From the sequence record LC788705.1: 64,000 nt of DNA. One strand, 5' to 3'. Positions within the stretch are counted from its first letter, which is position 1. Each line of letters begins with the position of its first letter. Positions 1 to 64,000 of this stretch are shown piece after piece. Source of the stretch: Escherichia coli phage NG_A1. Below the pieces are notes generated by a model, which saw nothing but the letters and a program-made list of their open reading frames with translations, had not been told where the DNA came from and did no database searches. The position numbers and the translations under genes are program-made.

Positions 1-684
1 GATAATAGCGGTAATGATATTCCTGATATTAGTAATAATGTCCTTCCTCCTAGAGACTTTAAGTATACCCCTACTCCTGGCGGTTTAGTAGGCTCTATAG
101 GTAAAAATGGTGAGTTATCCTGGCTTCCGAGTCTAACCAATAATGTAGTTTATTACTCTATTGTACATTCAGGCCATGCCGAACCTTACATAGTACAACA
201 GTTAGAGACCAACCCTAACGAACGTATGATCCAAGAAATAATTGGAGAACCAGCAGGTCTGGCTATATTTGAGATAAGGGCAGTAGATATTAATGGTAGA
301 AGAAGTTCCCCGGTGACTCTGTCTATAGAACTTAACTCTGCTAAAAACCTTAGTGTAGTATCCAATTTTAGGGTAATTAATACTGCTTCCGGAGATGTAA
401 CTGAGTTTGTTGGCCCAGATGTGAAACTAGCCTGGGATAGAATACCTGAAGAAGATATAATAGAGAGTATATTTTATACCCTTGAAATACACGATTCACA
501 AAATAGGATGTTAAGAAGTGTACGTATTGAAAATCAGTACACTTATGACTATTTATTAACGTATAATAAGGCAGACTTCGCTCTCCAGAACAGCGGTGCT
601 CTAGGTATAAATAGAAAATTATATTTTCGTATTAGGGCTGAAGGGGATGATGGAGAACAGTCTGTGGAGTGGGCATCCATTTAA
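1..684 (+). CDS. Tail baseplate/hub-like protein, C-terminal fragment with fibronectin-III-like domain (5' end outside window)
   Basis: Frame 1 open from base 1 to TAA 682-684; beta-sandwich FN3-like signature (LAWDRIPEED...YFRIRAEGDDGEQSVEW); TAATG coupling to next tail gene. Confidence 0.5.
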   Translation, partial: DNSGNDIPDISNNVLPPRDFKYTPTPGGLVGSIGKNGELSWLPSLTNNVVYYSIVHSGHAEPYIVQQLETNPNERMIQEIIGEPAGLAIFEIRAVDINGRRSSPVTLSIELNSAKNLSVVSNFRVINTASGDVTEFVGPDVKLAWDRIPEEDIIESIFYTLEIHDSQNRMLRSVRIENQYTYDYLLTYNKADFALQNSGALGINRKLYFRIRAEGDDGEQSVEWASI

Positions 685-2741
685 TGATTTCAAATAATGC
701 ACCAGCCAAAATGGTCTTAAATAGTATAATGACTGGATATACTTTGGCTTATGTCCAGCACTCCATCTATACTGATTATGATGTTATTGGTAGATCTTTT
801 TGGTTAAAAATAGGAGAAAGTATAGATAGACGTGATTACACCGGTATAGATACTTTCTTCGTAATGATTAATAATCTAACCCCCTCTACCTCCTATGAGA
901 TTCAGGGGGCTTTCTATGACTCAATTATTGACTCAGAGCTTTTAAATGCAAAAATTGGTATCAACCTCTCTAATGAAACTAACTTTAGAACAAAGGAAAA
1001 GCCAATAATTGTTGCAGCAAGATCTGAATCAGAACCCGTCGACGTAGGTGTTGGTGCTCCAATAGTTGTTGTAGATACTACTGGTGAAGCTAGTTACTGC
1101 ACTATTGAATTAAAAAGTACTGCATCAGAAGATAGTGAATGGGTTAAGTATTATATAGGTGCGCTGGGACCTACTATCAAATTTGGTGGTGTTCCTGTTG
1201 GTGACTATAAGATCAGAATATCTGGTCAAGTTACGATGCCAGATGGTGTTACAGTTGACTCATCTGGTTATTATGAATATCCTAGCGTTTTCACTGTAGC
1301 TTATAATTTCGTACCCCCTACTGCACCTACTAACATTGCCTTTAAAGCTGCACGAATTGCAGATGGTAAGGAACGATATGATGTTAGAATAGAATGGGAC
1401 TGGGAACGTGGTGCTGGTGCTAATGTCCGTGAATTTCTGGTTACTTATATAAACTCTGAAGAATATGCCAAGACTGGCTGGGCTAAAGCTCAAAAGATAA
1501 ACGTTGGAGCTGCTAGAGCTGCAACGATTATATCATTCCCATGGAAAGTTGAGCATACTTTTAAGGTATCATCAATTGCCTGGGGACCAAATAAGCAAGA
1601 TATAACAGAATCAGCTCCTGCAACATTTATATTGAATGAAGATACTCCTCTAGACAACAGTTTTGTCAATGAGACGGGTATTGATGTTAATTATGCCTTT
1701 ATTAAGGGCAGCATGAAAGATGGAGAAATCTGGAGACAGACATTCTTAATCGACGCAGCTACTGGTGCTATTAACATTGGTCTGCTAGATGAAGAAGGAA
1801 AAGCACCTATTTCTTTTGACCCTATAAACCGTGTTGTTAACGTTGATGGTAAAGTAATTACTAGAGATATTAATGCTGCGAACTTTATCATGACTAACTT
1901 ATCAGGTAAGGATAATCCAGCAATTTACACTCAAGGTAAATCTTGGGGGGATAATAATTCAGGTATTTGGATGGGTATGGATAATACCTCTGCCAAAGCT
2001 AAACTAGACATTGGTAATGCTACACAATGGATACGTTATGATGGTACTACTTTGCGTATCTCTAGTGGTGTAGTAATTGGAACACCAAATGGTGACGTAG
2101 ATATTGAAACTGGTTTACAAGGTAAACAGACAGTATTTGTTTATAAGTTAGCAACATCTCTACCTGCTAAACCACTAGAACAAGATTATCCGCCTCCTGG
2201 TTGGTCAAAAACTCCACCTAACCGTACAGATATGACACAGAATATCTATGCCACTACAGGTACGCTTGATCCCGTTACTAACAAACTTCTTGAAGGTACT
2301 AGCTGGTCTGATGTAGTTCAGTGGAGTGGTACTGAGGGTACTATAGGACATGATGGACAACGTGGTCCTGGAATGTACTCCTTAGGTATTCCTGGTCTTG
2401 GGGGCTGGGATGATGGGCAGGCTAATGCCTTCTTCCAGAATAACTTTGGTAGTCCTCCTGTTAGATATGATGTATTAACCGAATTTAATAGTAATGCTCC
2501 ACAATCAGCATTTACAAGGCAATGGAATGGGTCTGGTTGGGTTAGCCCTGCAATGGTTCTCCACGGAAACATGATTGTTAATGGGACGGTGACGGCAGAT
2601 AAAATTGTAGCAGGAAATGCTTTCTTATCTCAGATCGGTGTTAACATCATTTATGATAGAAATGCTGCGTTATCCGGGAATCCTGAGGCATACTACAAGA
2701 TGAAGATAGACCTAAATAGTGGGTATATCCATATAAGGTAA
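684..2741 (+). CDS. Tail tip/central fibre protein with FN3-like domain (T5 pb4-like)
   Basis: About 685 aa from ATG 684 overlapping upstream stop (TAATG); FN3-like segment (RYDVRIEWDWERGAGANVREFLVTY); Gly/Thr/Asn-rich beta-rich C-terminus; sits in tail gene block. Confidence 0.5.
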   Translation: MISNNAPAKMVLNSIMTGYTLAYVQHSIYTDYDVIGRSFWLKIGESIDRRDYTGIDTFFVMINNLTPSTSYEIQGAFYDSIIDSELLNAKIGINLSNETNFRTKEKPIIVAARSESEPVDVGVGAPIVVVDTTGEASYCTIELKSTASEDSEWVKYYIGALGPTIKFGGVPVGDYKIRISGQVTMPDGVTVDSSGYYEYPSVFTVAYNFVPPTAPTNIAFKAARIADGKERYDVRIEWDWERGAGANVREFLVTYINSEEYAKTGWAKAQKINVGAARAATIISFPWKVEHTFKVSSIAWGPNKQDITESAPATFILNEDTPLDNSFVNETGIDVNYAFIKGSMKDGEIWRQTFLIDAATGAINIGLLDEEGKAPISFDPINRVVNVDGKVITRDINAANFIMTNLSGKDNPAIYTQGKSWGDNNSGIWMGMDNTSAKAKLDIGNATQWIRYDGTTLRISSGVVIGTPNGDVDIETGLQGKQTVFVYKLATSLPAKPLEQDYPPPGWSKTPPNRTDMTQNIYATTGTLDPVTNKLLEGTSWSDVVQWSGTEGTIGHDGQRGPGMYSLGIPGLGGWDDGQANAFFQNNFGSPPVRYDVLTEFNSNAPQSAFTRQWNGSGWVSPAMVLHGNMIVNGTVTADKIVAGNAFLSQIGVNIIYDRNAALSGNPEAYYKMKIDLNSGYIHIR

Positions 2742-2747
2742 TAAATA

Positions 2748-3083
2748 ATGAGTACTGAAAATAGAGTTATAGACTTAGTGATAGATGAGAAAGTACCTTA
2801 TGGTCTAATGATGCAATTCTTAGATGTTGATGATAGTACTTATCCACCTACAAATACCCCTGTTAACTTAACGGGGTATTCTCTAAGGGGTACTATAAAG
2901 GCCGGGCTTGATGAGAATGCGGAAACTTTGGCATCTTTTACTACTAAAATTATTGATGCTGCTCAAGGTGCCATAGCTATAAGTTTACCTGTAGAGGCGG
3001 TAGATAATATTGGTGAAAAAGCTACCAAAGAGAGAGAGATAAGTATAACCCTCGCCAACGTTTTGCAGGATACTATGATATAA
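2748..3083 (+). CDS. Small tail-associated protein (possible collar/Ig-like protein)
   Basis: 111-aa ORF tightly packed between tail-tip and fibre genes; no catalytic motif. Confidence 0.4.
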
Positions 3084-3171
3084 TTATGACACGAGATGTC
3101 ATAGGATCAGCTATTAGCTCTTTTCGTATAATGGAGGGTAAAGTATTTATCAGTGATGGGGTAACTAGATA

Positions 3172-5226
3172 ATGGCAATAACTACTAAGATTATTGTACA
3201 ACAAATATTAAATATTGATGATACTAAAGCTACTGCTAGTAAATTTCCTAGATACACAGTAACTCTTGGAAATTCTATTAGCTCTATTACTGCTAATGAG
3301 TTAGTATCCTCTATAGAGGCCGCTGCTAAATCTGCTGCGGCTGCAAAAGATTCTGAAATAGCTGCTAAAACCTCAGAACTTAATGCTAAGAATTCGGAGC
3401 AGGAAGCTGCTATTTCTGCCGGGGCTTCAGAAGCTTCTGCTACTCAGTCTGCTACATCTGCTACTCAATCTGCTGCATCAGCTGATAAATCTGCAGAATC
3501 AGCCGCAGCAGCTAAAGTATCCGAGACTAATGCGAAGGCTAGTGAAACTAATGCTGCAGGATCTGCAACTTCTGCCAACCAATCTGTAACTACTATTCAA
3601 GGGCTTAAATCAGATGTTGAACAATTAAAATCTGATACCCAGGCCATTAAAAATAGTGCTGTAACAGAGACAGCAGCTTTAAAAGCAGATGTTGAGCAAT
3701 TAAAAACAGATACACAAGGTATTAAGGATAGCACGGTATCTGAGACAACAACTTTAAAAAACCAAGCTGCAACTTCTGCAACTAGTGCTGCTAATTCTGC
3801 TACTGAAGCAGGAAAACAAGCTACTAGTGCTGCCAATAGTGCTAATACTGCTAAAACTGAAGCCGACCGTTCAAAAACTGAGGCTGATAGATCAGAAGCT
3901 GCTGCTAATTCTACCCCCGACATTCAACCTCTTCCAGATGTATGGATACCGTTTAATGATTCTCTAGATATGATCACCGGCTTTGCACCAGGCTATAAAA
4001 AAATAACAGTTGGTGATGAGGAAATAACACTGCCTAGCGACAAGATTGTTAGCTTTACTCGTGCATCAACTGCGACCTATATCAATAAGTCCGGTATATT
4101 GACCATTGCTGAAGTTGACGAACCGCGATTTGAACGTGAAGGTTTGCTGATTGAAGGACAAAGAACTAACCTGCTAATCAATTCAACTGATCCGACTAAA
4201 TGGAACAAGTCATCAAATATGATCTTAGATAGATCAGGTGTAGATGATTTCGGATTCCAGTACGCAAAATTTACATTAAAACCAGAAATGGTAGGGCAAA
4301 CTTCAGCGATTAACATAGTAACCGTTTCCGGCAGCAGAGGTTTTGATGTAACAGGAAATGAAAAGTATGTAACCATATCATGCAGGGCGCAAAGTGGGAC
4401 TCCAAATTTAAGATGCCGATTACGATTTGAAAACTACGATGGATCTGCTTATACATTTTTGGGTGATGCTTACGTAAATCTGACAGATTTATCAATTGAA
4501 AAAACTGGCGGCGCTGCAAATCGTATTACTGCAAGGGCTGTTAAAGATGAAGCAAGCAAATGGATTTTCTTTGAGGCAACAATTAAAGCACTTGATACAG
4601 AAAATATGATCGGTGCAATGGTGCATTATGCACCAGCAAAAGGGGGAGGTACTGGTGTAGATGATTATATTTATATTGCGACCCCTCAAGTTGAAGGTGG
4701 GGCATGTGCTTCATCCTTTATTATTACAGAAGCAACTCCAGTGACAAGGGCTAGTGATATGGTTACAATGCCAATCAAAAACAACCTTTACAATTTGCCG
4801 TTTACAGTACTTGTGGAAGCTAATAAAAACTGGAGTATAACGCCAAATGCTGCGCCTCGTGTTTTCGATACTAGAGGTCATCAATCTGGTGCGGCAATTA
4901 TTCTTGCTTTCGGATCTGCCGAAGGCGATAATGATGGATTCCCTTATTGCGATATAGGTAAATCAAACAGAAGGGTTTACGAGAATGCAAAACTAAAAAA
5001 GATGATTATGGGAATGAGAGTAAAGAGTGATTACAATAATTGCTGTGTAAGTAATGCCAGAATATCAAGCGAAACAAAAACGGAATGGAGATACATACAA
5101 TCAACGGCTACTATAAGGATTGGAGGACAAACAAATACTGGAGAACGACATTTATTTGGCCATATCCGAAACTTTAGAATCTGGCATAAGGAACTAACTG
5201 ATAGACAAATGAAGGAGTATGTATGA
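3172..5226 (+). CDS. L-shaped tail fibre protein (LtfA-like) with Ala/Ser/Thr-rich repetitive shaft
   Basis: 684 aa; N-terminal low-complexity region with tandem ~20-aa repeats (SDVEQLKSDTQAIKNSAVTETAALKADVEQLKTDTQGIK); beta-rich C-terminal domain; context. Confidence 0.6.
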   Translation: MAITTKIIVQQILNIDDTKATASKFPRYTVTLGNSISSITANELVSSIEAAAKSAAAAKDSEIAAKTSELNAKNSEQEAAISAGASEASATQSATSATQSAASADKSAESAAAAKVSETNAKASETNAAGSATSANQSVTTIQGLKSDVEQLKSDTQAIKNSAVTETAALKADVEQLKTDTQGIKDSTVSETTTLKNQAATSATSAANSATEAGKQATSAANSANTAKTEADRSKTEADRSEAAANSTPDIQPLPDVWIPFNDSLDMITGFAPGYKKITVGDEEITLPSDKIVSFTRASTATYINKSGILTIAEVDEPRFEREGLLIEGQRTNLLINSTDPTKWNKSSNMILDRSGVDDFGFQYAKFTLKPEMVGQTSAINIVTVSGSRGFDVTGNEKYVTISCRAQSGTPNLRCRLRFENYDGSAYTFLGDAYVNLTDLSIEKTGGAANRITARAVKDEASKWIFFEATIKALDTENMIGAMVHYAPAKGGGTGVDDYIYIATPQVEGGACASSFIITEATPVTRASDMVTMPIKNNLYNLPFTVLVEANKNWSITPNAAPRVFDTRGHQSGAAIILAFGSAEGDNDGFPYCDIGKSNRRVYENAKLKKMIMGMRVKSDYNNCCVSNARISSETKTEWRYIQSTATIRIGGQTNTGERHLFGHIRNFRIWHKELTDRQMKEYV

Positions 5227-5501
5227 GAGATATAATCCTAAAGTTCACAGATAAATCAACATATAAAGATTTTCTCATTCAAATAGGGTGGGATACTAAT
5301 GAAACTTTGCAAAACCAAATAATGCTTGATGAAATTGGCTATACTTATACTGAAATCTCTCCGCTAGGCGATGAGGAGCCTAGATGCATCCGTAATGAAG
5401 GGTATTATGTTAATGTAAGGATTCTTGATGAATCCTTTACTTACGAATACTTCGAGCCTTTTATAGTTCAGCTAGAACAGCCTCTTAGAGTATGGGCATA
5501 A
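5223..5501 (+). CDS. Hypothetical protein between tail fibre genes
   Basis: 92-aa ORF, start overlaps upstream stop; no recognisable motif. Confidence 0.4.
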   Translation: MRDIILKFTDKSTYKDFLIQIGWDTNETLQNQIMLDEIGYTYTEISPLGDEEPRCIRNEGYYVNVRILDESFTYEYFEPFIVQLEQPLRVWA

Positions 5502-5510
5502 GGTTTTATA

Positions 5511-6122
5511 ATGGTAACTAAAACAGTAATTCCTACGGATATTACAAAACTTAAAAATGAGTCACTTAACAAGAATAATAACTTAAGTGACTTAGCAGAC
5601 CGTGCAGCAGCATGGCTAAATGTGCGTCCTATTGGGTCCACCCCTCTTGCGGGGGACCCTGTTGGGGACTACGATGCTGCAACCAAACGTTGGGTAGAGA
5701 ATAAGATTAACACTGGTACAGTCGGCCCCACTATGAATGGTGTTATGAACTACGGCGTTGGTGATTTCCACCTTCGAGATAGTCGTGCATATATTCAACC
5801 ATACGAAGTCGTTTCTGACGGACAGCTTCTTAATAGGGCTGACTGGCCTGAACTTTGGGCGTATGCACAAATGGTTGGGGCTATAGATGATTCAGTTTGG
5901 TTAGGAGATAAATTCCAGCGCGGTAAGTACTCATCAGGTAATGGAACAACAACCTTTCGTGTTCCAGATAAGAATGGGGTGCAGGAGGGATCAATACGCG
6001 CTCTTTATGGCCGTGGAGATGGTGGGAATAGTGGTGCAAATGGGCAACTGTTCGAATCCGCTGCGCCTAATATTACAGGTTTTTCACCACATATGCCTCT
6101 CAAACCTATGCCCAGGCATTAG
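5511..6122 (+). CDS. Tail fibre protein, N-terminal part with phage tail-collar domain (frame continues in -1 frame)
   Basis: Collar-domain signature (SDGQLLNRADWPELWAY...TTFRVPDKNGVQEGSIRALYGRGDGG); stops at TAG 6120-6122 while the -1 frame is open from 6071 to 7240. Confidence 0.55.
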   Translation: MVTKTVIPTDITKLKNESLNKNNNLSDLADRAAAWLNVRPIGSTPLAGDPVGDYDAATKRWVENKINTGTVGPTMNGVMNYGVGDFHLRDSRAYIQPYEVVSDGQLLNRADWPELWAYAQMVGAIDDSVWLGDKFQRGKYSSGNGTTTFRVPDKNGVQEGSIRALYGRGDGGNSGANGQLFESAAPNITGFSPHMPLKPMPRH

Positions 6123-6334
6123 GACATACAGGTGGTTGCTTTAGTGCAAACAATAATGCGTTTCCTGACGGAAGAGGTGACGGAATCGCTCCAGGGTCTA
6201 CAGCTCTTGCTGGACGTTATAATACCTGCGACTTCAATGCCTCAATATCAAGTCCGATTTACGGGGCATCAACAGATGAGATTCTTACACGAAACTTTGT
6301 CGGCGTCTGGGTAATCCGTGCTTCTGGTGGGTTC

Positions 6335-7240
6335 GTGGCAGCAAATACATCATGGAGTGTTATTAACGCTGATAAAACAACCCCCGATTCAGGTGTTGTT
6401 GTTTCTGGTGGTAGTGTTAAATCTGAATATAAATCTCCCAGTGCAAGTGTAACAGCGGAACTAAAATCAAGTAAAGTAATTAATGGTGCATGGGGTGTTA
6501 GCTTAACTATAACAGATGATAGAGGGATCCCTGTAAGCATTAAGTATGACAGTAATGGTCAGTTTTCAACATCTCATAGGCCATCTGGAGTCGGTACTGG
6601 GAGTTCCTATACTCATTGCGCTTATCGCGCGCCAGACTGGTGGAATAACACAGCATATAGTGCCTTCGTACCAATTCTTGGAGGTGGTAGCGGTAATTCA
6701 CTAAAGAACTATAGATCTTTTGCTTGTTTTGGACAAATATCTTATCCTGATTCTAGTAATAGTTATCCTAGAGCTGCAATTGCTCAAGTAAGGGATTGGG
6801 CACTACCAGATGGTGAACAAGGTAACGGCAAGAGTATTACCGTGTTTACGTTTATTGATAATTCATTTGACCTTCAATATGGGTACAACGATGGTTCGCT
6901 AAACTATATTTTTTCAAAATCTCCAATTTGTGATGAAAGATTAAAGAAAAATATTGAATCCATTGATACTAATATTGCAATAAGTAATATTAAGCAGATG
7001 TCATATAAATCATACATCTATAAAAATGACGAGAATGAACAGGTGCGCCGTGGTTTTATAGCTCAGGATTTACAGAAAATAGATCCCCAATATGTACGGG
7101 AATATGGAGATCCTGGAAGAGAGAAAACGTTGGCCATTGATGAAAACGTTATGTTGCTTGATTCAGTTGCTGCGGTTAAGTGGCTTATTAATAAAGTTGA
7201 GGAGTTGCAAGAAGAAATAAATGTATTGAAAGCTAAGTAA
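6335..7240 (+). CDS. Tail fibre C-terminal part with intramolecular chaperone / autoproteolytic (S74-like) domain; reading frame open from 6071
   Basis: C-terminus DERLKKNIESI...GFIAQDLQKIDPQYV matches the intramolecular chaperone domain of phage fibres; coding-like conserved sequence upstream of first ATG. Confidence 0.55.
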   Translation: MAANTSWSVINADKTTPDSGVVVSGGSVKSEYKSPSASVTAELKSSKVINGAWGVSLTITDDRGIPVSIKYDSNGQFSTSHRPSGVGTGSSYTHCAYRAPDWWNNTAYSAFVPILGGGSGNSLKNYRSFACFGQISYPDSSNSYPRAAIAQVRDWALPDGEQGNGKSITVFTFIDNSFDLQYGYNDGSLNYIFSKSPICDERLKKNIESIDTNIAISNIKQMSYKSYIYKNDENEQVRRGFIAQDLQKIDPQYVREYGDPGREKTLAIDENVMLLDSVAAVKWLINKVEELQEEINVLKAK

Positions 7241-7243
7241 AAG

Positions 7244-7277
7244 AAAACCCCAGAGGGATATCCCTCTGGGGTTTATT
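7244..7277. terminator. Bidirectional rho-independent terminator between convergent tail and dUTPase genes
   Basis: 10-bp perfect stem CCCCAGAGGG/CCCTCTGGGG with ATAT loop, flanked by A-run upstream and T-run downstream. Confidence 0.8.
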
Positions 7278-7301
7278 ATTATTATTTATTTGATACGTAG
7301 A

Positions 7302-7748
7302 TTATTTACTTCCTGAGCTTCCAAAGCCGCCTTCTCCACGATTAGTCTCCCCTAGTTCGTCAACGATTTCAAAATTATGGGTTGAATAGTGGGGTAGTAC
7401 CACTAGCTGACAAAGTCTTTCAAAATTTTCCAAAGTTTGAATTTCAGAACCATAGTTGAACAGGTTCATCTTAATAGTTCCACGATAGTCTGAGTCGATC
7501 ACTCCTGCAGTATTTGCAATCATCAGATGGCGTTTACCTAAAGAGCTGCGTGGAACTACCAAACCGAACCAACCTCGCGGAATTTCCACCGCGACACCGG
7601 TGTCAATCATTAAGGATTTGCCTGGTGCAATAGCGCGTAAGTCTGCGGCAGGGTTAGTACCAAAGAATGCTCGCAGATCCATACCTGCGGCATCTTCGGA
7701 ACCAATCTTAGGCATACAATCTGGATGAGTTAATTTAATTTTAATCAT
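7302..7748 (-). CDS. dut: dUTPase
   Basis: 148 aa; trimeric dUTPase motifs (AGMDLRA, VIDSDYRGTIKMNLFNYG, RGEGGFGSSG). Confidence 0.9.
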   Translation of the reverse strand: MIKIKLTHPDCMPKIGSEDAAGMDLRAFFGTNPAADLRAIAPGKSLMIDTGVAVEIPRGWFGLVVPRSSLGKRHLMIANTAGVIDSDYRGTIKMNLFNYGSEIQTLENFERLCQLVVLPHYSTHNFEIVDELGETNRGEGGFGSSGSK

Positions 7749-8620
7749 TGTTCTGCAATCTCCAAAATATCTTTTGTAAACTTATCTAATACATCTTGAC
7801 CTACAGCAGCAATAGCATCCACACAGTAGGTAGGTAAATCAACCAGAATTAGGTTTCGATAAAGCAATTCTTCCGAAGCATTTAAATTCTGTATATATTT
7901 CTGTTTTCCAGGCAGTGGAAGCTGCTCAATAATATCCAGAACGTTACCAAATTCACGAATAATGTTATACCCGCGTTTTGCCCCAATACCTTCAACACCA
8001 CGGATATTATCCCCTAAATCACCCATAATTGCTTTTAGAGAGATAAACTGCTCTACATCATCAACATTATGATGCTCATACATATCACGAAGATGGTATT
8101 CACGACGTGTTGTGAAAGAGAAACGAGAAACTTTATCTGTTAATAAAGTATCCCAGTCACCGTCTGTAGAGATTAACCAAACATGATCATATAGATGCCC
8201 GATCAGCTTAACAATATAAGCCGCCATATCATCTGCTTCTACACCACGAATAGTGAAAGTTGGGAATGTAGTTTCACACAATTCGAAAGCATCTTTCAAA
8301 TACTCGAAGAACTGCTCATCTAGTGCTTTCTCCTCTTCCGTACGCTGCGAGTATTTCTCATCTCGATTCCCCTTATACTCAGGGAGATGCTCTAAGCGGA
8401 ATGCAGACTTCCCTTTATCCCCTAAAACTATTGTAGTTCTAGCAGAATAAGATTTTGCTAGAGACTGAATAGTGGAAACATAACTTGAGGCAAATGGTTT
8501 TTTACTGTTGTTATGTTTGAAGCGAAAGCCTAAGTTAGTTCCATCGACAATCATTAGATTACGACGGGAAGCCATTTCAGCTTCCTCTTCTTCAATAAAT
8601 TTTCCCCAGGATTTACTCAT
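7745..8620 (-). CDS. Flap endonuclease / 5'-3' exonuclease (T5 D15-type)
   Basis: 291 aa; FEN/5'-nuclease family fold (LMIVDGTNLGFR..., acidic metal-binding residues, H3TH-like GDLGDNIRGVEGIG). Confidence 0.85.
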   Translation of the reverse strand: MSKSWGKFIEEEEAEMASRRNLMIVDGTNLGFRFKHNNSKKPFASSYVSTIQSLAKSYSARTTIVLGDKGKSAFRLEHLPEYKGNRDEKYSQRTEEEKALDEQFFEYLKDAFELCETTFPTFTIRGVEADDMAAYIVKLIGHLYDHVWLISTDGDWDTLLTDKVSRFSFTTRREYHLRDMYEHHNVDDVEQFISLKAIMGDLGDNIRGVEGIGAKRGYNIIREFGNVLDIIEQLPLPGKQKYIQNLNASEELLYRNLILVDLPTYCVDAIAAVGQDVLDKFTKDILEIAEQ

Positions 8621-9102
8621 TATTTAATTAAGTCCTCAACAGATGCATGATGTAGCCACGGCTCAAATAAACCAATTACGATTTCCATGTCTTTCTTATT
8701 TAACACCATATGGGTACGACTCATTAAGTTGTCAACCATCTGGTCTGAGCTATCCAAAGCTATTAACCACTGTCCTCTGTCTTTCTTGAATATTAATGCA
8801 GGTTTGGAGTTCATCTGCTCACCTTCACGTGAGCACTGCTGCCACCACTTCTCTAGAGTGGATTCACCAACATTAAATAAATTACTTGATAATGCGTCAT
8901 CTTTATACCACTTAACTTCGAAGCAGTATTTACTAATGTGTCCACTTTGTGGTGGAAGGTAGATGTCACCCTTCAATCCGTGGCTCTGGCCAAAAGCACC
9001 AGAACCAGGAACACGTTCCCACTCAAGACCCGTACGTTCACGTAAAATATCTCTTACCTGATATTCACCACGTTTACCTTTCTCTCTACTATCTACAGCC
9101 AT
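8620..9102 (-). CDS. Putative PD-(D/E)xK-type nuclease / resolvase-like protein (T5 D14 position)
   Basis: 160 aa; KGKRGE...GSGA...GDIYL...EVK pattern reminiscent of Hjc-like nucleases; position between FEN and SbcC-like gene. Confidence 0.45.
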   Translation of the reverse strand: MAVDSREKGKRGEYQVRDILRERTGLEWERVPGSGAFGQSHGLKGDIYLPPQSGHISKYCFEVKWYKDDALSSNLFNVGESTLEKWWQQCSREGEQMNSKPALIFKKDRGQWLIALDSSDQMVDNLMSRTHMVLNKKDMEIVIGLFEPWLHHASVEDLIK

Positions 9103-9105
9103 GTT

Positions 9106-10943
9106 TTATTCTAAGTAGGAAAATCCTTCTGCATCTTTTTTGACAGTAATCTTATGAGCTAATGGATGCGTATGCCCATGAGAAACAATGATAGAATTTA
9201 GACTTTCTTCCTCATTTAATAGCTCAACGAGAGTATCAAGTCCTTTCGTATCAATAAAGCTAATTACTTCATCAAGGAATAGAAGATTAATATTAACTTT
9301 ACTAATAGATGTTAACAGCATCCGAATAGCTAACAGGGTTGCTAGATTAATTCGACTTTGCTGACCAGTAGAGCAGTTTTCCATACTGGTACGGTTTCCA
9401 TCATTGAAGATTACTACTTGTAATTTAGTTTCATCTAGTTCAAATCCAAGTGCGAATTTACCGCCAGTCATAATAGAAAGATATTTATTAATTAGCTCTT
9501 CAAATACTTTCACACTATGCTCTAGTTTATATCCAACCAGATTTTTCAATGCAGCAATTAGAATATCGAGATCAGCAACAGCTTCTGATACTCCATCCAG
9601 TTTGGAAGTAATCTCAGACATTTCTGCCTCAGCTTTCTCAATCTGTTCTAGTTTCGCCTTATATTTTGCATTGGCTAACTCAATATTTGCATTATGTTCT
9701 TTAGCAATTGCAACCTTAGAACGTCCATCAGCTATTTCCTGTTCTAATTGTCGGATTTGCACCTGTAGGATTTGCACATTGAGTTCTTCAAAAGAAGCAT
9801 CACTCATTGAATTTTTGAACTCGTCTCTAGCTACCACTGCCTTATCCAAAGCATCCTTTGCTCTAGTATACGCAACGTACTCAAGTTGTTCCTTCTTCAA
9901 CTGTTCTAGCTTAGCTTCAAGAGATTGCTTCTCTTTGAACAGAGGATCATATTCTACTCTAGCCATATCCATTGCTTTTTGAGCAGTAGTTGTATCCAGG
10001 TGAGTACCACAAGTAGGGCATTCAGTATTTGAAGCCTCTTGCTTGAACTTCTGATAACGTTTCTTAACTTCGCTCGCACGTGAGGTCACAATCGTTAGGT
10101 CACGCGTAACACTCGAGATCTCTTCATTTTGGTCGGTGGGCGCGGGCAAATTTTTGAAAGGTTCGAAAGATTGTTCGGCAACTTGTACAGCTTTGTCCAA
10201 ATTACGCAACTTAGTAATATTAGCCTCTTGAGACTTGGCTAATGCCGCCTTAATTTTCGATTCAGTAAGTTCTTGTGCTAATGGCTCTTCATCAAACTCC
10301 GGTACTTCTACAGGTTCCTGCAAAGTTCCTAGATTATTTTTCCCATTAAGGATTTTCGTAATTACAGCCATCTGGCCCTGCAAATTATTTAAGGTATTTG
10401 CTATTTCTTTACGGTCGGCCTTAATAGTTTCCGACATTTCTTTGTATTGCTCTTGATTGAACAAGTTAACAAGAAACGCTTTACGTGTTGCATCCGTTGC
10501 TTTTAGAAAGTCTAGGTTGGAACCCACTGATTGATAAATCAGTTTGGTGAATGTTTGAAAGTCACCACCCATAATCTCTTCAATCATCTTGTATGTTTGG
10601 GTTGCAGTATGCCCGCTAATATCTTCCCCATTCTTAATCAACGTTACTTTAGCAGTTGACTTGACAACTTTATGCAGCTCATACTCATCATCATCTTTTG
10701 AAAAGTAAGCGTGCATATCGTATTCTTTCTTGGGGGCATTCCAAGAGAATAATGCATCTTTCTTAATACCACGTGAGTTCTTGTTATAAAACAATTCCTC
10801 GATAACCGTAGCGATGGTGGATTTCCCTAGCCCATTGCCACCAATTAGTTGAGTAACGGGATTCTTATCGAAATGAATTACGATGTCCTTACCGTAAGAC
10901 ATAACGTTACTAAATTTTAGTGTCTTAATTGTAATCTTTGACA
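9106..10943 (-). CDS. SbcC/Rad50-like recombination ATPase (T5 D13-type)
   Basis: Walker A GGNGLGKST, long coiled coil with CPTCG zinc hook, Walker B/D-loop LLFLDEVISFID; start taken at ATG 10943 (MSKITIK) rather than the longer 11025 extension. Confidence 0.8.
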
Positions 10944-11902
10944 TATTTCGCAGCTCTAGCCAAGATTCTATCAATGTCGCCTTGAGATAGCTTCTCGACT
11001 TCACGGAAGTAAAGTTCAAGTTCACCTAACATATCAAGATCAACAAGATTTAACTTAGCGTCTTTAGTAACTCGATGGTTAATCTTCTTATCTAATAAAT
11101 CAGAGTCTTTGATAGACTTTAATTGAACAACGTCACCAGTAACTTCGTAGACTACACGATCATAATCACTAGGTTCCATCTCTTCACCAGCTCCGATTGT
11201 TTTACGAATCAGTTGTGGTAAATCACCTAGTTCAATCCATTCTACTTTTAATGTGTCGGTATCAATGATAAAGCAACCATTTGTACCTTTTGTGCGTTCT
11301 CTATGGAACGATGTAGTTAATGGAGATCCTGGGTAGAGAAGTCTAGTAGATCCGATAGTCTGGCTATTAGTATAAGAATGTAAATCGCCAGCAATTACAG
11401 TATCATAACAGTTGTACTTAGTTAGATCAATTTCTGGTTTTACATGTGGAGGGATTTCACCACGAACATGCGTGAAACATAGTTTTGATTCAGCAGGTTT
11501 CCACTTGGGTTTATGAATCTCATCATATGGGACAATATCAAATTCAGGGGAACGATATGGTTTGGTAATTACTTCCCATTTCCCACTAGTTACTTTATTA
11601 ATAACCCCCGCATAATGATATAGACATGAAATGGTTTTAGTTAACATTTCATGATTTCCAGTAAAGATTTTACCTGGATGGTCAAGTCTTGACATGAACT
11701 GTTCAAGCAGTTCTATTTCTTCTGACGACGGGTCGGCAACATCAAGTATATCACCACCAGCAATATGAAGATCACAGTTATGATTATGGAATATATCATT
11801 TAACCGTTCTCCTAGCATCAGGAAGCGACGCTTCTGCCATTCCTTTGGAACTTTATCTTGTCCTAGTTTGATATGATGATCAGCACTAAATAATATTCTC
11901 AT
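10925..11902 (-). CDS. SbcD/Mre11-like nuclease (T5 D12-type)
   Basis: Calcineurin-like phosphoesterase motifs (ILFSADHH, GGDILD, GNHE); paired with SbcC-like gene. Confidence 0.8.
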   Translation of the reverse strand: MRILFSADHHIKLGQDKVPKEWQKRRFLMLGERLNDIFHNHNCDLHIAGGDILDVADPSSEEIELLEQFMSRLDHPGKIFTGNHEMLTKTISCLYHYAGVINKVTSGKWEVITKPYRSPEFDIVPYDEIHKPKWKPAESKLCFTHVRGEIPPHVKPEIDLTKYNCYDTVIAGDLHSYTNSQTIGSTRLLYPGSPLTTSFHRERTKGTNGCFIIDTDTLKVEWIELGDLPQLIRKTIGAGEEMEPSDYDRVVYEVTGDVVQLKSIKDSDLLDKKINHRVTKDAKLNLVDLDMLGELELYFREVEKLSQGDIDRILARAAKYVKDYN

Positions 11903-11904
11903 AT

Positions 11905-11931
11905 GTTAAAAAGAAAGGGGCCGAAGCCCCT
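11905..11931 (-). terminator. Rho-independent terminator/attenuator immediately upstream of SbcD-like start
   Basis: Minus-strand hairpin GGGGC-TTCG-GCCCC followed by TTCTTTTT, then the ATG of the next gene. Confidence 0.6.
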
Positions 11932-11938
11932 CTATTTA

Positions 11939-12712
11939 TTAGTCGTCCAGATCACTTGCAGCTTCTTGGTCAATACCTTTCTGGGAGCCAGCATTGCTGT
12001 TACCAGATTTGGCATCATCATCTTTATTCTCACGACCTTCCATGAAGGCTTGAATTGCTTCTTTCTGCTCTTCATAGGTAGGAACCGGATAGGTTTGTTC
12101 CAGAGAAGGGACTTTCTCAAACTTAATGATGTCGCCATCTTCATCACACATAGCTTCACCAATCAGATCTACATCTGCAGCATATTGCTTAGATTCTGCA
12201 CTGTTAGGATCTTGCAGCTTAATCTGGAACTGCATAGCAGCAATCTGCTGTACATCATACTCAGTATCGAAACCTTTGCCTTTTTTCTCGATAGAAATAT
12301 CAATATCAAACGGAGTTGCCAGATTCAGCTGCTTCATGATAGACTGGATGCCTTTCAGAATAGTAGCTTTGACTTCCATTACTTTCAGTTTGTTATCAGA
12401 ACGGTCGATAACAAAAGCGATATAGTTTTTCTTCGGTTTCAGCGGAACGCGATTGCCATCTTTATCCAGCTCTTTCTCAAAGAAGCCCATCTCATGAACC
12501 GGATCAGCTTTACCACGAACAAAGCTCTCTTTGTCGCGGTTAAAACGGAGACATTCGAAAGGAGCTACGCTACCTTCTTTATTAGTCAGCCAATAGACAT
12601 AACGTGGAAGAACACCAGAAACGATACGAACACGAGTGATACCGTTGTTGAACTTCAGGAATTCGATTTTATCGTTAGAACCGCCAGTAGTTTCGCCCCA
12701 AGACTTAGCCAT
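11939..12712 (-). CDS. Hypothetical replication-associated protein with acidic C-terminal tail (T5 D11 position)
   Basis: 257 aa; acidic C-terminus (EAASDLDD) as seen in SSB-type partner-binding tails; function not assignable. Confidence 0.45.
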   Translation of the reverse strand: MAKSWGETTGGSNDKIEFLKFNNGITRVRIVSGVLPRYVYWLTNKEGSVAPFECLRFNRDKESFVRGKADPVHEMGFFEKELDKDGNRVPLKPKKNYIAFVIDRSDNKLKVMEVKATILKGIQSIMKQLNLATPFDIDISIEKKGKGFDTEYDVQQIAAMQFQIKLQDPNSAESKQYAADVDLIGEAMCDEDGDIIKFEKVPSLEQTYPVPTYEEQKEAIQAFMEGRENKDDDAKSGNSNAGSQKGIDQEAASDLDD

Positions 12713-12989
12713 ATTTTATTTCCTCTTTAAAGATTAATTTCGATTTGTTAATTGCGATTAGTGGGTTAGTGTCGATTACTAAACGTGGTATCCATACTGG
12801 AACATATTGTATGTCCAAACTAGGATCGTTTGTAAACTTGTATTCGGCATAATTTCGTAGACTTAAAATTCCTAGATATTCTGCCAGTTGTCTATTAGAC
12901 AATTTATTTGGATTATCAATTATTGTTGATTCATTCAAAATGAATGAGGAACCGACCAATAATTGGTGAGCATCAGGCTCTGTAAGCAT
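12705..12989 (-). CDS. Hypothetical protein
   Basis: 94-aa ORF downstream of two tandem promoters. Confidence 0.4.
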   Translation of the reverse strand: MLTEPDAHQLLVGSSFILNESTIIDNPNKLSNRQLAEYLGILSLRNYAEYKFTNDPSLDIQYVPVWIPRLVIDTNPLIAINKSKLIFKEEIKYG

Positions 12990-13088
12990 TCTTTTGAATA
13001 GCTTAATAATTAGGTCGGAATTTCCTCTAGCTAGTAAGTATAGCTTTTCATAATCGAAGAATTTAATTTTTGTTTTCTCCTCGAATTT

Positions 13089-13118
13089 ATGTATATATTA
13101 TACTAGATTTCGAGAGAA
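13089..13118 (-). promoter_or_regulatory. Sigma70-type early promoter, copy 1 of tandem pair
   Basis: Minus-strand TTGCTA-N18-TATAAT with A/T-rich upstream element; the 17-nt block TTATGTATATATTATAC recurs about 100 nt away. Confidence 0.6.
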
Positions 13119-13188
13119 TTTAGCAACTAAAATTTTTATTTTTCTGCTTCGGACTTTCTTATCAATCCGAAACTTTCTCTCTCAAATT

Positions 13189-13235
13189 TATGTATATATT
13201 ATACATCATTTATGAGCTGTTGCCAAATGCAATTT
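13189..13235 (-). promoter_or_regulatory. Sigma70-type early promoter, copy 2 of tandem pair
   Basis: Minus-strand TTGGCA-N17-TATAAT; -35 lies in the 3' end of the helicase gene. Confidence 0.55.
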
Positions 13236-14562
13236 TAGCTAATTGAACTGCTTTCTCCGGAGTCATAGTAATAGTTTTCCACCCGTTGTTACGATACACT
13301 GCCATACGTCCAGAAGCCTGTCTTAGTCCAGTGCCACCTTTCATAATTAGATCTACAACAATAGGGTCGAGTTTGCCCTCGACAATACGTTGAACACGGC
13401 CTGCAAGCTGTTCAATGAGAGATTCATTATTAATGAGGCTTCCCATTATTAAACAAGACAGCTCATTAAGGGAAATGCCTTCAGAGAAGATACTTTGAGC
13501 TGCTGCAAGTACACAAGGCCCACCTTTTGCTATATCTTCCTGAATTTTTAATCGATCATCAAGTGGGGTTGCGCCAATAATCTCATAGATTATGACTCCT
13601 CGCTGAGATAATGCTTCTAGTACTGTTTGGATTAACTCTGTTCTATCACTTACAATGAGTACTTTATGTCCCATATTCACATATAAATGTGCTAGGTTTA
13701 TAATAGTCTCTCGATATTCGGGATGGTTATACACATCATTAGCACGTAATGCCCACGGTACGTTTTGGTTTCCTGATAGCTCAACAGGCACGGAGTACCT
13801 ATGGATTGTAGGTGCAACAGTATTATTAACCGGTGGGCTAAATATCTTATATCCAAAGAAATCTTTGAACATAACTTGTAAACCATCTTTTCGTTTTAGC
13901 GTACCGGATAGTCCAATTTTATAGCGAGCACATGATATTTCTAGGAAGTTAGTGAAAGTTGTAGCCACACAATGGTGAACTTCATCAACTATAACAGTAC
14001 CGAATACTTTAGAAAGATTATTCGCATGTTTATTCACTGTTTGAATATTACTGACCACAATTGGTGGATCAATATTGTATTTTCCAGAACCTATGATACC
14101 TGGTTCAAACCCAAACCATTTACGAACTTCTGCCGCCCACATTTCACGAATAGATGTGTTGGTACAAATTACCAAAGTTTTCTGGCCAAATTTATACGCA
14201 AGTGCCAGGGCTAGGATAGTTTTGCCAAATCCAGGCTTACCATTAATAATACAGGTATCATCGCACTCTTCATATATTGGGAGCTGGTCTTCTTCACGCA
14301 GCTTGAACTTAGGTCTTGGTATATCTACTGGAGCTAATGTGCGTTTATCGACTAATTCGTATTTTACTCCTTTAGCATCTAGTAAATCCAGACGCGTGAT
14401 AGGAATCCACTTAATCTCTTTGGCAACAACACCACTATTCTTATACATAATAGGGTATTTACTAGTCATTGTCTCAATGTGATAAGTGGTTTGTTTACTA
14501 CAATAATCCCAAAGTTCATCATCGGGCTTGAAATAGGCTTTATTAGATATAACAACCTTCAT
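13210..14562 (-). CDS. SF2 DNA helicase (T5 D10-type)
   Basis: Walker A GKPGFGKT, DEVH box (VIVDEVHH), helicase C-terminal motifs. Confidence 0.8.
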   Translation of the reverse strand: MKVVISNKAYFKPDDELWDYCSKQTTYHIETMTSKYPIMYKNSGVVAKEIKWIPITRLDLLDAKGVKYELVDKRTLAPVDIPRPKFKLREEDQLPIYEECDDTCIINGKPGFGKTILALALAYKFGQKTLVICTNTSIREMWAAEVRKWFGFEPGIIGSGKYNIDPPIVVSNIQTVNKHANNLSKVFGTVIVDEVHHCVATTFTNFLEISCARYKIGLSGTLKRKDGLQVMFKDFFGYKIFSPPVNNTVAPTIHRYSVPVELSGNQNVPWALRANDVYNHPEYRETIINLAHLYVNMGHKVLIVSDRTELIQTVLEALSQRGVIIYEIIGATPLDDRLKIQEDIAKGGPCVLAAAQSIFSEGISLNELSCLIMGSLINNESLIEQLAGRVQRIVEGKLDPIVVDLIMKGGTGLRQASGRMAVYRNNGWKTITMTPEKAVQLAKIAFGNSS

Positions 14563-15056
14563 AATTTTATTCTAAGTCTAGGAATTTCAGGCTCCTCTTG
14601 ATGGACTTGGTAAATAACAGGGCTATTATTTACCAGAATATAGCTTATATAAGCTGGAACATAGGATAATACAAATGGATATGGAACTTTAGCTACATAG
14701 CATTGGTATTTTCCGTTGTAAATTCTAGCTGAATGCAAAACTTTAGAGGTGACAACATCATAAAACGTAGTTTTCTTCCAGTTAATAAGATTTCCATCAG
14801 AATCTATAAATTGGCTACGCTTTGACCCAACTAATTGAGACAACATGGATATTCTGCCCCTAATAGGATAGAGCTTATATGGTAATTCTTTCCGTTTCTC
14901 AAATAGAATAAGCCTACGTTGAGAAAAAGTGCCAGGCAACTTCCTGTTATCTAGTACATATTTATTATATCTTGTTGTAATTACGGAATAATCACCTTCT
15001 TGCTCAATTGATACAAAAGCCCGTAAAGCATATACGGGCAATTTGAAATCAAGCAC
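14559..15056 (-). CDS. Hypothetical protein between polymerase and helicase
   Basis: 165-aa ORF with GTG start; no recognisable motif. Confidence 0.4.
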   Translation of the reverse strand: MLDFKLPVYALRAFVSIEQEGDYSVITTRYNKYVLDNRKLPGTFSQRRLILFEKRKELPYKLYPIRGRISMLSQLVGSKRSQFIDSDGNLINWKKTTFYDVVTSKVLHSARIYNGKYQCYVAKVPYPFVLSYVPAYISYILVNNSPVIYQVHQEEPEIPRLRIKL

Positions 15057-17616
15057 CGAGAATCCTTCTCACGTTATCCAAATCTTTACATACAGCAATA
15101 AACTTATCATCCTTGTATTTGCTATGATCTGGATGCTCTTTATCCATTGCAGCTAGTTTCTTATACTCGAATTCTGCATCAAGTAATACACCCTTGACAT
15201 AACGAGTATATTCATCATCATCAATACAAGCGATTGATGGGTGCTGTTTCTTCATCTTACCACAAGAGTAGTCGCGAGAACCTCCAGCTTCAGAATCTGA
15301 ATCAATACCAATCGGACAGCCAGGAATACTAATACCGCGGTCTTTCTGAATATTACGAATCAGGATTTCATTGTATTGGTCGATCAAATCCTCACGAACA
15401 ATAGCAACTACGGAGTCGTGAACCAGCATAACAATCTTCATCTCTTGTTCTAGGCCAAGAGAAATGATCTCATTATCTGCATCTACAGCACCTAAAAGGA
15501 GACTATCAGAAGAAGCAGACTGAATGATTGCGTTAAATCCAGAACGGATTTCTTCACCTTGAACACCACGGTCTTCGGAGTGGATATTATGCAGACGACG
15601 TTTACGACCAAAGTGACTATAGATAAATCCATGATTCTTGATCTGATCATGGCACTTATCAATCCAACGCTTAAGCTGCGGGAACTGACCGAAGTAAGTT
15701 TCTATATACTCTTTAGCATCTGCAACCGTACACTCTACAAACGGTTCGCCTGTCTTAGCAGCCTGTTCCAGAAGAGCTTCGTTAACAGAATGAGCTACTT
15801 TAGCTGGGCCAGAACCATACAGAATACCAAAGGTGATTGCTTTAGCTGCTTGACGCAGAGCTGGGAATAACTTTTTAACATCACGAGGCTCGCATTGGAG
15901 CTTAAATACCATGTGTGCGATGTTAGAGTGGAAGTCGGGGTATTTATCTGGTTCATTTCTCATGTTGATAAATACTTGTTGCATATTTCTATCACCAGAT
16001 AGAACAGCAGCATAATAAACTTCCGCAGTTGTTAAGTCCCATGCAATTACACGATACCCGGGAGGAGCTACTACACAACCCTTGATAATAGATTCATCAC
16101 GAGGTAACTGTTGCAGGTTCAGTTTACCAGAAGAACTCAGACGACCAGAAGTAGTCATATGTTCATGGAAACCAGTACGAATGCAACCATCTGCATCAAT
16201 ACTCAGAAGAATCTTCTCAACATAAGTAGAGATCAGCTTAGTCAGCTTACGAATCTCTAGTAGAGTCTTAGCAATTGGATGCTGCGTAGACAATTCGTTC
16301 AGAGCTTCTGCATCTGTAGAGTCTGCTCCAGTATCCGTCAATTTACCTGTTGGAGTTAAGCCAACATAATCAAATAGAAGAACACGGAGTTGTTTAACAG
16401 AGTTTGGGTTAAACGCTTCGTTCTGATCTTTCTCTAGCTGAACGACTTCTGGATAAGTATACAGTTTTTCACGAGCTTTATTCAGATTATGGGTTAACTG
16501 GTACTGAGCTTCTTTTAAACGATCAATAGAAATAGGTACACCACGATCCTCAACACGCTGGAGAAATACACAACCAGGCATTAGGACATCATAATACAGA
16601 CTACAAAGTTTTTCATTCTTCTCAATTTTTGGTAAGAAGAAGTTGTGCAAACGTATGGTAGCATCGGTATCTTTCGCAGCGTAAGGCCACATAATATCAA
16701 ACGGAATTAAATCATAGGTGAAATCTTCTTTCTTGATTTTATGTGCTTTGCAGTAATCCTCTTTGAACTTATCTAGTTCGAAGTCATAGTCACCCATATC
16801 GGTATACTTCATTGCTAGAGATTTCAAGCCATGAGTACCACGACGTTCATCTAGAACATAATGCTGCAACATAGTATCATGGAGCCTGCGTTCTTTATGC
16901 GCTTTATCAAAAGTAAGTCCCAGATGGTACTTATAAAAGTGCATATCAAACTTCAGGTTGTGAAAAACAATAGTGTGGTTTTCACTATCCAGAATTTTCT
17001 GGAGATAATATACTGCAACCTCTGTGAGACAATCAGAATCGATATATACACCCTGATACTCTTGGTGAGACATAGAAACACCAAGCAGATAACCATCTCG
17101 ACAGTATAGTGCTGAGGTTTCGGAGTCGAATGCGACAGGTCCGATAACCATATTATACACCATCTTGATATATTCTTCCGCCTCGTCAGGGTCAGTAATA
17201 GGACGGTAATCACCAGCTTTTGCAACCTTCTCACGACCATTGATAATATCGTGGATATTTTCTACTGTTGCATCGAAAACTGGTTTCATTTCAGGTTTAA
17301 AGTGTAACTGGGCTGGGCTGATACTCGCAATCCAGTTAGCATATCCATTATACTCTACACGTTTACCAGTATAGTCACCAATGCCTTTCTTACCTGCGAA
17401 ATACAGGAAAGGTTCAGCACCTACTAGTATAACAAAATCGTAATCATTCGGATCAAATGGGTTTTCTGGTGTTCCAATAGTAATGTGCTTTTTAAGCAAA
17501 CGACCAGATAACTTCTCATTACACATATGGAATACATCAACTTCCTCGCCGTATAGCTGGAAATGTTTATCGTAACGAGTGTTGTTTAGGGCTTTATCAA
17601 CTACTGCGATTTTCAA
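15049..17616 (-). CDS. DNA polymerase, family A with 3'-5' exonuclease domain
   Basis: 855 aa; exo motifs (FDSETS), Pol A motif B (RQAAKAITFGILYGSG) and motif C (VMLVHDSVV); TTG start preceded by GAGGAG. Confidence 0.95.
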   Translation of the reverse strand: MKIAVVDKALNNTRYDKHFQLYGEEVDVFHMCNEKLSGRLLKKHITIGTPENPFDPNDYDFVILVGAEPFLYFAGKKGIGDYTGKRVEYNGYANWIASISPAQLHFKPEMKPVFDATVENIHDIINGREKVAKAGDYRPITDPDEAEEYIKMVYNMVIGPVAFDSETSALYCRDGYLLGVSMSHQEYQGVYIDSDCLTEVAVYYLQKILDSENHTIVFHNLKFDMHFYKYHLGLTFDKAHKERRLHDTMLQHYVLDERRGTHGLKSLAMKYTDMGDYDFELDKFKEDYCKAHKIKKEDFTYDLIPFDIMWPYAAKDTDATIRLHNFFLPKIEKNEKLCSLYYDVLMPGCVFLQRVEDRGVPISIDRLKEAQYQLTHNLNKAREKLYTYPEVVQLEKDQNEAFNPNSVKQLRVLLFDYVGLTPTGKLTDTGADSTDAEALNELSTQHPIAKTLLEIRKLTKLISTYVEKILLSIDADGCIRTGFHEHMTTSGRLSSSGKLNLQQLPRDESIIKGCVVAPPGYRVIAWDLTTAEVYYAAVLSGDRNMQQVFINMRNEPDKYPDFHSNIAHMVFKLQCEPRDVKKLFPALRQAAKAITFGILYGSGPAKVAHSVNEALLEQAAKTGEPFVECTVADAKEYIETYFGQFPQLKRWIDKCHDQIKNHGFIYSHFGRKRRLHNIHSEDRGVQGEEIRSGFNAIIQSASSDSLLLGAVDADNEIISLGLEQEMKIVMLVHDSVVAIVREDLIDQYNEILIRNIQKDRGISIPGCPIGIDSDSEAGGSRDYSCGKMKKQHPSIACIDDDEYTRYVKGVLLDAEFEYKKLAAMDKEHPDHSKYKDDKFIAVCKDLDNVRRILGA

Positions 17617-17677
17617 ATTTAATCTCCTCTTGGTAAGTAAGTATAACTTCAGTGTTTCTTCTCTAACTTACCAATAT

Positions 17678-17706
17678 ATTATACCAAATCTTTAAGCGAT
17701 TCAGCA
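17678..17706 (-). promoter_or_regulatory. Promoter for DNA polymerase embedded in 3' end of primase gene
   Basis: Minus-strand TTGCTG-N17-TATAAT; followed by a 9-bp stem hairpin (17629-17673) in the polymerase leader. Confidence 0.55.
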
Positions 17707-18569
17707 ACTAAAATTTCAATACGTTTTGCTAACATATCAATTTCTTCTTTATTTAAGTCACCGGGGTCTTTACCTTCGGGTAGAAGAAAGTTAGCAACTA
17801 CAGGTGTTAAACGCGTTTTTGTACGAATTAACTTGGCCAATGCTTGTGCAGCCTTATTACCAGAAGCATCATTATCTAGTAAGATAACAACAACTTTTAC
17901 ACCAGCAATAATATAAGGGCTGAACTTATCTGCAATATTATCCGAGGTAAACTGATGTGTACCAAAGCAACAAGAAGCATAGTCTATACCATTATCCTCT
18001 AGGTTCAGCATATCAAAGATACCTTCAACTAGAATAAGAACTGGAGTATTATATCGTACAGGGAAAATCGGTGGTGAAACTTGTTTTGGTTTTACTAAGT
18101 ATTTAGGAGGGGCAGAACTGTTTATAGAACGACCCAAAAATAGGATATTGCGTCCAACAGCATCTGTGATTGGGAATACAATTCTGCCTTCCCAGTCTGC
18201 TTGGTGTTGGAAAGCAAAATATTTCTTCAAGGTCTTAGAACTTATACCTCGGAAATCACCTTCGAAAAGGTAAGCAGATTCAGGAATTGCAAGATTTGTA
18301 GATCCATTCCTAATCTCTGAAATCTTTTTACGTACCTGCGATAGTCTTGGAGACTGTCGGTACTGAGTCTCATTAAAATAATGGTAAATGCTCGGTATAC
18401 CTTTACCGAAGCCACAACTCAAGCAGTGCATAATACCTGTTTCAGGATCAATACGCAAACTTGGATGTTTATCGTCATGATCTGGATTTAAGCAACAGAT
18501 TAAAATATCTCCACCAGTATCTTTATACTCAATTCCCTTAAGATCAAGTAATTCTGTTATTCGACTCAT
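17679..18569 (-). CDS. DNA primase (zinc-finger + TOPRIM)
   Basis: CxxH...CxxC zinc-binding region (CCLNPDHDDKH...CLSCG), TOPRIM motif (LILVEGIFDMLN, DNDASG). Confidence 0.85.
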   Translation of the reverse strand: MSRITELLDLKGIEYKDTGGDILICCLNPDHDDKHPSLRIDPETGIMHCLSCGFGKGIPSIYHYFNETQYRQSPRLSQVRKKISEIRNGSTNLAIPESAYLFEGDFRGISSKTLKKYFAFQHQADWEGRIVFPITDAVGRNILFLGRSINSSAPPKYLVKPKQVSPPIFPVRYNTPVLILVEGIFDMLNLEDNGIDYASCCFGTHQFTSDNIADKFSPYIIAGVKVVVILLDNDASGNKAAQALAKLIRTKTRLTPVVANFLLPEGKDPGDLNKEEIDMLAKRIEILVAESLKDLV

Positions 18570-19087
18570 GAATTTAACTCCTCCAGTGAAGGATACTTAG
18601 TTGGATCAAAAATCTCTTGAACAGCATTTTCTCCATGTAATTGTAGACGTAGTTCATTGGCTTTAGTGACTGCAAGCTTTAGATCTGCATAATTAAAGAG
18701 CCCACCGTGAACTTTTTCTCCCATAGAATTTACTACTCTTACATGCCATTTGTGATCCCGCTTAAACCAGAAAACTCCCAAGTACCCAGATTTACTTCTA
18801 GCTGTTTTATTTCTGCTATTTTCTTGCCGGGTGGATGGCCTAATATTAATCCATCTATTATCCCAAGTAATTCGATTAATATGGTCTACTTCCCCTGGCA
18901 TATATCCTTCCATATATAGGAAGGCTAGTTGGTGTGCAAAGTATAATTTTCTATCTACCTTTATCCGTATGTATCCACTATCTAGAGTACCCGCAATACT
19001 ACCAGCTTTCTGATTGCCTCTAGATACTTTTCTAGTAAACTCCCCAGTCTCTGGGGAGTAGTCAAATAGTTCTGTTATTCTACTCAT
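18566..19087 (-). CDS. HNH homing endonuclease with AP2-like DNA-binding domain
   Basis: HNH motif (EVDHINRITWDNRWINIR...ENSRN) and YLGVFW AP2-like segment; paralog of 42577-43125. Confidence 0.8.
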   Translation of the reverse strand: MSRITELFDYSPETGEFTRKVSRGNQKAGSIAGTLDSGYIRIKVDRKLYFAHQLAFLYMEGYMPGEVDHINRITWDNRWINIRPSTRQENSRNKTARSKSGYLGVFWFKRDHKWHVRVVNSMGEKVHGGLFNYADLKLAVTKANELRLQLHGENAVQEIFDPTKYPSLEELNS

Positions 19088-20556
19088 ATATCGCTGGCCT
19101 GTTCACCTGTTGAATTTTCAGCTTTGTCTTTCTTAGCACGTTTAGATTGAGCCGGCTTATCCTTCTCAATAGGGATAACGAACTCAGCTTCCATTTGAGA
19201 TATATCTTCCATTGCTAGATTGGTAGTGTTATCCATCCGCAGGGTTTCCCAGTTCATTTTAGGCATAAACTTCACGCTATCAGAAGAACGAGTCTTAACG
19301 AAGTCAAACATAATAGCACCTTGACCATTATCAGCTTTTGCAGCATTAAGATTAGCAGCCATGTCTGCGGAATCAAGAATCCCCTTTGACATACGTGTTC
19401 TACCATCTTGATCGATCTGGTAAGGAGCTACGCCAGCCACGTTATGTTTCTGGCAGATGGATTTGAAAGACGAGCTAACAACCATCTGTTCTTTCCAGTC
19501 ATACATATCAATGGTTTTAGAATCTGGAAGTCGGGTTTGGTTAATATAGTCCAGTAAAGCTACTGTAACTTTATCACCATATCTAGCAACTAATTTATTT
19601 AATTCTACGTCAACTGTTGTAATGGACAGTTCAGGGTCATAAACGATAATCATAGGAGTATGTAGTTCATACCCTTCTATTAGCTTACTCTCCATATCGT
19701 AGAAATCACTCATCTTAGCCATTGTATACTGTTTAACGAAGTTATCGAAAAGCTCTTCACCACCGTTGAACATTCTAGCTCTAGTTCTGGCTAATCTCAA
19801 TAGAGCTGCACCTTCTAGAGTATTATTACGCATTGCTAGTGCTGATACCCCGGCTAACATGGCTAGATTACGTCTAAATACTTCATGTTCTTTCATCTCA
19901 ATTGAGAAGTATGGAGCAATATCTCCATTCAAATATTGCTGAACCTGTATGTTTGAACAGATAATGGATTTACCAGTACCACGCCAACCACCAAGCAGTA
20001 ACGTTTCTGTGCGAGCTAAACCAATTTGAGCGTCGAACTCATTACAAATACCAAGAGCGATTAAGTTCAGTTTGGTATCTTCTTCTCTCTGGAAAATACG
20101 CATGTTATCTGCGTTGAATACTTTTCCAGTATTCGTTACTTTCTCTTCTAATTTTAAGTGAAGGGAGGCAACTCGGTTGAGAATTTCTCCCTGATCCAGC
20201 ATTGTTAAATCTTGAAGCACGTCTGTTTCTAGAAGCTTCAGGAATAAATCCTGTGTATATTCAGCCTCTAGGACTTCAAGTGCCTGTTCCATGCTCACTT
20301 CTGGAATTTGAGTGTTAGCTAAGACGACTAGAGCTTGAGAAAGGCGGGCGTTCCTATTAGCTTCAAGCATAAGTGCGTCAATGGACGGCATTGTGTTATA
20401 TTTTTTATAATAATTCTGGACGGCTTGGTAAATTGAGGAGAAAGCGTCATTAAAATGATCTTTATGCAGTTTTGAGAATGTTTCCAATGCTATTTGCTTC
20501 TGTTCGGAAGCTAGAAGCATCTTCAACACTACAGCTTGCACGTTAAACAAGGTCAT
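19084..20556 (-). CDS. Replicative helicase-like ATPase (DnaB/RecA-fold)
   Basis: Walker A GGWRGTGKS, Walker B IIVYDPE; start placed at ATG 20556 with AAGGAG RBS because the longer ORF start lies inside a terminator hairpin. Confidence 0.7.
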   Translation of the reverse strand: MTLFNVQAVVLKMLLASEQKQIALETFSKLHKDHFNDAFSSIYQAVQNYYKKYNTMPSIDALMLEANRNARLSQALVVLANTQIPEVSMEQALEVLEAEYTQDLFLKLLETDVLQDLTMLDQGEILNRVASLHLKLEEKVTNTGKVFNADNMRIFQREEDTKLNLIALGICNEFDAQIGLARTETLLLGGWRGTGKSIICSNIQVQQYLNGDIAPYFSIEMKEHEVFRRNLAMLAGVSALAMRNNTLEGAALLRLARTRARMFNGGEELFDNFVKQYTMAKMSDFYDMESKLIEGYELHTPMIIVYDPELSITTVDVELNKLVARYGDKVTVALLDYINQTRLPDSKTIDMYDWKEQMVVSSSFKSICQKHNVAGVAPYQIDQDGRTRMSKGILDSADMAANLNAAKADNGQGAIMFDFVKTRSSDSVKFMPKMNWETLRMDNTTNLAMEDISQMEAEFVIPIEKDKPAQSKRAKKDKAENSTGEQASDI

Positions 20557-20590
20557 TCTCCTTTGCACGCTTTCGTGCCTTCTAAATGCA

Positions 20591-20628
20591 AAAAGGGGAA
20601 GGAGCATAGCCCCCTCCCCTTAGGTTTA
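20591..20628 (-). terminator. Rho-independent terminator after D5-like gene
   Basis: Minus-strand G/C-rich hairpin (AAGGGGA...TCCCCTT) followed by a T-run. Confidence 0.65.
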
Positions 20629-20638
20629 ATTTACCAGA

Positions 20639-21406
20639 TTATTCAGCAGCCGCAGCTTTTGCATCCAGTTTAGCACGCTTAGCGGCACCATCATAGTCCT
20701 TAGCAACCAGACCACGACGAGACAGCATAGATTTAACACCGCGCTCAGACTTACCAGTTTTCTCAGCGATCTCAGCAACAGTCATGTTAACCAGATCCAG
20801 ACCTTCTAACAGATCTTCACGAGTTTTAGCACTTGAGGTTTCCTGTACCGGCATAGCAGCGATACGACCTTCACGAAGCAGGCTCAGAGCTTTACCGCGG
20901 ATCTGCTTAATATTACGACCGAAGTGAGCAGCGATAGCTTCAATAGTAGCACCAGCAACAACCTGATTAACAAAATCAGTTTCTTCATCTGGAGTGAAGG
21001 AACGAACAGCAGCAGCTTTTTCGGTTGGCTTAACAGAAGCGGTCATTTCCAGACTCAGAATCTTACCCTGTACCTGCTTAGCACCGAACTGACCACCAGC
21101 CACAGCAGCAGCGATTTCAGCATAGGTATACTGACCAGCATGAGCGTTCAGGAAATCAACCAGTTCAGCTTCCTGCTCAGGAGTCCACGGGGATTTCTGT
21201 ACTTCGTTAGCTTTCTGTACTTCAAAACCTTCTTTACGCAGTTTAGAGCCAACAGAGCGAGCGGTAACATCTTTGCCAGTTTCAGCGGCCAGTTCAGCAG
21301 CGATAGCAGCTACTTGTTCTTGAGAGATTACAGCAACACCCAGAGCAGTGGCTTTTGCTTTCAGAGACTCGGTTACACCTTCTACGTTCCAGTTCAGTTT
21401 AGACAT
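20639..21406 (-). CDS. DNA-binding protein with three HTH-like repeat modules (T5 D5-like)
   Basis: 255 aa, Ala-rich; three ~45-aa repeats each ending in a helix-turn-helix-like stretch (e.g. MTVAEIAEKTGKSERGVKSMLSRRGL). Confidence 0.5.
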   Translation of the reverse strand: MSKLNWNVEGVTESLKAKATALGVAVISQEQVAAIAAELAAETGKDVTARSVGSKLRKEGFEVQKANEVQKSPWTPEQEAELVDFLNAHAGQYTYAEIAAAVAGGQFGAKQVQGKILSLEMTASVKPTEKAAAVRSFTPDEETDFVNQVVAGATIEAIAAHFGRNIKQIRGKALSLLREGRIAAMPVQETSSAKTREDLLEGLDLVNMTVAEIAEKTGKSERGVKSMLSRRGLVAKDYDGAAKRAKLDAKAAAAE

Positions 21407-22172
21407 TATTATTTTTCTCCAATAGTTCTTTAATCGACAGGATTTCTATCCCATTCGTTTCGGCTTTCTTATAAGATGAGGAAGAACGTTTTGATTCATC
21501 CTCACAGATTAGGTATTTGACGTCTTTGGTAACGGATTTCTTAACCGTGTATCCTAGACCTTCTAAGTAGTTTGTTGCATCCGTTCGATTTGCAAAATCT
21601 TGCAAAGATCCGGTAATACATACCGCGATTCCATTTGGCTGGGCAACTAAATCATCAGTAACGACGGTTTTAGCTTTAGCACCAGTTGAGAATTTCCACG
21701 GTAATTCGATAACATCCTTGCCTTGTGGGGAATTTAGCCAGGCTTTATAATTTTCTCCAGCCTTGCCGTCAGCCTTCACATCATGGAAGCTAGTGCAATT
21801 TTGGGATAATTTCTTTGCTGCAACCTCTCCAATTAGAGGGATTCCTAAAGAACCGAGAACTGAACCAAAGTCAATGTCTCCGCGAACTTTAGTATTTAAT
21901 TCGCTAATTAACTTAGCGGCAACCTTGCTACCCACGGCTCTAACCAAATCTTCTTCGGTTAGGTAAAAGAGTTCTGAAATCTTCGTCAGCTCCAGCTTCT
22001 CAATAGTTTTCGGGCCAAAGCCCTTTAACTTCATTTTTGAACAGAAGTTCTCAATTAACTTACTTGATTGCGCTGGACAGTTGGACTTATTCCGACAGAA
22101 TAATTGTCCGTTGACAAGATCTAGCTTAGAACCACAAGAGGGACATTGTGTTGGAATTTCGATTTTCATCAA
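21399..22172 (-). CDS. ligB: NAD-dependent DNA ligase, C-terminal subunit (Zn finger, HhH, BRCT)
   Basis: CPSCGSKL...C...C zinc finger, HhH segments, BRCT-like C-terminus (IAVCITGSL...YLICE). Confidence 0.8.
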   Translation of the reverse strand: MMKIEIPTQCPSCGSKLDLVNGQLFCRNKSNCPAQSSKLIENFCSKMKLKGFGPKTIEKLELTKISELFYLTEEDLVRAVGSKVAAKLISELNTKVRGDIDFGSVLGSLGIPLIGEVAAKKLSQNCTSFHDVKADGKAGENYKAWLNSPQGKDVIELPWKFSTGAKAKTVVTDDLVAQPNGIAVCITGSLQDFANRTDATNYLEGLGYTVKKSVTKDVKYLICEDESKRSSSSYKKAETNGIEILSIKELLEKNNNV

Positions 22173-22199
22173 ATTTCTTCCTTATCAATTTATATAAAT

Positions 22200-22228
22200 A
22201 TTATAGCAAGTATTTAAGCATTTAGCAA
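22200..22228 (-). promoter_or_regulatory. Early promoter inside the ligA-ligB spacer
   Basis: Minus-strand TTGCTA-N17-TATAAT with A/T-rich UP element; a second TTGACA-N17-TATACT lies about 100 nt upstream. Confidence 0.65.
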
Positions 22229-22371
22229 CTACAATTTTAACTAACTTTGCTTACCCTCGCCATAACTTTCTATCCCTCAACTGAATGATAATAGTATATA
22301 CCTAAGCGGCGAAAATGTCAATAACCACTTTATAATTCCGATATGGTAGATGGGTAGCAAAGGGTTATGTA

Positions 22372-23343
22372 TTAATCGTATACTCGCTCTACTATGCACG
22401 GGATTACACCACCAGCACGAATCACTCGAATTTGGCAACCGATCTCTAGATCAAGAGAGTTAATATAATCAACGTTATTAAGAGTCGCTTTAACAATTGT
22501 AGCATCATCAATAATTACCGGTTCGAAATAACCAACTGGAGTTACTTTACCAGAAGCCCCTACCTGCCATTCAACTTTAGTAAGAGTTGTAATCTCACCT
22601 TCTTCATCCTCTTTAATAGCGAATGCTCCACGAGGGAATTTATTAGTCCAGCCTTCTCGGAAGAACTTGTTGTTGTCGTTAATACGAACAACTTTACCGT
22701 CCGTCGGAATCCATTTAAAGAAGGAACGCACATTAACAACTGTTAAGAAGTTCTCATTCTCTAGCCAAAGCATATCTTTTAAATACGCTTCTGTAATACC
22801 TACAGATTCAGCAGAACACTGGATACCATATGCAACGAAGATTAAACCACCTTCCCCGATACGTTGTACAAAATCATCACTATCTTTGAGGTTAATAGCA
22901 CCAGAGGCAAAGTTACGTTTATTTTCTACTTCTTTTGTAATTAGAACTTCACCAGTGATTTGAGTAGGTACTTTTTGGGAAATCTTTTTAGGGATGTTCA
23001 GCAATCTTACGTTGCTTGTGACATCATTCCCTAGAATACCATTACCACGAGTTAGTGCTTGAACAAATTCGCCATTAATATATAACAGAGAAATCGCACA
23101 ACCATCTAACTTATCAGTTTCTACTTGACCTAACGGGTTAAATGGGGGTTTATCTCCACGATTATAATAAACTTTCTGTAAAGAATACATACGATACAGA
23201 TGTGGAATATCACCCTTAGGTCCGATCTCTTCTTCTAACGGGAAGCGTTTTACCAGGCAATCATACTCCTCATCTGAGATTAAAGACATACCTTGATAAT
23301 ATGCTTCTTGGCAACGTTTAATAAAGTCTTTTACATTGGTCAT
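22372..23343 (-). CDS. ligA: NAD-dependent DNA ligase, N-terminal subunit (adenylation + OB domain)
   Basis: KxDG adenylation motif (ETDKLDGCAISLLY), NAD-ligase motifs, OB-fold C-terminus. Confidence 0.85.
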   Translation of the reverse strand: MTNVKDFIKRCQEAYYQGMSLISDEEYDCLVKRFPLEEEIGPKGDIPHLYRMYSLQKVYYNRGDKPPFNPLGQVETDKLDGCAISLLYINGEFVQALTRGNGILGNDVTSNVRLLNIPKKISQKVPTQITGEVLITKEVENKRNFASGAINLKDSDDFVQRIGEGGLIFVAYGIQCSAESVGITEAYLKDMLWLENENFLTVVNVRSFFKWIPTDGKVVRINDNNKFFREGWTNKFPRGAFAIKEDEEGEITTLTKVEWQVGASGKVTPVGYFEPVIIDDATIVKATLNNVDYINSLDLEIGCQIRVIRAGGVIPCIVERVYD

Positions 23344-23616
23344 TTATTCTGCCTCATAGTATGTGGGTTGTCTAGTGGATCCGTGCCATGTATAATTTTT
23401 GCAAAGATGCAAATATGTAGTTTTTACTAGCCTATCTGACAACGGAGAGTATATTTCAGCTACTAATACTTCTTTTTCGTAATGAAGTGAAATCAGCTTA
23501 TACCCACTTCTAGTTTTAGTATACTTTTCTCCATTAATCTTCTCCTCCCACATAAGTATAAGAGGCTGTCCGATGTACGGGAAAGGTTTAAGTGTACTTA
23601 TACTTATCTTTTTCAC
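23344..23616 (-). CDS. Hypothetical protein
   Basis: 90-aa ORF immediately downstream of ligA start region; own promoter at 23647-23675. Confidence 0.45.
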   Translation of the reverse strand: MKKISISTLKPFPYIGQPLILMWEEKINGEKYTKTRSGYKLISLHYEKEVLVAEIYSPLSDRLVKTTYLHLCKNYTWHGSTRQPTYYEAE

Positions 23617-23646
23617 TTTGCAACCCTCTCATTAATTTATATAAAT

Positions 23647-23675
23647 ATTATATAACAAAACTGAGTTGAAAGCAA
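23647..23675 (-). promoter_or_regulatory. Early promoter
   Basis: Minus-strand TTGCTT-N17-TATAAT followed by the conserved AAATTAATGAGAGG leader. Confidence 0.65.
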
Positions 23676-23702
23676 GTACATTTATAAAGAAAAAGCCAAG
23701 AA

Positions 23703-24011
23703 CTAGGCATTCTTGGCTTTGAGTTCTTCAGCTCGTTTCTGTACTTCATGTAAAACCTCAGATTCGCTAAGAATCTGTGTAAACGCATAGAAAAGCTGTG
23801 ATGTTGTTTCTAGGGTGTAAGGAAAAGAGAAGCCAGATTTCGTTGGAAACCATTCATCATTAATATCAAGAAGCCAGTAACGAATACCCATGTATAGATT
23901 CCCACGAAATTCAGATACTGTTAATCTTACTTGTTCCCCCTCCTTCTCCCAAAGTATGATGGACTGGTCATCAACGTGTCCTTCATAGTTTTGATTTACC
24001 TGTTCGCTCAT
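23703..24011 (-). CDS. Hypothetical protein
   Basis: 102-aa ORF. Confidence 0.45.
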   Translation of the reverse strand: MSEQVNQNYEGHVDDQSIILWEKEGEQVRLTVSEFRGNLYMGIRYWLLDINDEWFPTKSGFSFPYTLETTSQLFYAFTQILSESEVLHEVQKRAEELKAKNA

Positions 24012-24026
24012 TTACATATCCCAAAT

Positions 24027-24051
24027 ACACAAAAAGCCCCATATAGGGGCT
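24027..24051 (-). terminator. Rho-independent terminator
   Basis: Minus-strand AGCCCC-TATAT-GGGGCT hairpin followed by TTTTTGTG. Confidence 0.65.
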
Positions 24052-24061
24052 AATTGGTTTC

Positions 24062-24358
24062 TTATCGGCCTACTGGAGAAGCACGATCTAACTCTGATTG
24101 GAGGCTAGTCACACGACGGACTTTCTCGACAGGAATAAAACGGAAGCTATCATTAGTACGAGAGAAGACAAGGATCTCATCATCTTTCGCTTTACGAATA
24201 CGTTCACGTTTAATACGCTCAGCCAGATATTTATCTTGGGCTGGATCAAATTCCATCGTACCCTGAAGGTACGTGGTTCCTTTCTGACGAAGTTTCTCGT
24301 AATGAAGATAAAACTCACCAAATTTTTCACATTGTGCGATAATTTCAGCTTTGGTCAT
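24062..24358 (-). CDS. Hypothetical protein
   Basis: 98-aa ORF with ATG start. Confidence 0.45.
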   Translation of the reverse strand: MTKAEIIAQCEKFGEFYLHYEKLRQKGTTYLQGTMEFDPAQDKYLAERIKRERIRKAKDDEILVFSRTNDSFRFIPVEKVRRVTSLQSELDRASPVGR

Positions 24359-24394
24359 AACTGTGTTCCTTTTGTTGGTGGATTTATCTAAAAA

Positions 24395-24805
24395 TTACTT
24401 AGTGATAGCTCGGATTGCTTCTGCCAGATGAGCAGCCGCTTTACCGGTCAGTTTGTCGATAATTGCATCATCCAGAAAATCTGGTGCTAGGCCAGCATCA
24501 GAGAATGCTGAACGAAGATCGGCATGAGCTTGGGCTTTGGAAGTGCGAGAACCACCAGAAGCTTTTTCTCCAGTAGATGCACTAGATTTAGAAGCAGAGC
24601 CAGCAGCTTTCTTGATATATACACCTGCTTTGGTCAACTTCATACGAAAACCGTTCGGAGTTACACCATTTTCCTGAGCAATTTCGCTAACAATTTCCAT
24701 GCTAACACCCGGACGTTCATCCTCTGGGAATTGCTCCATACGAGCAACGTATTCGGAAGACATTTTTTCGAACAGTTCATCAGTCCACTGAGTTGGAGTA
24801 GTCAT
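24395..24805 (-). CDS. DNA-binding protein, single-module paralog of the D5-like repeat protein
   Basis: 136 aa; HTH-like module and Ala/Ser-rich linker resembling the repeats of 20639-21406. Confidence 0.45.
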   Translation of the reverse strand: MTTPTQWTDELFEKMSSEYVARMEQFPEDERPGVSMEIVSEIAQENGVTPNGFRMKLTKAGVYIKKAAGSASKSSASTGEKASGGSRTSKAQAHADLRSAFSDAGLAPDFLDDAIIDKLTGKAAAHLAEAIRAITK

Positions 24806-24862
24806 ATTTTATATTTCCTTAATTAAGAATTAAACAGAATAGTTCTTTCAAACTATGAGAAT

Positions 24863-24891
24863 ATTATATCAAGAATTATAGGATTAAGCAA
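24863..24891 (-). promoter_or_regulatory. Early promoter
   Basis: Minus-strand TTGCTT-N17-TATAAT with A/T-rich upstream element. Confidence 0.65.
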
Positions 24892-24908
24892 CTGAAATTT
24901 TTCTGTAG

Positions 24909-25184
24909 TTACTCCACCAGGCCAACAGCAAGCATATCATCAATGCTGGCAATCTCCCAATCGTCAGCAATAGCTTCGCATACTGTTAACGTAACAACCT
25001 CACTATAGGGATAATTACCAGCTACCCAGGTATGTTGGGTAACTACATCTGAGTCAGCGTCTAAAGTTAGTAACACTAAGCCATTATTGTCATTATCCCA
25101 GCTTCTACGATATAGAGTTTTTACTTCCCCATCTTTAAGCAAATCTGTTAGCTTACTCACGGCGTTTTCCTTTTTCTTTATCAA
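24909..25184 (-). CDS. Hypothetical protein
   Basis: 91-aa ORF. Confidence 0.4.
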   Translation of the reverse strand: MIKKKENAVSKLTDLLKDGEVKTLYRRSWDNDNNGLVLLTLDADSDVVTQHTWVAGNYPYSEVVTLTVCEAIADDWEIASIDDMLAVGLVE

Positions 25185-25857
25185 GTTTCAGGGCAGCCTT
25201 AGCAGCTTCGTTAATCAACGTAATAATTTCTTCACGAGTCCACTTATATCCTAGAGATTTTACGTCTACCCCTAACTTTTCCAGATGTTTAACAGAAGCC
25301 AGCTCGTAATTCATATAATGAACGTTCTGTTGTTTGCCTTCTGATAGAAGCCATACACGGTAACAACCAACAGGGTTATCCATTGCTTTTTTGATTTCAC
25401 CGATACACTGGTATCCAGGAACCCAAACAAGCTCACCAACTGCAAATTCTTCTGCTACAGCATCATCAGGAATAATTGGAGGATTCAATGGATCTACAAT
25501 ATCATTCAAACGAAGCAGAGCACCATATCGTTCCAGAACAGATTTAACCATTGCTACAGAGCGGTAATTACGATCGGCAATCTCTTCGAAAGAATCACCA
25601 GATAAATACTGCTCAATAACGTTAGCTAACTCAATGCCTTCAATGAGTGTGCCACGTTTCTTTTTCTTCATTTCGGCAACTTGAATCTGGCGGTCTTGCC
25701 ATTCTTCAATCATCCTTTCCATAGTTGTGTTGGATGATACGCCAAGCATTTCACATGCTGCTTTCTTAGTACCACCGTTCTCTAGATGCTCTATAACTTT
25801 TTTAAAGACTTCATCAGGGATTTCATGGATATGTTTCTTTCTGCGAGAACCAGCCAT
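25153..25857 (-). CDS. Putative HTH DNA-binding/regulatory protein
   Basis: 234 aa; N-terminal HTH (GGTKKAACEMLGVSSNTTMERM) as in small-terminase/transposase-type HTH domains. Confidence 0.5.
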   Translation of the reverse strand: MAGSRRKKHIHEIPDEVFKKVIEHLENGGTKKAACEMLGVSSNTTMERMIEEWQDRQIQVAEMKKKKRGTLIEGIELANVIEQYLSGDSFEEIADRNYRSVAMVKSVLERYGALLRLNDIVDPLNPPIIPDDAVAEEFAVGELVWVPGYQCIGEIKKAMDNPVGCYRVWLLSEGKQQNVHYMNYELASVKHLEKLGVDVKSLGYKWTREEIITLINEAAKAALKLDKEKGKRRE

Positions 25858-25888
25858 ATTTAAACTCCTCTCTCAAATTTATGAATCT

Positions 25889-25917
25889 ATTATACAGAAA
25901 AATTTTCCTGAAAGCAA
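25889..25917 (-). promoter_or_regulatory. Early promoter
   Basis: Minus-strand TTGCTT-N17-TATAAT plus conserved AAATTTGAGAGAGG leader. Confidence 0.65.
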
Positions 25918-25925
25918 ATAAATTT

Positions 25926-26384
25926 TTAATTTGGATAGAGTTCGGACTTAAAATTAGCCCTAACTTTTTTAGCCTCTTCTATAGTATTGCACTGCTGGTA
26001 CTTACGAATAGACCCTTTCTGCATTAGCACACAGTATTTATCGCCCCTCATGTAGATATTAGGCTCGCCCAACTTATTGTCTTTACGTACATTAATATTG
26101 TGCATTTGCTTAGATCTATTGGAGTCTTCTAAATTCTCTATAAAGTTGCAATCTTTAATCCTGTTTTTGTGGTCTATCTCTTCTGGTATATACCCCTTAT
26201 GATATAAGAATACCAGCTGATGCTCTCCCCAGTGCCTACGCTTAAACCCTATTCTTATATACCCTTTATGTTTACCCCCGGCAAACTTACCTACTAGACT
26301 CTTCTGTCTTGTTTTCTTCCATTTAAGATGGCCTGTTTCAGGATCATACTCAAAAGCCTCCCTAACCTCTTCCTGTGTTATCAT
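25926..26384 (-). CDS. HNH homing endonuclease
   Basis: HNH motif (EEIDHKNRIKDCNFIENL...SNRSKQ). Confidence 0.75.
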   Translation of the reverse strand: MITQEEVREAFEYDPETGHLKWKKTRQKSLVGKFAGGKHKGYIRIGFKRRHWGEHQLVFLYHKGYIPEEIDHKNRIKDCNFIENLEDSNRSKQMHNINVRKDNKLGEPNIYMRGDKYCVLMQKGSIRKYQQCNTIEEAKKVRANFKSELYPN

Positions 26385-26622
26385 TTTCTTTAATCAATTC
26401 TCCCAATTCTCTATAGATTTGATCTAACTCAAAAGATATACGTAATGATATACTTTGCTTTCTCTGCTTTAGCAACCATGCGCCTATACCATTTATGGAT
26501 GCTAGTCTAGCAGGAACCACCCTACATAGCTTTTCCGAAGTATCATAAACAGGAACTTTACGTTCTTTTACTGGAAACTTCCTTGTTTCCCATTTTTTAT
26601 TCTTCACTGTCATTTCTAGCAC
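26362..26622 (-). CDS. Hypothetical protein
   Basis: 86-aa ORF overlapping neighbours. Confidence 0.35.
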   Translation of the reverse strand: MLEMTVKNKKWETRKFPVKERKVPVYDTSEKLCRVVPARLASINGIGAWLLKQRKQSISLRISFELDQIYRELGELIKENDNTGRG

Positions 26623-29386
26623 CTAGCTCTGACATTGCTTCATCGTGCATATGTTTTTCCTCGTCAGTCATGAACTTATAAGGAATCGGCATACATTCGA
26701 TTTTACAATAGGTTCTGTACCAGTCTACTATATTTTCAGTGTTCATATCCTTACCAATACCCATCATACCAAGATACATTCTTGCATATTTTGGATTAGC
26801 ACTCTGACCTGTTTTAAGGAAGAAGTCCTTCTTCTTACCTTTCAGAGCTTCTATGAATGGTTTAATGGTCACATTTGAACACTTCTTAATATCTTCCCAG
26901 AACATCTCGTGCATCTTATGAAAGAATGCAGCTCGATCATTTGGTTTATCTTTGATATATTGTTCAACATGCTCAACTGTTACATCTTTAATAGACTCAA
27001 GATGATAATAGCGAACAAGAAGTAGTTTAGCTTCATACGCATCTGCATGACGTGGGGCACAGTAATCCGGAGTTGAATGTAGGATAGCTTTGATTCGCTC
27101 TTCTGTATATTCTTTGCCTGCACCTTCGATAGTTCCCCAGCTTTCACTGAAAATATCAATAGTTGCACCCTGATCAAGCAAGTAATAACGTAAGGTACTA
27201 GTATAGTTCCTAGATTCCAGCTCCCTACGACGTGCGTATAATTGCTGTGCTAACTCCAGCCAACCCTCATCAATATTATATTGTTCAGAACCTGCGGAGA
27301 ATCCACTCGTAGATTTATCAATAAAGTAATAAATGTTCTGAGCACCACGGTCGCGCCTGATTGCTTGGAAACGCATGTTTGGCGCTTGGTTGCTGGTTCT
27401 AGTAATAACGAATACGTTATCAAAATAGTTGAAGTCAACGCCACTTGTTACGGATGGACTACATAATAAGCAATCAATTTGTTGGTCAATTAGCTCATTA
27501 GTTGTGTAATCCAGAATACGTCGAATATCTACATCGGATGTAGAATTTGAGTGGATTTCCTTAACTAACGCACCCGTATTACGACGCAATGCCATGCCCT
27601 TCTCATTCAGTTCATCCGGTCCACAGTCAGATACTAGGATAGATTTCTCACCCATCTCTAGAGAAGTCTGAAGTGCAACCCAAATACTGGATTCATCAGG
27701 GAACTCATAAGCATGAGCTTTTGACAGCATTTTACGGTGATGATTATAAAATGCAACTGGTTTATCAAACTCAATCAAAGAACCATATGCTTCAATTGTT
27801 TCTGCACTAATATCCCCATCAGATAATATAATGATTTTTGCAGTTGCAAGAATATCCCGAAGAACCTGAATACATTCACGACGTTGTTTAACAACCGGGG
27901 CGAATAATAGGTCGTTCATTACTGCATCACATTCATCGATAAAGATTGCATCAATTTGACCAATAAAACTCTTGAACTTATGCAAAGAGTGAATAGTTGT
28001 GGACATACGGTCAATAGCACCACGCTTAAAATTAAGCATATCTACAGACTTATCGTATTGTCCTGCACTAAATTTCTTAGCATTTGAAGATACCAGTGCT
28101 CTAGTATTGGTAATTGCTAAAAAATTACCTTTAATAACTCCTGAATCTAACCAACGCACAACCGCCGTGGTTTTACCTGTGCCTAAACTCGCTTTTACAA
28201 AAGTCATATAACCTTCTGGTGGCACAGTATTTAGTTTCAAGAAATTATCAGTTTCTAGAGAATTAGTTTCTAGCTTTTTAAGTGGAATACCTTTTAAAAT
28301 ATCGGGTATATCGCGTTTAGAATTATTAACAAACGCTTTCAGAGCCTGCTTACGACCGTTATTAAAATAATCTTGAATATTACGACTGTTATCTTTAGTT
28401 GCGATATATTCTGATAAGGCTGGACGGATTTCTTTTTCTAGCCATGCAAAATCAACACCATCCTCTAATGCTCTATGGTATAGTTTGGGGATAATACGCA
28501 AGTACACCCCATCCTCAGCTTCTTCTAGTTCGCTGATAGTTTCCTCTACTTTATCAGAGGCAGCTTTTTTACCTTTAATTTGATCGAGTAAAGAGTAAAA
28601 CTCCTCCTTAAACTCACCTCTAGTTGTTTCATAGTCAACCAGATTATTTGGTAAATTTACTTTAGAACCTTTAACAAATACCAGACGTGAAGCACCCTCC
28701 GCTTTAAACGGATCTACTATACCATCGGTAAATAACGGATCTGCAAAATAATGGAGCTGTACGGAAGAGTAATAAGCTAAGTCGGCAATATCAAAGCCGT
28801 ACTTTTGTCTACTACTTTCATTGATAGATGTAAATAAGAATTTGATTTGACCCTGAGTTACTTTAACATTAGATTCTAGTATTAAGTGCATTCGGATACC
28901 TGGTTTTAGCCCAGCCGAAGACGATGCATGAGCGATAAACCCTGCATCAAGAGGAAACATATCCTCACTAATACTATTTAACATCCTAATAATATGTCGA
29001 GCCATGCCAACAAGATCAAACTTGTTACAACCACCTGTATCTACAATACCATCCACGTCCATTGCAATTATATGACTTGGGTTAGATACATTAAAGTTGC
29101 CCTTCTTACGTCGCACATTATTTTTAGGTGCAAGACATCGACCTCGTACCGCAACGATATGAGGGTCAGACGTTAAACGTCTCATAAGAGGAAGCATTTC
29201 TACTAGGGTTTGAGGATCAACTTCATCAATTACATCAAACTTGAAGGGCATTGAGGCTGGTTTACCTTCAGGATGCTTTGAGGAAAATCTTTTAGCAAAA
29301 AGATAGTCTTCTGCTTTAACTTCTCGCCAATTGCCTGTGGCTAAATCGCGATGAAATCCTGCATGACCTTGTAGGATTGAGAACAT
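26597..29386 (-). CDS. Replication origin-binding-protein-like SF2 helicase
   Basis: About 929 aa; Walker A (GTGKTT), DExD-like Walker B (IFIDECDAV); start placed at ATG 29386 with AGGAG RBS, not the TTG at 29464. Confidence 0.7.
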   Translation of the reverse strand: MFSILQGHAGFHRDLATGNWREVKAEDYLFAKRFSSKHPEGKPASMPFKFDVIDEVDPQTLVEMLPLMRRLTSDPHIVAVRGRCLAPKNNVRRKKGNFNVSNPSHIIAMDVDGIVDTGGCNKFDLVGMARHIIRMLNSISEDMFPLDAGFIAHASSSAGLKPGIRMHLILESNVKVTQGQIKFLFTSINESSRQKYGFDIADLAYYSSVQLHYFADPLFTDGIVDPFKAEGASRLVFVKGSKVNLPNNLVDYETTRGEFKEEFYSLLDQIKGKKAASDKVEETISELEEAEDGVYLRIIPKLYHRALEDGVDFAWLEKEIRPALSEYIATKDNSRNIQDYFNNGRKQALKAFVNNSKRDIPDILKGIPLKKLETNSLETDNFLKLNTVPPEGYMTFVKASLGTGKTTAVVRWLDSGVIKGNFLAITNTRALVSSNAKKFSAGQYDKSVDMLNFKRGAIDRMSTTIHSLHKFKSFIGQIDAIFIDECDAVMNDLLFAPVVKQRRECIQVLRDILATAKIIILSDGDISAETIEAYGSLIEFDKPVAFYNHHRKMLSKAHAYEFPDESSIWVALQTSLEMGEKSILVSDCGPDELNEKGMALRRNTGALVKEIHSNSTSDVDIRRILDYTTNELIDQQIDCLLCSPSVTSGVDFNYFDNVFVITRTSNQAPNMRFQAIRRDRGAQNIYYFIDKSTSGFSAGSEQYNIDEGWLELAQQLYARRRELESRNYTSTLRYYLLDQGATIDIFSESWGTIEGAGKEYTEERIKAILHSTPDYCAPRHADAYEAKLLLVRYYHLESIKDVTVEHVEQYIKDKPNDRAAFFHKMHEMFWEDIKKCSNVTIKPFIEALKGKKKDFFLKTGQSANPKYARMYLGMMGIGKDMNTENIVDWYRTYCKIECMPIPYKFMTDEEKHMHDEAMSELGARNDSEE

Positions 29387-29885
29387 AACAATACTCCTGT
29401 GTTGGAAATAAAATAAGTTTTCTTTAGGACTATTCAGAAAGAATAGAACAACTGTTACTGTCAATTTCTCAACAAATTAATCGCAAATACTGAAGTGGGG
29501 TGGCAACTTCCACTTTCACGCTGCGCTGCTGCTTTGCTATATCGCACAAATCCTTGAGGATGGCCGCTAAGCCAGATTTGCTCACCTAATGCTTCATATA
29601 CTAGCTCATACTAGATGCAATATAACTTACAGAATCACGTCTCGGAGTTTTTCACTCCTCCCATCTCACTTCACAACCACCTCATACTAGGTTGCTTCGA
29701 GGCCTTACCAGGGTTCCTATGGGACGCAGATCGCTAAGTATTCTATTAACTATTTGTTTAAAAACTAACACGTAACAGTTAAAACAACCCTTAATGGGGC
29801 AGCCTAACTGTTCCGTATCGCGGATTGTAAACAAGAAAAATTAGCAAAATCAATTTTTACTAATGTCTCTCAATTCAATATAAAT

Positions 29886-29914
29886 ATTATATCAAGATTT
29901 TGGGCATCCTGCAA
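29886..29914 (-). promoter_or_regulatory. Promoter driving the long non-coding leader upstream of the origin-binding-protein gene
   Basis: Minus-strand TTGCAG-N17-TATAAT; about 480 nt of ORF-free transcript would precede the gene. Confidence 0.55.
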
Positions 29915-30005
29915 GTAAAATTTTCCGGATGGTGCTATCATTGGTCTTGAGTACGGATAAAACCGAGCCAAAATGACTCGGTAATCAGAGTTCAGCTAAT
30001 AAAAA

Positions 30006-30398
30006 TCATTCATCATTTAAGCCTGGAACATAAATCCCAACACGGTTTAATTGTTCTTTAGCTTCTTTGAGAATATCTGGAGTGTACTCCCAAATATCAT
30101 CTTCCACCTGTAAAAGATGGGGCGAACAACCATCATCCGACACACGACATATGGCCAAACCACGTGGGTGGAACAAAGAGAAATTTAGGGCAACAATTAA
30201 ACCCATAGCAGACAACTCATTCCAATCCAACTCCCATTCCCCCGCGTAGCCGGATAGGAAAACACCAACACAGGGATCATCTATTTGCTGCTCCGGAAAA
30301 GTGAAGGAGGCTTGTCTTACCCCCAACCAACGTTGCAGCAGCTTCTCCCCACGTTTCACCAAACTAGGATCAATCTGACGCCAATATACTTGTTCCAT
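30006..30398 (-). CDS. Hypothetical protein, tandem paralog A
   Basis: 130 aa; shares PC(V/I)G...W.EL..MGL..ALN..LF.P...PGL pattern with 30408-30836. Confidence 0.5.
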   Translation of the reverse strand: MEQVYWRQIDPSLVKRGEKLLQRWLGVRQASFTFPEQQIDDPCVGVFLSGYAGEWELDWNELSAMGLIVALNFSLFHPRGLAICRVSDDGCSPHLLQVEDDIWEYTPDILKEAKEQLNRVGIYVPGLNDE

Positions 30399-30407
30399 TC
30401 TGCCTCC

Positions 30408-30836
30408 TTAAGCAGTTAAACCTGGGATCATATACCCGAAACGTCGAAGTTTCTGAATCCCCTCATTTACTTCTTCCGGTGAGTAAGACCAACCATAACG
30501 TTCATTAACCTGAAAACCAGGAGATTCACTAGTTTTATAGTTAACAACAAGGCGATGCTTAGCAGGCATAAACAGCTTATAATTTAACGCAAAAACTAAG
30601 CCCATTTCGTCTAACTCTTTCCAGCCCACAATCTCTTCAAGACCCTCCTCTACCTGCACAATTAAACCAATACAGGGAGCCTCATCAATATCATCTTTAA
30701 AAGCAAAGGAGATTTCGTTATTCTCACACCATATTTTCAAAGAGTTAATAGCCTCATTATACAGGCTAGCTGGGAGAGTACGCCAAAAGTTAGCCAAAAT
30801 TGGGTTAGCTTTTTTAGAGAATACATTATTGAACAT
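30408..30836 (-). CDS. Hypothetical protein, tandem paralog B
   Basis: 142 aa; paralog of 30006-30398. Confidence 0.5.
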   Translation of the reverse strand: MFNNVFSKKANPILANFWRTLPASLYNEAINSLKIWCENNEISFAFKDDIDEAPCIGLIVQVEEGLEEIVGWKELDEMGLVFALNYKLFMPAKHRLVVNYKTSESPGFQVNERYGWSYSPEEVNEGIQKLRRFGYMIPGLTA

Positions 30837-30838
30837 AT

Positions 30839-31345
30839 TTACACCTTAAATTGTTGCAAGGATTTACACATTTCAAGATCTGGGCTAAATTCTAGCATAT
30901 AGCTAACAGCTTTTAAATCTTGAAGATTTATCCCAGTCCTACCATTGACTATAACCGTTGGATACTGGTACATCATAGCACCAGCGTCATCCAGAACACA
31001 CCAATGTTTGAGCTTATGCTTTTCAACGAAGCGAAGAACAGAATTACCCCTAGATAATCCACCCCCAGTAAAATCCGTTGTACCAAGAAAACGATCGATA
31101 AGACCTAATCCGGTCATAATCTGAACGTTCTCCATCTCATTCCTGACAGAGAACCATGAGGATACTCCAACAATCATTATCGGAGAAGGACGAATAAAGT
31201 CCTGAAAAGCCTTGAGAAGCGGTTTGAAAACCCAATCACTTCCAAAGAAAATCTTTTCGTCATCAGGTGCATGATGGTGGGAGATGCTCGAATTGAGCAC
31301 CCCATCAATATCTAGAAAAATAATTGGAGTATTACTTATTTCCAT
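30839..31345 (-). CDS. HAD-superfamily phosphatase-like protein
   Basis: N-terminal DxDGV motif (IIFLDIDGVLN) and later VLDDAG typical of HAD hydrolases. Confidence 0.6.
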   Translation of the reverse strand: MEISNTPIIFLDIDGVLNSSISHHHAPDDEKIFFGSDWVFKPLLKAFQDFIRPSPIMIVGVSSWFSVRNEMENVQIMTGLGLIDRFLGTTDFTGGGLSRGNSVLRFVEKHKLKHWCVLDDAGAMMYQYPTVIVNGRTGINLQDLKAVSYMLEFSPDLEMCKSLQQFKV

Positions 31346-31541
31346 TTTTGTTCCTTTCTAAGAACCTATCATACTCAACCGTATCAACATATATAACACC
31401 ATAGTCATCGGATTTATAGTCCATCTCCCACAGCTCACAGCGATAGCACCAACTACCATCCGCCCATACAAATATATCATCGGGGTGTGTATACACAGAT
31501 TTAACTATGGACATACCTGTTTCCCTTGCTTCTCGACACAT
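31332..31541 (-). CDS. Hypothetical small protein
   Basis: 69-aa ORF overlapping neighbours. Confidence 0.35.
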   Translation of the reverse strand: MCREARETGMSIVKSVYTHPDDIFVWADGSWCYRCELWEMDYKSDDYGVIYVDTVEYDRFLERNKNGNK

Positions 31542-32337
31542 AAGGTCTACCCTCTAAATGAGCTTCTACACGAGCAATAAAATCAGGATCACTAAAAGCA
31601 TCTACCGCACCTTTACTCCAGTAAGGGACACCACGTTCTTCCAGCTGGTACATCTCACTACGAGTCATACCTTGATAGCCCGGTTCCGCCGCGAGGGCAC
31701 TATCATAGTAGTTAACTACCATAAATTTCGCAGCAGTCCTATTAAGAACAGGAAATAATTCCCAGTAGAAGTTAATTACTTGGTTAGAGCAACCAACCAC
31801 AATGATCATATCTTGACTGGTAATACCATCAAAAACATTATACATTTCTGCGTATGCAGGAGCATGCTCTCCAAAGAAGATTACATTAGGTTTAACCCAT
31901 TTATAATCATCTGGATCAATAGAATTGTATCCTACATCAATAATCCGTTTATTGCTACTATTGTAGCTATCAGCTACAACAACCTCTTTTAAATATCCGT
32001 GAATATGCAGAATGTCACTATGTGGAACGCCAGCACGCTCAATAAGGTCATCAACGTTGGTAGTCAAGTTTACTACTTGACCTGGATATTGTTTATACCA
32101 TTCACCAATACGCAAATGCGCAAGATTGGGTTCAACAGTTTTTAGCTCTTCACGACGCTTGTTGTAAAACATATGGGTTTTATGATAAAAATTACCACGA
32201 AAGGCATGAATATTACATACTTCTTCTAGATCATAGTCATCCCACAATGCTTTACCACTAGCAGTATCAGTACGGAAGGCTCGTACACCACTTTCAACAC
32301 TCAAACCCGCACCACTAATAATAATTAATCTACGCAT
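31501..32337 (-). CDS. Sir2-family (sirtuin-like) NAD-dependent enzyme lacking the zinc ribbon
   Basis: Sirtuin motifs GAGxS...G...FR (ISGAGLSVESGVRAFR), TQN(I/V)D-like (LTTNVDDL), catalytic HG (ILHIHG); no CxxC...CxxC zinc module. Confidence 0.65.
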   Translation of the reverse strand: MRRLIIISGAGLSVESGVRAFRTDTASGKALWDDYDLEEVCNIHAFRGNFYHKTHMFYNKRREELKTVEPNLAHLRIGEWYKQYPGQVVNLTTNVDDLIERAGVPHSDILHIHGYLKEVVVADSYNSSNKRIIDVGYNSIDPDDYKWVKPNVIFFGEHAPAYAEMYNVFDGITSQDMIIVVGCSNQVINFYWELFPVLNRTAAKFMVVNYYDSALAAEPGYQGMTRSEMYQLEERGVPYWSKGAVDAFSDPDFIARVEAHLEGRPYVSRSKGNRYVHS

Positions 32338-32551
32338 TTTTCACCTGTTCTCTGAAGTTTTGCCCAATACTGTCTAATAGCTCAGCTAATTCTTTATTGC
32401 CTTTCTCCATTAAGGTATTAGCAATAACTTCTAGCATAGTAGCGCAGGATTCAACACCATCCTTATAGCCAGTTTCCCAGTGCTGCATTAATGCGTTTTC
32501 CAAAGCGGCGTTTAAACCCTTATCTGGTAGCATCGGCTTCGAGAATGCCAT
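32330..32551 (-). CDS. Hypothetical protein
   Basis: 73-aa ORF. Confidence 0.4.
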   Translation of the reverse strand: MAFSKPMLPDKGLNAALENALMQHWETGYKDGVESCATMLEVIANTLMEKGNKELAELLDSIGQNFREQVKNA

Positions 32552-32744
32552 AAAGTTTCTCCTCTAGTTCCATAACACGATTTTCATAAGAGGCACGCAA
32601 CTTTTCAATTGCCAGCGCACGCACTGTAACCTCATTAGAATTAATAGCTAACTGGGCCAGATCTTCTGTTTCCATACGTCCATTGTAAATTAAGCGATAT
32701 TTAAGATGTTTTACATTCTTAGTCATTATTAAACTCCACTGCAA
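32520..32744 (-). CDS. Hypothetical protein
   Basis: 74-aa ORF. Confidence 0.4.
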   Translation of the reverse strand: MQWSLIMTKNVKHLKYRLIYNGRMETEDLAQLAINSNEVTVRALAIEKLRASYENRVMELEEKLYGILEADATR

Positions 32745-33099
32745 CTGTTTCTAGGTCTTCATCAGAAAAATTAGAGTATACATCTTTAAGATATTGTTTA
32801 ATGCCTTCAGTAATATCTTCGTATCCCTCAGGACTACGTTGGTATACTTTTAGTACTCTATTATAAACAAATTCAATATCATACTTTATTTCACCCTCAT
32901 CCTCTTCAAACAAGCAATCTGAGTTATACGGTGATACATCTAGATTTGTTTCTACCCAATCACCAATAATTGATGAATATCCAATACCCTCTAGATGGGA
33001 ATAATCTCCAGTAGATGCAAAAATAGCTTCTCTAAGATCGTCTACGCCAAGATGGAAACCACCACATGTAGACTCAACTATATAGGGCTTTAATTCCAT
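32719..33099 (-). CDS. Hypothetical acidic protein
   Basis: 126-aa ORF downstream of promoter 33128-33156. Confidence 0.45.
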   Translation of the reverse strand: MELKPYIVESTCGGFHLGVDDLREAIFASTGDYSHLEGIGYSSIIGDWVETNLDVSPYNSDCLFEEDEGEIKYDIEFVYNRVLKVYQRSPEGYEDITEGIKQYLKDVYSNFSDEDLETVAVEFNND

Positions 33100-33127
33100 A
33101 TCTTTCTCCTCTCAAATTTATAAATCT

Positions 33128-33156
33128 ATTATATATAAATTTTTGGCTGAAAGCAA
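33128..33156 (-). promoter_or_regulatory. Early promoter
   Basis: Minus-strand TTGCTT-N17-TATAAT; conserved AAATTTGAGAGGAG leader. Confidence 0.65.
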
Positions 33157-33162
33157 ATAAAA

Positions 33163-33195
33163 TAAAAGCCAGGTCGACTAGCAACCCGGCTGATT
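33163..33195 (-). terminator. Terminator downstream of nrdD
   Basis: Minus-strand hairpin (AGCCGG...CCTGGCT) followed by TTTTATTTT. Confidence 0.55.
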
Positions 33196-33198
33196 AGC

Positions 33199-35046
33199 TT
33201 ATTTAGCTCGAATATCCTGATGTTTCACCCTGCCCATCACCTCGTGCTGTTTGCCAGGGTTAAATGGACGAGCACCCGGATTTCCAAGATACCCACAAAC
33301 TCGACGAGTTACTTCAAGAGTTTCGGGGTCATGATTACCACAGATAGGGCACTTAAATCCATCTTCGGATGCTATTGTTTCACCTAAGAATCCACATTTA
33401 CCACAAGAATCCACTGGAGTATTAATACCGAAGTAATGAACTTTACTAGCAGCATAATTAATAACCCATTCCAGTGCATCTGGGAATCGTTTCATATCTG
33501 GTAGTTCTACATAGGAAATGCACCCACCAGAAGCAATCGGAGTAAAATTAGATTCATAATCAAATTTCACATTGGGAGCAACTTTGCGTTCTACATCAAG
33601 GTGGTGCGAGTTAGTGTAGTATCCTTTAGACAGAATATCTTCATGCTCCGGGAAATATTCACGGTCTAGACGACAAAAACGATCACATAGGGATTCTGAT
33701 GGTGTAGCATACAGGCTATAACCTAACTTAGTTTCTTCCTTCTTCTGATCGACTCTATCCCGCATGTACTGCAATACACGCTGAACAAATTTGATGCAGG
33801 TCTCGGACATTGTGTCCACATCTTTGCCAAACATGAACTGTAGCATTTCATGGCAACCAATATACCCTAGAGATACAGAAGCACGGTTATAGAAATGATC
33901 AAATACATATTCATCAGGCTCCAAGCGTAACCCAAAGGCTCCTGACATATAGAGGATGGGTGCAGCTTTAGCTTGGATGTATTTTAAGCGATCAACTCTC
34001 CACTCCAATGCTTTTAACGCTGTATCCACACGTAGCTCAAGCAAATCAAAGAATAGATCAATATTTCCTTCAGCTTCGATAGCAATTCTAGGCAAGTTTA
34101 CAGAAACAACACCTAAGTTATTACGACCGGCAGTTTCACCATCTTCTGTAGCAGCTAGGAATGAACGGCAACCCATAGAAACTTTATAGTCTCCAGTAAC
34201 TTCCACAACCTTATCATAGCTGATATAATCTGGATACATACGTTCAGACGTACATTTCATAGCTAACTTCTTGATGTCATAATTAACATCTCCTGGTTTC
34301 ATATTTACGCCATCACGAAGTACAAATACCAGTTTCGGGAAGATAGCTGTACGTTTATTGATACCTAAACCATCCATGCGTACTTTCAGTATTGCTTTCT
34401 GTACTAGACGTGCTTCCCAAGAAGTTCCTAGACCAAAACCAAAGGTAATAAATGGACTCTGACCGTTAGAGTTGAACATCGTATTGATTTCATACTCTAG
34501 ACCCTGACAGGCATCATAGACTTCCTTTTCAGTCATCTCCGTAGCCATTACGGATGCTTTGGCTTCATCCTTAGTCCAACGTTTTGCAAACGCATGATTT
34601 TTGTCATATGATTTACGAACATAAGGGGCTAATACTTCATCAAGGCGGTCTACAGAAGTACCACCATACTGATGGGAGCTAACCTGAGTGATAATCTGAG
34701 CAGTAATAGCCGCCGCAGTAGTGATAGAGTTTGGAGTGCTAATTTCAGCATTACCAACCTTCATACCATTCTTCAACATATCTTCCAAAGCTACCAGACA
34801 ACAGTTAGTCATGCCTAATGCAGCATAATCAGCATCATGGAAATGAATATCCCCAATCATATGAGCATTTCGAATCTGGATTGGCATTTCTTCTAGAATT
34901 AGATACTTACTCAATTCACCTGCAAGCATATCCCTTTGTGTAGGGAAACGTTCTGAGGGTTTATTAGCATTATTAAACAGCAGCTCTTCATCTGCTGACC
35001 CTTCGATAATCTCTTTGCAGTTTCTAATCAATTCATCTTTGTTCAT
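33199..35046 (-). CDS. nrdD: Anaerobic ribonucleoside-triphosphate reductase (class III)
   Basis: 615 aa; C-terminal glycyl-radical motif RVCGYLG and Zn site (CGKCG...CPICG). Confidence 0.9.
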   Translation of the reverse strand: MNKDELIRNCKEIIEGSADEELLFNNANKPSERFPTQRDMLAGELSKYLILEEMPIQIRNAHMIGDIHFHDADYAALGMTNCCLVALEDMLKNGMKVGNAEISTPNSITTAAAITAQIITQVSSHQYGGTSVDRLDEVLAPYVRKSYDKNHAFAKRWTKDEAKASVMATEMTEKEVYDACQGLEYEINTMFNSNGQSPFITFGFGLGTSWEARLVQKAILKVRMDGLGINKRTAIFPKLVFVLRDGVNMKPGDVNYDIKKLAMKCTSERMYPDYISYDKVVEVTGDYKVSMGCRSFLAATEDGETAGRNNLGVVSVNLPRIAIEAEGNIDLFFDLLELRVDTALKALEWRVDRLKYIQAKAAPILYMSGAFGLRLEPDEYVFDHFYNRASVSLGYIGCHEMLQFMFGKDVDTMSETCIKFVQRVLQYMRDRVDQKKEETKLGYSLYATPSESLCDRFCRLDREYFPEHEDILSKGYYTNSHHLDVERKVAPNVKFDYESNFTPIASGGCISYVELPDMKRFPDALEWVINYAASKVHYFGINTPVDSCGKCGFLGETIASEDGFKCPICGNHDPETLEVTRRVCGYLGNPGARPFNPGKQHEVMGRVKHQDIRAK

Positions 35047-35704
35047 TAATTATTTCCTCAATAAACCTTGCTACTACTTCTGGCTCAATACTAAAAAATT
35101 CTGTAGCACCATCAAAATCTTTATATTGACAATTATATTCCTTAAACTGTAAATGGGTTTCTCTCTCAATATGCATAGCTTTTGATCTATCTGAAAAGCT
35201 ATACTCCTTAAATATTTTTAAATCATGTATGTTAGAGGAAGTTTTAATATCTCTGAGTCTATCTTTAGTTCTGCTAGACACACCTATTTTGGTTCCCACA
35301 TTACTTACTAAAATATATACGTTAGTAGGATAATTATCCTTCTCTAATAAACATATAGGACAACCAGAATTATGATTTCTAACACTATCAAGTGTAGACT
35401 CCCATTTATGATCATTCTCACAGCTGAACATGATTTTACTCTTGGAATTGATGTATTTACCTTCCATCTTTATTCCACGGGCAGCTAAAGATTCATTTAC
35501 TTCTTTAAGATCTAAAGTACGGCTAGCACAATAAGGGCAACCTCTACCACCTTTTACGTTATCTACTCTAGCTTCCCAACTATGCCCATTAGAGCACTTA
35601 AATATAGCCTTGGATTTAGCTGATATATACGTGCTTAGCATAACTATCCCTCTAGGAGCAAGTGCTAAGTTCACATCTTCTGTAGTTATTTTCTTTCTTA
35701 CCAT
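35033..35704 (-). CDS. Putative endonuclease with tandem zinc ribbons and GIY-YIG/T5orf172-like C-terminal domain
   Basis: Two CxxGHxW...CPxC zinc ribbons; C-terminal YILVSN...KIGVSSR...R pattern resembling GIY-YIG-related domain. Confidence 0.45.
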   Translation of the reverse strand: MVRKKITTEDVNLALAPRGIVMLSTYISAKSKAIFKCSNGHSWEARVDNVKGGRGCPYCASRTLDLKEVNESLAARGIKMEGKYINSKSKIMFSCENDHKWESTLDSVRNHNSGCPICLLEKDNYPTNVYILVSNVGTKIGVSSRTKDRLRDIKTSSNIHDLKIFKEYSFSDRSKAMHIERETHLQFKEYNCQYKDFDGATEFFSIEPEVVARFIEEIINEQR

Positions 35705-35720
35705 TAAATTCTCCTTAATT

Positions 35721-35751
35721 CACATATTATACATAATTCCACCCCATACGT
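35721..35751 (-). promoter_or_regulatory. Leftward promoter of divergent control region
   Basis: Minus-strand TTGACG-N17-TATAAT at the edge of the AT-rich 35705-36031 spacer. Confidence 0.5.
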
Positions 35752-35926
35752 CAACTACATTTTTCTAATACTATTTGACTTTTGATTTTTATCAATTTTT
35801 ATTGATGCTATACAGCATAATATCTTTACATATAAATAAATGATTATCTAGTATCATATTTCTACCTTTATAAGCAAGTAAATTTTTTATTTAAAAGCAA
35901 TATCATAGGTTTATTTAAAATTATAC

Positions 35927-35955
35927 TTGCTTTTTGCTGTAAACCTTGTTATAAT
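35927..35955 (+). promoter_or_regulatory. Rightward early promoter (phoH operon)
   Basis: TTGCTT-N17-TATAAT with A/T-rich upstream element. Confidence 0.65.
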
Positions 35956-36031
35956 ATATTTGTAAGTTGATAAACAAGATCTCTTTGTTGATCCTCTGTT
36001 AGAAGCGAAGTACACTATAGGAGTGTTATTT

Positions 36032-36784
36032 ATGGGAAAAGCACGTCAAAAAAGAGAGAACCGTAATGGTTCAAGAAAGCGTGGCAACAAATATGAGAAT
36101 AACGTAATTCAGGCTGATTTTTCTAATGATTACGCTAACCCAGTTGCTAAATCCCTAGTAGGTAAAAACCGCGAGCAAAAATCATATATCAATATGATCA
36201 AGAACAACACAGTGACTGTGGGTATTGGTGAGCCGGGTACTGGTAAAACCTTTATCCCGTCTGTTCTTGCAGCTCAGGAACTCGTAGACATTCACTCAGA
36301 TATTGAGCAAGTGATTCTCGTACGTCCTAATGAACCTCTAGGTAAGTCTCTTGGTATGCTTCCTGGTGATCTAGCAGAAAAGCTAGAGCCTTGGTTGGAG
36401 CCAATAGCTGATGGTATGAAATGGGCCATCGGTGATCATGCCTATAAGGGATATGTCGAACGCCAGAAAATTAAATTTTTGGCTATAGAACATGCTCGTG
36501 GCAGAACTTTCAACAACTCCTATGTAATTGTCGATGAAGCTCAGAATATTTCCGTTGAGGCAATGGTTTGTCTCCTAACTCGTGTAGGACAAGACTGCCG
36601 TTTAATTATCTGCGGAGATATAGCTCAGAAAGACATTAAAGGTGACTCAGGTCTAGCACTTCTTATGGAAGTTTATGAGAAATATGAAAATGCTCCATTC
36701 TCAATGATCGAATTGATTGATAACGTTCGTTCTGCTGAGTCTAAAGCATTCTACGATATTTTTAAAGACATGGGGAAGGTGTAA
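36032..36784 (+). CDS. phoH: PhoH-like ATPase
   Basis: Walker A GEPGTGKTF, Walker B VIVDEAQN; TAGGAG RBS 8 nt upstream of ATG 36032. Confidence 0.85.
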   Translation: MGKARQKRENRNGSRKRGNKYENNVIQADFSNDYANPVAKSLVGKNREQKSYINMIKNNTVTVGIGEPGTGKTFIPSVLAAQELVDIHSDIEQVILVRPNEPLGKSLGMLPGDLAEKLEPWLEPIADGMKWAIGDHAYKGYVERQKIKFLAIEHARGRTFNNSYVIVDEAQNISVEAMVCLLTRVGQDCRLIICGDIAQKDIKGDSGLALLMEVYEKYENAPFSMIELIDNVRSAESKAFYDIFKDMGKV

Positions 36785-36785
36785 T

Positions 36786-37028
36786 ATGGGAAACGTCGTA
36801 CATCTACACCGTAAAACTAAAATACATCGTACTTCACTGAGTGCTGCTAATATGATTACACGTAAGGAAGGGGAAGAAAGTCCTAAGACTACCCTAGCGT
36901 GGAAAATTGTAACCTCAAATCCAAATCGGCCCTTCAATTATAACGAGCTGAGCACCTCCATAGATATTCTATTAAAAGAAGTAGCTAGAGCTAAAGTAAT
37001 TGAACAAGCTAAAAAGCTAGACTGGTAA
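36786..37028 (+). CDS. Hypothetical small protein
   Basis: About 80 aa from ATG directly after the phoH stop; followed by terminator. Confidence 0.45.
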   Translation: MGNVVHLHRKTKIHRTSLSAANMITRKEGEESPKTTLAWKIVTSNPNRPFNYNELSTSIDILLKEVARAKVIEQAKKLDW

Positions 37029-37033
37029 TATAC

Positions 37034-37070
37034 AGGGCCTGGGTATGAAAATACTCGGGCCTTTTCTATC
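37034..37070 (+). terminator. Rho-independent terminator
   Basis: About 11-bp stem (GGGCCTGGGTAT...ATACTCGGGCC) followed by TTTTCT. Confidence 0.7.
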
Positions 37071-37149
37071 AGAAAATTTTATTTGCCTAATGACCAATAA
37101 TAAAGTAGAATATTCCTTAAATCCTGATAACTATAAAAAGGAAAGCCAA

Positions 37150-39480
37150 ATGAGCCATCGCATTGAAAAAGTAATTAAACGTGACGGTACTGTAGAAGAC
37201 TTTGCTCCTGAAAAACTCAATGGTTGGGCGGAGTATGGTTGCAAAACAGTTGATGTAAGTTGGTCAGCCATTACTATGGCTGCCCAAAAAACTCTGCCTA
37301 AAGGGGTTGTAGATTCCGACACTCTGATGGATGCATTAATTAAAGCTGCTGAAAGTCTTATCAAAGATAATCCAGCATACGATGTGCCAGCAAAGGAGTT
37401 ACGTCTTGCGCAAATGCGTAAACGCCTTTATGATTCTTTCGAACCACCTTCTCTACGATTCTTCCATGACCATATGGTTAGCGTAGGTGCATGGGAAGAC
37501 ATGAGTGCATGGATTACCGATGAGCAATTTGAAGCTCTGAATCAGGTTATCGACCATGATCGTGATCGTCTTTTTACTAGTGGTGGGCTGAAGCAGTTCT
37601 TTGATAAGTATTCCCGTCGTAACATAGCCACTGGTGAAATTTATGAAACTCCGCAGTTTGCCTACATGGGTATGGCAATGGCGATGTTATCTCAACCTAA
37701 CTGGACAATTCTAGATGCAATCGACCTCTACAACGCAATGTCACTCCACAAAATCAACGTCCCTACGCCGCCACTGGTTGGTCTGCGCTCTAGTGACCGT
37801 GGATTCGCTAGTTGCTGCCTCGTGGATTCCACTGACACGTTGGATTCAATCGATACCGCCGAGCACATCGTCTTCAAAATGGTCGCAGCCAGAGCGGGAA
37901 TCGGGTATCATCTTGAAAGCCGATCAATTGCTGATCCGGTGCGAAATGGGGCATTCCCGCATTCCGGAAAACTGCCATATTATCGACACATTGACCGCTC
38001 AGTAAAGGCCAATACTCAGCAAACTCGTGGTGGTTCTGCTACAGTGTCTTATCCATACTTCGACCCTGAAATCATTCAATTGATGCAGGTTAAGCAACAA
38101 CGTGCTACAGATGAGAATAAAATCGATAAGATGGATTATTCTCTGAGCTTTAACAATCTTTTGTTAAAACGTTATCTTAAAAACGAAGATATTACGCTAA
38201 TGTCATACTTCTATGCTCCAGAAGTTCATGAAGCGTTTTATAGTGATGACGAGGCTAAATTTGAAGAAAACTACGTGGCAGCGGAGAAACGTGTGGCATC
38301 TCTTACAAAGATCGACCACGAAGGAAAAACAGTTCCAGCAGCTCCTAAAGTCTCTGCAAAAGAAATCCTAGATACTTGGCTACGTATCCGAATGGAAACA
38401 GGACGTATGTATGCGCATCACATCGGGGAATCTAATCGTCACGGTAATTTCCTTGATCCGATCCGTATGACAAACCTTTGTGTTGAGATTACTCAGCCTA
38501 CACGCCCGTTCCACCATATCACGGAACTGTATAAAACAAAAGAACAACTTGATCAAACGAAGCCGGAGGATATTGGTGAAGTATCTCTGTGTAACTTAGG
38601 TGGTGTTGTACTTGGACGCATGGAATCTCTGGCCGAGTGGGAAAAAACTTGCTACATCCTCCTGAAATTCGTTGATACAATTATTGAAATTCAGGATTAT
38701 CCGTTCCCAACTATGGAATATACGGCTAAGAAACGTCGTAATGTTGGTATTGGCCTGATGAACGCAGCGGGTGCAATGGCAGCAGAAGGTCTGGCTTACG
38801 AAGGTATTGAAGCCCGTAACTGGATTCATCGTGAGGCTGAAAAACTGTCTTACTTCCTGCATAAAGCCTCCGTACGCCTAGCTAAAGAACAGGGTGCATG
38901 TGAGTGGTTTGATCGTACTAAACCATCTAAAGGAATTCTGGTAATCGACACGTACAAGAAAACTGTTGATGAACTGGTATCCGTAGGTCTAGAAATGGAT
39001 TGGGAGTCTCTGCGTGCAGATATCCTGAAATACGGTATGCGTAACTCTGTTCTGACTGCTCAGATGCCTGGAGAAAGTTCTTCTGTTCTGTTAGGTGTTA
39101 CTAACTCTATCGAACCACCTCGTAAGATTGTATCTATCAAGGGTAGTGCAGTAAATAAAGTAATTGCAATTGCTCCAGGTGCAACCGATTGGGAAACGTT
39201 AATGAGCTATAAACTGGCTTATGATGTAGATCGTATCGAGTGGATCAAATGGGTAGCAACTATGCAGAAATTCTTCAGTCAGTCTATCAGTACGAATATG
39301 TATTATGACTACACCAAGTTTGAGAATGAAATCATTCCTGGCCCAGTAGTAGTTCGTGATTTCATGACTGCTGTTAAGTATGGGTGGAAAACTTGGTATT
39401 ATGCTAACTTCAATACCGCAAATGGTGGAGGTGCTGGAGAAGAAGCAGCCGGTTGTGCATCCGGTGGTTGTACTATTTAA
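37150..39480 (+). CDS. nrdA: Ribonucleotide reductase class Ia large subunit
   Basis: ATP-cone N-terminus (HRIEKVIKRDGTVEDF), active-site NLCVEI, C-terminal Cys pair; start at ATG 37150 with AAAGGAAAG RBS (the longer ORF start lies in the terminator hairpin). Confidence 0.9.
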   Translation: MSHRIEKVIKRDGTVEDFAPEKLNGWAEYGCKTVDVSWSAITMAAQKTLPKGVVDSDTLMDALIKAAESLIKDNPAYDVPAKELRLAQMRKRLYDSFEPPSLRFFHDHMVSVGAWEDMSAWITDEQFEALNQVIDHDRDRLFTSGGLKQFFDKYSRRNIATGEIYETPQFAYMGMAMAMLSQPNWTILDAIDLYNAMSLHKINVPTPPLVGLRSSDRGFASCCLVDSTDTLDSIDTAEHIVFKMVAARAGIGYHLESRSIADPVRNGAFPHSGKLPYYRHIDRSVKANTQQTRGGSATVSYPYFDPEIIQLMQVKQQRATDENKIDKMDYSLSFNNLLLKRYLKNEDITLMSYFYAPEVHEAFYSDDEAKFEENYVAAEKRVASLTKIDHEGKTVPAAPKVSAKEILDTWLRIRMETGRMYAHHIGESNRHGNFLDPIRMTNLCVEITQPTRPFHHITELYKTKEQLDQTKPEDIGEVSLCNLGGVVLGRMESLAEWEKTCYILLKFVDTIIEIQDYPFPTMEYTAKKRRNVGIGLMNAAGAMAAEGLAYEGIEARNWIHREAEKLSYFLHKASVRLAKEQGACEWFDRTKPSKGILVIDTYKKTVDELVSVGLEMDWESLRADILKYGMRNSVLTAQMPGESSSVLLGVTNSIEPPRKIVSIKGSAVNKVIAIAPGATDWETLMSYKLAYDVDRIEWIKWVATMQKFFSQSISTNMYYDYTKFENEIIPGPVVVRDFMTAVKYGWKTWYYANFNTANGGGAGEEAAGCASGGCTI

Positions 39481-39490
39481 TAAAAACAAG

Positions 39491-39515
39491 GAGATCTTCG
39501 GGTCTCCTTTTTCTT
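39491..39515 (+). terminator. Rho-independent terminator after nrdA
   Basis: GGAGATC-TTCG-GGTCTCC hairpin followed by TTTTTCTTT. Confidence 0.75.
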
Positions 39516-39526
39516 TGAAATTTTAC

Positions 39527-39555
39527 TTGCTAATCGCTACCAGATTTGCTATAAT
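39527..39555 (+). promoter_or_regulatory. Early promoter (nrdB-frd-thyA)
   Basis: TTGCTA-N17-TATAAT. Confidence 0.65.
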
Positions 39556-39586
39556 ATTCCTGAAATAGTGAGAAAGAGGAAAATCA

Positions 39587-40732
39587 ATGACTACTTTACT
39601 AAACCTGAATTGGGATCATACTAACGCTGACCTTTTCCTGGGAGATTCTCTCGGTATCGCAGATTATGTACGTGTAGCACATCCAGAACTAGAACGTCTG
39701 GCACTTCTGCAACGCTCTCAATTTTGGACTGAAACTGAAATCAGTCTGGAAGCAGATAAGAAACAATGGCCTAATCTCCCACGTGAAATTCAGGAAATTA
39801 CACTCCTGAACTTAGCATGGCAGACTCAAACAGATTCCTTTATCAGTCGTGCTCCTGAAGCAGCTATTATGCCGCTTGTAAGTCGTCCAGAATTGGAAGG
39901 TATGCTCAAACAGTGGAGCTATTTTGAAGACTTGCATAGTCGTGCTTATAGCAATATTATTCGTAATGTGCTGACTGATCCAGCAGAATTTATTGATTCT
40001 GTAACCAAAAACCAAGAAGCATTCGCACGCATCGCTGATTCTGTTGAACTATTCGATGAACTGTACCAGTTAGGTCAGTATTTCATCGCAGTACGCGATC
40101 ATCGTGGCGACAATACATATCCAGAAACTGAGTTCCCTGAAGTTAAACGTGAAACTCAGGCTAAACTATTAGACGCTTACTTTGCGATCTATGGTCTGGA
40201 AGCAATGCAGTTTTACGCATCCTTTGCATGTACCTTTGCATTAGCAGAGAACGATATTCTGCAAGGTATTGCTAAAAATCTGCAATTAATCGCTAAAGAT
40301 GAAGCTCTGCACACTCAGATGTCCAAAGCAATCATCCAGATTATGTTTCAGCAATTTGACAAAGATCTGGTAGATGAAGCAGTGGCTAAAGCACCAGCAC
40401 AGCTCCTGAAAACTCTGAAAACTGAAATTGAATGGGGTCATTTCATTTTCAAAGGTCGTAGTCTGATTGGCTTGAATGCAGAACTTCTAGAAGAATATCT
40501 GTACTTTGTGGGGCGCAATGCATTTATGCACATCGGTGTAGAATGGCCAAGTAATCTGCCGGTAATCACCAAAAACCCTATTCCGTGGATCATGAACTGG
40601 TTGGATACCACTTCTTTACAGCCTGCTCCACAAGAAATCCAGATTGGTGCAGCATATCGTGTAGGTCAGGTAACTGAGACCTCTACTGATACTCTGAAAG
40701 ATCTGGGTAATGAATTTGGAGATTTCTTATGA
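39587..40732 (+). CDS. nrdB: Ribonucleotide reductase class Ia small subunit
   Basis: 381 aa; di-iron ligand pattern (E..H pairs) of R2 proteins (EALHTQMSK); follows nrdA. Confidence 0.9.
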   Translation: MTTLLNLNWDHTNADLFLGDSLGIADYVRVAHPELERLALLQRSQFWTETEISLEADKKQWPNLPREIQEITLLNLAWQTQTDSFISRAPEAAIMPLVSRPELEGMLKQWSYFEDLHSRAYSNIIRNVLTDPAEFIDSVTKNQEAFARIADSVELFDELYQLGQYFIAVRDHRGDNTYPETEFPEVKRETQAKLLDAYFAIYGLEAMQFYASFACTFALAENDILQGIAKNLQLIAKDEALHTQMSKAIIQIMFQQFDKDLVDEAVAKAPAQLLKTLKTEIEWGHFIFKGRSLIGLNAELLEEYLYFVGRNAFMHIGVEWPSNLPVITKNPIPWIMNWLDTTSLQPAPQEIQIGAAYRVGQVTETSTDTLKDLGNEFGDFL

Positions 40733-41262
40733 TTACAGCAATGTATGCAGTTGGGCCGAATGGGGAGTTCGGCCTCCGCGGTAAACTTCCATGGGGTTCC
40801 TTCAAAGAAGAACTAGATGCTTTCTATTCTCAACTGGACGTGTTGAATCCAGATAACATCATCATTGGTGCGGGTACTTATTTAGCTCTTCCATATGCCG
40901 TTAGGGAACGTATGATTGGAGCTTCTGACCTATTTATTCGTGCTGATCGTCCATTGCCAGACGATATTACACATGATATTTACACTCCCATATCAATGAT
41001 AGGTGATACATTACCTACCTTTCTAAAAGATCAACAAACAGTAGTTCTAGGCGGAGCTAATCTTCTTCTAGAAATGTACCAACATGGGCATATAGAAAGT
41101 GCTTTTGTATCTACAATCTTTAGCGAACAGAAGCTAGAGGCAGATATACACCTAGATAGTATGATACTGGATTATAACTATGAATCCACCCGATTAGTCT
41201 ATGCAGTTGGCGCAAACAGTGATAACAGCCTGCGATTTGTACAGGAATTGGTTACTTATTAA
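40729..41262 (+). CDS. frd: Dihydrofolate reductase
   Basis: 177 aa; N-terminal DHFR-like pattern (MYAVGPNGEFGLRGKLPW); position between nrdB and thyA; ATGA overlap with nrdB. Confidence 0.6.
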   Translation: MITAMYAVGPNGEFGLRGKLPWGSFKEELDAFYSQLDVLNPDNIIIGAGTYLALPYAVRERMIGASDLFIRADRPLPDDITHDIYTPISMIGDTLPTFLKDQQTVVLGGANLLLEMYQHGHIESAFVSTIFSEQKLEADIHLDSMILDYNYESTRLVYAVGANSDNSLRFVQELVTY

Positions 41263-42101
41263 TGCAACAATACTTAAAAATTTTGACAGATGTAATTTTA
41301 CTAGGTGAACCCCGTAATGACCGTACAGGAACAGGCACAGTTTCAATTTTTGATTCCTATGCTAAGTTCGACCTACGTGAAGGGTTCCCGGCTGTAACTA
41401 CTAAACGCCTGGCCTGGAAATCAGTAGTAGGAGAACTTTTATGGTTCTTGTCTGGTTCCACAAATCTTCATGATCTACGTGTATTCACATTTGGTCGTGA
41501 CGAAGGACAGTGGACTATCTGGACTCCAAATTATGAAGACCAAGCTATAAGTATGGGTTATGATAAGGGTAATCTAGGACCAGTATATGGTAAACAGTGG
41601 CGCAACTTTGGTGGGCGAGATCAGATTCTAGAACTTATTGAAGGACTCAAGAATAATCCTCATGGCCGCAGACATCTAGTTTCTGCATGGAACGTAGCTG
41701 AACTTGATAAAATGGCATTACCACCCTGTCACTACGGCTTCCAGTGCTATGTAAGTAACGATGGATACTTAGATCTTAAATGGACACAACGCTCTGTGGA
41801 TTGTTTCCTCGGTTTACCTTTCAATATTGCTAGTTATGCTTTATTAACACATATATTAGCAAAACTGACAGGATTAAAACCTCGTTATCTTATCTTTAGT
41901 GGCGGTGATACTCATATCTATAATGACCACATGGAACAGGTAGAAGAACAGGTAAAACGCAAGCCACGCCCTCTGCCAACTCTAGTAATGCCAGAGTTTG
42001 TAGATCTCTACGATTTACTGGAGAATAATACTGTAGCTTGGTCATTCCATTTAGAGGGGTACGATCCTCACCCAGCTCTTAAAGCTAAGATGTCTTCTTA
42101 A
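41262..42101 (+). CDS. thyA: Thymidylate synthase
   Basis: Active-site PPCH..FQCYV, DCFLGLPFNIASYALL, GDTHIY motifs. Confidence 0.9.
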   Translation: MQQYLKILTDVILLGEPRNDRTGTGTVSIFDSYAKFDLREGFPAVTTKRLAWKSVVGELLWFLSGSTNLHDLRVFTFGRDEGQWTIWTPNYEDQAISMGYDKGNLGPVYGKQWRNFGGRDQILELIEGLKNNPHGRRHLVSAWNVAELDKMALPPCHYGFQCYVSNDGYLDLKWTQRSVDCFLGLPFNIASYALLTHILAKLTGLKPRYLIFSGGDTHIYNDHMEQVEEQVKRKPRPLPTLVMPEFVDLYDLLENNTVAWSFHLEGYDPHPALKAKMSS

Positions 42102-42103
42102 TT

Positions 42104-42128
42104 TAAATAGCCCTTCGGGGCTATTATA
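42104..42128 (+). terminator. Rho-independent terminator after thyA
   Basis: TAGCCC-TTCG-GGGCTA hairpin followed by T-rich tract. Confidence 0.7.
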
Positions 42129-42165
42129 TTTGAAATTGTACTTGCTTATTAAGTACAATTTCAAA
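42129..42165. repeat. Perfect 15-bp inverted repeat overlapping promoter -35
   Basis: TTTGAAATTGTACTT-GCTTATT-AAGTACAATTTCAAA; the TTGCTT -35 lies in the loop, TATAAT just downstream. Confidence 0.8.
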
Positions 42166-42171
42166 TATAAT
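42142..42171 (+). promoter_or_regulatory. Early promoter embedded in palindrome
   Basis: TTGCTT-N18-TATAAT. Confidence 0.55.
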
Positions 42172-42200
42172 ATACTCAATAAGTACAAAAGGATAATAAA

Positions 42201-42584
42201 ATGAGTAAAGAAATTGAATTAGAACAAGCCCTTCTGAATTACTCCAATTACTTGCAGGGTGATAAAGAAACTATTACTAAGGAACAGGTATTACTAATAC
42301 TAGACTCTATCACTTCTAAATTCAGGACTTTAGAAGACTACTACTCTGTAGGCAATGGAGATGAGAAGATAGAGTTATGTCTAAATCTCCTAGAAGATAT
42401 GGGCTGGAATGTGGAAGATCAAGTAGGATATTTAGGTATATCTACAGAAATTCTAGAAAATACAGAGCATGAAAATATACTTGAAGTAAAGAGCAGAAGT
42501 GCTATTCGGTATAATACTTATGGTACAGGTATTACAGGAATAAAAGCATTACTTAGTATAGATATAGGATGGTTAGATGAATAA
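42201..42584 (+). CDS. Hypothetical protein
   Basis: 127-aa ORF with RBS AAAGGA. Confidence 0.5.
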   Translation: MSKEIELEQALLNYSNYLQGDKETITKEQVLLILDSITSKFRTLEDYYSVGNGDEKIELCLNLLEDMGWNVEDQVGYLGISTEILENTEHENILEVKSRSAIRYNTYGTGITGIKALLSIDIGWLDE

Positions 42585-43125
42585 AAAGTTACCTAGCCAA
42601 GAAAGATTAAAAGAATTATTAATCTATGATCCAGATACCGGTATATTTACTAATAAGGTAAGTCGTGGTAGGGGAGGAAAAGCAGGTTCACCCGCTGGAT
42701 ACCTAAGAAAAGATGGCTATATAACTATTAAGATAGATAAAATAGATTATTTAGCACATAGACTAGCCTTTCTATACATGACAGGATCAATACCAGATTT
42801 AATAGACCACAAAAATAGGATTAGGTCAGATAATAGGTGGATAAACCTAAGAGAAGCTACAAGCCAGTCTAATAATAGAAACTGTACCGCATCGAGTAAA
42901 TCTGGATATCTAGGTGTACACTGGAACAAACAACTACAGAAATGGCAAGTACAGGTGATTGATAATAAGGGTAAAAATATTTATGGGGGTGTTTTTGACT
43001 ACTTAGACCTAGAAAGTGCGGTCATAAAGGCTAATGAACTGAGAAAAACACTTCATGGTAGCGAAGCAGTTATAGAAGATTTCTATACTAACTATTACCC
43101 ACCAGTAGAGGAACTTAATAAGTGA
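42577..43125 (+). CDS. HNH homing endonuclease with AP2-like domain
   Basis: HNH motif (DLIDHKNRIRSDNRWINLR...QSNNRN), YLGVHW segment; paralog of 18566-19087. Confidence 0.8.
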   Translation: MNKKLPSQERLKELLIYDPDTGIFTNKVSRGRGGKAGSPAGYLRKDGYITIKIDKIDYLAHRLAFLYMTGSIPDLIDHKNRIRSDNRWINLREATSQSNNRNCTASSKSGYLGVHWNKQLQKWQVQVIDNKGKNIYGGVFDYLDLESAVIKANELRKTLHGSEAVIEDFYTNYYPPVEELNK

Positions 43126-43598
43126 GCGTTTTCCACATTTACACAGATGGTGCTTGTAAGTCTAACCCAGGTCCAGGTGCTTGGGGATTTATTGTCTATG
43201 ATGATAACGATGATCGTTTAGGTTCTAAATCTGGATATAGTCCTAAAACTACAAATAATGAGATGGAACTCACGGCTATTGTAGAGGCTCTACGTTGGTC
43301 AGTTAAAAAAGATAATAGACCAATTGTTATCTATACTGATTCTGCTTATTGCAAAAATGGTATGGAAAGTTGGATGTTTTCTTGGCAAAGGAAAGGCTGG
43401 AAGAAAGCAGATGGTGAAGTTCCTCTTAATCTAGAACTTTGGCAGGAAGCATTTAAATTAACACAACAGTATATCAACTTTCATAATACTAATCCTACCT
43501 TTATTAAGGTTAAAGGACATTCTGGTATTAGTGGTAATGAAGCTGTAGACGCCTTATGTAACACAGTTATTACTGAAGCTGAAATGGCTGAGATGTGA
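43122..43598 (+). CDS. rnh: Ribonuclease H
   Basis: RNase HI motifs (IYTDGACKSNPGPGAWG, ELTAIVEAL, IYTDSAY, GHSG...NE.VD). Confidence 0.85.
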   Translation: MSVFHIYTDGACKSNPGPGAWGFIVYDDNDDRLGSKSGYSPKTTNNEMELTAIVEALRWSVKKDNRPIVIYTDSAYCKNGMESWMFSWQRKGWKKADGEVPLNLELWQEAFKLTQQYINFHNTNPTFIKVKGHSGISGNEAVDALCNTVITEAEMAEM

Positions 43599-43619
43599 TA
43601 AATAAATTAAAAAATTTTC

Positions 43620-43648
43620 TTGCTTAAAGCCCTCTAATTTAGTATAAT
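43620..43648 (+). promoter_or_regulatory. Early promoter
   Basis: TTGCTT-N17-TATAAT with AAAAAATTTT UP-like element. Confidence 0.65.
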
Positions 43649-43675
43649 ATTCGTATTGAAAGTGAGGAGGGCTTT

Positions 43676-43954
43676 ATGAGAATTTATAACTCAAATTCAT
43701 TAGGATTTAAACCGTTGAGAAAACGTGCACAATCACCTCGTCAAATAAGAAAGGCTAATATTGGTGAGCCAGAAACACGTCTTCCACCTCCTCCGGAACA
43801 GCGTTTAGTTTATCTGGATGAAGAATTAGCTGAACGCGAAAGAAAAGCTCAAGAAGAGATTGAGCGTAAGAAAATGTGTACTGCTCCAGCGTATAATAAA
43901 GGAGCATATCAATATGTTTCCGATGCAGAACAAGCCAAGATGGTTGGTAGATAA
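43676..43954 (+). CDS. Hypothetical protein
   Basis: 92-aa ORF with GAGGAGG RBS. Confidence 0.5.
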   Translation: MRIYNSNSLGFKPLRKRAQSPRQIRKANIGEPETRLPPPPEQRLVYLDEELAERERKAQEEIERKKMCTAPAYNKGAYQYVSDAEQAKMVGR

Positions 43955-43970
43955 TTTTTAAAAAATTCAT

Positions 43971-43999
43971 TTGCTAAACGCTTCAAATTCTCGTATAAT
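43971..43999 (+). promoter_or_regulatory. Early promoter
   Basis: TTGCTA-N17-TATAAT. Confidence 0.65.
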
Positions 44000-44037
44000 A
44001 TACTTCATAAATTGATAAACAAAAAGGAAAATAAATA

Positions 44038-44553
44038 ATGGCTAAGCAGAAAAACGCAAAAACTCAAGCAGCCCCGGCAGTTAAAACTTTCCCTCAGACT
44101 GAGGCTAACCGCAAAGCTCGTCTGGAACGCCACCTGCGCAAGCACCCTACTGATGCTCAAGCTGCACAGGCACTGAATCGTCCGGCTCCGATTCGTCAAA
44201 AGCCGAAGGCTAAGAATGCCACTCGTTCTGTAGCCCGCCTTGTGACCTATGTACAGGGTTATGGTCACAAATCTGTTCCAGTAGCACTGAGTTTCAATGC
44301 TGGAGCAGAATTGTTCCCTCGTAATGGCATGTCCATGAAAGATTACGAGAAAGCAGTTAACCAGAAACGCAAACCAACGGCAGATGTATTGCGTGATACT
44401 CGTGGACAGTTTGGTTCTGTTAAGCCAAATATCTTTGGCGTAGAGTATAGTAAAGATAATGTTCGTGCTCTGTGTTACGGTGTAGGTATTAAGTTCACGG
44501 GTGATTCTGCTCGTAAATCTGCTAAACCAGCTCATAAGCGTAAAGCGAAGTAA
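44038..44553 (+). CDS. Basic (Lys/Arg-rich) protein, possible nucleic-acid binding
   Basis: 171 aa, strongly basic, Ala-rich; AAAGGAAAA RBS. Confidence 0.5.
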   Translation: MAKQKNAKTQAAPAVKTFPQTEANRKARLERHLRKHPTDAQAAQALNRPAPIRQKPKAKNATRSVARLVTYVQGYGHKSVPVALSFNAGAELFPRNGMSMKDYEKAVNQKRKPTADVLRDTRGQFGSVKPNIFGVEYSKDNVRALCYGVGIKFTGDSARKSAKPAHKRKAK

Positions 44554-44559
44554 TAGATA

Positions 44560-44578
44560 AATAGGGGCGAGAGCCCCT
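44560..44578 (+). terminator. GNRA-tetraloop hairpin (terminator or processing/stability element)
   Basis: GGGGC-GAGA-GCCCC; a related GGGGGC-GAAA-GCTCC hairpin sits at 44846-44863. Confidence 0.5.
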
Positions 44579-44617
44579 ACAATCTACTGATTCTCTAACT
44601 AATCAAGGATATTTTTT

Positions 44618-44833
44618 ATGTTCTCTAAGAAACCACGTTCCGTTACTGAAATCGTTGCTTCCTTTACCACTATCACTGATGAGCTTCAAGCTCGTATTGA
44701 GGCTGATCAAAAAATTGCTGCGGATATTCAGAAACAGCAGGAAGAGCTCGCTTTAAAGTTGGCTGAAACCAACAAGAGTGAAAAATCTGCCCAAACTATT
44801 ATGGAAAATATCCTTAAACTGCTGGGCAAGTAA
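44618..44833 (+). CDS. Hypothetical small protein
   Basis: 71-aa ORF. Confidence 0.45.
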   Translation: MFSKKPRSVTEIVASFTTITDELQARIEADQKIAADIQKQQEELALKLAETNKSEKSAQTIMENILKLLGK

Positions 44834-44874
44834 TTTAAATTAGGGGGCGAAAGCTCCTCTTATTTGGAGAAACT

Positions 44875-45111
44875 ATGCGTAATTTTGTAGCAAAGAATGA
44901 TTTTAACCGTGCTAGCACCCATAAGTCAGTTAGGGATTATACACGACTTTCTAGTCATGAGGTAATGGATACCTGTTATGAAGAGCTGGAAGGTAGCTGG
45001 GATGAATGGCCCGACTTCTCTATGGAAGAGAACTGGGATGTCAGTGAGGATATGCTTCCTGGTTTTAAAGACCCCAAGAAGTGGGAGTCTATTAAAGAGC
45101 TGTCTCTTTAA
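44875..45111 (+). CDS. Hypothetical acidic small protein
   Basis: 78-aa ORF. Confidence 0.45.
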   Translation: MRNFVAKNDFNRASTHKSVRDYTRLSSHEVMDTCYEELEGSWDEWPDFSMEENWDVSEDMLPGFKDPKKWESIKELSL

Positions 45112-45139
45112 TAGTTTTCTACACAATAAAGGATAAGTT

Positions 45140-45841
45140 ATGAAAGTAAAACCATTTGGTATGCTAGATATTGAATCTCTGGGAACTCCAGGAGATTGTG
45201 GTACTACTCATATCGCAATGCCTTCTTTCGCTTTTGTGGCTATGCATGGAATTGATAAAGACCCTGATCTAATATTTGTTACTTTGGATGTACAAGATCA
45301 GCTTAATTCTGGTGCCAAAGTTACAGCATCTACTCTAGCATTCTGGATGGATCAAGCTAAAAATAGCCCGTCTGCTATCCACATTATGGAAGCTATGAAG
45401 GAACGTAATCCAAAACTGATTGCCTTCCAAAATGGTAAACATCATTGCACTAATAAATTAGGCTCAAACTATGCTGCCTTCTCTATGGCTCAAAATATTA
45501 TGGAGTTGGCTCTAGGCGAAAATGCTTTGTATTACGGCAATGGCCCAGAGTTTGATATGACTATCTACTCTGCAAACACGTTCCATGCTGGAACCAATGA
45601 AGAGGTAGTTCCGTGGAAATTCTGGAATTTAGGCAATGTTCGATCTCTTCGTAATCTCTGGATGCAAGCTGGTTATAGTTACAAAGATCTAGAGGCTGAA
45701 GGTATTAGCTGGGCAATAGCTAAAATGGAGAAGATGGACACTATTCGTTATGGGATCTATCCGGCTAAGCACGACCCAGCATTTGATGCCTTAGTTGAGA
45801 GCTATTGTGTTGCAGCTATGATCGAAAAAATGAAAATTTGA
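45140..45841 (+). CDS. Hypothetical protein, possible DEDD-type 3'-5' exonuclease
   Basis: 233 aa; N-terminal LDIESLG (Exo I-like D.E) and C-terminal H..FDA pattern; weak assignment. Confidence 0.4.
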   Translation: MKVKPFGMLDIESLGTPGDCGTTHIAMPSFAFVAMHGIDKDPDLIFVTLDVQDQLNSGAKVTASTLAFWMDQAKNSPSAIHIMEAMKERNPKLIAFQNGKHHCTNKLGSNYAAFSMAQNIMELALGENALYYGNGPEFDMTIYSANTFHAGTNEEVVPWKFWNLGNVRSLRNLWMQAGYSYKDLEAEGISWAIAKMEKMDTIRYGIYPAKHDPAFDALVESYCVAAMIEKMKI

Positions 45842-45842
45842 T

Positions 45843-45871
45843 TTGCTTCCGGCTCCAAAATTCTGTATAAT
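45843..45871 (+). promoter_or_regulatory. Early promoter
   Basis: TTGCTT-N17-TATAAT. Confidence 0.65.
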
Positions 45872-45911
45872 ATATTCATAAATTTGAGAAAACAATAAAA
45901 GGAAAACAAAT

Positions 45912-46094
45912 ATGCCAGTATCTAAAAATATTCGTAAAAATGGTAAGAAAGCTACTCGTAATCTGGGTATCCGTCGTATGGCTGAACGTCAATCAGGTAT
46001 CCAGAAAATCTTTGATCTGTTAAATCGTGCTAATCCTAAAATTGATAACAGTAATGATACTGTTCTGCGCACTCTGCTGGCAATTGGTCTGTAA
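45912..46094 (+). CDS. Hypothetical small basic protein
   Basis: 60-aa ORF downstream of promoter with AAAGGAAAA RBS. Confidence 0.45.
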   Translation: MPVSKNIRKNGKKATRNLGIRRMAERQSGIQKIFDLLNRANPKIDNSNDTVLRTLLAIGL

Positions 46095-46147
46095 TAGATC
46101 AAATTTAAACAAATTCAAATCTCAAACTTCATATAAGGAAGCAAATA

Positions 46148-46786
46148 ATGACTACTCGTATTTCTAAAACTCGCGCTCTGGCAACTATCAAATCTCTGGA
46201 AGCTAAAATCCGTAAAGCTACTGAACAACAGCTTCTGATCGCTGTTGGTGAAGGTAAGGATAAAAATAAGGTTGTAGTTGGCGCTGCAATCGAAGTAGAC
46301 GATCTATCTGCTCGTATTAAGGCAGATTTCCAATCTCTCCTAGATATGATGTCCCAGCGTGATCGTATCAAAGCTGCTCTGATTAAGAGCAATGCGGAAA
46401 CAATCGTTGAGATTGGCTCTTGTAAGATGACTGTTGCGGAAGCAATTGAAGCTAAGCGTTCTATGGAGCTTAAAGCTCAGCTGCTGGCTAACATGCGTAA
46501 GCAGTTCCATGCCGCTACGGTTAAGTTTAATACGCAGAAAGCACAGTTTGATGCTAAATATGAGCGTTTGCAGGATAGCATGGCTACTCGCGATAAGAAA
46601 ACTTCCGAAGATGAAGTTAAAATGCAGCTCAACCTGCTGGAACTCAAGAATACTCCATTCTTGATTGATCCGCTGGAACTGGAGAAGCTGATTAAGCAGC
46701 ATGACGAGGAATACCAGGACTTTGCAACAAATGTTGACTTTGTTCTGTCCGAGTCTAACGCCTCTACCTTCATTGAAGTAGAGTAA
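46148..46786 (+). CDS. Hypothetical coiled-coil protein
   Basis: 212-aa ORF with GGAAG RBS. Confidence 0.5.
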   Translation: MTTRISKTRALATIKSLEAKIRKATEQQLLIAVGEGKDKNKVVVGAAIEVDDLSARIKADFQSLLDMMSQRDRIKAALIKSNAETIVEIGSCKMTVAEAIEAKRSMELKAQLLANMRKQFHAATVKFNTQKAQFDAKYERLQDSMATRDKKTSEDEVKMQLNLLELKNTPFLIDPLELEKLIKQHDEEYQDFATNVDFVLSESNASTFIEVE

Positions 46787-47169
46787 TAATTTAAAAGCTA
46801 GTAAATCGGTAGACGAAAGCCCAAGCATCTTACCTCGCAGCAGCGGTTGAAATACGAGGTTAAATAAGACCGCTGACCATACTATAAAGTATAATCTATT
46901 GGAGATTATGTTTATTACACCAGCCTTTTAAGCTGACACGTAAGAACAAAGCGTCGTTGATATTACCGACACAACTTCAAAGATCAACATTTAAGTATGA
47001 AAGCTGAAAAGTTTAAAGAACTCAAACTTCTAAACTTCTAAAGCTAAAAGATGCAAAGTATTCGTTGATGATTCAAACCCTAGATCAAAGGTACATGGCT
47101 CGTAAGATATGGCCTGTGGCGCCTCTAGGCTGTTTATCGGTTTACTAGTTTCACAATTTAAAAATGTAT

Positions 47170-47198
47170 TTGCTAATTTATTAAGTTTTCTGTATAAT
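47170..47198 (+). promoter_or_regulatory. Early promoter
   Basis: TTGCTA-N17-TATAAT. Confidence 0.65.
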
Positions 47199-47228
47199 AT
47201 ATTTTTAAATTGATGAAACGAGGCTATT

Positions 47229-47546
47229 ATGACTTTTCATATTTTGATTGATGATGTGCGTAATCTTCATGGAATGGACATTATCATTCGAACCCCAGAA
47301 GCCGCTGTCGAGTTTCTGAATAAAACTGATACCACAGGCCACTTTGTTTATATGGATAATGACTTGGCTGTAGATGGTATGGAAGGTTATCAAATTCTTC
47401 GTTTACTCTTAGAATTTGGGCAGAGACCAAAGAAAGTGGTACTAGTAACCTCGAATCCCGTAGCTAAGCAAACTATGCGTAATGATTTGCTTGACTTAGG
47501 GTATAAAGAAAATCCCAATCGTGTCGAATATGATTGGCAGGAGTAA
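47229..47546 (+). CDS. Hypothetical protein
   Basis: 105-aa ORF. Confidence 0.5.
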   Translation: MTFHILIDDVRNLHGMDIIIRTPEAAVEFLNKTDTTGHFVYMDNDLAVDGMEGYQILRLLLEFGQRPKKVVLVTSNPVAKQTMRNDLLDLGYKENPNRVEYDWQE

Positions 47547-47551
47547 AAAGA

Positions 47552-48001
47552 ATGAAGACAGCTTTGCTTTTAGTAGCTGCCCTTACCTTCAGCTTTAGTA
47601 GTCAGGCATCGCACGATGCAAAAGAAATAGATTGCATTGCTAAAAATATCTATTTCGAAAGTCGTGGTGAGGGCATAAAGGGAATGACGGCGATTGCACA
47701 TGTTACTAAAAACCGTGTAAACTCCGGTAAATTCCCAGATTCCTACTGTAAAGTAGTATATCAGTCTAACCAGTTCTCTTGGGTATCTAAGAGACCAAAA
47801 GTTGATAAAACTGATGAGGCTTGGCAAACCGCCAAGAATTTAGCTAGAGTGATATACTACGTTGATTTACCACAAGATCCTACACATGGAGCTTTATACT
47901 TCCATAGTGGTAAAGATAAACCATACTGGACAAAGAAGTTTAAGAAAACAACTAAGATTAAGGGACATACATTTTATAAGCCTGTTGTCACTAAAACTTA
48001 A
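47552..48001 (+). CDS. Secreted cell-wall hydrolase, SleB/CwlJ-like
   Basis: Signal peptide (MKTALLLVAALTFSFSSQA), Hydrolase_2-like core (NIYFESRGEG...TKNRV...FHS); AGGAG RBS. Confidence 0.65.
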   Translation: MKTALLLVAALTFSFSSQASHDAKEIDCIAKNIYFESRGEGIKGMTAIAHVTKNRVNSGKFPDSYCKVVYQSNQFSWVSKRPKVDKTDEAWQTAKNLARVIYYVDLPQDPTHGALYFHSGKDKPYWTKKFKKTTKIKGHTFYKPVVTKT

Positions 48002-48009
48002 AAATTTAT

Positions 48010-48038
48010 TTGCTTAAATACTTAAACTTCTGTATAAT
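48010..48038 (+). promoter_or_regulatory. Early promoter
   Basis: TTGCTT-N17-TATAAT. Confidence 0.65.
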
Positions 48039-48069
48039 ACTTTCATAAATTAATGAGGGGAAGCGAAAT

Positions 48070-48240
48070 ATGAAATCAGTTGTAATTATTGGTGTTAATA
48101 CTCGCGGTATTCGTACTACGAAAACTGTTAAAACTTCCAACGTTGCTGAGATCACTACGAACCCTAAAAAGTTTGATTTCGCCAAAGTCTCAGCAGTTAT
48201 GACAGAACAATCTTTTAACCAAGCGTTAGGAATGAAATAA
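48070..48240 (+). CDS. Hypothetical small protein (56 aa)
   Basis: Below ORF-track cut-off; GAGGGG RBS; stop overlaps next ATG (TAATG). Confidence 0.4.
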   Translation: MKSVVIIGVNTRGIRTTKTVKTSNVAEITTNPKKFDFAKVSAVMTEQSFNQALGMK

Positions 48241-48683
48241 TGGAAGAGGATATTTTAGATGTTTTGCGTAGAGCTTTGCAGGATTCTAAGTTTAATGGTT
48301 CTGATAAAGAAGTCGCTAAAAGCTATCAGACCATAATCGGGGATCTTCAGCGTATTAATAAAGATTTCATCACTTCTGAACAATTTGTGTCTTATCTCAA
48401 AGCTCAACTAAAAAGCATTAACCAGATGAAAGCTAAACTTCATGGTCAAGATCTTGATAGTTATAGCTTGCAGTCCGCTCAGTATGAATACATTCTAAAT
48501 AAGTGGTTGCAGGAGTATCTGCCCTCTCAGTTATCTGATACTGAGATTCGTAAATACTTTGCAGAATTAGTTAAGCTAAACCCTGGAATTACAAAAGGTA
48601 TGCTGATGAAAGCGATCAAGGAAGAATTTCCTGGGCGTTATGATGGTGGTACTGCTGCTCAGATTGCTGGCGAATTTAATTAA
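48240..48683 (+). CDS. Hypothetical protein
   Basis: 147-aa ORF. Confidence 0.5.
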   Translation: MEEDILDVLRRALQDSKFNGSDKEVAKSYQTIIGDLQRINKDFITSEQFVSYLKAQLKSINQMKAKLHGQDLDSYSLQSAQYEYILNKWLQEYLPSQLSDTEIRKYFAELVKLNPGITKGMLMKAIKEEFPGRYDGGTAAQIAGEFN

Positions 48684-48691
48684 AAATTTAT

Positions 48692-48720
48692 TTGCTAAAT
48701 GCTTATAAATTCTGTATAAT
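48692..48720 (+). promoter_or_regulatory. Early promoter heading the tRNA/structured-RNA island
   Basis: TTGCTA-N17-TATAAT; no ORF for about 1 kb downstream. Confidence 0.65.
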
Positions 48721-49732
48721 ATATTCATAAATTAGAGAACAGCGAGCCGATTACGCTGAACTTGTCTTAATGTAAGATGCGTCGAGCACTAAGATTCGTT
48801 GAATAGAGTCGGTGGGTTAGTTGTAAAACTAGTACACAGGGGGCGGCAATCCCGGTTAGTGGCTAGAACGTGTAAAATGAGGCGTCTGAAACCTCTCCCC
48901 TAAACTCTTCTCTAATTTATAAATAGTGGGGTGTGGAAATCACTTATGTAGTAACACTGCCGTCCTAGTATAATTGGTATTATCAAGCCGTAACTGGTGG
49001 AAGATGTAGGTTCGAATCCTACGGTCGGTAAGAACTGGATAACTGATGCTTTTAATGTAAAAGCTTCCGAGGTTAGTTGCGCACTGCCTAAACCACGCGG
49101 TAGTTGGTTCCAGACTAACCAACCAGTCTGCTGAATAGTTTTATTACGATTTAACTATGTCCAGGCTAAAGAAGAACTTTAGAAGGTATTCTAGGATAGT
49201 GAAGTTCTTTCTCCATATCGGAGTAGTTTTTCAAGCTATCCACAAAGTGGGAAATGCTGACATGAGAGATGTCACTAATGGTGCACAATAGCACAGGTAA
49301 TTCGCGATAACTCCTGTTGAGTAGCAGCAAAAGGTGGGAAGTCATGACCCCAAGCCTAACCGAGTCCTCAATATACCGCAGGACATAACTACTAAGTCAC
49401 CCTGACTTAAACTGGAAAATAATAGACGTTACTGTATTTTGTCTTGAAATACTTAATGAGTGAGACTTATGACTCTCCCGGTATCGTCTGTATTTTTAAG
49501 AGTTTTTACGAGAGTTCTTAAAAATACTTAAACGGGGTGTAGTCTAAGGGAGAGGCAGGAGTCTTCTAAATTCCTTTATGCAGGTTCGAATCCCTTGTCA
49601 CGCACCAAATTTGATGGTCAGAGTAAATTAAACCTACTATCTCGGTTGAGCTGTTTTAATGGGTTCGAATCCCAGCGAGGCGTAACTGCCTGGTGTGATA
49701 GAGGCATCATTCCACTAACATTGGAAAAACTA

Positions 49733-49963
49733 ATGAAACGAAAATTAAAAAAGTCTTATATAATTAAGATAAATAAGCTACGAAGTAGGGCAAAAGGATG
49801 GCCACTTCGAATATTAATTGCGGATAACCATACTAGATACCATGCGGAACAACGTCATTACAAACAGTGGGAGTCATACTGCCGCTCAAAAGCAGGTCGT
49901 TTAGATGGATCTTATGAGTTTCTATTTGGTAAAAAGCCTACTAGAGTAGCTTTAGGTAATTAA
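49733..49963 (+). CDS. Hypothetical small basic protein inside tRNA island
   Basis: 76 aa from internal ATG of the 49595 ORF; weak RBS; the upstream part of that ORF overlaps tRNA-like motifs. Confidence 0.3.
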   Translation: MKRKLKKSYIIKINKLRSRAKGWPLRILIADNHTRYHAEQRHYKQWESYCRSKAGRLDGSYEFLFGKKPTRVALGN

Positions 49964-49968
49964 TACTT

Positions 49969-50059
49969 GGAAGAGCAAATCGAATTGGCGACGAAAACCG
50001 CTTGGAAAGTGGCTGACTGGTAAAACGGCTTGAGAGTTCAAATCTCTCCTCTTCCGCCA
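49969..50059 (+). tRNA. tRNA-Ser(GGA)-like, type II, CCA encoded
   Basis: 7-bp acceptor GGAAGAG/CTCTTCC, T-arm GAGAG-TTCAAAT-CTCTC, discriminator G + CCA, anticodon loop TTGGAAA; D-arm atypical (4-nt linker). Confidence 0.5.
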
Positions 50060-50071
50060 AACAATTTATAT

Positions 50072-50166
50072 GGTAGGTCAATCCAACGGCTGGCGCTGGA
50101 CTCCGACTTGAAATCGGTTGATCGTAGTGATACGGTGTAAGGGTTCGATCCCCTTACCTACCTCCA
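50072..50166 (+). tRNA. tRNA-Ser(TGA), type II, CCA encoded
   Basis: Acceptor GGTAGGT/ACCTACC, anticodon stem-loop CCGA-CTTGAAA-TCGG, variable arm CGTA-GTGA-TACG, T-arm AAGGG-TTCGATC-CCCTT. Confidence 0.6.
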
Positions 50167-50171
50167 AATCT

Positions 50172-50302
50172 TGGAATATGCCGGAATTGGTAGACGGGAC
50201 TGCCGAATAGGTTTACTAGGAACATCCACTCCTAGAAATATACCTTAAAAGCGGTTGAGTTAAATGGTCTAACTCATGAAGGTTCAAGCCCTTCTATTCC
50301 TT
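50172..50302 (+). ncRNA. Oversized tRNA-like element (131 nt) with Leu-type D-arm and canonical T-arm
   Basis: 5' TGGAATA-TG-CCG-GAATTGGTAGA-CGG; 3' GAAGG-TTCAAGC-CCTTC + TATTCCT pairing the 5' end; internal arms do not fit a cloverleaf. Confidence 0.4.
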
Positions 50303-50531
50303 GATACATCAATGGCTCAAAGTGTAACGGTGCTATTTGATGCTCTTGGAAAGACTTTCCCGACATGCGTTCGGGGGTAAGCTTCTGAGGCTAGAATAGA
50401 AGAGTTTCTGAGAGCCGCCACAATTGAAAATTCGTACTCGTCTTGAGCTGCATGCAATAGGAGATAACTTGATTAGTATTCTAGAACATGCTAATTGAGG
50501 ATGGTTTCGCTAACCCTGCGAGTTTTCAATT

Positions 50532-50605
50532 GTGGCTATATCATAATTGGTTAATGATCCTGATTGTGAATCAGGCCTATGTGGATTCGAATTCCACTAG
50601 CCACC
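50532..50605 (+). tRNA. tRNA-His(GTG)
   Basis: Acceptor GTGGCTA/TAGCCAC, D-arm TCAT-AATTGGTTA-ATGA, anticodon arm CCTGA-TTGTGAA-TCAGG, T-arm GTGGA-TTCGAAT-TCCAC. Confidence 0.85.
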
Positions 50606-50634
50606 CCCAAATTAACTTAAATAGGAAATAAAAT

Positions 50635-50829
50635 ATGGCTGATTTCTGCAAACAATGCTCCATTGATATGTGGGGCAGAGATACTGGTGATCTTTCTGGG
50701 CTGATTACAGAAGCCGAAGTCAAAGAAGGTTATGGTGCAGTTGTGGTTTGTGAAGGATGCGGAGTCATTCGAGTAGATCATGAGGGTAAGCGCCTTGAAG
50801 AACCTGAGCCAGTTACCCTATTTCCCTAA
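50635..50829 (+). CDS. Small zinc-ribbon protein
   Basis: 64 aa with CxxC...CxxC (CKQC...CEGC); AGGAAATAAAAT RBS. Confidence 0.45.
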   Translation: MADFCKQCSIDMWGRDTGDLSGLITEAEVKEGYGAVVVCEGCGVIRVDHEGKRLEEPEPVTLFP

Positions 50830-50842
50830 AGTAAAGAATTAT

Positions 50843-50918
50843 TGGGATGTAGATCAATTGGCAGATCGTCGGCCTCTGACTCCGAAGGTTCCACGTTCGA
50901 TCCGTGGCATCCCAGCCA
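50843..50918 (+). tRNA. tRNA-Gln(CTG), CCA encoded
   Basis: U1-A72 acceptor TGGGATG/CATCCCA, D-arm GATC-AATTGGCA-GATC, anticodon loop CTCTGAC, T-arm CCACG-TTCGATC-CGTGG. Confidence 0.75.
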
Positions 50919-50924
50919 AATACT

Positions 50925-51000
50925 TGGAGAGTAGTGTAACGGTTAGCACAACGGCCTTTGACTCCGTTAATGGTAGGTTCGATTCCTCCTTCTCCAGCCA
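50925..51000 (+). tRNA. tRNA-Gln(TTG), CCA encoded
   Basis: Acceptor TGGAGAG/TTCTCCA, anticodon loop CTTTGAC; near-duplicate architecture of the preceding tRNA-Gln. Confidence 0.7.
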
Positions 51001-51007
51001 AATTAAT

Positions 51008-51082
51008 GCGTGATTAGTTCAGTGGCTAGAATAACTGGCTTCCAACCAGTAGACACGAGTTCGACTCTCGTATCCCGCACCA
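51008..51082 (+). tRNA. tRNA-Gly(TCC), CCA encoded
   Basis: Anticodon arm ACTGG-CTTCCAA-CCAGT, T-arm ACGAG-TTCGACT-CTCGT, acceptor with one mismatch. Confidence 0.8.
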
Positions 51083-51096
51083 AATAAGGAAACACT

Positions 51097-51348
51097 ATGC
51101 ACGTTTTTGAGTTTCGTAATAAAAGTACTGATAAGCGAGTTATCATTATTGGAGAAACATATCGAGCATATGAACAAACTGATGGCTCTGTTATCTTGAA
51201 TGATGAGAAAGGAGGTTTTAGCTTTTATCCAGAAGAACCTTATGAAGAGTTTCGAAAACAATTTAACCTAGACTGGAGAAAGCATTTAAACACTGTTGCT
51301 TCATCTGTAGTATTGCCAACTACCAGTACTGTACTCTCTAATGGCTGA
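51097..51348 (+). CDS. Hypothetical small protein
   Basis: 83-aa ORF with AAGGAAAC RBS directly after the tRNA-Gly gene. Confidence 0.45.
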   Translation: MHVFEFRNKSTDKRVIIIGETYRAYEQTDGSVILNDEKGGFSFYPEEPYEEFRKQFNLDWRKHLNTVASSVVLPTTSTVLSNG

Positions 51349-51505
51349 CAACCTAAAAGTAAAGATTGATAAACAAAAGAAACGTGTAGAAGTAGAGATT
51401 GGTGAAGAACGTGTTGCCTTTACTTTTGAATTTCTACAGCAAATGGCAATGGCAGTTATGACTGATAAGTCTCCTGTTATTGAAAAAGAAATCCCGTTGA
51501 AATAA
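51341..51505 (+). CDS. Hypothetical small protein (54 aa)
   Basis: Translationally coupled ATG overlapping upstream stop; below ORF-track cut-off. Confidence 0.35.
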   Translation: MADNLKVKIDKQKKRVEVEIGEERVAFTFEFLQQMAMAVMTDKSPVIEKEIPLK

Positions 51506-51515
51506 CGGGATCATC

Positions 51516-51590
51516 GCTCCTAAAGCATTGCTGGCGATGCAGTTGCCTTGTAAGCATCTGAACCGGGTTCGATTCCTGGTGGGAGCACCA
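51516..51590 (+). tRNA. tRNA-Thr(TGT), CCA encoded
   Basis: Acceptor GCTCCTA/TGGGAGC, D-arm GCAT-TGCTGGCG-ATGC, anticodon loop CTTGTAA, T-arm CCGGG-TTCGATT-CCTGG. Confidence 0.65.
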
Positions 51591-51605
51591 AATTTAAAAA
51601 TTCAT

Positions 51606-51634
51606 TTGCCTTCTCTCTTATTTATTGTTATAAT
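51606..51634 (+). promoter_or_regulatory. Early promoter
   Basis: TTGCCT-N17-TATAAT. Confidence 0.6.
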
Positions 51635-51664
51635 ATTTATATAAATTAATGAGAGGGAAACCAA

Positions 51665-51955
51665 ATGAAACGTTATCTTTCTATTGTATTCCAAACTGGT
51701 GGTCAAAGATATACCTATGAATTTCCATCTTCTTGGAAAATCAAAGAAGGTGATCAAGTAGTAGTGTTAACACCGCGTGAAGGGTATAAAGTAGTAATGG
51801 TTAAACAAGTATTCCCAAAAGATCATGAACCAGCTAAAGGCATTCGCTATAAGATGATTCATGGTGTGGTCCGTCAAGTACCACGAACTGAGGTAGAAGT
51901 AGATAAGACTGGAGAAACTAAATTCCATTATACTTCTTACTTAGATAGTGTGTGA
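51665..51955 (+). CDS. Hypothetical protein
   Basis: 96-aa ORF with GAGAGGGAAA RBS. Confidence 0.5.
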   Translation: MKRYLSIVFQTGGQRYTYEFPSSWKIKEGDQVVVLTPREGYKVVMVKQVFPKDHEPAKGIRYKMIHGVVRQVPRTEVEVDKTGETKFHYTSYLDSV

Positions 51956-51970
51956 TGTAAATATTCTAAT

Positions 51971-52047
51971 ACTTCGGTAGCTTAGCGATCTAAAGCACCC
52001 GGCTGATAACCGAGAGATCGGGGGTTTAAATCCCTCCCGGAGTACCA
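51971..52047 (+). tRNA. tRNA-Ile(GAT), CCA encoded
   Basis: Acceptor ACTTCGG/CCGGAGT, anticodon loop CTGATAA, atypical T-loop TTTAAAT. Confidence 0.55.
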
Positions 52048-52143
52048 AATTTAGGAATTAAGACTATGCGTCCAGGAAAGTTTAAAAAAGCTAATTGGTC
52101 TAAAGAGTATAAAGAATACTTACTTAGTCTAGTAAAACATAAC

Positions 52144-52219
52144 AGTTAGTTGGCAGAGTGGTTATGCACCTCCTTCATACGGAGCGACTACAGTGGTTCA
52201 AATCCACTACTAACTACCA
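52144..52219 (+). tRNA. tRNA-Met(CAT), CCA encoded (initiator/elongator/Ile2 not resolved)
   Basis: Acceptor AGTTAGT/ACTAACT, D-arm GCA-GAGTGGTTA-TGC, anticodon loop TTCATAC, T-arm AGTGG-TTCAAAT-CCACT. Confidence 0.75.
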
Positions 52220-52256
52220 TTAAAAGAGCTAGAGATAGCTAAATTTAGGAGCAGCT

Positions 52257-52451
52257 ATGTTAACAATTAAAATAATGTCAGCCAAGAATGGTGAACATAT
52301 CCATACAGGCAAAAGTGTAAGCTTTAATCCTAGAAATAAAAGATTGGCTATAGTTGGAGTAGACCAAGCCATCTTTTTAAAAGAAGATGAAGTAGCATAT
52401 GTCATGAACCAAACTGGTAAGACAGTTTCCGTATACTATGGAAAAGTATAA
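52257..52451 (+). CDS. Hypothetical small protein
   Basis: 64-aa ORF with TAGGAG RBS. Confidence 0.45.
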   Translation: MLTIKIMSAKNGEHIHTGKSVSFNPRNKRLAIVGVDQAIFLKEDEVAYVMNQTGKTVSVYYGKV

Positions 52452-52493
52452 AGAATAAATAGCTGAGCCAAATTCTAACATCGGGGAGATCTA

Positions 52494-52862
52494 ATGAAAG
52501 CATATCAAAGTCTTAAATCTGGCGTAATTAACCTTGTTCATGAAAATCAGATTATTCAGCTATACTCCGACAACGGTGAACTTAAACAGAAAGTTCTAGT
52601 TGAAGATCTAGAAGGTATCACACCACAATTCGATCCCGAAGCCTTCCGTGAAGTCAAAGTGGAAGTCGCCCCTCAAATCGAAGGTGGTCAGCACCTAAAT
52701 GTCAATGTGTTAAGCCGTGATCAGCTTTTGGATGTGCAGAAACATCCTGAAAAATATCCTCAGTTGACCATCCGTGTCTCTGGCTACGCTGTTCGATTTA
52801 ACGCACTGACTCGTGAACAACAGAACGACGTTATTAGTCGTACATTTACTCAGGCGATGTAA
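52494..52862 (+). CDS. Hypothetical protein
   Basis: 122-aa ORF with GGGGAG RBS. Confidence 0.5.
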
Positions 52863-52943
52863 TGGGGTTTGGATACGATTTCTCCCAGCTACGCAAGGTA
52901 GTCGAGCAAACTCCGTTTATCTCCCAAGTTTTAGGAGAAATGG

Positions 52944-53258
52944 GTGGATCGAGCATTAAGACGCCATCACCGGCAACGTGTGAAGAACAACCGCAAGAAG
53001 TATTGGACAGTCTTTCCACATGAAGAAAGCCCTAAGCGGTTAGGTATTATCACTACTACTCCTTGCATCTGTTCTTGCTGGATGTGTGGGAACCCTCGCA
53101 AATATTATAAGAATAGTAAAGCAGGTATGAAAACCTCGGAGATTAGGAAAATGGAAGCAATGATTACGGATATTTCAAATGATGAATTTGATGGCTTTGT
53201 AGGATTCGGAGAAGGAATTAGCTCAGGCTGTTTCGAAGATGTACGCCCCGATTTGTAA
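52944..53258 (+). CDS. Basic Cys-rich small protein
   Basis: GTG start 6 nt after AGGAG; Arg/Lys-rich N-terminus and CICSCWMC cluster. Confidence 0.4.
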   Translation: MDRALRRHHRQRVKNNRKKYWTVFPHEESPKRLGIITTTPCICSCWMCGNPRKYYKNSKAGMKTSEIRKMEAMITDISNDEFDGFVGFGEGISSGCFEDVRPDL

Positions 53259-53267
53259 TTAATAACA

Positions 53268-53304
53268 AACCCCAGCTATTGAATAGGTAGTCTGGGGTTT
53301 TTCT
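53268..53304 (+). terminator. Rho-independent terminator
   Basis: AAACCCCAG...CTGGGGTTT stem followed by T-run. Confidence 0.7.
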
Positions 53305-53379
53305 GTATACAGGTAGATAATTTATGTATAATAAAATTCATCCACATTAGGTTAATTTAAAAAACTTAATGGAGGTAAT

Positions 53380-53727
53380 ATGAGCCGTACTTATCGTAAA
53401 CAATCTGGTGATCAGTGGTGGAAGTCTAAAGAACAATTCTCTCAAGAATATTCTTTCATCAAAGAAAATGGATACTGGATTCGTGTTATTTATGCCAAAT
53501 CTTGGGACGACATCAAAAAAGAAATGAAGGAAGCAACCATTCGTAATGAGAAAAAGGATGGTTATAACTGGAATTCTATTAGCAAGAATGTTAAGTGGCA
53601 TTCTAATAAAATGGTTCGTCAAGGAAATCGTCAAGAACTCCACCGCGTGATGAAAGATCCAGAAAATTACGACTATAATCGCGATCATGACATGCGTAAG
53701 CGTGGATTATGGTGGTGCTATGACTAA
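53380..53727 (+). CDS. Hypothetical protein
   Basis: 115-aa ORF with GGAGG RBS. Confidence 0.5.
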   Translation: MSRTYRKQSGDQWWKSKEQFSQEYSFIKENGYWIRVIYAKSWDDIKKEMKEATIRNEKKDGYNWNSISKNVKWHSNKMVRQGNRQELHRVMKDPENYDYNRDHDMRKRGLWWCYD

Positions 53728-53744
53728 TTTCTGAAATAATTCAT

Positions 53745-53773
53745 TTGCTAAACCTCTCTTTTCTTGTTATAAT
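53745..53773 (+). promoter_or_regulatory. Early promoter
   Basis: TTGCTA-N17-TATAAT. Confidence 0.65.
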
Positions 53774-53803
53774 ATTTATATAAATTGATGAGAGAGGTTT
53801 GAA

Positions 53804-54085
53804 ATGAAAACTCGTCTAGACTGTGCTATTCACGTTGTCGAGCATAGTGTTGTTGGAACCTGTATGTCTTACCATGAAGCAGGTCGTTTAATTAAAGAAC
53901 GTGTGGCAGATGTGTGTGGATTGAAGATTACTGCTGAGGAATCTGATGATCTTTTAGGTCAAGCACTGGAGAAAACCGAAATGTTCCTCTGCGATTCTTG
54001 TTCTTGGTGGTGTGAAGCTCACGAACGTTCTTTCAATGATTATGATGTATGTCGTGATTGTAGTGGGGAGGATGAAGATGAATAA
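53804..54085 (+). CDS. Small Cys-rich zinc-ribbon protein with acidic C-terminus
   Basis: CDSCSWWC...CRDC cluster and C-terminal GEDEDE. Confidence 0.5.
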   Translation: MKTRLDCAIHVVEHSVVGTCMSYHEAGRLIKERVADVCGLKITAEESDDLLGQALEKTEMFLCDSCSWWCEAHERSFNDYDVCRDCSGEDEDE

Positions 54086-54377
54086 GTTTATTATTGCACT
54101 GATGATCTCCGCAGTTAGTTTCGGTTCTCTGGCATCTACCAAAGTTTCTATGAAAAATGGTAATGTTAAAGTCCAACAGAACGGCATTATTACCGAGTAT
54201 GGTAAAGTTCGTGATGTTAAGGAACGTAATGGTAAAGTAGAAATATATACTAATAAAAACTTCACTACTCCAGCCGTTACTATTAGCAAACGTGGTGAGA
54301 TAACTACTCAACGTACTAATAGCTCTAGTTCTTTTACTTGTCGTTATGATTGCGACTTTGAAGGTGAAGATGAATAA
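54072..54377 (+). CDS. Secreted small protein (signal peptide)
   Basis: N-terminal hydrophobic signal (MKMNKFIIALMISAVSFGSLA); ends in CDFEGEDE. Confidence 0.5.
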   Translation: MKMNKFIIALMISAVSFGSLASTKVSMKNGNVKVQQNGIITEYGKVRDVKERNGKVEIYTNKNFTTPAVTISKRGEITTQRTNSSSSFTCRYDCDFEGEDE

Positions 54378-54789
54378 TTTAGATCCTAGAATTAATTTTG
54401 CTATTACAGAAATCCAAGATCAAATTGATGAGGACTTCACTGTTTGGTCAAGGTCTGGCAATGGAGAGTATTGCCAGCTTTATAGCATGAAAATGGGTAT
54501 CTCAATTGAGCTTAATATCAACTCTGAAGGTAGAGTAGAAGCCCAGCCCATGTTCAGTGTTCCAGGCTTCTCTGGATTTGTTGCAGGTATAAAATTGTGT
54601 CTACCAAATAACCATCTTCATCGAGTTATTTGTCAGCTAGTGACTATTAAGCATTTCTTGCCAGAAGGTAATATTAATGACTACTACCACGAAGTTGTAG
54701 CAGCTCATATGATGAAAGAACGCAAACGTCGGAGAGAAGAACGTGAAAAGACTAAACATCAACAGCACAGTGCAGATTCCAGCAACTAA
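54370..54789 (+). CDS. Hypothetical protein
   Basis: About 139 aa from ATG 54370 embedded in the repeated GAAGATGAATAA junction. Confidence 0.45.
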   Translation: MNNLDPRINFAITEIQDQIDEDFTVWSRSGNGEYCQLYSMKMGISIELNINSEGRVEAQPMFSVPGFSGFVAGIKLCLPNNHLHRVICQLVTIKHFLPEGNINDYYHEVVAAHMMKERKRRREEREKTKHQQHSADSSN

Positions 54790-55039
54790 GGATGTTTTAA
54801 TATTCCTACGTAGTGAGAATACCCAGTTTTGGCATGACTATATTCAGGAAAATAAAAATAATCCAGACATAGTTGCTTTTGCCAAGAAACGTATTGGTGA
54901 ATATAAAGATCCAGAGATTAAAGATGGGATGATTACCATGCAGTTATGGATAGCTATGAAAACCTTTGGACCCACTATGAGTCTAGGATTTACTCCGCTG
55001 TTTACTAATATTCTAATTAATGAAAAGGATCTGAAATGA
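54743..55039 (+). CDS. Hypothetical protein (start uncertain)
   Basis: 98-aa ORF with GTG start overlapping the previous gene. Confidence 0.35.
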   Translation: MKRLNINSTVQIPATKDVLIFLRSENTQFWHDYIQENKNNPDIVAFAKKRIGEYKDPEIKDGMITMQLWIAMKTFGPTMSLGFTPLFTNILINEKDLK

Positions 55040-55287
55040 TTATCTCTCCATTTGCTCTTTGGTTCATCATTGGATCTGTAGTTGCTATTTACAGCTTGGT
55101 TGATGATCTGTATATTTCTAAGAATAAAGATGTAATATTATACGTTATACATAAAACTCGACCGTTAGATCTGCCACCTCTTGATGATAAAACATTACTC
55201 AGATGTGCTAGATCTGTGATATTTATTGTGGATATTCTTCTAGGCCCAACATCTGTGTTTTTCTTTATAGAAAAACTCGTAATATGA
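55036..55287 (+). CDS. Small membrane protein
   Basis: 83 aa with N-terminal TM helix. Confidence 0.45.
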   Translation: MIISPFALWFIIGSVVAIYSLVDDLYISKNKDVILYVIHKTRPLDLPPLDDKTLLRCARSVIFIVDILLGPTSVFFFIEKLVI

Positions 55288-55429
55288 AAAAATTTAAAGC
55301 TGAAATGCAGAATACTTAAAGAACTCGCGTAGGACCGAGTTGCGTCACCTGCAACTGTTACGGATAAGGGAGTCGTGCCCCTTAGTGCGGTAAGTGGTGA
55401 GGTGGCTGCTAGCCCTAACTGGAGATAAT

Positions 55430-55774
55430 ATGACTATATTACTAATTCTTGTTACAACTTGGTTTTTAATCGGTGCTGGATATGCGATAGCTATTATTAG
55501 ACATTTGGACGAACATTCTGCTGAATGGTTTGTTAAGTATCTACGTATTGATGATCAAGAACAGAAGTTTAAAGATGAAAAGCAGAAAAAAGCAGTAAAT
55601 AATATGACAGCCAAAGAATGCTTGTTCTACATGCGTATTGTAGGGTTCTTTGGACTATTAGTTGCTGGCCCAATTGGTTCTACCATTGCTCCATATAAAG
55701 AAACAGTTGCTGACATCAAATTGTGGAGAAATGCAGGGGTACTACGCAAAGCTAGAGAAACTAATATTACATAA
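55430..55774 (+). CDS. Small membrane protein (two predicted TM helices)
   Basis: ATG 55430 after GGAG; TM segments ILLILVTTWFLIGAGYAIAII and VGFFGLLVAGPIGSTIA. Confidence 0.45.
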   Translation: MTILLILVTTWFLIGAGYAIAIIRHLDEHSAEWFVKYLRIDDQEQKFKDEKQKKAVNNMTAKECLFYMRIVGFFGLLVAGPIGSTIAPYKETVADIKLWRNAGVLRKARETNIT

Positions 55775-55821
55775 GATTGACACTAAGTCAGCTTACTAGC
55801 AAAAGCAAATAATGACAAAGC

Positions 55822-55856
55822 CCAGCCTGCACTTTTGCGACTGGGCTATTTTTATA
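55822..55856 (+). terminator. Rho-independent terminator
   Basis: GCCCAG...CTGGGC stem followed by TATTTTT. Confidence 0.7.
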
Positions 55857-55868
55857 ATAAAATTTTAG

Positions 55869-55897
55869 TTGCTTAGATGCCCAAACTTTTGTATAAT
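55869..55897 (+). promoter_or_regulatory. Early promoter
   Basis: TTGCTT-N17-TATAAT. Confidence 0.65.
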
Positions 55898-55928
55898 ATG
55901 TTTATAGATTGAGGCAAGAGGATTAAAT

Positions 55929-56627
55929 ATGAGGATTATTTCTAAGTTCGCCGATGTGTATGATTTGCAGAACAGTTTGTTCGACCCAGATCGTGTGTGG
56001 GAACGTAAAACCGAGGAGTTGCTGGTTAAAGTAACCGATGATGCAGAAAAGAACATTGTGCATACTCGCCAGGTATTTCGTGATGGTTCGCTATCTTTCC
56101 GTGGTGATTTCGAATACTTTGTAAACCCACTATTTGTTGCGGGTGAAGTTTACTGGTTACACGAGCTGTACTGCTGGCATCCAACATTTAGCTTCAAAAC
56201 GTTCGACCTCGACACTATGTTCGATAAAATGGAAGAGATGGGATTGCATGCTCGCTCTTACTTAATGGATAAGAGTCGTGGAGATGTTCGTGAAACAATG
56301 CGTGATCTGCTCGCTGAAGCAAAACCTAAAGCAGAACGTATCTTATCCGAACTGCGTGTACCGATTGCATATGTGAAAGGTATTAAAAAGAACGATAACG
56401 ATGATGTTCGTAACTTCGTAATTCAGACTAACATTCGTTTCCATCAGTCCGGTATTCCGTGGCAGGAAATTGAAAGTAACTTATACCGTTTACACCAAGT
56501 TCTCGAACAGTATATCTTCGGTGTACTAGGAACTGGTGAGCCTGATATGATTAAAGTATCAGATAAAGACAGGTTAGCAGCGCATGGATTTGATACAAAA
56601 ACTTCTTTCAGGAATATGGCACGGTAA
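55929..56627 (+). CDS. Hypothetical protein
   Basis: 232-aa ORF with GAGGA RBS. Confidence 0.5.
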   Translation: MRIISKFADVYDLQNSLFDPDRVWERKTEELLVKVTDDAEKNIVHTRQVFRDGSLSFRGDFEYFVNPLFVAGEVYWLHELYCWHPTFSFKTFDLDTMFDKMEEMGLHARSYLMDKSRGDVRETMRDLLAEAKPKAERILSELRVPIAYVKGIKKNDNDDVRNFVIQTNIRFHQSGIPWQEIESNLYRLHQVLEQYIFGVLGTGEPDMIKVSDKDRLAAHGFDTKTSFRNMAR

Positions 56628-57033
56628 GTGGTATATCCTGGGAGCAGGTCTAGCGATAGGCATCGGGTTCGGTGCTTATCACTTAGTAGATAAAGTGGAG
56701 ACTTTAGCAGGAGATCTTGCGGTAGCTACTAAAAAGATTTCTTCTCTAGAGACTTCCCTCAATAAGGTGAAAGGTGAAAGCGAACTTCGTGAGACTAGAA
56801 TGAATCAGTATTTCACAATGAATAATATTTCGCAAGCAGATCTAGACAAAAAGATTAAGCAGTTAGACAAAGCTCTTAGTCGCCAAGATATTATAGCTGC
56901 AAAGCCTGGATTGGTAACATTAATTGCTAAAAAGCAGAGTAAAGAGTTCGAGGAAAGATTAGCATGTTTAACTGGAAACTTGGAATACTGCTCGCAGCCG
57001 CAATCACAATCACAGGCTGTGCAGAAGAAATAA
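56584..57033 (+). CDS. Putative i-spanin (inner-membrane anchored coiled-coil protein)
   Basis: N-terminal TM helix (WYILGAGLAIGIGFGAY) followed by coiled-coil periplasmic domain; gene overlaps a lipoprotein gene. Confidence 0.5.
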   Translation: MDLIQKLLSGIWHGKWYILGAGLAIGIGFGAYHLVDKVETLAGDLAVATKKISSLETSLNKVKGESELRETRMNQYFTMNNISQADLDKKIKQLDKALSRQDIIAAKPGLVTLIAKKQSKEFEERLACLTGNLEYCSQPQSQSQAVQKK

Positions 57034-57317
57034 AACCAGAGCCATCTCATGAGTTAAAGCAAGCTCATGTAGACTGGCCTAAAGGACTTCAACCTTGTAG
57101 CTTTGACTTTAAGTTTGAAAAGAAAGTAGCTACAAATGGAGAAGATGGCGTAGTAGTTGTTGTACCATATAAAGATTGGAATATGTTGGCAAAATGCCGT
57201 GAGGCAGAATATTCATATATTTCACGACTGACAAGTATGGTTTGCTTCTATCGCCAAGATTTACAAGAAAAACGTTGCTTAGTTTACTATCCACCCATTA
57301 CAAATAGGAAAGATTAA
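56964..57317 (+). CDS. Putative o-spanin (outer-membrane lipoprotein)
   Basis: Signal peptide with lipobox (LLAAAITITGC), several periplasmic Cys; starts inside the 3' end of the i-spanin-like gene in another frame. Confidence 0.5.
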   Translation: MFNWKLGILLAAAITITGCAEEIKPEPSHELKQAHVDWPKGLQPCSFDFKFEKKVATNGEDGVVVVVPYKDWNMLAKCREAEYSYISRLTSMVCFYRQDLQEKRCLVYYPPITNRKD

Positions 57318-58069
57318 TGTCAGTATTAGTCGGTTTACATGGTGAAGCTGGTTCGGGAAAAGATACCGTTGCAAAATTAATTATCGATTGGTGTAATGAC
57401 ACGTATCCAACGTGTTTACCCCGTCGTTATAGTTTTGCTAAGCCCGTTTATGAACTTGCATCCGTAATCCTCGGTGTAACTCCGGAGTTTCTAGGAGAGC
57501 GCAGGGGAAAAGAGGTTGACCAATGGTTTACGGTCACACAATCTCAATTGGAGCGAGCCAGAGATGTGTGGTTTAAGTATGGTATCGATAAGTTTGAAGA
57601 CTTCTCGTACGTTTGGCCTATTTTTGAGGAAAAATATCTTAATCCTCAACAACTTATCTCAGAGAGTAAAAAAGACGGACTTTATAGTTTATTTATTTCT
57701 CCGAGAAAAATGTTACAGCTCGTAGGGACAGAGCTAGGAAGGCAGCTGGTGCATGAACGCATTTGGCTCATAATTCTGGAGCAATCCATCGCTAAAGACG
57801 ACCCAGATGTCGCCGTAATAACAGATGTTAGATTCCCCAATGAAGGAGAGTTACTCAGAGAAACAAACCATTTAGATATGGATTCTTTGATAGTAAATGT
57901 AGTACCCGCTGAGCAGAAGTTCACTATTAAATCAGATCATCCATCTGAAAGTGGTATTCCTGCAAAATATATTACTCACGAATTAGTTAATAAATTCGAT
58001 GGTATCAATAACCTTAAACTAGAAGTTTATAACTTCTGTGACTTAGAGCTAGAACCACTAGTTGGATAA
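57317..58069 (+). CDS. Deoxynucleoside monophosphate kinase-like P-loop kinase
   Basis: P-loop GLHGEAGSGKDT; 250 aa. Confidence 0.65.
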   Translation: MSVLVGLHGEAGSGKDTVAKLIIDWCNDTYPTCLPRRYSFAKPVYELASVILGVTPEFLGERRGKEVDQWFTVTQSQLERARDVWFKYGIDKFEDFSYVWPIFEEKYLNPQQLISESKKDGLYSLFISPRKMLQLVGTELGRQLVHERIWLIILEQSIAKDDPDVAVITDVRFPNEGELLRETNHLDMDSLIVNVVPAEQKFTIKSDHPSESGIPAKYITHELVNKFDGINNLKLEVYNFCDLELEPLVG

Positions 58070-58081
58070 TCAAGGATCACT

Positions 58082-58681
58082 ATGACTAATAAAAAAGAAG
58101 AAAAGACTAACCTGTTTCACTCCATTCGCCAATCTAATGAGTATACCTTTTTCTTTGATGAAGAATTAGGCCCGCCGGATGAATACCGTGATTTATCAAT
58201 GGTACTTATGCAAGCAAATGAGGACGACGAAATTAATCTGATGATTAATGGCCCTGGTGGTTATGTTGATACTGCTGCACAGTTATCTAACTTAATTGCT
58301 AATTGCCGTGGAACAGTTATAGGACATCTGGTTGGTCCTAGTGCTTCTGCTTACTGCACAATTTTCCTATCCTGTCATGGGTGGGTAGTACATCCACATG
58401 CTACGCTAATGGGACACACGTTCTCTGGCGGATTCTGTGAGAAGGGTCAAGAAATCAAGAAAGCCTATGAATCTTACAACAAGTTCGTAGAAGATATGAT
58501 GCTAGATGTCTACTATCCGTTTTTCTCAATAGACGAAATCGATGAGATGGTAAAAGACAACAAAAATATCTATCTAGATAGCAAAGAAATCCATAAGCGT
58601 ATTGAAATCTTGGCAAAATATCGATCTGAGCAGTATAATAAAGCCCAGTTACCTCAATCAGAGGAGCATAAAGAAGAGTAA
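58082..58681 (+). CDS. ClpP-like serine protease
   Basis: ClpP-type motif LMINGPGGYVDTAAQL with downstream Ser and His candidates. Confidence 0.55.
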   Translation: MTNKKEEKTNLFHSIRQSNEYTFFFDEELGPPDEYRDLSMVLMQANEDDEINLMINGPGGYVDTAAQLSNLIANCRGTVIGHLVGPSASAYCTIFLSCHGWVVHPHATLMGHTFSGGFCEKGQEIKKAYESYNKFVEDMMLDVYYPFFSIDEIDEMVKDNKNIYLDSKEIHKRIEILAKYRSEQYNKAQLPQSEEHKEE

Positions 58682-58684
58682 GTA

Positions 58685-58712
58685 GTTTTAAGCCAGGGTT
58701 TAACGACCCTGG
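58685..58712 (+). terminator. Rho-independent terminator
   Basis: GCCAGGG...CCCTGGC stem followed by TTTTCTTTT. Confidence 0.75.
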
Positions 58713-58784
58713 CTTTTCTTTTATCTAAAATTCTTCTTGACAACGACAAAATTTTGTGCTCCAAAGAAAATCTTTAAAAACACA

Positions 58785-58813
58785 TTGTAATTTTCCTCCA
58801 AAATTAGTATAAT
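58785..58813 (+). promoter_or_regulatory. Promoter of lysis cassette
   Basis: TTGTAA-N17-TATAAT; weaker -35 than the early promoters. Confidence 0.5.
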
Positions 58814-58837
58814 GGTACTGGTTAGAGGAGGTTACAA

Positions 58838-59494
58838 TTGGAAAAGTTCTTACAATTATTAACGGTACTGCTCCAAGAAGCGAAAGATCCAGCATCGCTT
58901 CTTAAACGTCTGCTAACTATCTTAGTTGCTGTCATTATTTTCTTATTTGTTAGTAATACTAGCGAGGTGATGTCATTCTTAAAGACTTTCTCCACGTCTG
59001 CGGTTCTACAGGATGTTCAAACTCAAAGGATAGATAACTTTCCTAATGTAGCTAGAGAAAAGAGCATGGTACTCTTTTCTCAAACGGGTGCGGATGCTGT
59101 TTTTGTAGTCAAGTATAAACCCGATGCCATTAATGATTATTCTAACATTATTGCATGGGAAAGCAATGCGCAATTAGATAGGGCTGACTTGGCCGATAAA
59201 GCAGTAAATAAAACGTCTGAGCTATACAGACGTCACTTAGAGGGCTTTAACTACGCATCGGATTTAAGTGTAAGAGTAAATAAATATACGGGGTTAAATA
59301 TACCTGCGTTTAAGAACGTTACTTTTAATTACATATACACTTGTCCATATTTCAATCTAAACAATATCTATGCTGGATATATTGGTATTGCTTGGAAAGA
59401 TAATCCTGTAGATGCAGCCGATTCTGAGAAATTTAAGGAATATTTAACAAAGCTCTGTTCCCCACAACAGAGATCTTTAGGTAGATCAATATGA
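58838..59494 (+). CDS. Putative holin (single N-terminal TM)
   Basis: 218 aa, TTG start 6 nt after GAGGAGG; TM helix LTILVAVIIFLFV; immediately upstream of and overlapping the endolysin gene. Confidence 0.55.
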   Translation: MEKFLQLLTVLLQEAKDPASLLKRLLTILVAVIIFLFVSNTSEVMSFLKTFSTSAVLQDVQTQRIDNFPNVAREKSMVLFSQTGADAVFVVKYKPDAINDYSNIIAWESNAQLDRADLADKAVNKTSELYRRHLEGFNYASDLSVRVNKYTGLNIPAFKNVTFNYIYTCPYFNLNNIYAGYIGIAWKDNPVDAADSEKFKEYLTKLCSPQQRSLGRSI

Positions 59495-59904
59495 GTTTTA
59501 AATTTGGTAAAAATAGCGAAAAACAATTAGCTACCGTTAAGCCAGAGCTACAAAAAGTAGCTCGTAGAGCTTTAGAATTATCTCCATATGATTTCACGAT
59601 CGTACAGGGTATTCGTACAGTAGCACAAAGTGCCCAGAATATTGCTAATGGTACTTCATTTTTAAAAGATCCTAGTAAAAGCAAGCATATTACTGGGGAT
59701 GCCCTTGATTTTGCTCCATACATTAATGGCAAAATTGATTGGAATGATTTAGAAGCATTTTGGGCAGTTAAAAAGGCTTTTGAACAAGCGGGTAAAGAAC
59801 TAGGCATTAAACTTCGTTTTGGTGCTGATTGGAATGCTTCGGGAGATTATCACGACGAAATAAAACGTGGTACCTATGATGGCGGTCATGTCGAACTAGT
59901 TTAA
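59491..59904 (+). CDS. Endolysin, L-alanyl-D-glutamate peptidase type
   Basis: 137 aa; VanY/peptidase M15-like metal-binding pattern (H...D...H: KHITGDALDF...GGHVEL). Confidence 0.8.
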   Translation: MSFKFGKNSEKQLATVKPELQKVARRALELSPYDFTIVQGIRTVAQSAQNIANGTSFLKDPSKSKHITGDALDFAPYINGKIDWNDLEAFWAVKKAFEQAGKELGIKLRFGADWNASGDYHDEIKRGTYDGGHVELV

Positions 59905-59981
59905 TTAATAACTGAGGCGGGAATATTCCCGCCTTTTTAGGCAAAGGGGGCTTTAATAATTTTTGAAGATAGGAGAAAGCC

Positions 59982-60398
59982 ATGTTTGCAGAACTATTCA
60001 CTATGATGCTGCTAGGTATCTGGAAAATAAGTCTAGTAGTATTCGTTTTAATGATAGTCTTTACTATCATTGCATTAACTACCCGAAATAGCTTATTAAT
60101 AAAGGTTATTCACGGACTAGAGTATATAATTATGGGTTCATTCGGCGTTTGTAAATGCAATTGCCATAGAGATACGAAATATTGTTGGTTATGGATGGAA
60201 CTAGAGAATCCTATATCCATAGCTTTGGCTGTTTCATTCGGTATGATTCTTATGGCCCTTACTCTAGCATTAATACCTTTGATGTTAGCTGGGGGAGTTA
60301 CAGCGTATTTCACCCTTTTCTCCCCGATACTTATGTACTCAATTTACCCAATAACTATGTATCTAGTTAGGAAAAAATTTATACATACAGTAGATTAA
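59982..60398 (+). CDS. Polytopic membrane protein (possible lysis regulator)
   Basis: 138 aa with about four hydrophobic helices; AGGAGAAAGCC RBS. Confidence 0.45.
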   Translation: MFAELFTMMLLGIWKISLVVFVLMIVFTIIALTTRNSLLIKVIHGLEYIIMGSFGVCKCNCHRDTKYCWLWMELENPISIALAVSFGMILMALTLALIPLMLAGGVTAYFTLFSPILMYSIYPITMYLVRKKFIHTVD

Positions 60399-60411
60399 GA
60401 TAAAAAAGTAG

Positions 60412-60440
60412 TTGACTTTTAGCCCTAGTTATTATATAAT
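60412..60440 (+). promoter_or_regulatory. Early promoter
   Basis: TTGACT-N17-TATAAT. Confidence 0.65.
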
Positions 60441-60473
60441 ATATACATAAATTAGTTAAGAGAGGTATATATT

Positions 60474-60905
60474 ATGTCTGATCGTTTCTATACTCAAATG
60501 GCGGAACATTTTCGTATACCACATTACGAGCTAAACATTGCACTCCGTGATCATGACTCTCCTGAGTACAAAAAGCTCGAAAAGAAAGCGGAAAAATCTA
60601 TTGATACAAAGGTAGGTGCATCTATGTCTAAGGGCAAAAAGTTAACTCGTCTTGATCTTAATAAAATTTTAACTGAACTTTTGGGTACTGATATTGAAGG
60701 TGCTAAATTACCGCTTCTTGTACTAGAGACTATGATTAAAAAGGTCAAAAATAAAGAATATAAGAAGGTAGAAGTCCCGGAAGGCAGATTAAAAGCTCCT
60801 TATCAGGAAGCATTAACCGAGTGTTTGGGTGTAAATCTTGATCTAAGCACCGCAACCGTAAAAACTATGAAAAACTTCTTAGAGGCCATTAATAACTATG
60901 AGTAA
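60474..60905 (+). CDS. Hypothetical protein
   Basis: 143-aa ORF with GAGAGG RBS. Confidence 0.5.
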   Translation: MSDRFYTQMAEHFRIPHYELNIALRDHDSPEYKKLEKKAEKSIDTKVGASMSKGKKLTRLDLNKILTELLGTDIEGAKLPLLVLETMIKKVKNKEYKKVEVPEGRLKAPYQEALTECLGVNLDLSTATVKTMKNFLEAINNYE

Positions 60906-61188
60906 ATTAGTATATCTATTGAAAGGTTCCACTTGCAATCCTTGCAAAATGTTTGAGCCAGTATTTGATAAAGTAGTCAATGACTATAATTTGGAAATCC
61001 ATAAAGAGACTGATAATACAGAATTAATGCAGAAATTTGGTGTGCGCCAAGTTCCTGTAGTAGTTCTGGCAGATCGCTTACCTAATGGTCGAGTAGAAGC
61101 TAATCATATTCTGATTGGACGTCAGCTTCGTAAAGAAACTATGCACGAAGCTATTAAAAATTTCCTGGATGATAATCCAGAGGACTAA
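60898..61188 (+). CDS. Thioredoxin/glutaredoxin-like protein
   Basis: CxxC redox motif (STCNPCKMFEPVF) in a 96-aa thioredoxin-fold-sized protein. Confidence 0.55.
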   Translation: MSKLVYLLKGSTCNPCKMFEPVFDKVVNDYNLEIHKETDNTELMQKFGVRQVPVVVLADRLPNGRVEANHILIGRQLRKETMHEAIKNFLDDNPED

Positions 61189-61192
61189 TAAA

Positions 61193-61226
61193 CAAAGCCT
61201 GATCTTAGCGGATCAGGCTTTTATTT
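61193..61226 (+). terminator. Rho-independent terminator
   Basis: GCCTGATC...GATCAGGC stem followed by TTTTATTTT. Confidence 0.75.
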
Positions 61227-61229
61227 TAC

Positions 61230-61258
61230 TTGCTTTTTGCTAAAAATTTTGGTATAAT
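61230..61258 (+). promoter_or_regulatory. Early promoter
   Basis: TTGCTT-N17-TATAAT. Confidence 0.65.
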
Positions 61259-61285
61259 ATTTATATAAATTGATCGGAGGATTAA

Positions 61286-61531
61286 ATGTTAGCGGAACAG
61301 GCAAAACGTTTAGCCAGAATAAATAGAGCTGCACTTCTTAAAAGCAGAAAGAAACAATATAAGTATGTTAAAAAGAGAATAGTTTCTTCTGTGGGGATTG
61401 GAGGTTCTTTTGTACAGTTTAATCGTGATGAAATTGGTTATGAAGCTATAAAAGCCCTCTATAAAGAGGGTTATACCCTCCAACTATCTAATGATTATGG
61501 CACAACTATTTTAACTGTTATTTGGGAATAA
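61286..61531 (+). CDS. Hypothetical protein
   Basis: 81-aa ORF with GGAGG RBS. Confidence 0.5.
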   Translation: MLAEQAKRLARINRAALLKSRKKQYKYVKKRIVSSVGIGGSFVQFNRDEIGYEAIKALYKEGYTLQLSNDYGTTILTVIWE

Positions 61532-61533
61532 TT

Positions 61534-62397
61534 ATGAAAAAAGAATTTAATGTACATAAAACTCTAGTAGTGCCGGATGATGCCAACTTGTTTTTCGTTG
61601 GTGATATTCATGGGTGCAACGATTTGCTAGAAGATGCGTTAAAATTAGCTGGGTATAATAGCAAAAAAGATTGCGTAGTATGTGTTGGTGACTTAATTGA
61701 CCGAGGCACACAAAACTTACAAGTTTTAGCCAAATTCCTGTATAATCCACGCTTTATCAGTGTCCGTGGCAATCATGACCAATTTATGATTGTGGGAGAT
61801 TGGGCTAACTGGATGTATAATGGTGGTATGTGGGCCATGAATGAACTAGATGCTGACACCATTAAAAATATTGCCGAAGATATGGCTGAAAAAATGCCAG
61901 TATTCCTAACTGTTAGACATCGTGGTAAGAAGTTTGGTGTTGTTCATGGTGGTATACCTTTTACATACAAAGAATGTGGTAATGAAGTAGAAACCCCAGT
62001 ATGGGATAATCTTATTGCACAAGTAGAAGCAACTAAGGAAGACCCACATGACCATCCGGGATACCATGTTGAACCATATTTATGGGATCGAGATGTAATC
62101 CAAGAAATAGGCTTCTACTTGTCCAAAAATGGTGAGGAACACCCATATTTCCAGCGTTATGCAGGATTTAAAGAAAAATACATGGTAGAAGTGCCTGAAG
62201 TTAAAGGGGTAGATTTCGTGTTTCACGGGCATACTGGGGTCCCTTACCCACTTCTTTATAAAAACCGTGTTTATCTTGATACTGGCGGTGTTTTCAACGG
62301 GCAGTTGACGGTTGCGCAGGTTAATGATGAAACGGGCAAAATCACCACATTTACTACACTCCGGGAAGATAGCTGTGGTGTACAGAGGATTCTTTAA
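61534..62397 (+). CDS. Ser/Thr protein phosphatase (calcineurin-like metallophosphoesterase)
   Basis: GDIHG, GDLIDRG, GNHD motifs. Confidence 0.75.
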   Translation: MKKEFNVHKTLVVPDDANLFFVGDIHGCNDLLEDALKLAGYNSKKDCVVCVGDLIDRGTQNLQVLAKFLYNPRFISVRGNHDQFMIVGDWANWMYNGGMWAMNELDADTIKNIAEDMAEKMPVFLTVRHRGKKFGVVHGGIPFTYKECGNEVETPVWDNLIAQVEATKEDPHDHPGYHVEPYLWDRDVIQEIGFYLSKNGEEHPYFQRYAGFKEKYMVEVPEVKGVDFVFHGHTGVPYPLLYKNRVYLDTGGVFNGQLTVAQVNDETGKITTFTTLREDSCGVQRIL

Positions 62398-62684
62398 TGA
62401 ATGATAGAATGAAAGAAGTACGAGAAGAATTACGAGCAATGCGTATTGATGCCCTTCGTTGGAGGGCATTAGTTAATGCTTTCGTCAAAGGAGATACTGG
62501 GGTAATATATTCTGGGATAGCAGTCAATTTTTGTTTTAATTCTCCTGCTGAAATAGAGATAGAAACAAGGCTTACTACCTACCTTAATGAGGTAGACCTT
62601 AAGGAAGGAGAGACTCCAGAGGAGTTTAAAACTAGAGTATTAACTACCTGGGTTGATAATTTAATACAAAAAAGGAGTAAGTGA
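62397..62684 (+). CDS. Hypothetical protein
   Basis: 95-aa ORF, TAATG-coupled. Confidence 0.45.
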   Translation: MNDRMKEVREELRAMRIDALRWRALVNAFVKGDTGVIYSGIAVNFCFNSPAEIEIETRLTTYLNEVDLKEGETPEEFKTRVLTTWVDNLIQKRSK

Positions 62685-63274
62685 TGAAGGTTAAATTCTG
62701 GTCAGACTTGCACTTAGACCACCCTGGAGCACTACGTTTCCGTCCGTGGTTTAAGAACATGAAAGAGCACGATGAGTATATTCTAGATACTTTGTCCAAG
62801 CATATTGGTAAACGAACAAAACTTATTTTGCTAGGAGATATTGCAGTAGGTCGTGAAGGTCTGGCCAAGTTAAAGTCGGTTATCCACAATGTCCCTAATC
62901 AACTCATTATGGGTAATCATGATGCGGAGCGTCAAGGACTGAGTATTAGGGACTTAGCGGAAGTTTATGACGATATTCAAGCTCTAGGCAAACAGACTGG
63001 AGGTGGCAAAAAGTTTTGGCTATCTCACTGCCCTTTGCATCCCAATGAACTTCGTGGCAAACTAAATATTCACGGACATGTACATACTACTTCTTTACGT
63101 GACCCACGTTATATTAATGTCTCATTTGAAATGAGTAGAACTCCAATTCCACTAGAGGATATTGTGTCTGGTAAGTTTACTAGTTACGATAGAGTGGTTA
63201 ATTGTACTACCGGCGAGGTATTACAAATAGGAGAAGACGTAGCTGCTGTATTGCGTGGCGATATAAATGTCTAA
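62684..63274 (+). CDS. Metallophosphoesterase (second calcineurin-like enzyme)
   Basis: LGDIAVG, GNHD, GHVH motifs; AAGGAG RBS. Confidence 0.7.
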   Translation: MKVKFWSDLHLDHPGALRFRPWFKNMKEHDEYILDTLSKHIGKRTKLILLGDIAVGREGLAKLKSVIHNVPNQLIMGNHDAERQGLSIRDLAEVYDDIQALGKQTGGGKKFWLSHCPLHPNELRGKLNIHGHVHTTSLRDPRYINVSFEMSRTPIPLEDIVSGKFTSYDRVVNCTTGEVLQIGEDVAAVLRGDINV

Positions 63275-63381
63275 GTATATAGCTGAGGTTATTATTAAAC
63301 GAATCATACAGGCGATAGCAATACTTATAATCATTTGTATTGCTGTTGGCACAGGATTAGGCATTTTAATTAAAAGTTTTA

Positions 63382-63410
63382 TTTGCTAAAATGCTTAAGT
63401 TTCTGTATAA
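63382..63410 (+). promoter_or_regulatory. Early promoter
   Basis: TTGCTA-N17-TATAAT. Confidence 0.65.
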
Positions 63411-63441
63411 TTACTGTATAAATTGATGAGAAGGAATCAAA

Positions 63442-63873
63442 ATGAACAAAGTTGATAAAGCTCTAGTTTTTGCAGCAGCAGATAAGTTTGAACAAGTTAA
63501 AGCTACTTTCAGAACCCTGTTTCAGTCCTACGTTCAGGATAAGTCTAATCCTATTTCTGAACGCTTGATGGTTTGGGAGTGTCATGCTTGTAATGCCCTG
63601 CTAATTGCTGATTACCGTAGTGATATAGATAAAGATCTTTGTGAAATCCTTATCCCCGAGGAAGCAGAACGTTATCAGTTAATCTCTTTTCAAGATTTAG
63701 CAGAACACATCATCCCAGATGATCTTTGGGACAAGTATTATGGTGATCCTGAAGACGAAGGAATGGCTCCAGAAGCATGTATTGAGTTAATCTGTAAAGA
63801 TCATCCTGAAATTGCAGAAAAATTTGAAAAAGTTTTTGCTTCTGAGTTCTCAGGTTTCGTTAACGATTGGTAA
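63442..63873 (+). CDS. Hypothetical acidic protein
   Basis: 143-aa ORF with GAAGGAAT RBS. Confidence 0.5.
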   Translation: MNKVDKALVFAAADKFEQVKATFRTLFQSYVQDKSNPISERLMVWECHACNALLIADYRSDIDKDLCEILIPEEAERYQLISFQDLAEHIIPDDLWDKYYGDPEDEGMAPEACIELICKDHPEIAEKFEKVFASEFSGFVNDW

Positions 63874-63890
63874 GTAATTAAAAAATTCAG

Positions 63891-63919
63891 TTGCTTTAAG
63901 CCTTAAAATTCTGTATAAT
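63891..63919 (+). promoter_or_regulatory. Early promoter
   Basis: TTGCTT-N17-TATAAT. Confidence 0.65.
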
Positions 63920-63951
63920 AAGTTCATAAATTAATGAGAGAGGAAATTCTA

Positions 63952-64000
63952 ATGGAAAACATGACTAAAAATGAAATGGCTAACGTTCTGGCAATTCTCC
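63952..64000 (+). CDS. Hypothetical protein, 5' fragment (continues beyond window)
   Basis: ATG after GAGAGG RBS; open to the window end. Confidence 0.4.
   Translation, partial: MENMTKNEMANVLAIL

What the first reader, a model, noticed from the sequence alone, without database searches (positions are those of the whole stretch)
6071..6122. Tail-fibre gene broken by a -1 frame change at a T5 run: programmed frameshift, phase variation or pseudogene
The tail-collar-domain ORF (5511-6122) stops at TAG 6120, but the -1 frame is open from 6071 and continues with conserved-looking fibre sequence into the C-terminal intramolecular chaperone domain (to 7240). The overlap contains GGTTTTTC (6078-6085), where tRNA-Phe can re-pair in the -1 frame. 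The first ATG in the downstream frame is at 6335, so about 260 nt of coding-like sequence would otherwise be untranslated.
Basis: seen in the sequence. Interest (0 to 1): 0.5.

Follow-up and report, generated by a model that had tools for sequence, protein, structure and literature searches.

The report
Frameshift-broken side tail fibre gene
A T5-like phage's side-fibre gene has lost one T from a run of six, which makes it an ordinary inactivating mutation (or, less likely, a base-calling error) in a fibre system that phages often lose in the laboratory, not a programmed frameshift.

Summary
ORF 5511..6122 (203 aa) stops at TAG 6120, the -1 frame is open from 6071 to TAA 7240, and the switch lies at T5 (6080-6084). 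The interpretation narrows to one option.

- **One base is missing.** Five independent close orthologs have T6 here and an uninterrupted 1731-nt, 576-aa gene. More distant orthologs are also intact and have no T run. Adding one T gives a protein 98% identical, without gaps, to an intact ortholog.
- **No recoding signals.** There is no canonical slippery heptamer, no downstream RNA structure (z = 0.00) and no conservation of the split.
- **Source and gene.** The window is Escherichia coli phage NG_A1. The gene is the LtfB-like branch of the lateral tail fibre.
- **A second hit.** The only other frame-broken gene in the 64 kb is the fibre collar gene ltfC, with (AG)4->(AG)5 at 3029-3038.
- **The pattern recurs.** Sister isolate KS_S14 has G7->G6 in its ltfB. 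VSe12, a metagenome genome, PMBT29 and a Logan contig carry similar lesions.

Published work shows that these fibres are dispensable and rapidly lost on rough laboratory hosts. The best reading is a genuine slipped-strand loss-of-function mutation, as in lambda PaPa stf. Sequencing error is the main rival. Interest is low.

The parts
5511..6122 (+). 5' piece of the LtfB-like lateral tail fibre gene. It is 203 aa, of which residues 1-191 are native and the last 12 are out of frame. GenBank annotates it as NGA1_0450, hypothetical protein.
   Evidence: matches DT57C LtfB and LtfA
6080..6084 (+). T5 run, the site of the 1-nt deletion; orthologs have T6.
6071..7240 (+). 3' part of the same gene in the -1 frame, encoding native residues 192-576. 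GenBank annotates only 6335..7240 (GTG start, 301 aa) as NGA1_0460.
6929..7096 (+). Peptidase_S74 intramolecular chaperone domain (residues 474-529 of the repaired protein). It begins with CDERLKK, with Cys where the family usually has Ser.
7245..7274 (.). Bidirectional intrinsic terminator hairpin that closes the fibre operon.
2748..3172 (+). ltfC, the collar protein that attaches the lateral fibres. It is 425 nt instead of 423 and frameshifted. The annotated product is 111 aa (2748..3083, NGA1_0420).
3029..3038 (+). (AG)5 tract in ltfC; the in-frame allele has (AG)4.
3172..5226 (+). ltfA-like proximal lateral tail fibre gene, 684 aa, an intact ORF.
5223..5501 (+). Conserved 92-aa ORF between ltfA and the ltfB-like gene, function unknown.

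Best explanation
The gene is the distal or branch lateral tail fibre gene (LtfB-like, normally 576 aa) of the T5-like phage NG_A1. It has lost one T from an ancestral T6 run through ordinary replication slippage. Translation therefore ends 12 codons later and gives a 203-aa fragment. That fragment lacks the receptor-binding part and the C-terminal S74 chaperone, so no functional fibre branch is made. I consider it most likely a genuine mutation fixed while the phage was isolated or propagated on a host where lateral fibres are useless or costly. The fibre collar gene ltfC in the same genome is independently frameshifted, so this phage probably displays no lateral fibres at all. Shown here: the missing base, the intact state of all orthologs, the second lesion, and the recurrence in other genomes. 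Inferred: that the lesion is in the phage rather than in the assembly, and that selection on a rough host fixed it.
For: (1) T5 stands against T6 in VSe12, EC100, OLXE01000031, ERR10009606 and ERR13332365, all of which otherwise read as 1731-nt ORFs at this point. (2) The 3' part differs from the intact ERR10009606 gene at only 3 of 386 codons. Against other orthologs its changes are mostly synonymous (52:15, 67:14, 47:17). The break is therefore very recent in a gene that was under purifying selection. (3) Across 162 Lindwurm ORF queries with hits in the window, only ltfC and this gene change frame. The fibre module is about 7% of the window, so two random hits would both land there with probability about 0.005. 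(4) The ltfC lesion is a dinucleotide expansion, which is not a typical base-calling error. The same (AG)5 occurs on a different haplotype in Logan ERR13992119 (94.4% identity, 7 SNPs within ltfC), and (AG)3 occurs in PMBT29. (5) Sister isolate KS_S14, from the same depositors, has G7->G6 as the only indel in 10.4 kb that is 99.93% identical to mar004NP2. That indel lies in its ltfB. (6) ltfB is also broken in VSe12 at three homopolymers and in a metagenome-assembled genome by A4->A5. (7) Literature: about 30% of DT571/2 clones grown on E. coli C600 had spontaneously lost LTF function. An ltfB opal mutant shows no LTFs by EM, and LTFs are dispensable on rough strains (PMC4728585). LtfC is essential for LTF attachment (PMC10713586).
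Against: No reads are available, so an assembly under-call of a T6 run cannot be excluded. A T6->T5 miscall is the classic homopolymer error. Two lesions in one pathway are more than loss of function requires, and the second would be neutral unless each lesion gives its own advantage. The isolation and propagation host of NG_A1 is unknown to me. Three frameshifts in VSe12's ltfB look more like poor local sequence quality than biology, so homopolymers in this gene may be error-prone in some pipelines.
Confidence: 0.65

Rival explanations
1. Sequencing or assembly artefact: the phage has T6 and an intact gene, and the deposited consensus under-called the homopolymer.
For: The lesion is a 1-nt deletion in a homopolymer, and the 3' part is otherwise almost identical to an intact gene. 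KS_S14, from the same depositors, also has a 1-nt homopolymer deletion in its ltfB. VSe12 carries three homopolymer shifts in the same gene.
Against: The window has 269 runs of at least 5 nt and 44 of at least 6 nt, yet only this one breaks a gene. The other lesion is a dinucleotide expansion that is seen independently elsewhere. In KS_S14 the only indel in 10.4 kb of near-identity falls in ltfB. Random errors have no reason to target the fibre module (p about 0.005 for the window).
Confidence: 0.22
2. Mutational on/off switching: short repeats in the fibre module (T6 in ltfB, (AG)4 in ltfC) act as slippage hot spots. Populations would then always contain fibre-less and fibred variants, revertants would be selected on O-antigen hosts, and the state seen here would be one reversible phase.
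For: The ltfC tract is found with 3, 4 and 5 units in independent genomes, and (AG)5 arose on two different haplotypes. Frameshifts at homopolymers recur in ltfB orthologs, including an uncultured metagenome genome. [quoted passage not shown]
Against: The tracts are short. ltfB has no excess of homopolymers (4.05 per kb against 4.20 per kb for the window), and dinucleotide repeats are fewer than a Markov model expects. The tracts are not conserved: DT57C encodes the same K-E-R-D as AAA GAA CGT GAT, and L6jm and I14 lack the T run. All six IMG/VR contigs with the tract have (AG)4. The window alone has T5. Ordinary selection for loss explains the data.
Confidence: 0.08
3. Programmed -1 ribosomal frameshifting or transcriptional slippage at the T run makes both the 203-aa and the full-length protein by design.
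For: tRNA-Phe on UUU (6081-6083) can re-pair perfectly on 6080-6082, and a -1 slip would give exactly the ortholog sequence ...ITGFFTTYASQ.... Low-level leakiness is therefore plausible.
Against: No ortholog shares the split arrangement. There is no X XXY YYZ heptamer in frame. The next codon, TCA, is not re-pairable, and there is no downstream structure (z = 0.00). Five T are too few for efficient RNA polymerase slippage (general knowledge). The state is derived from T6.
Confidence: 0.03

Closest known systems
Lambda PaPa stf frameshift (Hendrix & Duda 1992, as cited in PMC12617516)
   Same: A frameshift mutation in the side tail fibre gene of a laboratory phage prevents fibre synthesis and assembly. 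The fibres speed adsorption but are not needed on laboratory hosts. That the lesion is a single-base one which splits the gene into two ORFs is from my own recollection.
   Different: This is a different phage family and a different fibre protein. Here the original stock is not available to show the intact ancestor. In NG_A1 a second gene of the fibre module is also hit.
Spontaneous LTF-less mutants of T5-like phages DT57C and DT571/2 (Golomidova et al. 2016, PMC4728585)
   Same: It is the same module (ltfC-ltfA-ltfB). The fibres are dispensable on rough E. coli and are lost frequently during propagation. An ltfB null mutant lacks visible LTFs.
   Different: Those mutants were characterised by phenotype or were engineered (amber or opal). 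The lesions here are natural slippage frameshifts. The NG_A1 locus is the AKFV33-like variant, with a shorter LtfA plus a 92-aa ORF.
ltfC split into T5.135 and T5.136 in the T5 reference genome AY543070 / NC_005859
   Same: The collar gene is 425 nt instead of 423, with the extra 2 nt at a dinucleotide repeat. Three other T5 records have 423 nt. Ayala et al. call it a frame shift error (PMC10713586).
   Different: It is at a different site, a (TC)n repeat near codon 45, and is regarded as a sequencing error rather than a mutation.
Hypermutable poly-G tracts in receptor-binding genes of Campylobacter phages (from my own knowledge, not checked here)
   Same: Repeat-length frameshifts switch phage receptor-binding proteins on and off.
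   Different: Those tracts are long (about 9 or more G), conserved and variable within populations. Here the tracts are 4-6 units, are not conserved, and have not been shown to vary within a population.

Membership tests
Programmed -1 ribosomal frameshift site | Slippery heptamer X XXY YYZ in the upstream reading frame | tested here: not met
   The in-frame codons are GGT TTT TCA (6078-6086). Only single-tRNA P-site re-pairing on U UUU is possible.
Programmed -1 ribosomal frameshift site | Stimulatory RNA structure a few nucleotides downstream | tested here: not met
   The fold of 6078-6180 has MFE -23.5 kcal/mol against a shuffle mean of -23.5, z = 0.00.
Programmed -1 ribosomal frameshift site | The two-frame arrangement is conserved in orthologs | tested here: not met
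   All orthologs examined are single ORFs of about 557-587 aa. Nearly all of the 120 best homolog clusters are full length.
Programmed -1 ribosomal frameshift site | Measured production of the trans-frame protein | not testable with these tools
   This needs a reporter assay or virion proteomics.
Phase-variable (contingency) repeat locus | A long, hypermutable simple-sequence tract | tested here: not met
   The tracts are T5/T6 and (AG)4/5. No run of 8 or more exists in the window, and ltfB run density equals the window average.
Phase-variable (contingency) repeat locus | Length polymorphism at the same tract among close relatives | tested here: inconclusive
   T run: only the window deviates among six tract-bearing sequences. 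ltfC (AG)n: 3, 4 and 5 units occur in independent genomes.
Phase-variable (contingency) repeat locus | The tract is maintained against synonymous alternatives | tested here: not met
   L6jm and I14 lack the T run. DT57C, T5, VSe12 and Lindwurm lack a pure AG tract.
Phase-variable (contingency) repeat locus | Reversible switching within a population | not testable with these tools
   This needs deep sequencing or fluctuation tests.
LtfB-type branch lateral tail fibre of T5-like phages | Position after ltfC and ltfA and before dut | tested here: met
   The gene order matches DT57C, VSe12, EC100 and L6jm.
LtfB-type branch lateral tail fibre of T5-like phages | Sequence homology to DT57C LtfB | tested here: met
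   59% identity over 311 aa, E = 5e-113, plus the C-terminal domain. It also matches DT57C LtfA residues 526-822 in PDB 8hqz.
LtfB-type branch lateral tail fibre of T5-like phages | C-terminal Peptidase_S74 intramolecular chaperone | tested here: met
   PF13884, E = 3.7e-14, 53 bits against a cut-off of 22.
LtfB-type branch lateral tail fibre of T5-like phages | Intact reading frame | tested here: not met
   A 1-nt deletion at 6080-6084.
Laboratory-acquired side-fibre loss (lambda PaPa type) | A small indel splits the fibre gene relative to wild relatives | tested here: met
Laboratory-acquired side-fibre loss (lambda PaPa type) | The ancestral stock carried the intact gene and the lesion arose in culture | not testable with these tools
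   No reads and no isolation history for NG_A1 are available.

The most novel reading that the evidence does not exclude
Short repeats in the lateral-fibre module of one allele group of T5-like phages, (AG)4 in ltfC together with homopolymers in ltfB, would be recurrent and reversible slippage hot spots. They would keep fibred and fibre-less variants in every population. That would be a bet-hedging switch between fast adsorption to O-antigen hosts and efficient growth on unshielded hosts. It would also explain the very high rate of LTF loss reported for DT571/2.
Probability: 0.1. Interest if true: 0.55.

Novelty: new member of a known kind. Interest (0 to 1): 0.22.

Why it matters
For annotation, NGA1_0450 and NGA1_0460 (and NGA1_0420) should be flagged as fragments of frameshifted ltfB and ltfC, not as independent hypothetical proteins. 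For biology, NG_A1 as sequenced probably lacks lateral tail fibres. Its host range on O-antigen-bearing strains would then be narrower than its intact relatives suggest, which matters if it is considered for typing or therapy. More generally, lesions at short repeats recur in this module across independent isolates: NG_A1, KS_S14, VSe12, PMBT29, a metagenome genome and a Logan contig. Deposited T5-like genomes therefore often represent fibre-defective laboratory variants.

Tried and rejected
- **Conserved programmed frameshift.** Rejected after comparing 14 or more orthologs and 120 homolog clusters.
- **Stimulatory RNA structure downstream.** None found.
- **Internal promoter or terminator between the two pieces.** None found.
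- **Genome-wide homopolymer error signature in the window.** Not found; only two frame breaks.
- **The same test on sister phage KS_S14 against mar004NP2.** One indel in 10.4 kb of near-identity, and it lies in ltfB.
- **Repeat enrichment in the fibre genes, as expected for a contingency locus.** Not found.
- **Other sequences carrying T5 at this site.** Pattern scans of IMG/VR and the metagenome collection each found one match, both T6 (VSe12 and OLXE01000031). The GTDB genome scan found no match. The exact 203-aa product exists only in the NG_A1 record.
- **More (AG)n variants in IMG/VR.** All six contigs have (AG)4.
- **The idea that the window was BF23.** Rejected, because BF23 has a single Ltf.
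- **A paper describing NG_A1 or KS_S14.** None found.
- **Structure prediction.** Not run, because it would not bear on the verdict.

Full report
**What is there.** The window is a T5-like (Tequintavirus) genome. Exact protein look-ups identify it as Escherichia coli phage NG_A1. The 111-aa, 684-aa, 92-aa, 203-aa and 301-aa products of 2748-7240 are GenBank BEU75659-BEU75663, from a record of 101,950 nt. ORF 5511..6122 (203 aa) ends at TAG 6120-6122. The -1 frame has a stop at 6068-6070 and is then open to TAA 7238-7240. GGTTTTTC lies at 6078-6085. Two details of the finding need correcting. The start at 6335 is GTG, not ATG. The Pfam Collar match is below threshold, at 17.3 bits against 24. 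The Peptidase_S74 chaperone domain at residues 474-529 of the repaired protein is secure.

**What the gene is.** The locus order is pb4, ltfC, ltfA, a 92-aa ORF, this gene, then dut on the other strand, as in other T5-like phages. The repaired protein is 59% identical over 311 residues to DT57C LtfB (E = 5e-113). It also matches residues 526-822 of DT57C LtfA in PDB 8hqz, and it falls in PHROG tail-fibre families. It is therefore the LtfB-like distal or branch lateral tail fibre protein.

**The break is one missing T.** Orthologs in EC100, L6jm, I14, YJin-2024a, Stokescottia, Es2, AKFV33, IrisVonRoten, Lindwurm and mar004NP2 are single ORFs of 557-589 aa. So are those in a metagenome contig and two Logan assemblies. 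Region 5511..7240 is 1730 nt against 1731 nt in the closest orthologs.
- DNA alignment puts a single gap in the T run. VSe12, EC100, OLXE01000031, ERR10009606 and ERR13332365 all read GGTTTTTTC.
- L6jm and I14 have no T run at that position.
- Adding one T gives a protein 567/576 identical to P0001 with no gaps, and residues 156-482 are identical across the junction.
- Downstream of the break the window differs from the ERR10009606 gene at only 3 codons. Against other orthologs the changes are mostly synonymous. The 3' part was therefore a selected coding sequence until very recently.

**Not programmed.** The in-frame codons GGT TTT TCA do not form an X XXY YYZ heptamer. Only P-site re-pairing of tRNA-Phe is possible. 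The next 100 nt fold exactly as well as shuffles (z = 0.00). No promoter-like or terminator-like site separates the pieces, and a strong bidirectional terminator follows the gene at 7245-7274. No ortholog shares the split. A rare -1 slip would give the native sequence, so trace read-through cannot be excluded, but nothing suggests design.

**Error or mutation?** I looked for other frame breaks.
- Of 162 ORF queries from phage Lindwurm with hits in the window, only two change frame: this gene and ltfC.
- ltfC is 425 nt instead of 423 because (AG)4 has become (AG)5 at 3029-3038. It is otherwise identical to EC100.
- The window has 269 homopolymers of at least 5 nt and 44 of at least 6 nt, so a pipeline prone to homopolymer errors should have broken more genes.
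- The fibre module is about 7% of the window, so two random hits would both fall there with p about 0.005.
- A dinucleotide expansion is not a typical base-calling error.
- The identical (AG)5 product occurs on a Logan contig (ERR13992119) that is only 94.4% identical to the window and differs at 7 sites within ltfC. This implies an independent event.
- PMBT29 has (AG)3, which also breaks the frame.

**The same pattern elsewhere.**
- KS_S14, a sister isolate from the same depositors, has its ltfB split. Over 10.4 kb that is 99.93% identical to mar004NP2, the only indel is G7->G6 in ltfB. Its ltfA is also 717 nt shorter.
- VSe12's ltfB carries three homopolymer shifts (C4->C5, C5->C4, T6->T5). 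Among 147 ORF queries with hits there, the only other frame changes are in one 189-aa gene and one 50-aa ORF.
- A metagenome-assembled genome, present in two assemblies, has A4->A5 in its ltfB.
- The T5 reference genome has ltfC with +2 nt at a (TC)n repeat, whereas three other T5 records are in frame.

**Published biology.**
- LTFs of T5-like phages bind O-antigen and are dispensable on rough laboratory strains.
- About 30% of DT571/2 clones grown on C600 had spontaneously lost LTF function.
- An ltfB opal mutant shows no LTFs by EM (PMC4728585).
- LtfC forms the dodecameric collar that is essential for LTF attachment (PMC10713586).
- Laboratory lambda carries a frameshift in stf that abolishes its side fibres (PMC12617516).

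**Conclusion.** The most likely account (about 0.65) is a genuine slipped-strand deletion that inactivates ltfB in a phage that has also lost ltfC. On this account NG_A1 is a fibre-less variant of the kind that is readily selected in culture. A consensus error at the homopolymer remains the main rival (about 0.22), because no reads are available. An evolved repeat switch is unlikely (about 0.08). The tracts are short, are not enriched and are not conserved: DT57C encodes the same K-E-R-D without an AG tract, and all six IMG/VR contigs with the tract have (AG)4. The recurrence at ltfC (AG)n is nevertheless worth a population-level test. Programmed recoding is very unlikely (about 0.03). The finding is a new instance of a well-known phenomenon. 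Its practical value is a corrected annotation and a caution about the host range of the deposited phage.

Noticed in passing
window 2748-3172 (tract 3029-3038): The fibre collar gene ltfC is frameshifted by (AG)4->(AG)5. The same tract has 5 units on a different haplotype in Logan ERR13992119 (L029) and 3 units in Salmonella phage PMBT29 (L017). All other copies seen have 4 units or an interrupted tract.
   Followed up: yes
L030 3612-5380 and L032/L033 (phage KS_S14 against mar004NP2): Sister isolate KS_S14, from the same depositors (sewage, Shinjuku), has its ltfB broken by G7->G6. That is the only indel in 10.4 kb of 99.93% identity to mar004NP2. Its ltfA is 717 nt shorter than in mar004NP2.
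   Followed up: yes
L001 3112-4841 (Salmonella phage VSe12): VSe12's ltfB carries three homopolymer frameshifts (C4->C5, C5->C4, T6->T5 relative to the window), and RefSeq annotates two fragments. Only one other sizeable gene in 58 kb of that genome changes frame.
   Followed up: partly
L019/L020 3501-5235 (ENA metagenome assemblies ERZ28617017 and ERZ27244415): A metagenome-assembled T5-like genome has the orthologous gene broken by A4->A5 at the position matching window 6467-6470. The lesion therefore also appears in an assembly that did not come from a cultured isolate.
   Followed up: partly
L018 2056-2480 (T5 NC_005859 / AY543070): In the T5 reference genome ltfC is split into T5.135 and T5.136 by 2 extra nt at a (TC)n repeat. 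T5 records AY692264, AY587007 and AY303687 have the in-frame 423-nt gene.
   Followed up: partly
window 6929-6931: The S74 chaperone motif reads CDERLKK, with Cys where the family consensus and other T5-like fibres have Ser (SDxRxK). The Cys is shared by six orthologs with the same C-terminal module.
   Followed up: no
window 48240-48683: A 147-aa protein ends 37 residues earlier than its 184-aa Lindwurm ortholog. The sequence after that point diverges, with several indels. This is probably natural C-terminal variation rather than a frameshift.
   Followed up: no
proteins P0225 (254 aa) and P0226 (539 aa): Two further Logan/ENA orthologs begin at internal positions (after KSSK, and at residue 38) on long contigs. 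This suggests more broken copies of this gene. Their DNA could not be fetched.
   Followed up: no
L033 18923-19596 against L032 19663-20337: A homing-endonuclease-like gene is one ORF in KS_S14 but two overlapping CDSs in mar004NP2. The difference is a single-base indel (ACACCACATT against ACA-CACATT).
   Followed up: no

What the first reader, a model, noticed from the sequence alone, without database searches (positions are those of the whole stretch)
17679..19087. Homing-endonuclease insertion footprint: HNH gene upstream of primase repeats the first 21 nt of the primase gene
The HNH gene (18566-19087) and the primase gene both start ATGAGT(A/C)GAATAACAGAA(C/T)TA (MSRITEL), 19 of 21 nt identical, and the HNH stop overlaps the primase start. 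This suggests the endonuclease cassette inserted at the 5' end of the primase gene and duplicated its translation start. A close paralog (42577-43125) sits between thyA and the RNase H gene, and a third HNH gene lies at 25926-26384.
Basis: seen in the sequence. Interest (0 to 1): 0.5.

Follow-up and report, generated by a model that had tools for sequence, protein, structure and literature searches.

The report
Recombination scar on a phage homing-endonuclease gene
In this T5-like phage, an optional selfish nuclease gene between the helicase and primase genes has had its first 30 bases swapped for the first 21 bases of the primase gene, a one-off recombination scar and not the mark left when such genes insert.

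Summary
On the minus strand, the HNH gene (18566-19087) and the primase gene (17679-18569) both begin ATGAGTNGAATAACAGAANTA, 19 of 21 bases identical, against 0.00 matches expected by chance. Each start overlaps the preceding stop as ATGA.

The window is a T5-like phage. The HNH gene is the homologue of T5 hegJ, an optional free-standing HNH-AP2 homing endonuclease gene (HEG). It sits at this junction in 71 of 445 related phage records.

Every other carrier I read starts the gene with its own 5' end, ATGATAACACAGGAA... (MITQERLKELFDY), and has no repeat. The window's first 21 bases are identical to the primase start of phages that lack the gene. The joint lies in a 10-of-12 patch of microhomology, AGAACTnnTTGA. 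The repeat is therefore a derived chimeric junction between a gene-less and a gene-carrying allele, not a target-site duplication. It was found nowhere else except in one protein record, E. coli phage NG_A1, which is probably this same genome.

Carriers also have at least 13 synonymous changes confined to primase bases 7-79. This is probably the nuclease's recoded, immune target.

This is an ordinary kind of element with an unusual scar. Interest is modest.

The parts
19084..20607 (-). Replicative DnaB-like helicase gene (T5 D6 homologue). Its stop overlaps the HNH start as ATGA.
   Evidence: ORF; Pfam DnaB_C; annotated D6/helicase in relatives.
18566..19087 (-). Free-standing HNH-AP2 homing endonuclease gene, homologue of T5 hegJ (P-TflX). 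It is 173 aa here, against 176-177 aa in relatives.
   Evidence: The AlphaFold model has pLDDT 91.9.
19067..19087 (-). Upstream copy of the 21-nt primase start, ATGAGTAGAATAACAGAACTA. It is identical to the primase start of all 24 endonuclease-less loci examined.
19062..19073 (-). Recombination joint: the microhomology patch AGAACTATTTGA. The native HNH gene has AGAACTGTTTGA and the gene-less primase has AGAACTACTTGA. Primase-derived sequence ends at 19067 and HNH-derived sequence begins at 19066.
   Evidence: three-way comparison of the window, 8sent1748 and SP3.
18812..18943 (-). HNH (His-Me finger) catalytic motif, residues 49-92, including the invariant D68-H69 and three invariant Asn residues.
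   Evidence: Pfam HNH_3 covers the full profile. The family profile matches I-HmuI, PDB 1u3e, E 3.7e-4.
18623..18781 (-). AP2/ERF-like DNA-binding domain, residues about 103-155 (three strands and a long helix).
   Evidence: Secondary structure from the model. Foldseek matches AtERF1 (1gcc: probability 1.00, target TM 0.75, rmsd 2.1 A) and WRINKLED1. Distant homologues carry Pfam AP2. The paralogue has a weak AP2 match, E 0.075.
18578..18584 (-). Shine-Dalgarno sequence GGAGGAG for the primase gene. It is formed by the Glu-Glu codons of the conserved C-terminal tail L-E-E-L-N-S and lies 8 nt before the primase ATG.
   Evidence: Read from the sequence. Its function is inferred.
18549..18569 (-). 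Downstream copy of the 21-mer, the true primase start ATGAGTCGAATAACAGAATTA. This is the allele linked to endonuclease carriers.
18491..18563 (-). Recoded patch, primase nt 7-79. It holds 13 or more synonymous differences that separate carrier alleles from gene-less alleles, and is the predicted recognition or cleavage region, made immune in carriers.
17679..18569 (-). DnaG-type primase gene (zinc ribbon plus Toprim).
   Evidence: The MSRI..LL start is conserved down to relatives with 62-72% identical primases.
42577..43125 (+). Paralogous HNH-AP2 endonuclease gene, 57% identical, with the native N-terminus ...QERLKELLIYDPDTG. It is inserted seamlessly before the RNase H gene.
25926..26384 (-). 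Third, more distant HNH gene (33% identical), starting MITQEEVREAFEYDPETG.

Best explanation
The window comes from a T5-like phage. Between its helicase and primase genes sits the T5 hegJ-type free-standing homing endonuclease gene, which encodes an N-terminal sheet, an HNH catalytic motif and an AP2-like DNA-binding domain. The gene is optional in this phage group. In phages without it, the helicase stop overlaps the primase ATG. In carriers, the endonuclease gene takes over that ATGA overlap and supplies its own Shine-Dalgarno sequence and ATGA overlap for the primase gene. The repeated 21-nt start is specific to this genome. The first 30 nt of the native endonuclease gene (ATGATAACACAGGAACGACTAAAAGAACTG, MITQERLKEL) were replaced by the first 21 nt of a gene-less primase allele (ATGAGTAGAATAACAGAACTA, MSRITEL). 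The crossover fell in a chance patch of similarity between the two 5' ends (AGAACTnnTTGA, 10 of 12). Shown: the optional status of the gene, the chimeric structure, the allele identity of each copy, and the microhomology. Inferred: the event was recombination between a gene-less and a gene-carrying genome in a mixed infection. It most likely marks the left edge of a conversion tract formed while a break in the gene-less allele was being repaired. Also inferred: the enzyme recognises the first 70-80 nt of the gene-less primase gene, which carriers have recoded synonymously. The chimeric protein keeps the R-x-x-E-L-F spacing of the native N-terminal helix, so it is probably still active.
For: 71 of 445 related records carry the gene at this junction, and the gene-less records join helicase and primase directly. 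T5 itself annotates hegJ here. The 20 carriers whose gene start I read have the native start and no repeat: 10 phage-collection loci and 10 IMG/VR loci. All 71 carriers in the phage collection are 9-12 nt longer across the junction, with a best full-length match of 86.7%. The chimeric junction has 0 exact hits in IMG/VR, JGI metagenome contigs and GTDB genome contigs. Only 1 of 27 members of the protein cluster is the 173-aa form. The upstream 21-mer is identical to all 24 gene-less alleles, while the downstream copy has the carrier-linked C7 and T19. The native start is shared by paralogues at other loci. The primase start is ancestral, being kept in primases only 62-72% identical. At least 13 synonymous sites within primase nt 7-79 separate carriers from non-carriers. 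The last 300 nt of the helicase gene and the other 810 nt of the primase gene have none. Different carrier lineages use different wobble changes at nt 51-75. Enzyme family: HNH_3, I-HmuI, AP2 fold. Junctions at microhomology from illegitimate double-strand-break repair during homing were shown experimentally in T4 (Parker et al. 1999, as summarised in PMC2988022).
Against: No enzymology exists for this enzyme, so cleavage, the target site and any link between the scar and a break are all inferred. The helicase flank is too conserved to show a switch of parentage at the joint: 0-3 mismatches per 100 nt to carriers and non-carriers alike. The chimera is known from a single genome, and the NG_A1 protein record is probably that same genome, so neither its fitness nor an assembly error can be judged from independent copies. 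A few carrier lineages (SP01, NR01) also have A7 and C19 downstream, so an intragenomic source is not strictly excluded.
Confidence: 0.75

Rival explanations
1. Intragenomic origin. In a carrier with the native start, short-patch gene conversion or a replication template switch copied the genome's own downstream primase start onto the 5' end of the endonuclease gene, using the ATGA and GAACT microhomologies.
For: The two sites are only 518 nt apart and share ATGA, ATAACA and GAACT/TTGA patches. Some carrier lineages (SP01, NR01 types) have a downstream copy with A7 and C19.
Against: The window's downstream copy and the next 90 nt are of the 8sent1748 type (C7, T19). The upstream copy has A7 and C19, exactly the allele of the roughly 83% of relatives that lack the gene. 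This scenario therefore needs two extra changes or a later replacement of the downstream segment.
Confidence: 0.12
2. The endonuclease cassette inserted at the 5' end of the primase gene and the insertion itself duplicated the translation start, as a target-site duplication or insertion footprint.
For: The repeat flanks the insert exactly, and both copies are in frame with ATGA overlaps. The gene is truly optional at this site.
Against: No other carrier has the repeat: 20 gene starts read directly and all 71 collection records 9-12 nt longer. The window's gene is nested (98% identity) within a cluster that has the native start. The native start is shared with paralogues at other loci. Homing by break repair does not create target duplications (established knowledge of homing endonucleases).
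Confidence: 0.04
3. Assembly or sequencing artefact. A mixed lysate of carrier and non-carrier phages was assembled into a false chimeric contig.
For: The junction is a singleton. Carrier and non-carrier phages do co-occur in nature.
Against: The two parental sequences share only 6 exact bases at the joint, far below any assembler k-mer. The reading frame is preserved and the N-terminal R-x-x-E-L-F motif is retained. A GenBank protein (BEU75675.1, phage NG_A1) has the identical 173-aa sequence, although it may come from the same assembly.
Confidence: 0.05
4. Adaptive capture. The endonuclease gene took the primase start because this gives an advantage, such as matched translation initiation, or 21-nt direct repeats that allow precise excision.
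For: The chimera keeps an intact frame and a predicted N-terminal helix. Direct repeats of 19 of 21 nt flank the 518-nt body, so a deletion between them would restore a gene-less, recoded primase (inference).
Against: There is only one occurrence and no spread. The ribosome-binding context upstream of the ATG is the same in the native and chimeric forms. No gene-less allele carrying the recoded patch was seen among 24 loci or among the top rows.
Confidence: 0.04

Closest known systems
T5 hegJ (putative H-N-H endonuclease P-TflX, T5.120), and the T5 F-Tfl HNH endonucleases (Akulenko et al. 2004, cited in PMC10644984 and PMC2330249)
   Same: Same locus, between D6 helicase and primase. Same family (HNH_3). 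Same ATGA overlaps with both neighbours. The presence or absence of such genes is already recognised as the main source of differences among T5-like genomes (PMC10644984).
   Different: T5 hegJ is 177 aa, only about 66% identical, and starts MITQERLKELFDY. The window's gene belongs to the 176-aa 8sent1748/mar003J3 lineage and has the primase-derived start MSRITEL. No biochemical data for hegJ turned up in the full-text library searched here.
Illegitimate double-strand-break repair during homing in phage T4 (Parker, Belisle and Belfort 1999, summarised in PMC2988022)
   Same: A mobile endonuclease element is acquired with extensive homology on one side and a recombination junction at a short microhomology on the other. 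The window has long helicase homology on the left and a 10-of-12 microhomology joint.
   Different: The T4 junctions were made experimentally with truncated homology and an intron-encoded enzyme. Here the junction is a natural product in a T5-like phage. It lies inside the endonuclease ORF itself, stays in frame and yields a chimeric protein. Dependence on a break is not shown.
Intronless homing of free-standing endonucleases in T-even phages (SegB-G, MobE; PMC2988022, PMC2790892, PMC2330249)
   Same: A free-standing endonuclease gene lies between conserved essential genes and is sporadically distributed. Flanking sequence differs between carrier and non-carrier alleles.
   Different: According to the review, T4 free-standing enzymes cut hundreds to thousands of bp from their genes. 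Here the allele-specific recoding starts 7 nt from the insertion point, which implies a target directly beside the gene, as for intron-encoded enzymes. The family is HNH-AP2, not GIY-YIG or the T4 mob type.
I-HmuI (SPO1 intron-encoded HNH nicking endonuclease, PDB 1u3e)
   Same: The catalytic His-Me finger is homologous (profile E 3.7e-4 over residues 36-103).
   Different: I-HmuI is intron-encoded and uses a different C-terminal DNA-binding module. The window's enzyme is free-standing and has an AP2-like domain. Whether it nicks or makes double-strand cuts is unknown.

Membership tests
Free-standing HNH homing endonuclease gene | HNH / His-Me finger catalytic motif with its conserved His and Asn residues | tested here: met
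   Pfam HNH_3 E 5.6e-12, covering the full profile. D68, H69, N77, N81 and N93 are invariant. The family profile matches I-HmuI, 1u3e.
Free-standing HNH homing endonuclease gene | A separate sequence-specific DNA-binding module | tested here: met
   Residues about 103-155 fold as an AP2/ERF domain in a model with pLDDT 91.9. Foldseek gives 1gcc probability 1.00 and target TM 0.75.
Free-standing HNH homing endonuclease gene | Sporadic presence or absence at one fixed site between conserved genes in close relatives | tested here: met
   71 of 445 phage records and 10 of 30 close IMG/VR loci carry it. The insertion point is identical to the base.
Free-standing HNH homing endonuclease gene | The carrier allele differs from the gene-less allele at the presumed target, giving self-immunity | tested here: met
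   At least 13 synonymous differences confined to primase nt 7-79, with none in 300 nt of helicase or the rest of the primase gene. This is consistent with immunity, but cleavage was not assayed.
Free-standing HNH homing endonuclease gene | Site-specific cleavage or nicking of the gene-less allele, and preferential inheritance in mixed infection | not testable with these tools
   This needs purified enzyme and phage crosses. The paper searches found no such data for hegJ.
   All 20 other carriers whose gene start was read lack the repeat. All 71 carrier records are 9-12 nt longer at the junction, and the best match is 86.7%.
   The copies differ at 2 of 21 bases. The upstream copy equals the gene-less allele and the downstream copy equals the carrier-linked allele. 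This points to two parental sources but does not prove it.
Illegitimate (microhomology) repair junction arising in homing | A junction between non-homologous sequences at a short microhomology, with long homology on the other side | tested here: met
   AGAACTnnTTGA, 10 of 12 with 6 exact bases, at the joint. The helicase flank is 97-100% identical across relatives.
Illegitimate (microhomology) repair junction arising in homing | The event depends on an endonuclease-induced break in the recipient | not testable with these tools
   This needs crosses with an active and a catalytically dead enzyme.

The most novel reading that the evidence does not exclude
The chimeric start is not a neutral scar but a functional innovation. 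By taking the first seven codons of its target gene, the endonuclease gene becomes flanked by 21-nt direct repeats. These would let it be deleted precisely, leaving a gene-less but cleavage-immune primase allele. The result would be a reversible, excisable homing element. Alternatively, the borrowed start could tune the enzyme's translation to that of the replisome genes.
Probability: 0.05. Interest if true: 0.5.

Novelty: new member of a known kind. Interest (0 to 1): 0.3.

Why it matters
The finding gives a natural, base-resolved example of how a homing endonuclease gene and its host gene exchange sequence at their boundary. The crossover is in frame, lies at a 10-of-12 microhomology and produces a chimeric enzyme. 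Junctions of this kind have so far been documented mainly in engineered T4 crosses.

The comparison also yields a concrete, testable prediction for an uncharacterised T5 enzyme. Its target should lie in the first 70-80 nt of the primase gene of phages that lack the endonuclease gene. The synonymous recoding seen in carriers should protect them.

For genome annotation the lesson is practical. A repeated gene start next to a mobile nuclease gene need not be an insertion footprint, and presence/absence comparison across relatives settles the question quickly.

Tried and rejected
1. I looked for a change of parentage in the helicase flank. Sliding identity and 100-nt mismatch bins against 14 relatives were uninformative, because carriers and non-carriers are equally close to the window (0-3 mismatches per 100 nt).

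2. I searched for a second occurrence of the chimeric junction. The phage collection gave a best full-length match of 86.7%. Exact degenerate-pattern scans of IMG/VR, JGI metagenome contigs and GTDB genome contigs each gave 0 hits.

3. My first exact protein look-up used coordinates shifted by one codon (protein 1), so its 'not in the collection' result is void. The cluster listing from the same call did reveal the 173-aa member P0038 (phage NG_A1), which is identical to the window's protein. No contig for it is on record.

4. I searched for gene-less alleles that carry the recoded patch, which would be relics of gene loss. None occurred among 24 gene-less loci. The top 25 rows of a dedicated BLAST search were all carriers. 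The remaining rows were not inspected, so this is not exhaustive.

5. Pfam at a relaxed threshold did not detect AP2 in the window's protein. The AP2 assignment rests on the structure model and fold search.

6. Paper searches for hegJ, P-TflX and F-TflVIII returned no study of this particular gene, and nothing was found on phage NG_A1.

7. I considered whether the chimeric form could be ancestral. I rejected this because the native start is shared by paralogues at other loci, and the window's gene is nested within a cluster that has the native start.
Full report
**What is in the window**

On the minus strand, four genes run head to tail.
- A DnaB-like helicase, 19084-20607.
- A 173-aa HNH protein, 18566-19087.
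- A 296-aa DnaG-type primase, 17679-18569.
- An 855-aa DNA polymerase, 15049-17616.

Pfam confirms DnaB_C, HNH_3 (E 5.6e-12) and zinc-ribbon/Toprim for the first three. The HNH gene starts ATGAGTAGAATAACAGAACTA and the primase gene starts ATGAGTCGAATAACAGAATTA. This is 19 of 21 identical bases, and both encode MSRITEL. Allowing three mismatches, the 21-mer occurs only at these two places in the 64 kb window, against 0.00 expected from shuffles. The helicase stop/HNH start and the HNH stop/primase start both overlap as ATGA.

**Where it comes from**

Megablast of the region against 50,697 phage records finds 445 T5-like phages (Tequintavirus and Epseptimavirus) at 86-98% identity. In T5 itself, the gene between D6 (helicase) and pri (primase) is annotated hegJ, 'putative H-N-H-endonuclease P-TflX'. 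The window's HNH protein is identical to GenBank BEU75675.1 of Escherichia coli phage NG_A1. That phage is probably the source of the window.

**The gene is optional**

Only 71 of the 445 records cover the HNH part of the query. The others match in two pieces that abut, spanning 1583 nt instead of about 2110. In the five gene-less genomes I fetched from that collection (SP3, DT57C, Stitch, Lindwurm, misterkot), the helicase stop overlaps the primase ATG directly...GCGATATATGAGTAGAATAACAGAACTACTTGAT.... Among 30 close relatives in IMG/VR, 10 carry the gene and 20 do not. The literature already names homing endonuclease genes as the main source of differences between T5-like genomes (PMC10644984).

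**The repeat is not an insertion footprint**

I read the gene start in 20 other carriers, and none has a repeat.
- Ten are from the phage collection: T5, 8sent1748, Gostya9, FGS029, polluks, SP01, ESCO30, Tennessee, mar003J3 and T5_ev219.
- Ten are IMG/VR loci.

All of them start the gene with ATGATAACACAGGAA(A/C)G(G/A)CTAAAAGA(G/A)(T/C)T(A/G)TTTGA, encoding MITQERLKELFDY. All 71 carrier records are 9-12 nt longer than the window across the junction, and the best full-length match to the window's junction is 86.7%.

The MITQE...RLKEL start is native to this protein family. The paralogue at 42577-43125 has ...QERLKELLIYDPDTG. The distant third HNH gene at 25926-26384 starts MITQEEVREAFEYDPETG. 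Fourteen database homologues share the motif.

The window's protein is 98% identical to the representative of a 27-member cluster. In that cluster, 26 members are 176 aa with the native start, and one (NG_A1) is the 173-aa form. Conversely, MSRITELL is native to the primase. It persists in relatives whose primases are only 62-72% identical. The primase-like start on the HNH gene is therefore a recent, derived replacement.

**Anatomy of the chimera**

The window's first 21 nt are identical to the primase start of all 24 gene-less loci examined, with A at position 7 and C at position 19. The window's own downstream copy carries the carrier-linked C7 and T19.

From position 22 onward, the sequence (TTTGACTACTCCCCAG...) matches the HNH gene of the 8sent1748 lineage. 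That match runs at about 99% identity through the rest of the gene and the primase.

The joint lies in a patch where the two parents happen to resemble each other.
- Native HNH gene: AAAGAACTGTTTGAC.
- Gene-less primase: ACAGAACTACTTGAT.
- Window: ACAGAACTATTTGAC.

This is 10 of 12 identical bases across AGAACTnnTTGA, with 6 exact bases just before the switch. Thirty nucleotides were replaced by 21, which is why the protein is 3 residues shorter. The replacement preserves the spacing R-x-x-E-L-F (ERLKELF becomes SRITELF). The AlphaFold model (pLDDT 91.9) still predicts a short N-terminal helix at residues 2-7.

**Uniqueness**

A degenerate pattern for the chimeric junction has no exact match in IMG/VR, JGI metagenome contigs or GTDB genome contigs. 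An assembly artefact is unlikely because the parents share only six exact bases at the joint. Only reads can exclude it.

**Most likely mechanism**

The simplest account is recombination between a gene-less genome and a gene-carrying genome of the 8sent1748 type in a mixed infection. The gene-less genome supplied the left side, up to primase nt 21. The crossover resolved at the microhomology.

Junctions of exactly this kind, with extensive homology on one side and microhomology on the other, were obtained experimentally in T4 as 'illegitimate double-strand-break repair' during endonuclease-driven homing (Parker et al. 1999, summarised in PMC2988022). I therefore regard the repeat as a probable homing scar. 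It would mark the left end of a conversion tract that, unusually, ended inside the endonuclease gene.

That the event involved a break is inference. Ordinary recombination would give the same product. The helicase flank is too conserved to reveal parentage.

An intragenomic copy from the downstream primase start is less parsimonious, because the two copies carry different allele states.

**Predicted target**

I compared carriers with non-carriers: 12 against 22 loci in the site-by-site count, or 10 against 21 unique sequences. Thirteen sites with a frequency difference of at least 0.5 all lie in primase nt 7-69. Further carrier-specific changes extend to nt 79. The last 300 nt of the helicase gene and the remaining roughly 810 nt of the primase gene have none.

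All these changes are synonymous, so both groups encode MSRITELLDLKGIEYKDTGGDILICCLNPD. The only exception is an E-to-D change at residue 14 in the two carriers of the polluks type (polluks and L014). Gene-less alleles are almost invariant in this stretch, even across genera. Different carrier lineages carry different wobble substitutions at nt 51-75.

This is the expected signature of a nuclease target that has been recoded to immunity in genomes that carry the nuclease. It predicts that the enzyme recognises the first 70-80 nt of the gene-less primase gene, directly beside its own insertion point. That differs from T4 free-standing enzymes, which cut far from their genes.

**The enzyme**

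Three lines of evidence define the architecture.
- HNH_3 spans residues 49-92.
- The family profile matches the nicking enzyme I-HmuI, PDB 1u3e, E 3.7e-4.
- Residues about 103-155 fold as an AP2/ERF DNA-binding domain. Foldseek gives AtERF1 probability 1.00 and target TM 0.75, and WRINKLED1 probability 0.98.

Distant homologues carry Pfam AP2. Whether the enzyme nicks or cuts both strands is unknown. One relative's annotation calls it an 'HNH nicking homing endonuclease', but that is annotation, not a test.

**Comparison with what is known, and novelty**

The element is a known kind: a free-standing HNH homing endonuclease gene, annotated in T5 as hegJ. The chimeric start has not been described in anything I could find. 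It is a natural instance of a known process and occurs in a single genome. I rate it a new member of a known kind, with interest 0.3.

The most novel reading not excluded is that the borrowed start is functional, through precise excision between the 21-nt repeats or through tuning of translation. I give that a probability of about 0.05.

**Side observations**

- The family's conserved C-terminal tail (L/V-E-E-L-N-x) is encoded as GAGGAG or GAGGAA, 8-9 nt before the start of the downstream host gene, at both loci in the window. GAG makes up only 30% of Glu codons in the window's ORFs. The endonuclease gene thus seems to bring a Shine-Dalgarno sequence for the gene it displaces.
- Phage misterkot, which lacks the endonuclease gene, has a 368-nt frame-breaking deletion in the primase gene. 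Its left breakpoint, at nt 37/38, lies inside the predicted target patch.
- The HNH protein of phage vB_Sen_I1 is a hybrid. Its nuclease half is of the T5 type and its AP2 half is of the window type.

Noticed in passing
window 18570-18590 (-) and 43105-43125 (+): The HNH family's conserved C-terminal tail (L/V-E-E-L-N-x) is encoded as GAGGAG or GAGGAA, 8-9 nt before the start of the downstream host gene (primase ATG, RNase H GTG), with ATGA or GTGA stop/start overlap. GAG is only 30% of Glu codons in the window's ORFs. The tail may be conserved partly as a portable Shine-Dalgarno sequence for the displaced gene.
   Followed up: partly
L011 (Salmonella phage misterkot MT074453.1) 2914-3000: This phage lacks the endonuclease gene and has a 368-nt frame-breaking deletion of primase nt 38-405, with a CA microhomology. 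The left breakpoint lies inside the patch predicted to be the endonuclease target. It could be an end-joining scar of a cut or an assembly error.
   Followed up: partly
P0002 (Salmonella phage vB_Sen_I1 HNH, 177 aa), same locus as window 18566-19087: The protein is a hybrid. Residues about 1-105 match the T5-type enzyme (P0003) and residues about 106-177 are identical to the window type. This suggests recombination between the nuclease and AP2 domains of different endonuclease alleles at one site.
   Followed up: no
window 42577-43125 (+), with 42201-42584 and 43122-43598: The paralogous HNH-AP2 gene (57% identical) is inserted seamlessly. Its ATG overlaps the end of a 127-aa ORF of unknown function by 8 nt, and its stop overlaps the GTG start of the RNase H gene.
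   Followed up: partly
L007 3360-3689, L010 2831-3160 (no counterpart in window 17617-17678): Some relatives (FGS029, Lindwurm, slur09, SP15) carry an extra 110-aa ORF of unknown function between the primase and polymerase genes. The window and T5 lack it. This is a second insertion/deletion polymorphism in the replication module.
   Followed up: no
window 18891-18893 (-), HNH residue 65: The window's enzyme has Gly at residue 65 (MPGEVDH), three residues before the catalytic Asp-His. Most of the aligned relatives have Glu there; a few have Asp or Val. The effect on activity is unknown.
   Followed up: no

What the first reader, a model, noticed from the sequence alone, without database searches (positions are those of the whole stretch)
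21399..23343. NAD-dependent DNA ligase split into two genes by a promoter-containing 199-bp spacer
Adenylation plus OB domains (ligA, 22372-23343) and Zn-finger/HhH/BRCT domains (ligB, 21399-22172) are separate ORFs, split at the OB/Zn-finger boundary, with two sigma70-type promoters in the spacer. A split ligase is consistent with what I recall of T5-like phages, but whether the halves act as a heterodimer and why the split is kept is unclear; the spacer has no intron or intein features.
Basis: partly seen in the sequence, partly recalled or inferred. Interest (0 to 1): 0.4.

Follow-up and report, generated by a model that had tools for sequence, protein, structure and literature searches.

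The report
Split T5 DNA ligase with internal promoters
This is the well-known two-gene NAD-dependent DNA ligase (ligA/ligB) of phage T5 and its relatives, separated by two already named T5 early promoters; a relative's two subunits have been solved as a heterodimer on nicked DNA, so the finding is real but ordinary.

Summary
ORF 22372-23343(-) encodes the adenylation and OB domains. ORF 21399-22169/22172(-) encodes the Cys4 zinc finger, HhH and BRCT domains. Together they tile a full-length NAD+ ligase, with the break in the OB/Zn linker (about E. coli LigA residues 398/399). The spacer holds two strong sigma70-type sites.

The window is a T5-like phage, and its 199-bp spacer is identical to that of T5 st0. 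The T5 st0 GenBank record already annotates ligA, promoter P-K 28b, promoter P-K 28a and ligB.

The split and the tandem promoters just upstream of ligB are conserved in six Demerecviridae genera. Both halves are under strong purifying selection. No intron, intein or read-through signal is present.

PDB entries 9HU3 and 9I5I (released 2026) are the "PR1 phage heterodimeric DNA ligase" on nicked DNA. Their two chains are clear homologues of the window's LigA and LigB, which largely answers the heterodimer question.

Best explanation: a non-covalent two-subunit ligase. The gap is kept because it houses the promoters of the conserved ligB-D5 unit.

One new side lead: uncultured T5-like phages carry an unsplit compact ligase at the same position, often with promoter-like sites inside the ORF near the same junction.

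Novelty: already known. Interest is low.

The parts
22372..23343 (-). [quoted passage not shown] It holds a short domain Ia, the nucleotidyltransferase (adenylation) domain and the OB fold.
   Evidence: Matches Pfam PF01653 and PF03120 and phrog_3359 at E = 2.7e-176. Matches PDB 9hu3_A at E = 2.6e-103. Conserved residues are K78 (KxDG), D80, G81, R99, E132, R143, D215 and K244, plus Ia residues Y15, Y16, D24, Y27 and D28. The AlphaFold2 model has pLDDT 88.5 and TM 0.86 to 9hu3_A. dN/dS against phage S114 is 0.04.
22170..22371 (-). Intergenic spacer between ligA and ligB: 199 nt to the TTG start, 202 nt to the ATG start. GC content is 31%.
   Evidence: Stop codons occur in all three frames, and ligA and ligB are in different frames. 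No Rfam hit and no significant RNA structure. The spacer is 199/199 identical to T5 st0. The 162-nt promoter module is 162/162 identical to Epseptimavirus S114, although ligA synonymous sites differ at pS 0.42.
22267..22341 (-). Distal early promoter, equivalent to T5 'promoter P-K 28b'. The -35 TTGACA is at 22321-22316 and the -10 TATACT at 22298-22293.
   Evidence: Found in the promoter scan. Coordinates were transferred from the T5 st0 annotation through a 100% identical alignment. TTGAC and TATA.T are invariant in six genera.
22174..22248 (-). Proximal early promoter, equivalent to T5 'promoter P-K 28a'. The -35 TTGCTA is at 22228-22223 and the extended -10 TGcTATAAT ends at 22200.
   Evidence: Supported. 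Its -10 plus downstream core, TATAATATTTATATAAATT, recurs 15 times in the window against 0.27 expected. This marks it as a standard T5 early-promoter core.
21399..22169 (-). ligB: NAD+-dependent DNA ligase subunit B (256 aa from the ATG; the TTG alternative is at 22172). It holds the Cys4 zinc finger, HhH domain and BRCT domain.
   Evidence: Pfam BRCT scores 32.7 bits against a cut-off of 21.3. Matches phrog_3498 at E = 3.1e-136 and PDB 9hu3_B 'DNA ligase subunit B' at E = 1.1e-81 over the full length. Aligns to E. coli LigA from residue 399 onward. dN/dS against S114 is 0.10.
20639..21406 (-). D5-like DNA-binding protein / transcription factor gene. Its ATG overlaps the ligB stop codon by 8 nt, so it is co-transcribed and probably translationally coupled with ligB.
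   Evidence: Shown. Matches phrog_323 'transcriptional regulator, D5-like' at E = 1.5e-71. ligB is followed directly by a D5 homologue in all relatives examined.
20593..20621 (-). Intrinsic terminator closing the P-K28b/a - ligB - D5 transcription unit.
   Evidence: A 13-bp stem with 8 GC pairs followed by a T run. Terminators are annotated at the same place in phages Sugarland and PR1.
23624..23689 (-). Putative early promoter that serves the 90-aa ORF (23344-23616) and ligA.
   Evidence: The sequence contains TTGCTT-17-TATAAT and an exact copy of the core TATAATATTTATATAAATT. The T5 st0 record annotates a 'putative promoter' directly upstream of ligA.

Best explanation
The locus encodes a two-subunit NAD+-dependent DNA ligase, the ligA/ligB pair of phage T5.

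LigA carries all the chemistry: domain Ia for NAD+, the adenylation domain with Lys78, and the OB fold. LigB carries the DNA-clamping and accessory modules: the zinc finger, HhH and BRCT domains. The two proteins associate non-covalently around a nick, rebuilding the C-shaped clamp that bacterial LigA forms as a single chain.

The break lies exactly in the flexible OB/Zn linker. The gap is not debris. It holds two tandem T5 early promoters (P-K28b and P-K28a) that start a conserved transcription unit of ligB, D5 and a terminator. ligA is transcribed from an upstream early promoter, and no terminator separates it from the spacer in this phage.

The split is probably kept for two reasons. The heterodimer works, and re-fusing the gene would force the strong promoters for ligB and D5 back under coding constraint.

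Shown here: domain content, split point, conservation of both halves and of the promoters, and homology to a solved heterodimer. Inferred: heterodimer formation and NAD+ use by this particular phage's proteins, promoter activity in vivo, and the selective reason for keeping the split.
For: - **The halves are complementary.** LigA covers positions 9-381 and LigB 388-654 of a full-length ligase profile. The junction falls at E. coli LigA residues 398/399.
- **The catalytic, NAD-specific and zinc ligand residues are present**.
- **A homologous heterodimer has been solved.** PDB 9HU3 and 9I5I, 'PR1 phage heterodimeric DNA ligase in complex with 21-mer nicked DNA', have chains A and B homologous to the two ORFs. 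The source is Providencia phage PR1 at 100% identity.
- **The feature is already annotated in T5.** The T5 st0 GenBank record lists ligA, P-K 28b, P-K 28a and ligB, and the window's spacer is identical to it.
- **The split is widespread.** The same split is seen in Tequintavirus, Epseptimavirus, Sugarlandvirus, Novosibvirus, Priunavirus and Vibrio phages. All 120 best LigA homologue clusters (46-99% identity) are 240-337 aa long, one being a 240-aa partial record, and have only the adenylation and OB domains.
- **The tandem promoters are conserved.** They sit 84-96 nt apart with the second about 30 nt before the ligB ATG, and they align across six genera with invariant hexamer cores.
- **Both halves are under purifying selection and diverge at equal rates.** dN/dS is 0.04 and 0.10. 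Amino-acid identity to Sugarland is 72% and 73%, and to PR1 56% and 56%.
- **The ligB-D5 unit is coherent.** The ligB stop overlaps the D5 start, and a terminator follows D5.
Against: - No experiment on the T5 proteins themselves was found in the searchable literature. Heterodimer formation is therefore extrapolated from a homologue that is 53-56% identical.
- Domain Ia is truncated and His23 is replaced by Tyr, so NAD+ dependence is predicted rather than shown.
- The promoter scan for the whole region is not enriched over shuffles.
- The 'promoters must stay outside the ORF' argument is weakened by unsplit relatives that seem to carry promoter-like sites inside the ORF.
Confidence: 0.9

Rival explanations
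1. The ligase gene is broken. An insertion or sequencing error disrupted a single ORF, and one or both halves are non-functional remnants.
For: Canonical NAD+ ligases are single polypeptides. One related record (Salmonella phage INF11) has ligA itself in two pieces, which shows that errors or frameshifts do occur in this gene.
Against: The same arrangement occurs in more than 400 related records and in six genera. dN/dS is 0.04 and 0.10. All key residues are retained. ligB has its own Shine-Dalgarno sequence and ATG. Both chains have been produced and crystallised together for a homologue.
Confidence: 0.02
2. The two proteins do not work mainly as one enzyme. LigA would be a self-sufficient minimal ligase. 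LigB, transcribed separately from two strong promoters and perhaps in excess, would have its own role, for example as a nick or DNA-binding factor or as a BRCT scaffold for the T5 replisome or for handling of the genome nicks.
For: ligB has dedicated strong promoters while ligA does not share them. ligB is coupled to D5, a DNA-binding regulator. The depositors of 9HU3 used DNA 'containing phage nick sequence', which hints at a link to T5-type genome nicks.
Against: The two halves co-occur everywhere and evolve at the same rate. The PDB title calls the complex a heterodimeric ligase on nicked DNA. From established knowledge of bacterial LigA truncations, recalled and not tested here, removing the Zn/HhH part abolishes nick joining but not self-adenylation.
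Confidence: 0.07
3. The spacer is the remnant of a mobile element (homing endonuclease gene, intron or intein) that split the gene. A single polypeptide might even be restored by splicing, trans-splicing or ribosomal bypass.
For: T5-like genomes carry many HNH endonuclease genes; examples sit near this locus in Sugarland and T5. The ligA-ligB gap does accept insertions: 55-aa and 98-aa ORFs in phages PM135 and 70E35.6, and three ORFs including a DprA-like gene in VF16.
Against: There is no Rfam intron match at E<=1 and no stable RNA fold. No intein or endonuclease domain is found in either half or in any of the inserted ORFs. The junction is seamless. Stops occur in all frames and the two ORFs are in different frames. 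The PDB entries contain two separate chains. The inserted ORFs lie upstream of the conserved promoter module, not in place of it.
Confidence: 0.02

Closest known systems
Phage T5 ligA/ligB (T5p114 AAU05253, T5p115 AAU05254) with promoters P-K 28b and P-K 28a (GenBank AY692264)
   Same: The gene order, split point and operon context are the same. The 199-nt spacer is 100% identical.
   Different: The window has an extra 90-aa ORF (phrog_35018) between the upstream promoter and ligA. T5 st0 lacks this ORF. ligB also differs by a 9-nt indel.
PR1 phage heterodimeric DNA ligase, PDB 9HU3 and 9I5I (Providencia phage vB_PreS_PR1)
   Same: It is a two-chain enzyme. Chain A is the LigA homologue (E = 2.6e-103, about 53-56% identity, TM 0.86 to the model). 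Chain B is the LigB homologue (E = 1.1e-81). The gene order is the same, with tandem promoters before ligB.
   Different: PR1 belongs to a different genus (Priunavirus). Its spacer sequence has diverged to 54% identity, and its record annotates a terminator after ligA. The structures were solved for PR1, not for T5.
Bacterial NAD+-dependent DNA ligase LigA (E. coli, PDB 2OWO)
   Same: The domain order is the same: Ia, NTase, OB, Zn, HhH, BRCT. The catalytic lysine motif KxDG, other active-site residues and the Cys4 zinc finger are shared.
   Different: E. coli LigA is a single 671-aa chain. The phage enzyme is two chains totalling 579 aa, with a shortened Ia, deletions in the NTase and HhH domains, and only about 26% identity.
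Unsplit compact (555-586 aa) ligases of uncultured T5-like phages (P0152, P0159, P0171, P0173, P0179-P0181, P0188, P0190)
   Same: They are 40-46% identical to LigA over its full length and have the same compact size. The synteny is the same: a PC4-like gene, the ligase, a D5-like gene, DnaB and a primase.
   Different: They are a single ORF. In 7 of the 9 genes a strong promoter-like site lies inside the coding sequence, at or just after the OB/Zn junction, rather than in a spacer.
T5 early promoters P-N25 and P-N26
   Same: P-K28a shares the TTGCT... -35, the extended -10 TTGnTATAATATT, and an A/T-rich initial transcribed region with P-N26 and with 14 other sites in the window.
   Different: P-K28b has a consensus TTGACA -35 and a unique downstream sequence ending in TTGAGGGA.

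Membership tests
NAD+-dependent DNA ligase (LigA family, EC 6.5.1.2) | Nucleotidyltransferase domain with the motif I lysine (KxDG) and the other active-site residues | tested here: met
   PF01653 scores 83.5 bits. K78-L-D80-G81, R99, E132, R143, D215 and K244 align to E. coli K115, D117, G118, R136, E173, R200, D285 and K314.
NAD+-dependent DNA ligase (LigA family, EC 6.5.1.2) | N-terminal domain Ia with the NMN-binding residues that confer NAD+ specificity | tested here: inconclusive
   Y15, D24, Y27 and D28 align to E. coli Y22, D32, Y35 and D36. However, H23 is replaced by Y16, and the domain is about 25 residues shorter. Cofactor use was not tested.
NAD+-dependent DNA ligase (LigA family, EC 6.5.1.2) | OB fold, Cys4 zinc finger, HhH domain and BRCT domain, in that order | tested here: met
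   OB: PF03120 at 78.4 bits. BRCT: PF00533 at 32.7 bits. The HhH Pfam hits are below the gathering cut-off, but LigB aligns to T. filiformis ligase residues 400-653 and E. coli LigA residues 402-529. Cys 9, 12, 25 and 31 are present. Positions 388-654 of phrog_3869 are covered.
NAD+-dependent DNA ligase (LigA family, EC 6.5.1.2) | All domains on one polypeptide | tested here: not met
   There are two ORFs in different frames, separated by about 200 nt with stops in all frames. This is a two-subunit variant of the family, not a canonical member.
T5-type two-subunit (heterodimeric) NAD+ ligase LigA/LigB | Separate ligA (Ia-NTase-OB) and ligB (Zn-HhH-BRCT) genes, broken at the OB/Zn linker, adjacent and in the same orientation, followed by D5 | tested here: met
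   Shown. The arrangement is the same in T5, S114, Sugarland, PM135, PR1, VF16 and 70E35.6.
T5-type two-subunit (heterodimeric) NAD+ ligase LigA/LigB | Full-length homology of both subunits to the solved heterodimer (PDB 9HU3 chains A and B) | tested here: met
   E = 2.6e-103 over residues 4-323 for LigA, and E = 1.1e-81 over residues 1-252 for LigB. The LigA model has TM 0.86 to 9hu3_A.
T5-type two-subunit (heterodimeric) NAD+ ligase LigA/LigB | Physical association of the two subunits and joint nick sealing | not testable with these tools
   This is inferred from the titles of 9HU3 and 9I5I for the PR1 homologue. No paper describing it was found.
T5 early promoters P-K28b / P-K28a | Sequence identity with the features so named in the T5 record, at the same position | tested here: met
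   The spacer is 199/199 identical. The features are annotated in AY692264 and as 'P-K 28a-like' and 'P-K 28b-like' in S114. Promoter activity itself was not tested here.
Intron-, intein- or homing-endonuclease-interrupted gene | A group I/II intron RNA fold, Hint/intein blocks, or an endonuclease ORF in the interruption | tested here: not met
   No Rfam match at E<=1. The RNA fold z-score is -0.81. There are no such Pfam or PHROG domains. The junction is seamless.

The most novel reading that the evidence does not exclude
The break point may mark an old internal promoter rather than a random fission. Uncultured T5-like phages keep the ligase as one compact ORF in the same synteny. In 7 of 9 such genes the best sigma70-like site lies inside the ORF, between -31 and +263 nt of the first zinc-finger cysteine codon. 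One of them has a perfect TTGACA-17-TATAAT in the linker itself. Another has a linker-embedded TGcTATAATATAtTC that resembles the ligB promoter of a related split phage (L023/P0175, its neighbour in the rough tree). Fused and split forms are intermixed by similarity. The gene may therefore have been split, and possibly re-fused, several times around a promoter that drives D5. The split form would free that promoter from coding constraint.
Probability: 0.3. Interest if true: 0.35.

Novelty: already known. Interest (0 to 1): 0.15.

Why it matters
It matters little as a discovery. The split ligase and both promoters are annotated in the T5 reference record, and a homologous heterodimer bound to nicked DNA is in the PDB.

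Its value is as a clean natural example of gene fission at a domain linker, where the gap has a clear regulatory job. The family-wide conservation of the tandem promoter module explains why the split is stable.

The side lead gives a testable model for how regulatory elements can drive gene fission and fusion in phage genomes. That lead is the unsplit relatives with promoter-like sites embedded at the same junction.

Tried and rejected
- **Literature.** Searches for a paper on the heterodimeric ligase, the PDB codes, P-K28a/b, or T5 ligA/ligB biochemistry found one relevant paper. It is a 2013 NAR paper on the T5 D2 helicase, and it merely lists ligA (AAU05253) and ligB (AAU05254) as subunits. 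One search failed because a search term was too short.
- **Intron or structured RNA in the spacer.** Rejected.
- **Mini-ORF downstream of P-K28b.** An 8-codon ORF (22263-22237) has a GAGGGA Shine-Dalgarno-like element. A 9-codon ORF occupies the same place in PR1, but it is not conserved in Sugarland, PM135 or the Vibrio phages. It was not adopted as a gene.
- **Homing endonuclease in the gap of relatives.** The inserted ORFs in PM135, VF16 and 70E35.6 have no endonuclease domains. One is DprA-like.
- **'Acinetobacter phage MD-2021a' as a fused phage relative.** Rejected, because the contig carries smc, zipA, ligA and bfr and looks bacterial.
- **Phylogeny.** The neighbour-joining tree of 137 LigA-region sequences has very short internal branches and no bootstrap. 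It cannot decide between multiple fissions and re-fusions.
- **Co-folding.** I did not co-fold LigA and LigB.
Full report
**1. Observation**

On the minus strand there is a 323-aa ORF at 22372-23343 and a 257-aa ORF at 21399-22172. The first matches the NAD-ligase adenylation and OB-fold Pfam families well above threshold. The second matches BRCT above threshold and HhH families below it.

Against a 656-position full-length phage ligase profile (phrog_3869), the first ORF covers positions 9-381 and the second covers 388-654. In an alignment with E. coli LigA, the last residue of the first ORF pairs with residue 398 and the first residue of the second ORF with residue 399. This is the linker between the OB fold and the zinc finger, and no residues are lost or added.

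The listed TTG start at 22172 is probably not the real one. The ATG at 22169 is better spaced from the AAGGAAG ribosome-binding site. It is also the start conserved in other genera and used in the solved homologue.

The spacer holds the two best minus-strand sigma70-like sites of a 4-kb scan: TTGACA-17-TATACT and TTGCTA-17-TATAAT with an extended -10. The total count of such sites in the region is not above shuffled expectation. The case for these two therefore rests on conservation and prior annotation, not on the scan.

**2. Identity of the locus**

The 2.4-kb region matches 446 phage records, nearly all T5-like (Tequintavirus, Epseptimavirus and relatives). Most annotate the two ORFs as NAD-dependent DNA ligase subunits A and B.

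The T5 st0 GenBank record lists, in order, ligA (T5p114), 'promoter P-K 28b', 'promoter P-K 28a' and ligB (T5p115). The window's spacer is 199/199 identical to it. A 2013 paper on the T5 D2 helicase cites the same two accessions as ligase subunits.

From memory, not checked here, P-K28a and P-K28b belong to the set of strong T5 early promoters isolated by Gentz and Bujard in the 1980s. The window also contains the classical P-N25 and P-N26 sequences upstream.

**3. The heterodimer question**

The sequence search of the PDB returned entries 9HU3 and 9I5I. Chain A is 'DNA ligase (NAD(+))' (339 aa, E = 2.6e-103 to LigA). Chain B is 'DNA ligase subunit B' (248 aa, E = 1.1e-81 to LigB, full length).

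An AlphaFold2 model of LigA (pLDDT 88.5) superposes on 9hu3_A with TM 0.86. The fold search gave the entry titles and dates:
- 'PR1 phage heterodimeric DNA ligase in complex with 21-mer nicked DNA containing phage nick sequence', released 2026-01-14
- the same complex with random-sequence DNA, released 2026-02-18

The chain A sequence is 100% identical to Providencia phage vB_PreS_PR1, a member of the T5 family. PR1 has the same gene arrangement. I found no paper for these entries in the searchable library.

Extending the answer to this phage is an inference.

**4. Is the enzyme intact?**

- The adenylation lysine (K78 in KLDG) and D80, G81, R99, E132, R143, D215 and K244 are conserved.
- Four of the five NAD-specific domain Ia residues are conserved. 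His23 is replaced by Tyr, and domain Ia is shortened.
- LigB has four cysteines in the zinc-finger position.
- Against Epseptimavirus S114, dN/dS is 0.04 for ligA and 0.10 for ligB.
- The two halves diverge in step: 72% and 73% identity to Sugarland, 56% and 56% to PR1, and 59% and 57% to PM135.

Both halves are therefore functional and evolve as one unit.

**5. What the spacer is and is not**

ligA and ligB are in different frames, and all three frames of the spacer contain several stops. There is no Rfam match at E<=1 and no unusual RNA structure (z = -0.81). There is no intein or endonuclease domain.

The spacer is under strong constraint. The 162-nt promoter module is identical between the window and S114, although ligA synonymous sites differ at pS = 0.42.

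Across six genera, two sites 84-96 nt apart lie immediately upstream of ligB, the second about 30 nt before the ATG. The genera are the window's, Sugarlandvirus, Priunavirus, Novosibvirus and two groups of Vibrio phages. In the alignment, TTGAC and TATA.T of the first promoter are invariant, as are TTGC and TTGnTATAATATT of the second.

Where relatives have extra ORFs in the gap, these lie between the ligA stop and the first promoter. They are 55 aa in PM135, 98 aa in 70E35.6, and three ORFs including a DprA-like gene in VF16.

The proximal promoter's core, TATAATATTTATATAAATT, occurs 15 times in the window against 0.27 expected. It is the phage's standard early-promoter core.

**6. Transcription unit**

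The ligB stop overlaps the ATG of the D5-like gene by 8 nt. A strong terminator follows D5 at 20621-20593. ligB followed by D5 is conserved in every relative examined, and terminators are annotated after D5 in Sugarland and PR1. No terminator-like site lies between ligA and the spacer promoters in the window.

The simplest reading is that the gap houses the promoters of a ligB-D5 unit. The split persists because the heterodimer works, and because re-fusion would place those promoters under coding constraint.

**7. Relatives that are not split (side lead)**

A search of 1.8 billion representative proteins found many LigA-only proteins of about 310-340 aa. It also found compact single-chain ligases of 555-586 aa that are 40-46% identical to LigA and continue into a LigB-like half.

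Nine of these were traced to uncultured contigs, where sequence on the flanks allowed, with T5-like synteny. The order is a PC4-like or T5_A2-like gene, the ligase, a 237-253-aa gene, DnaB, a primase and DNA polymerase A. One of the downstream genes is 37% identical to the window's D5 (E = 1e-49).

In 7 of the 9 fused genes, the best coding-strand promoter-like site (at least 10/12) lies inside the ORF, between -31 and +263 nt of the first zinc-finger cysteine codon:
- L022 has a perfect TTGACA-17-TATAAT in the linker.
- L012 has TTGAAT-18-TGcTATAAT in the linker.

A split relative (L023) that sat next to L012's ligase in the rough tree has TTGACA-17-TGgTATAATATAcTC just before its ligB. This resembles the L012 in-ORF sequence. 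Another split relative (L024) also has a strong site 26 nt before ligB.

By BLAST and a rough neighbour-joining tree, some fused forms are basal and others sit among split forms. The tree is unresolved. This clustering was noticed post hoc, and the lineages are not independent. A rough binomial estimate that I made by hand, not from any tool run, gives about 1e-3. I treat this only as a lead: an internal promoter for D5 may predate the fission, or survive re-fusion.

**8. Verdict**

The finding is real and correctly interpreted, but already known. It is annotated in the T5 reference, widely annotated in relatives, and structurally characterised in a homologue.

What this analysis adds:
- the exact junction
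- the demonstration that the tandem promoter module is conserved family-wide and more constrained than synonymous sites
- the ligB-D5 operon logic
- the existence of unsplit syntenic relatives with promoter-like sites at the same junction

Interest is low at 0.15.

Noticed in passing
window, 15 sites: 13084-33133 all on the - strand, 45866-61271 all on the + strand: The early-promoter core TATAATATTTATATAAATT (up to 3 mismatches) occurs 15 times against 0.27 expected, including 5 exact copies. Its strand switches between about 33 kb and 46 kb, which marks divergent early transcription blocks.
   Followed up: partly
window 23344-23616 (-): A 90-aa ORF of unknown function (phrog_35018) sits between the upstream early promoter and ligA, abutting the ligA ATG. 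It is absent from T5 st0. Most related records in the sampled rows (36 of 40) stop matching at this point.
   Followed up: partly
window 22237-22263 (-): An 8-codon mini-ORF (MARVSKVS) with a GAGGGA Shine-Dalgarno-like element lies just downstream of P-K28b. PR1 has a 9-codon ORF at the same place, but it is not conserved in Sugarland, PM135 or the Vibrio phages. The TTGAGGGA-like element itself is semi-conserved.
   Followed up: partly
L012 6741-6770; L022 (gene nt 893-921); L015, L016, L017, L019, L021: Unsplit compact ligase genes of uncultured T5-like phages carry strong sigma70-like sites inside the ORF, at or shortly after the OB/Zn junction. L022 has a perfect consensus site.
   Followed up: partly
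L005 3469-4448 (Vibrio phage VF16); L006 3457-3753; L004 3492-3659: The ligA-ligB gap is an insertion hot spot in other genera. VF16 carries three ORFs there, including a DprA-like recombination-mediator gene (phrog_768, E = 3.8e-49). The other inserted ORFs have no known function.
   Followed up: partly
L007 (CAKLQF020000011.1, 'Acinetobacter phage MD-2021a'): This contig in the phage collection carries smc, zipA, a full-length ligA and bacterioferritin. It looks like bacterial chromosome rather than phage.
   Followed up: no
PV692321.1 (Salmonella phage INF11) 11224-12191; L001 1700-2344 (phage HZ_ZJUN2): INF11 has ligA itself annotated in two pieces, probably from a frameshift or sequencing error. 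HZ_ZJUN2 annotates a shortened ligB and has an extra 201-nt ORF upstream of ligA.
   Followed up: no
L008 12534-12535 (T5 st0 record position 70533-70534): The T5 record annotates a 'major DNA single-chain interruption' about 11 kb downstream of the ligase locus. The 9HU3 title mentions a 'phage nick sequence'. A link between the heterodimeric ligase and the T5-type genome nicks seems to be under study elsewhere.
   Followed up: no
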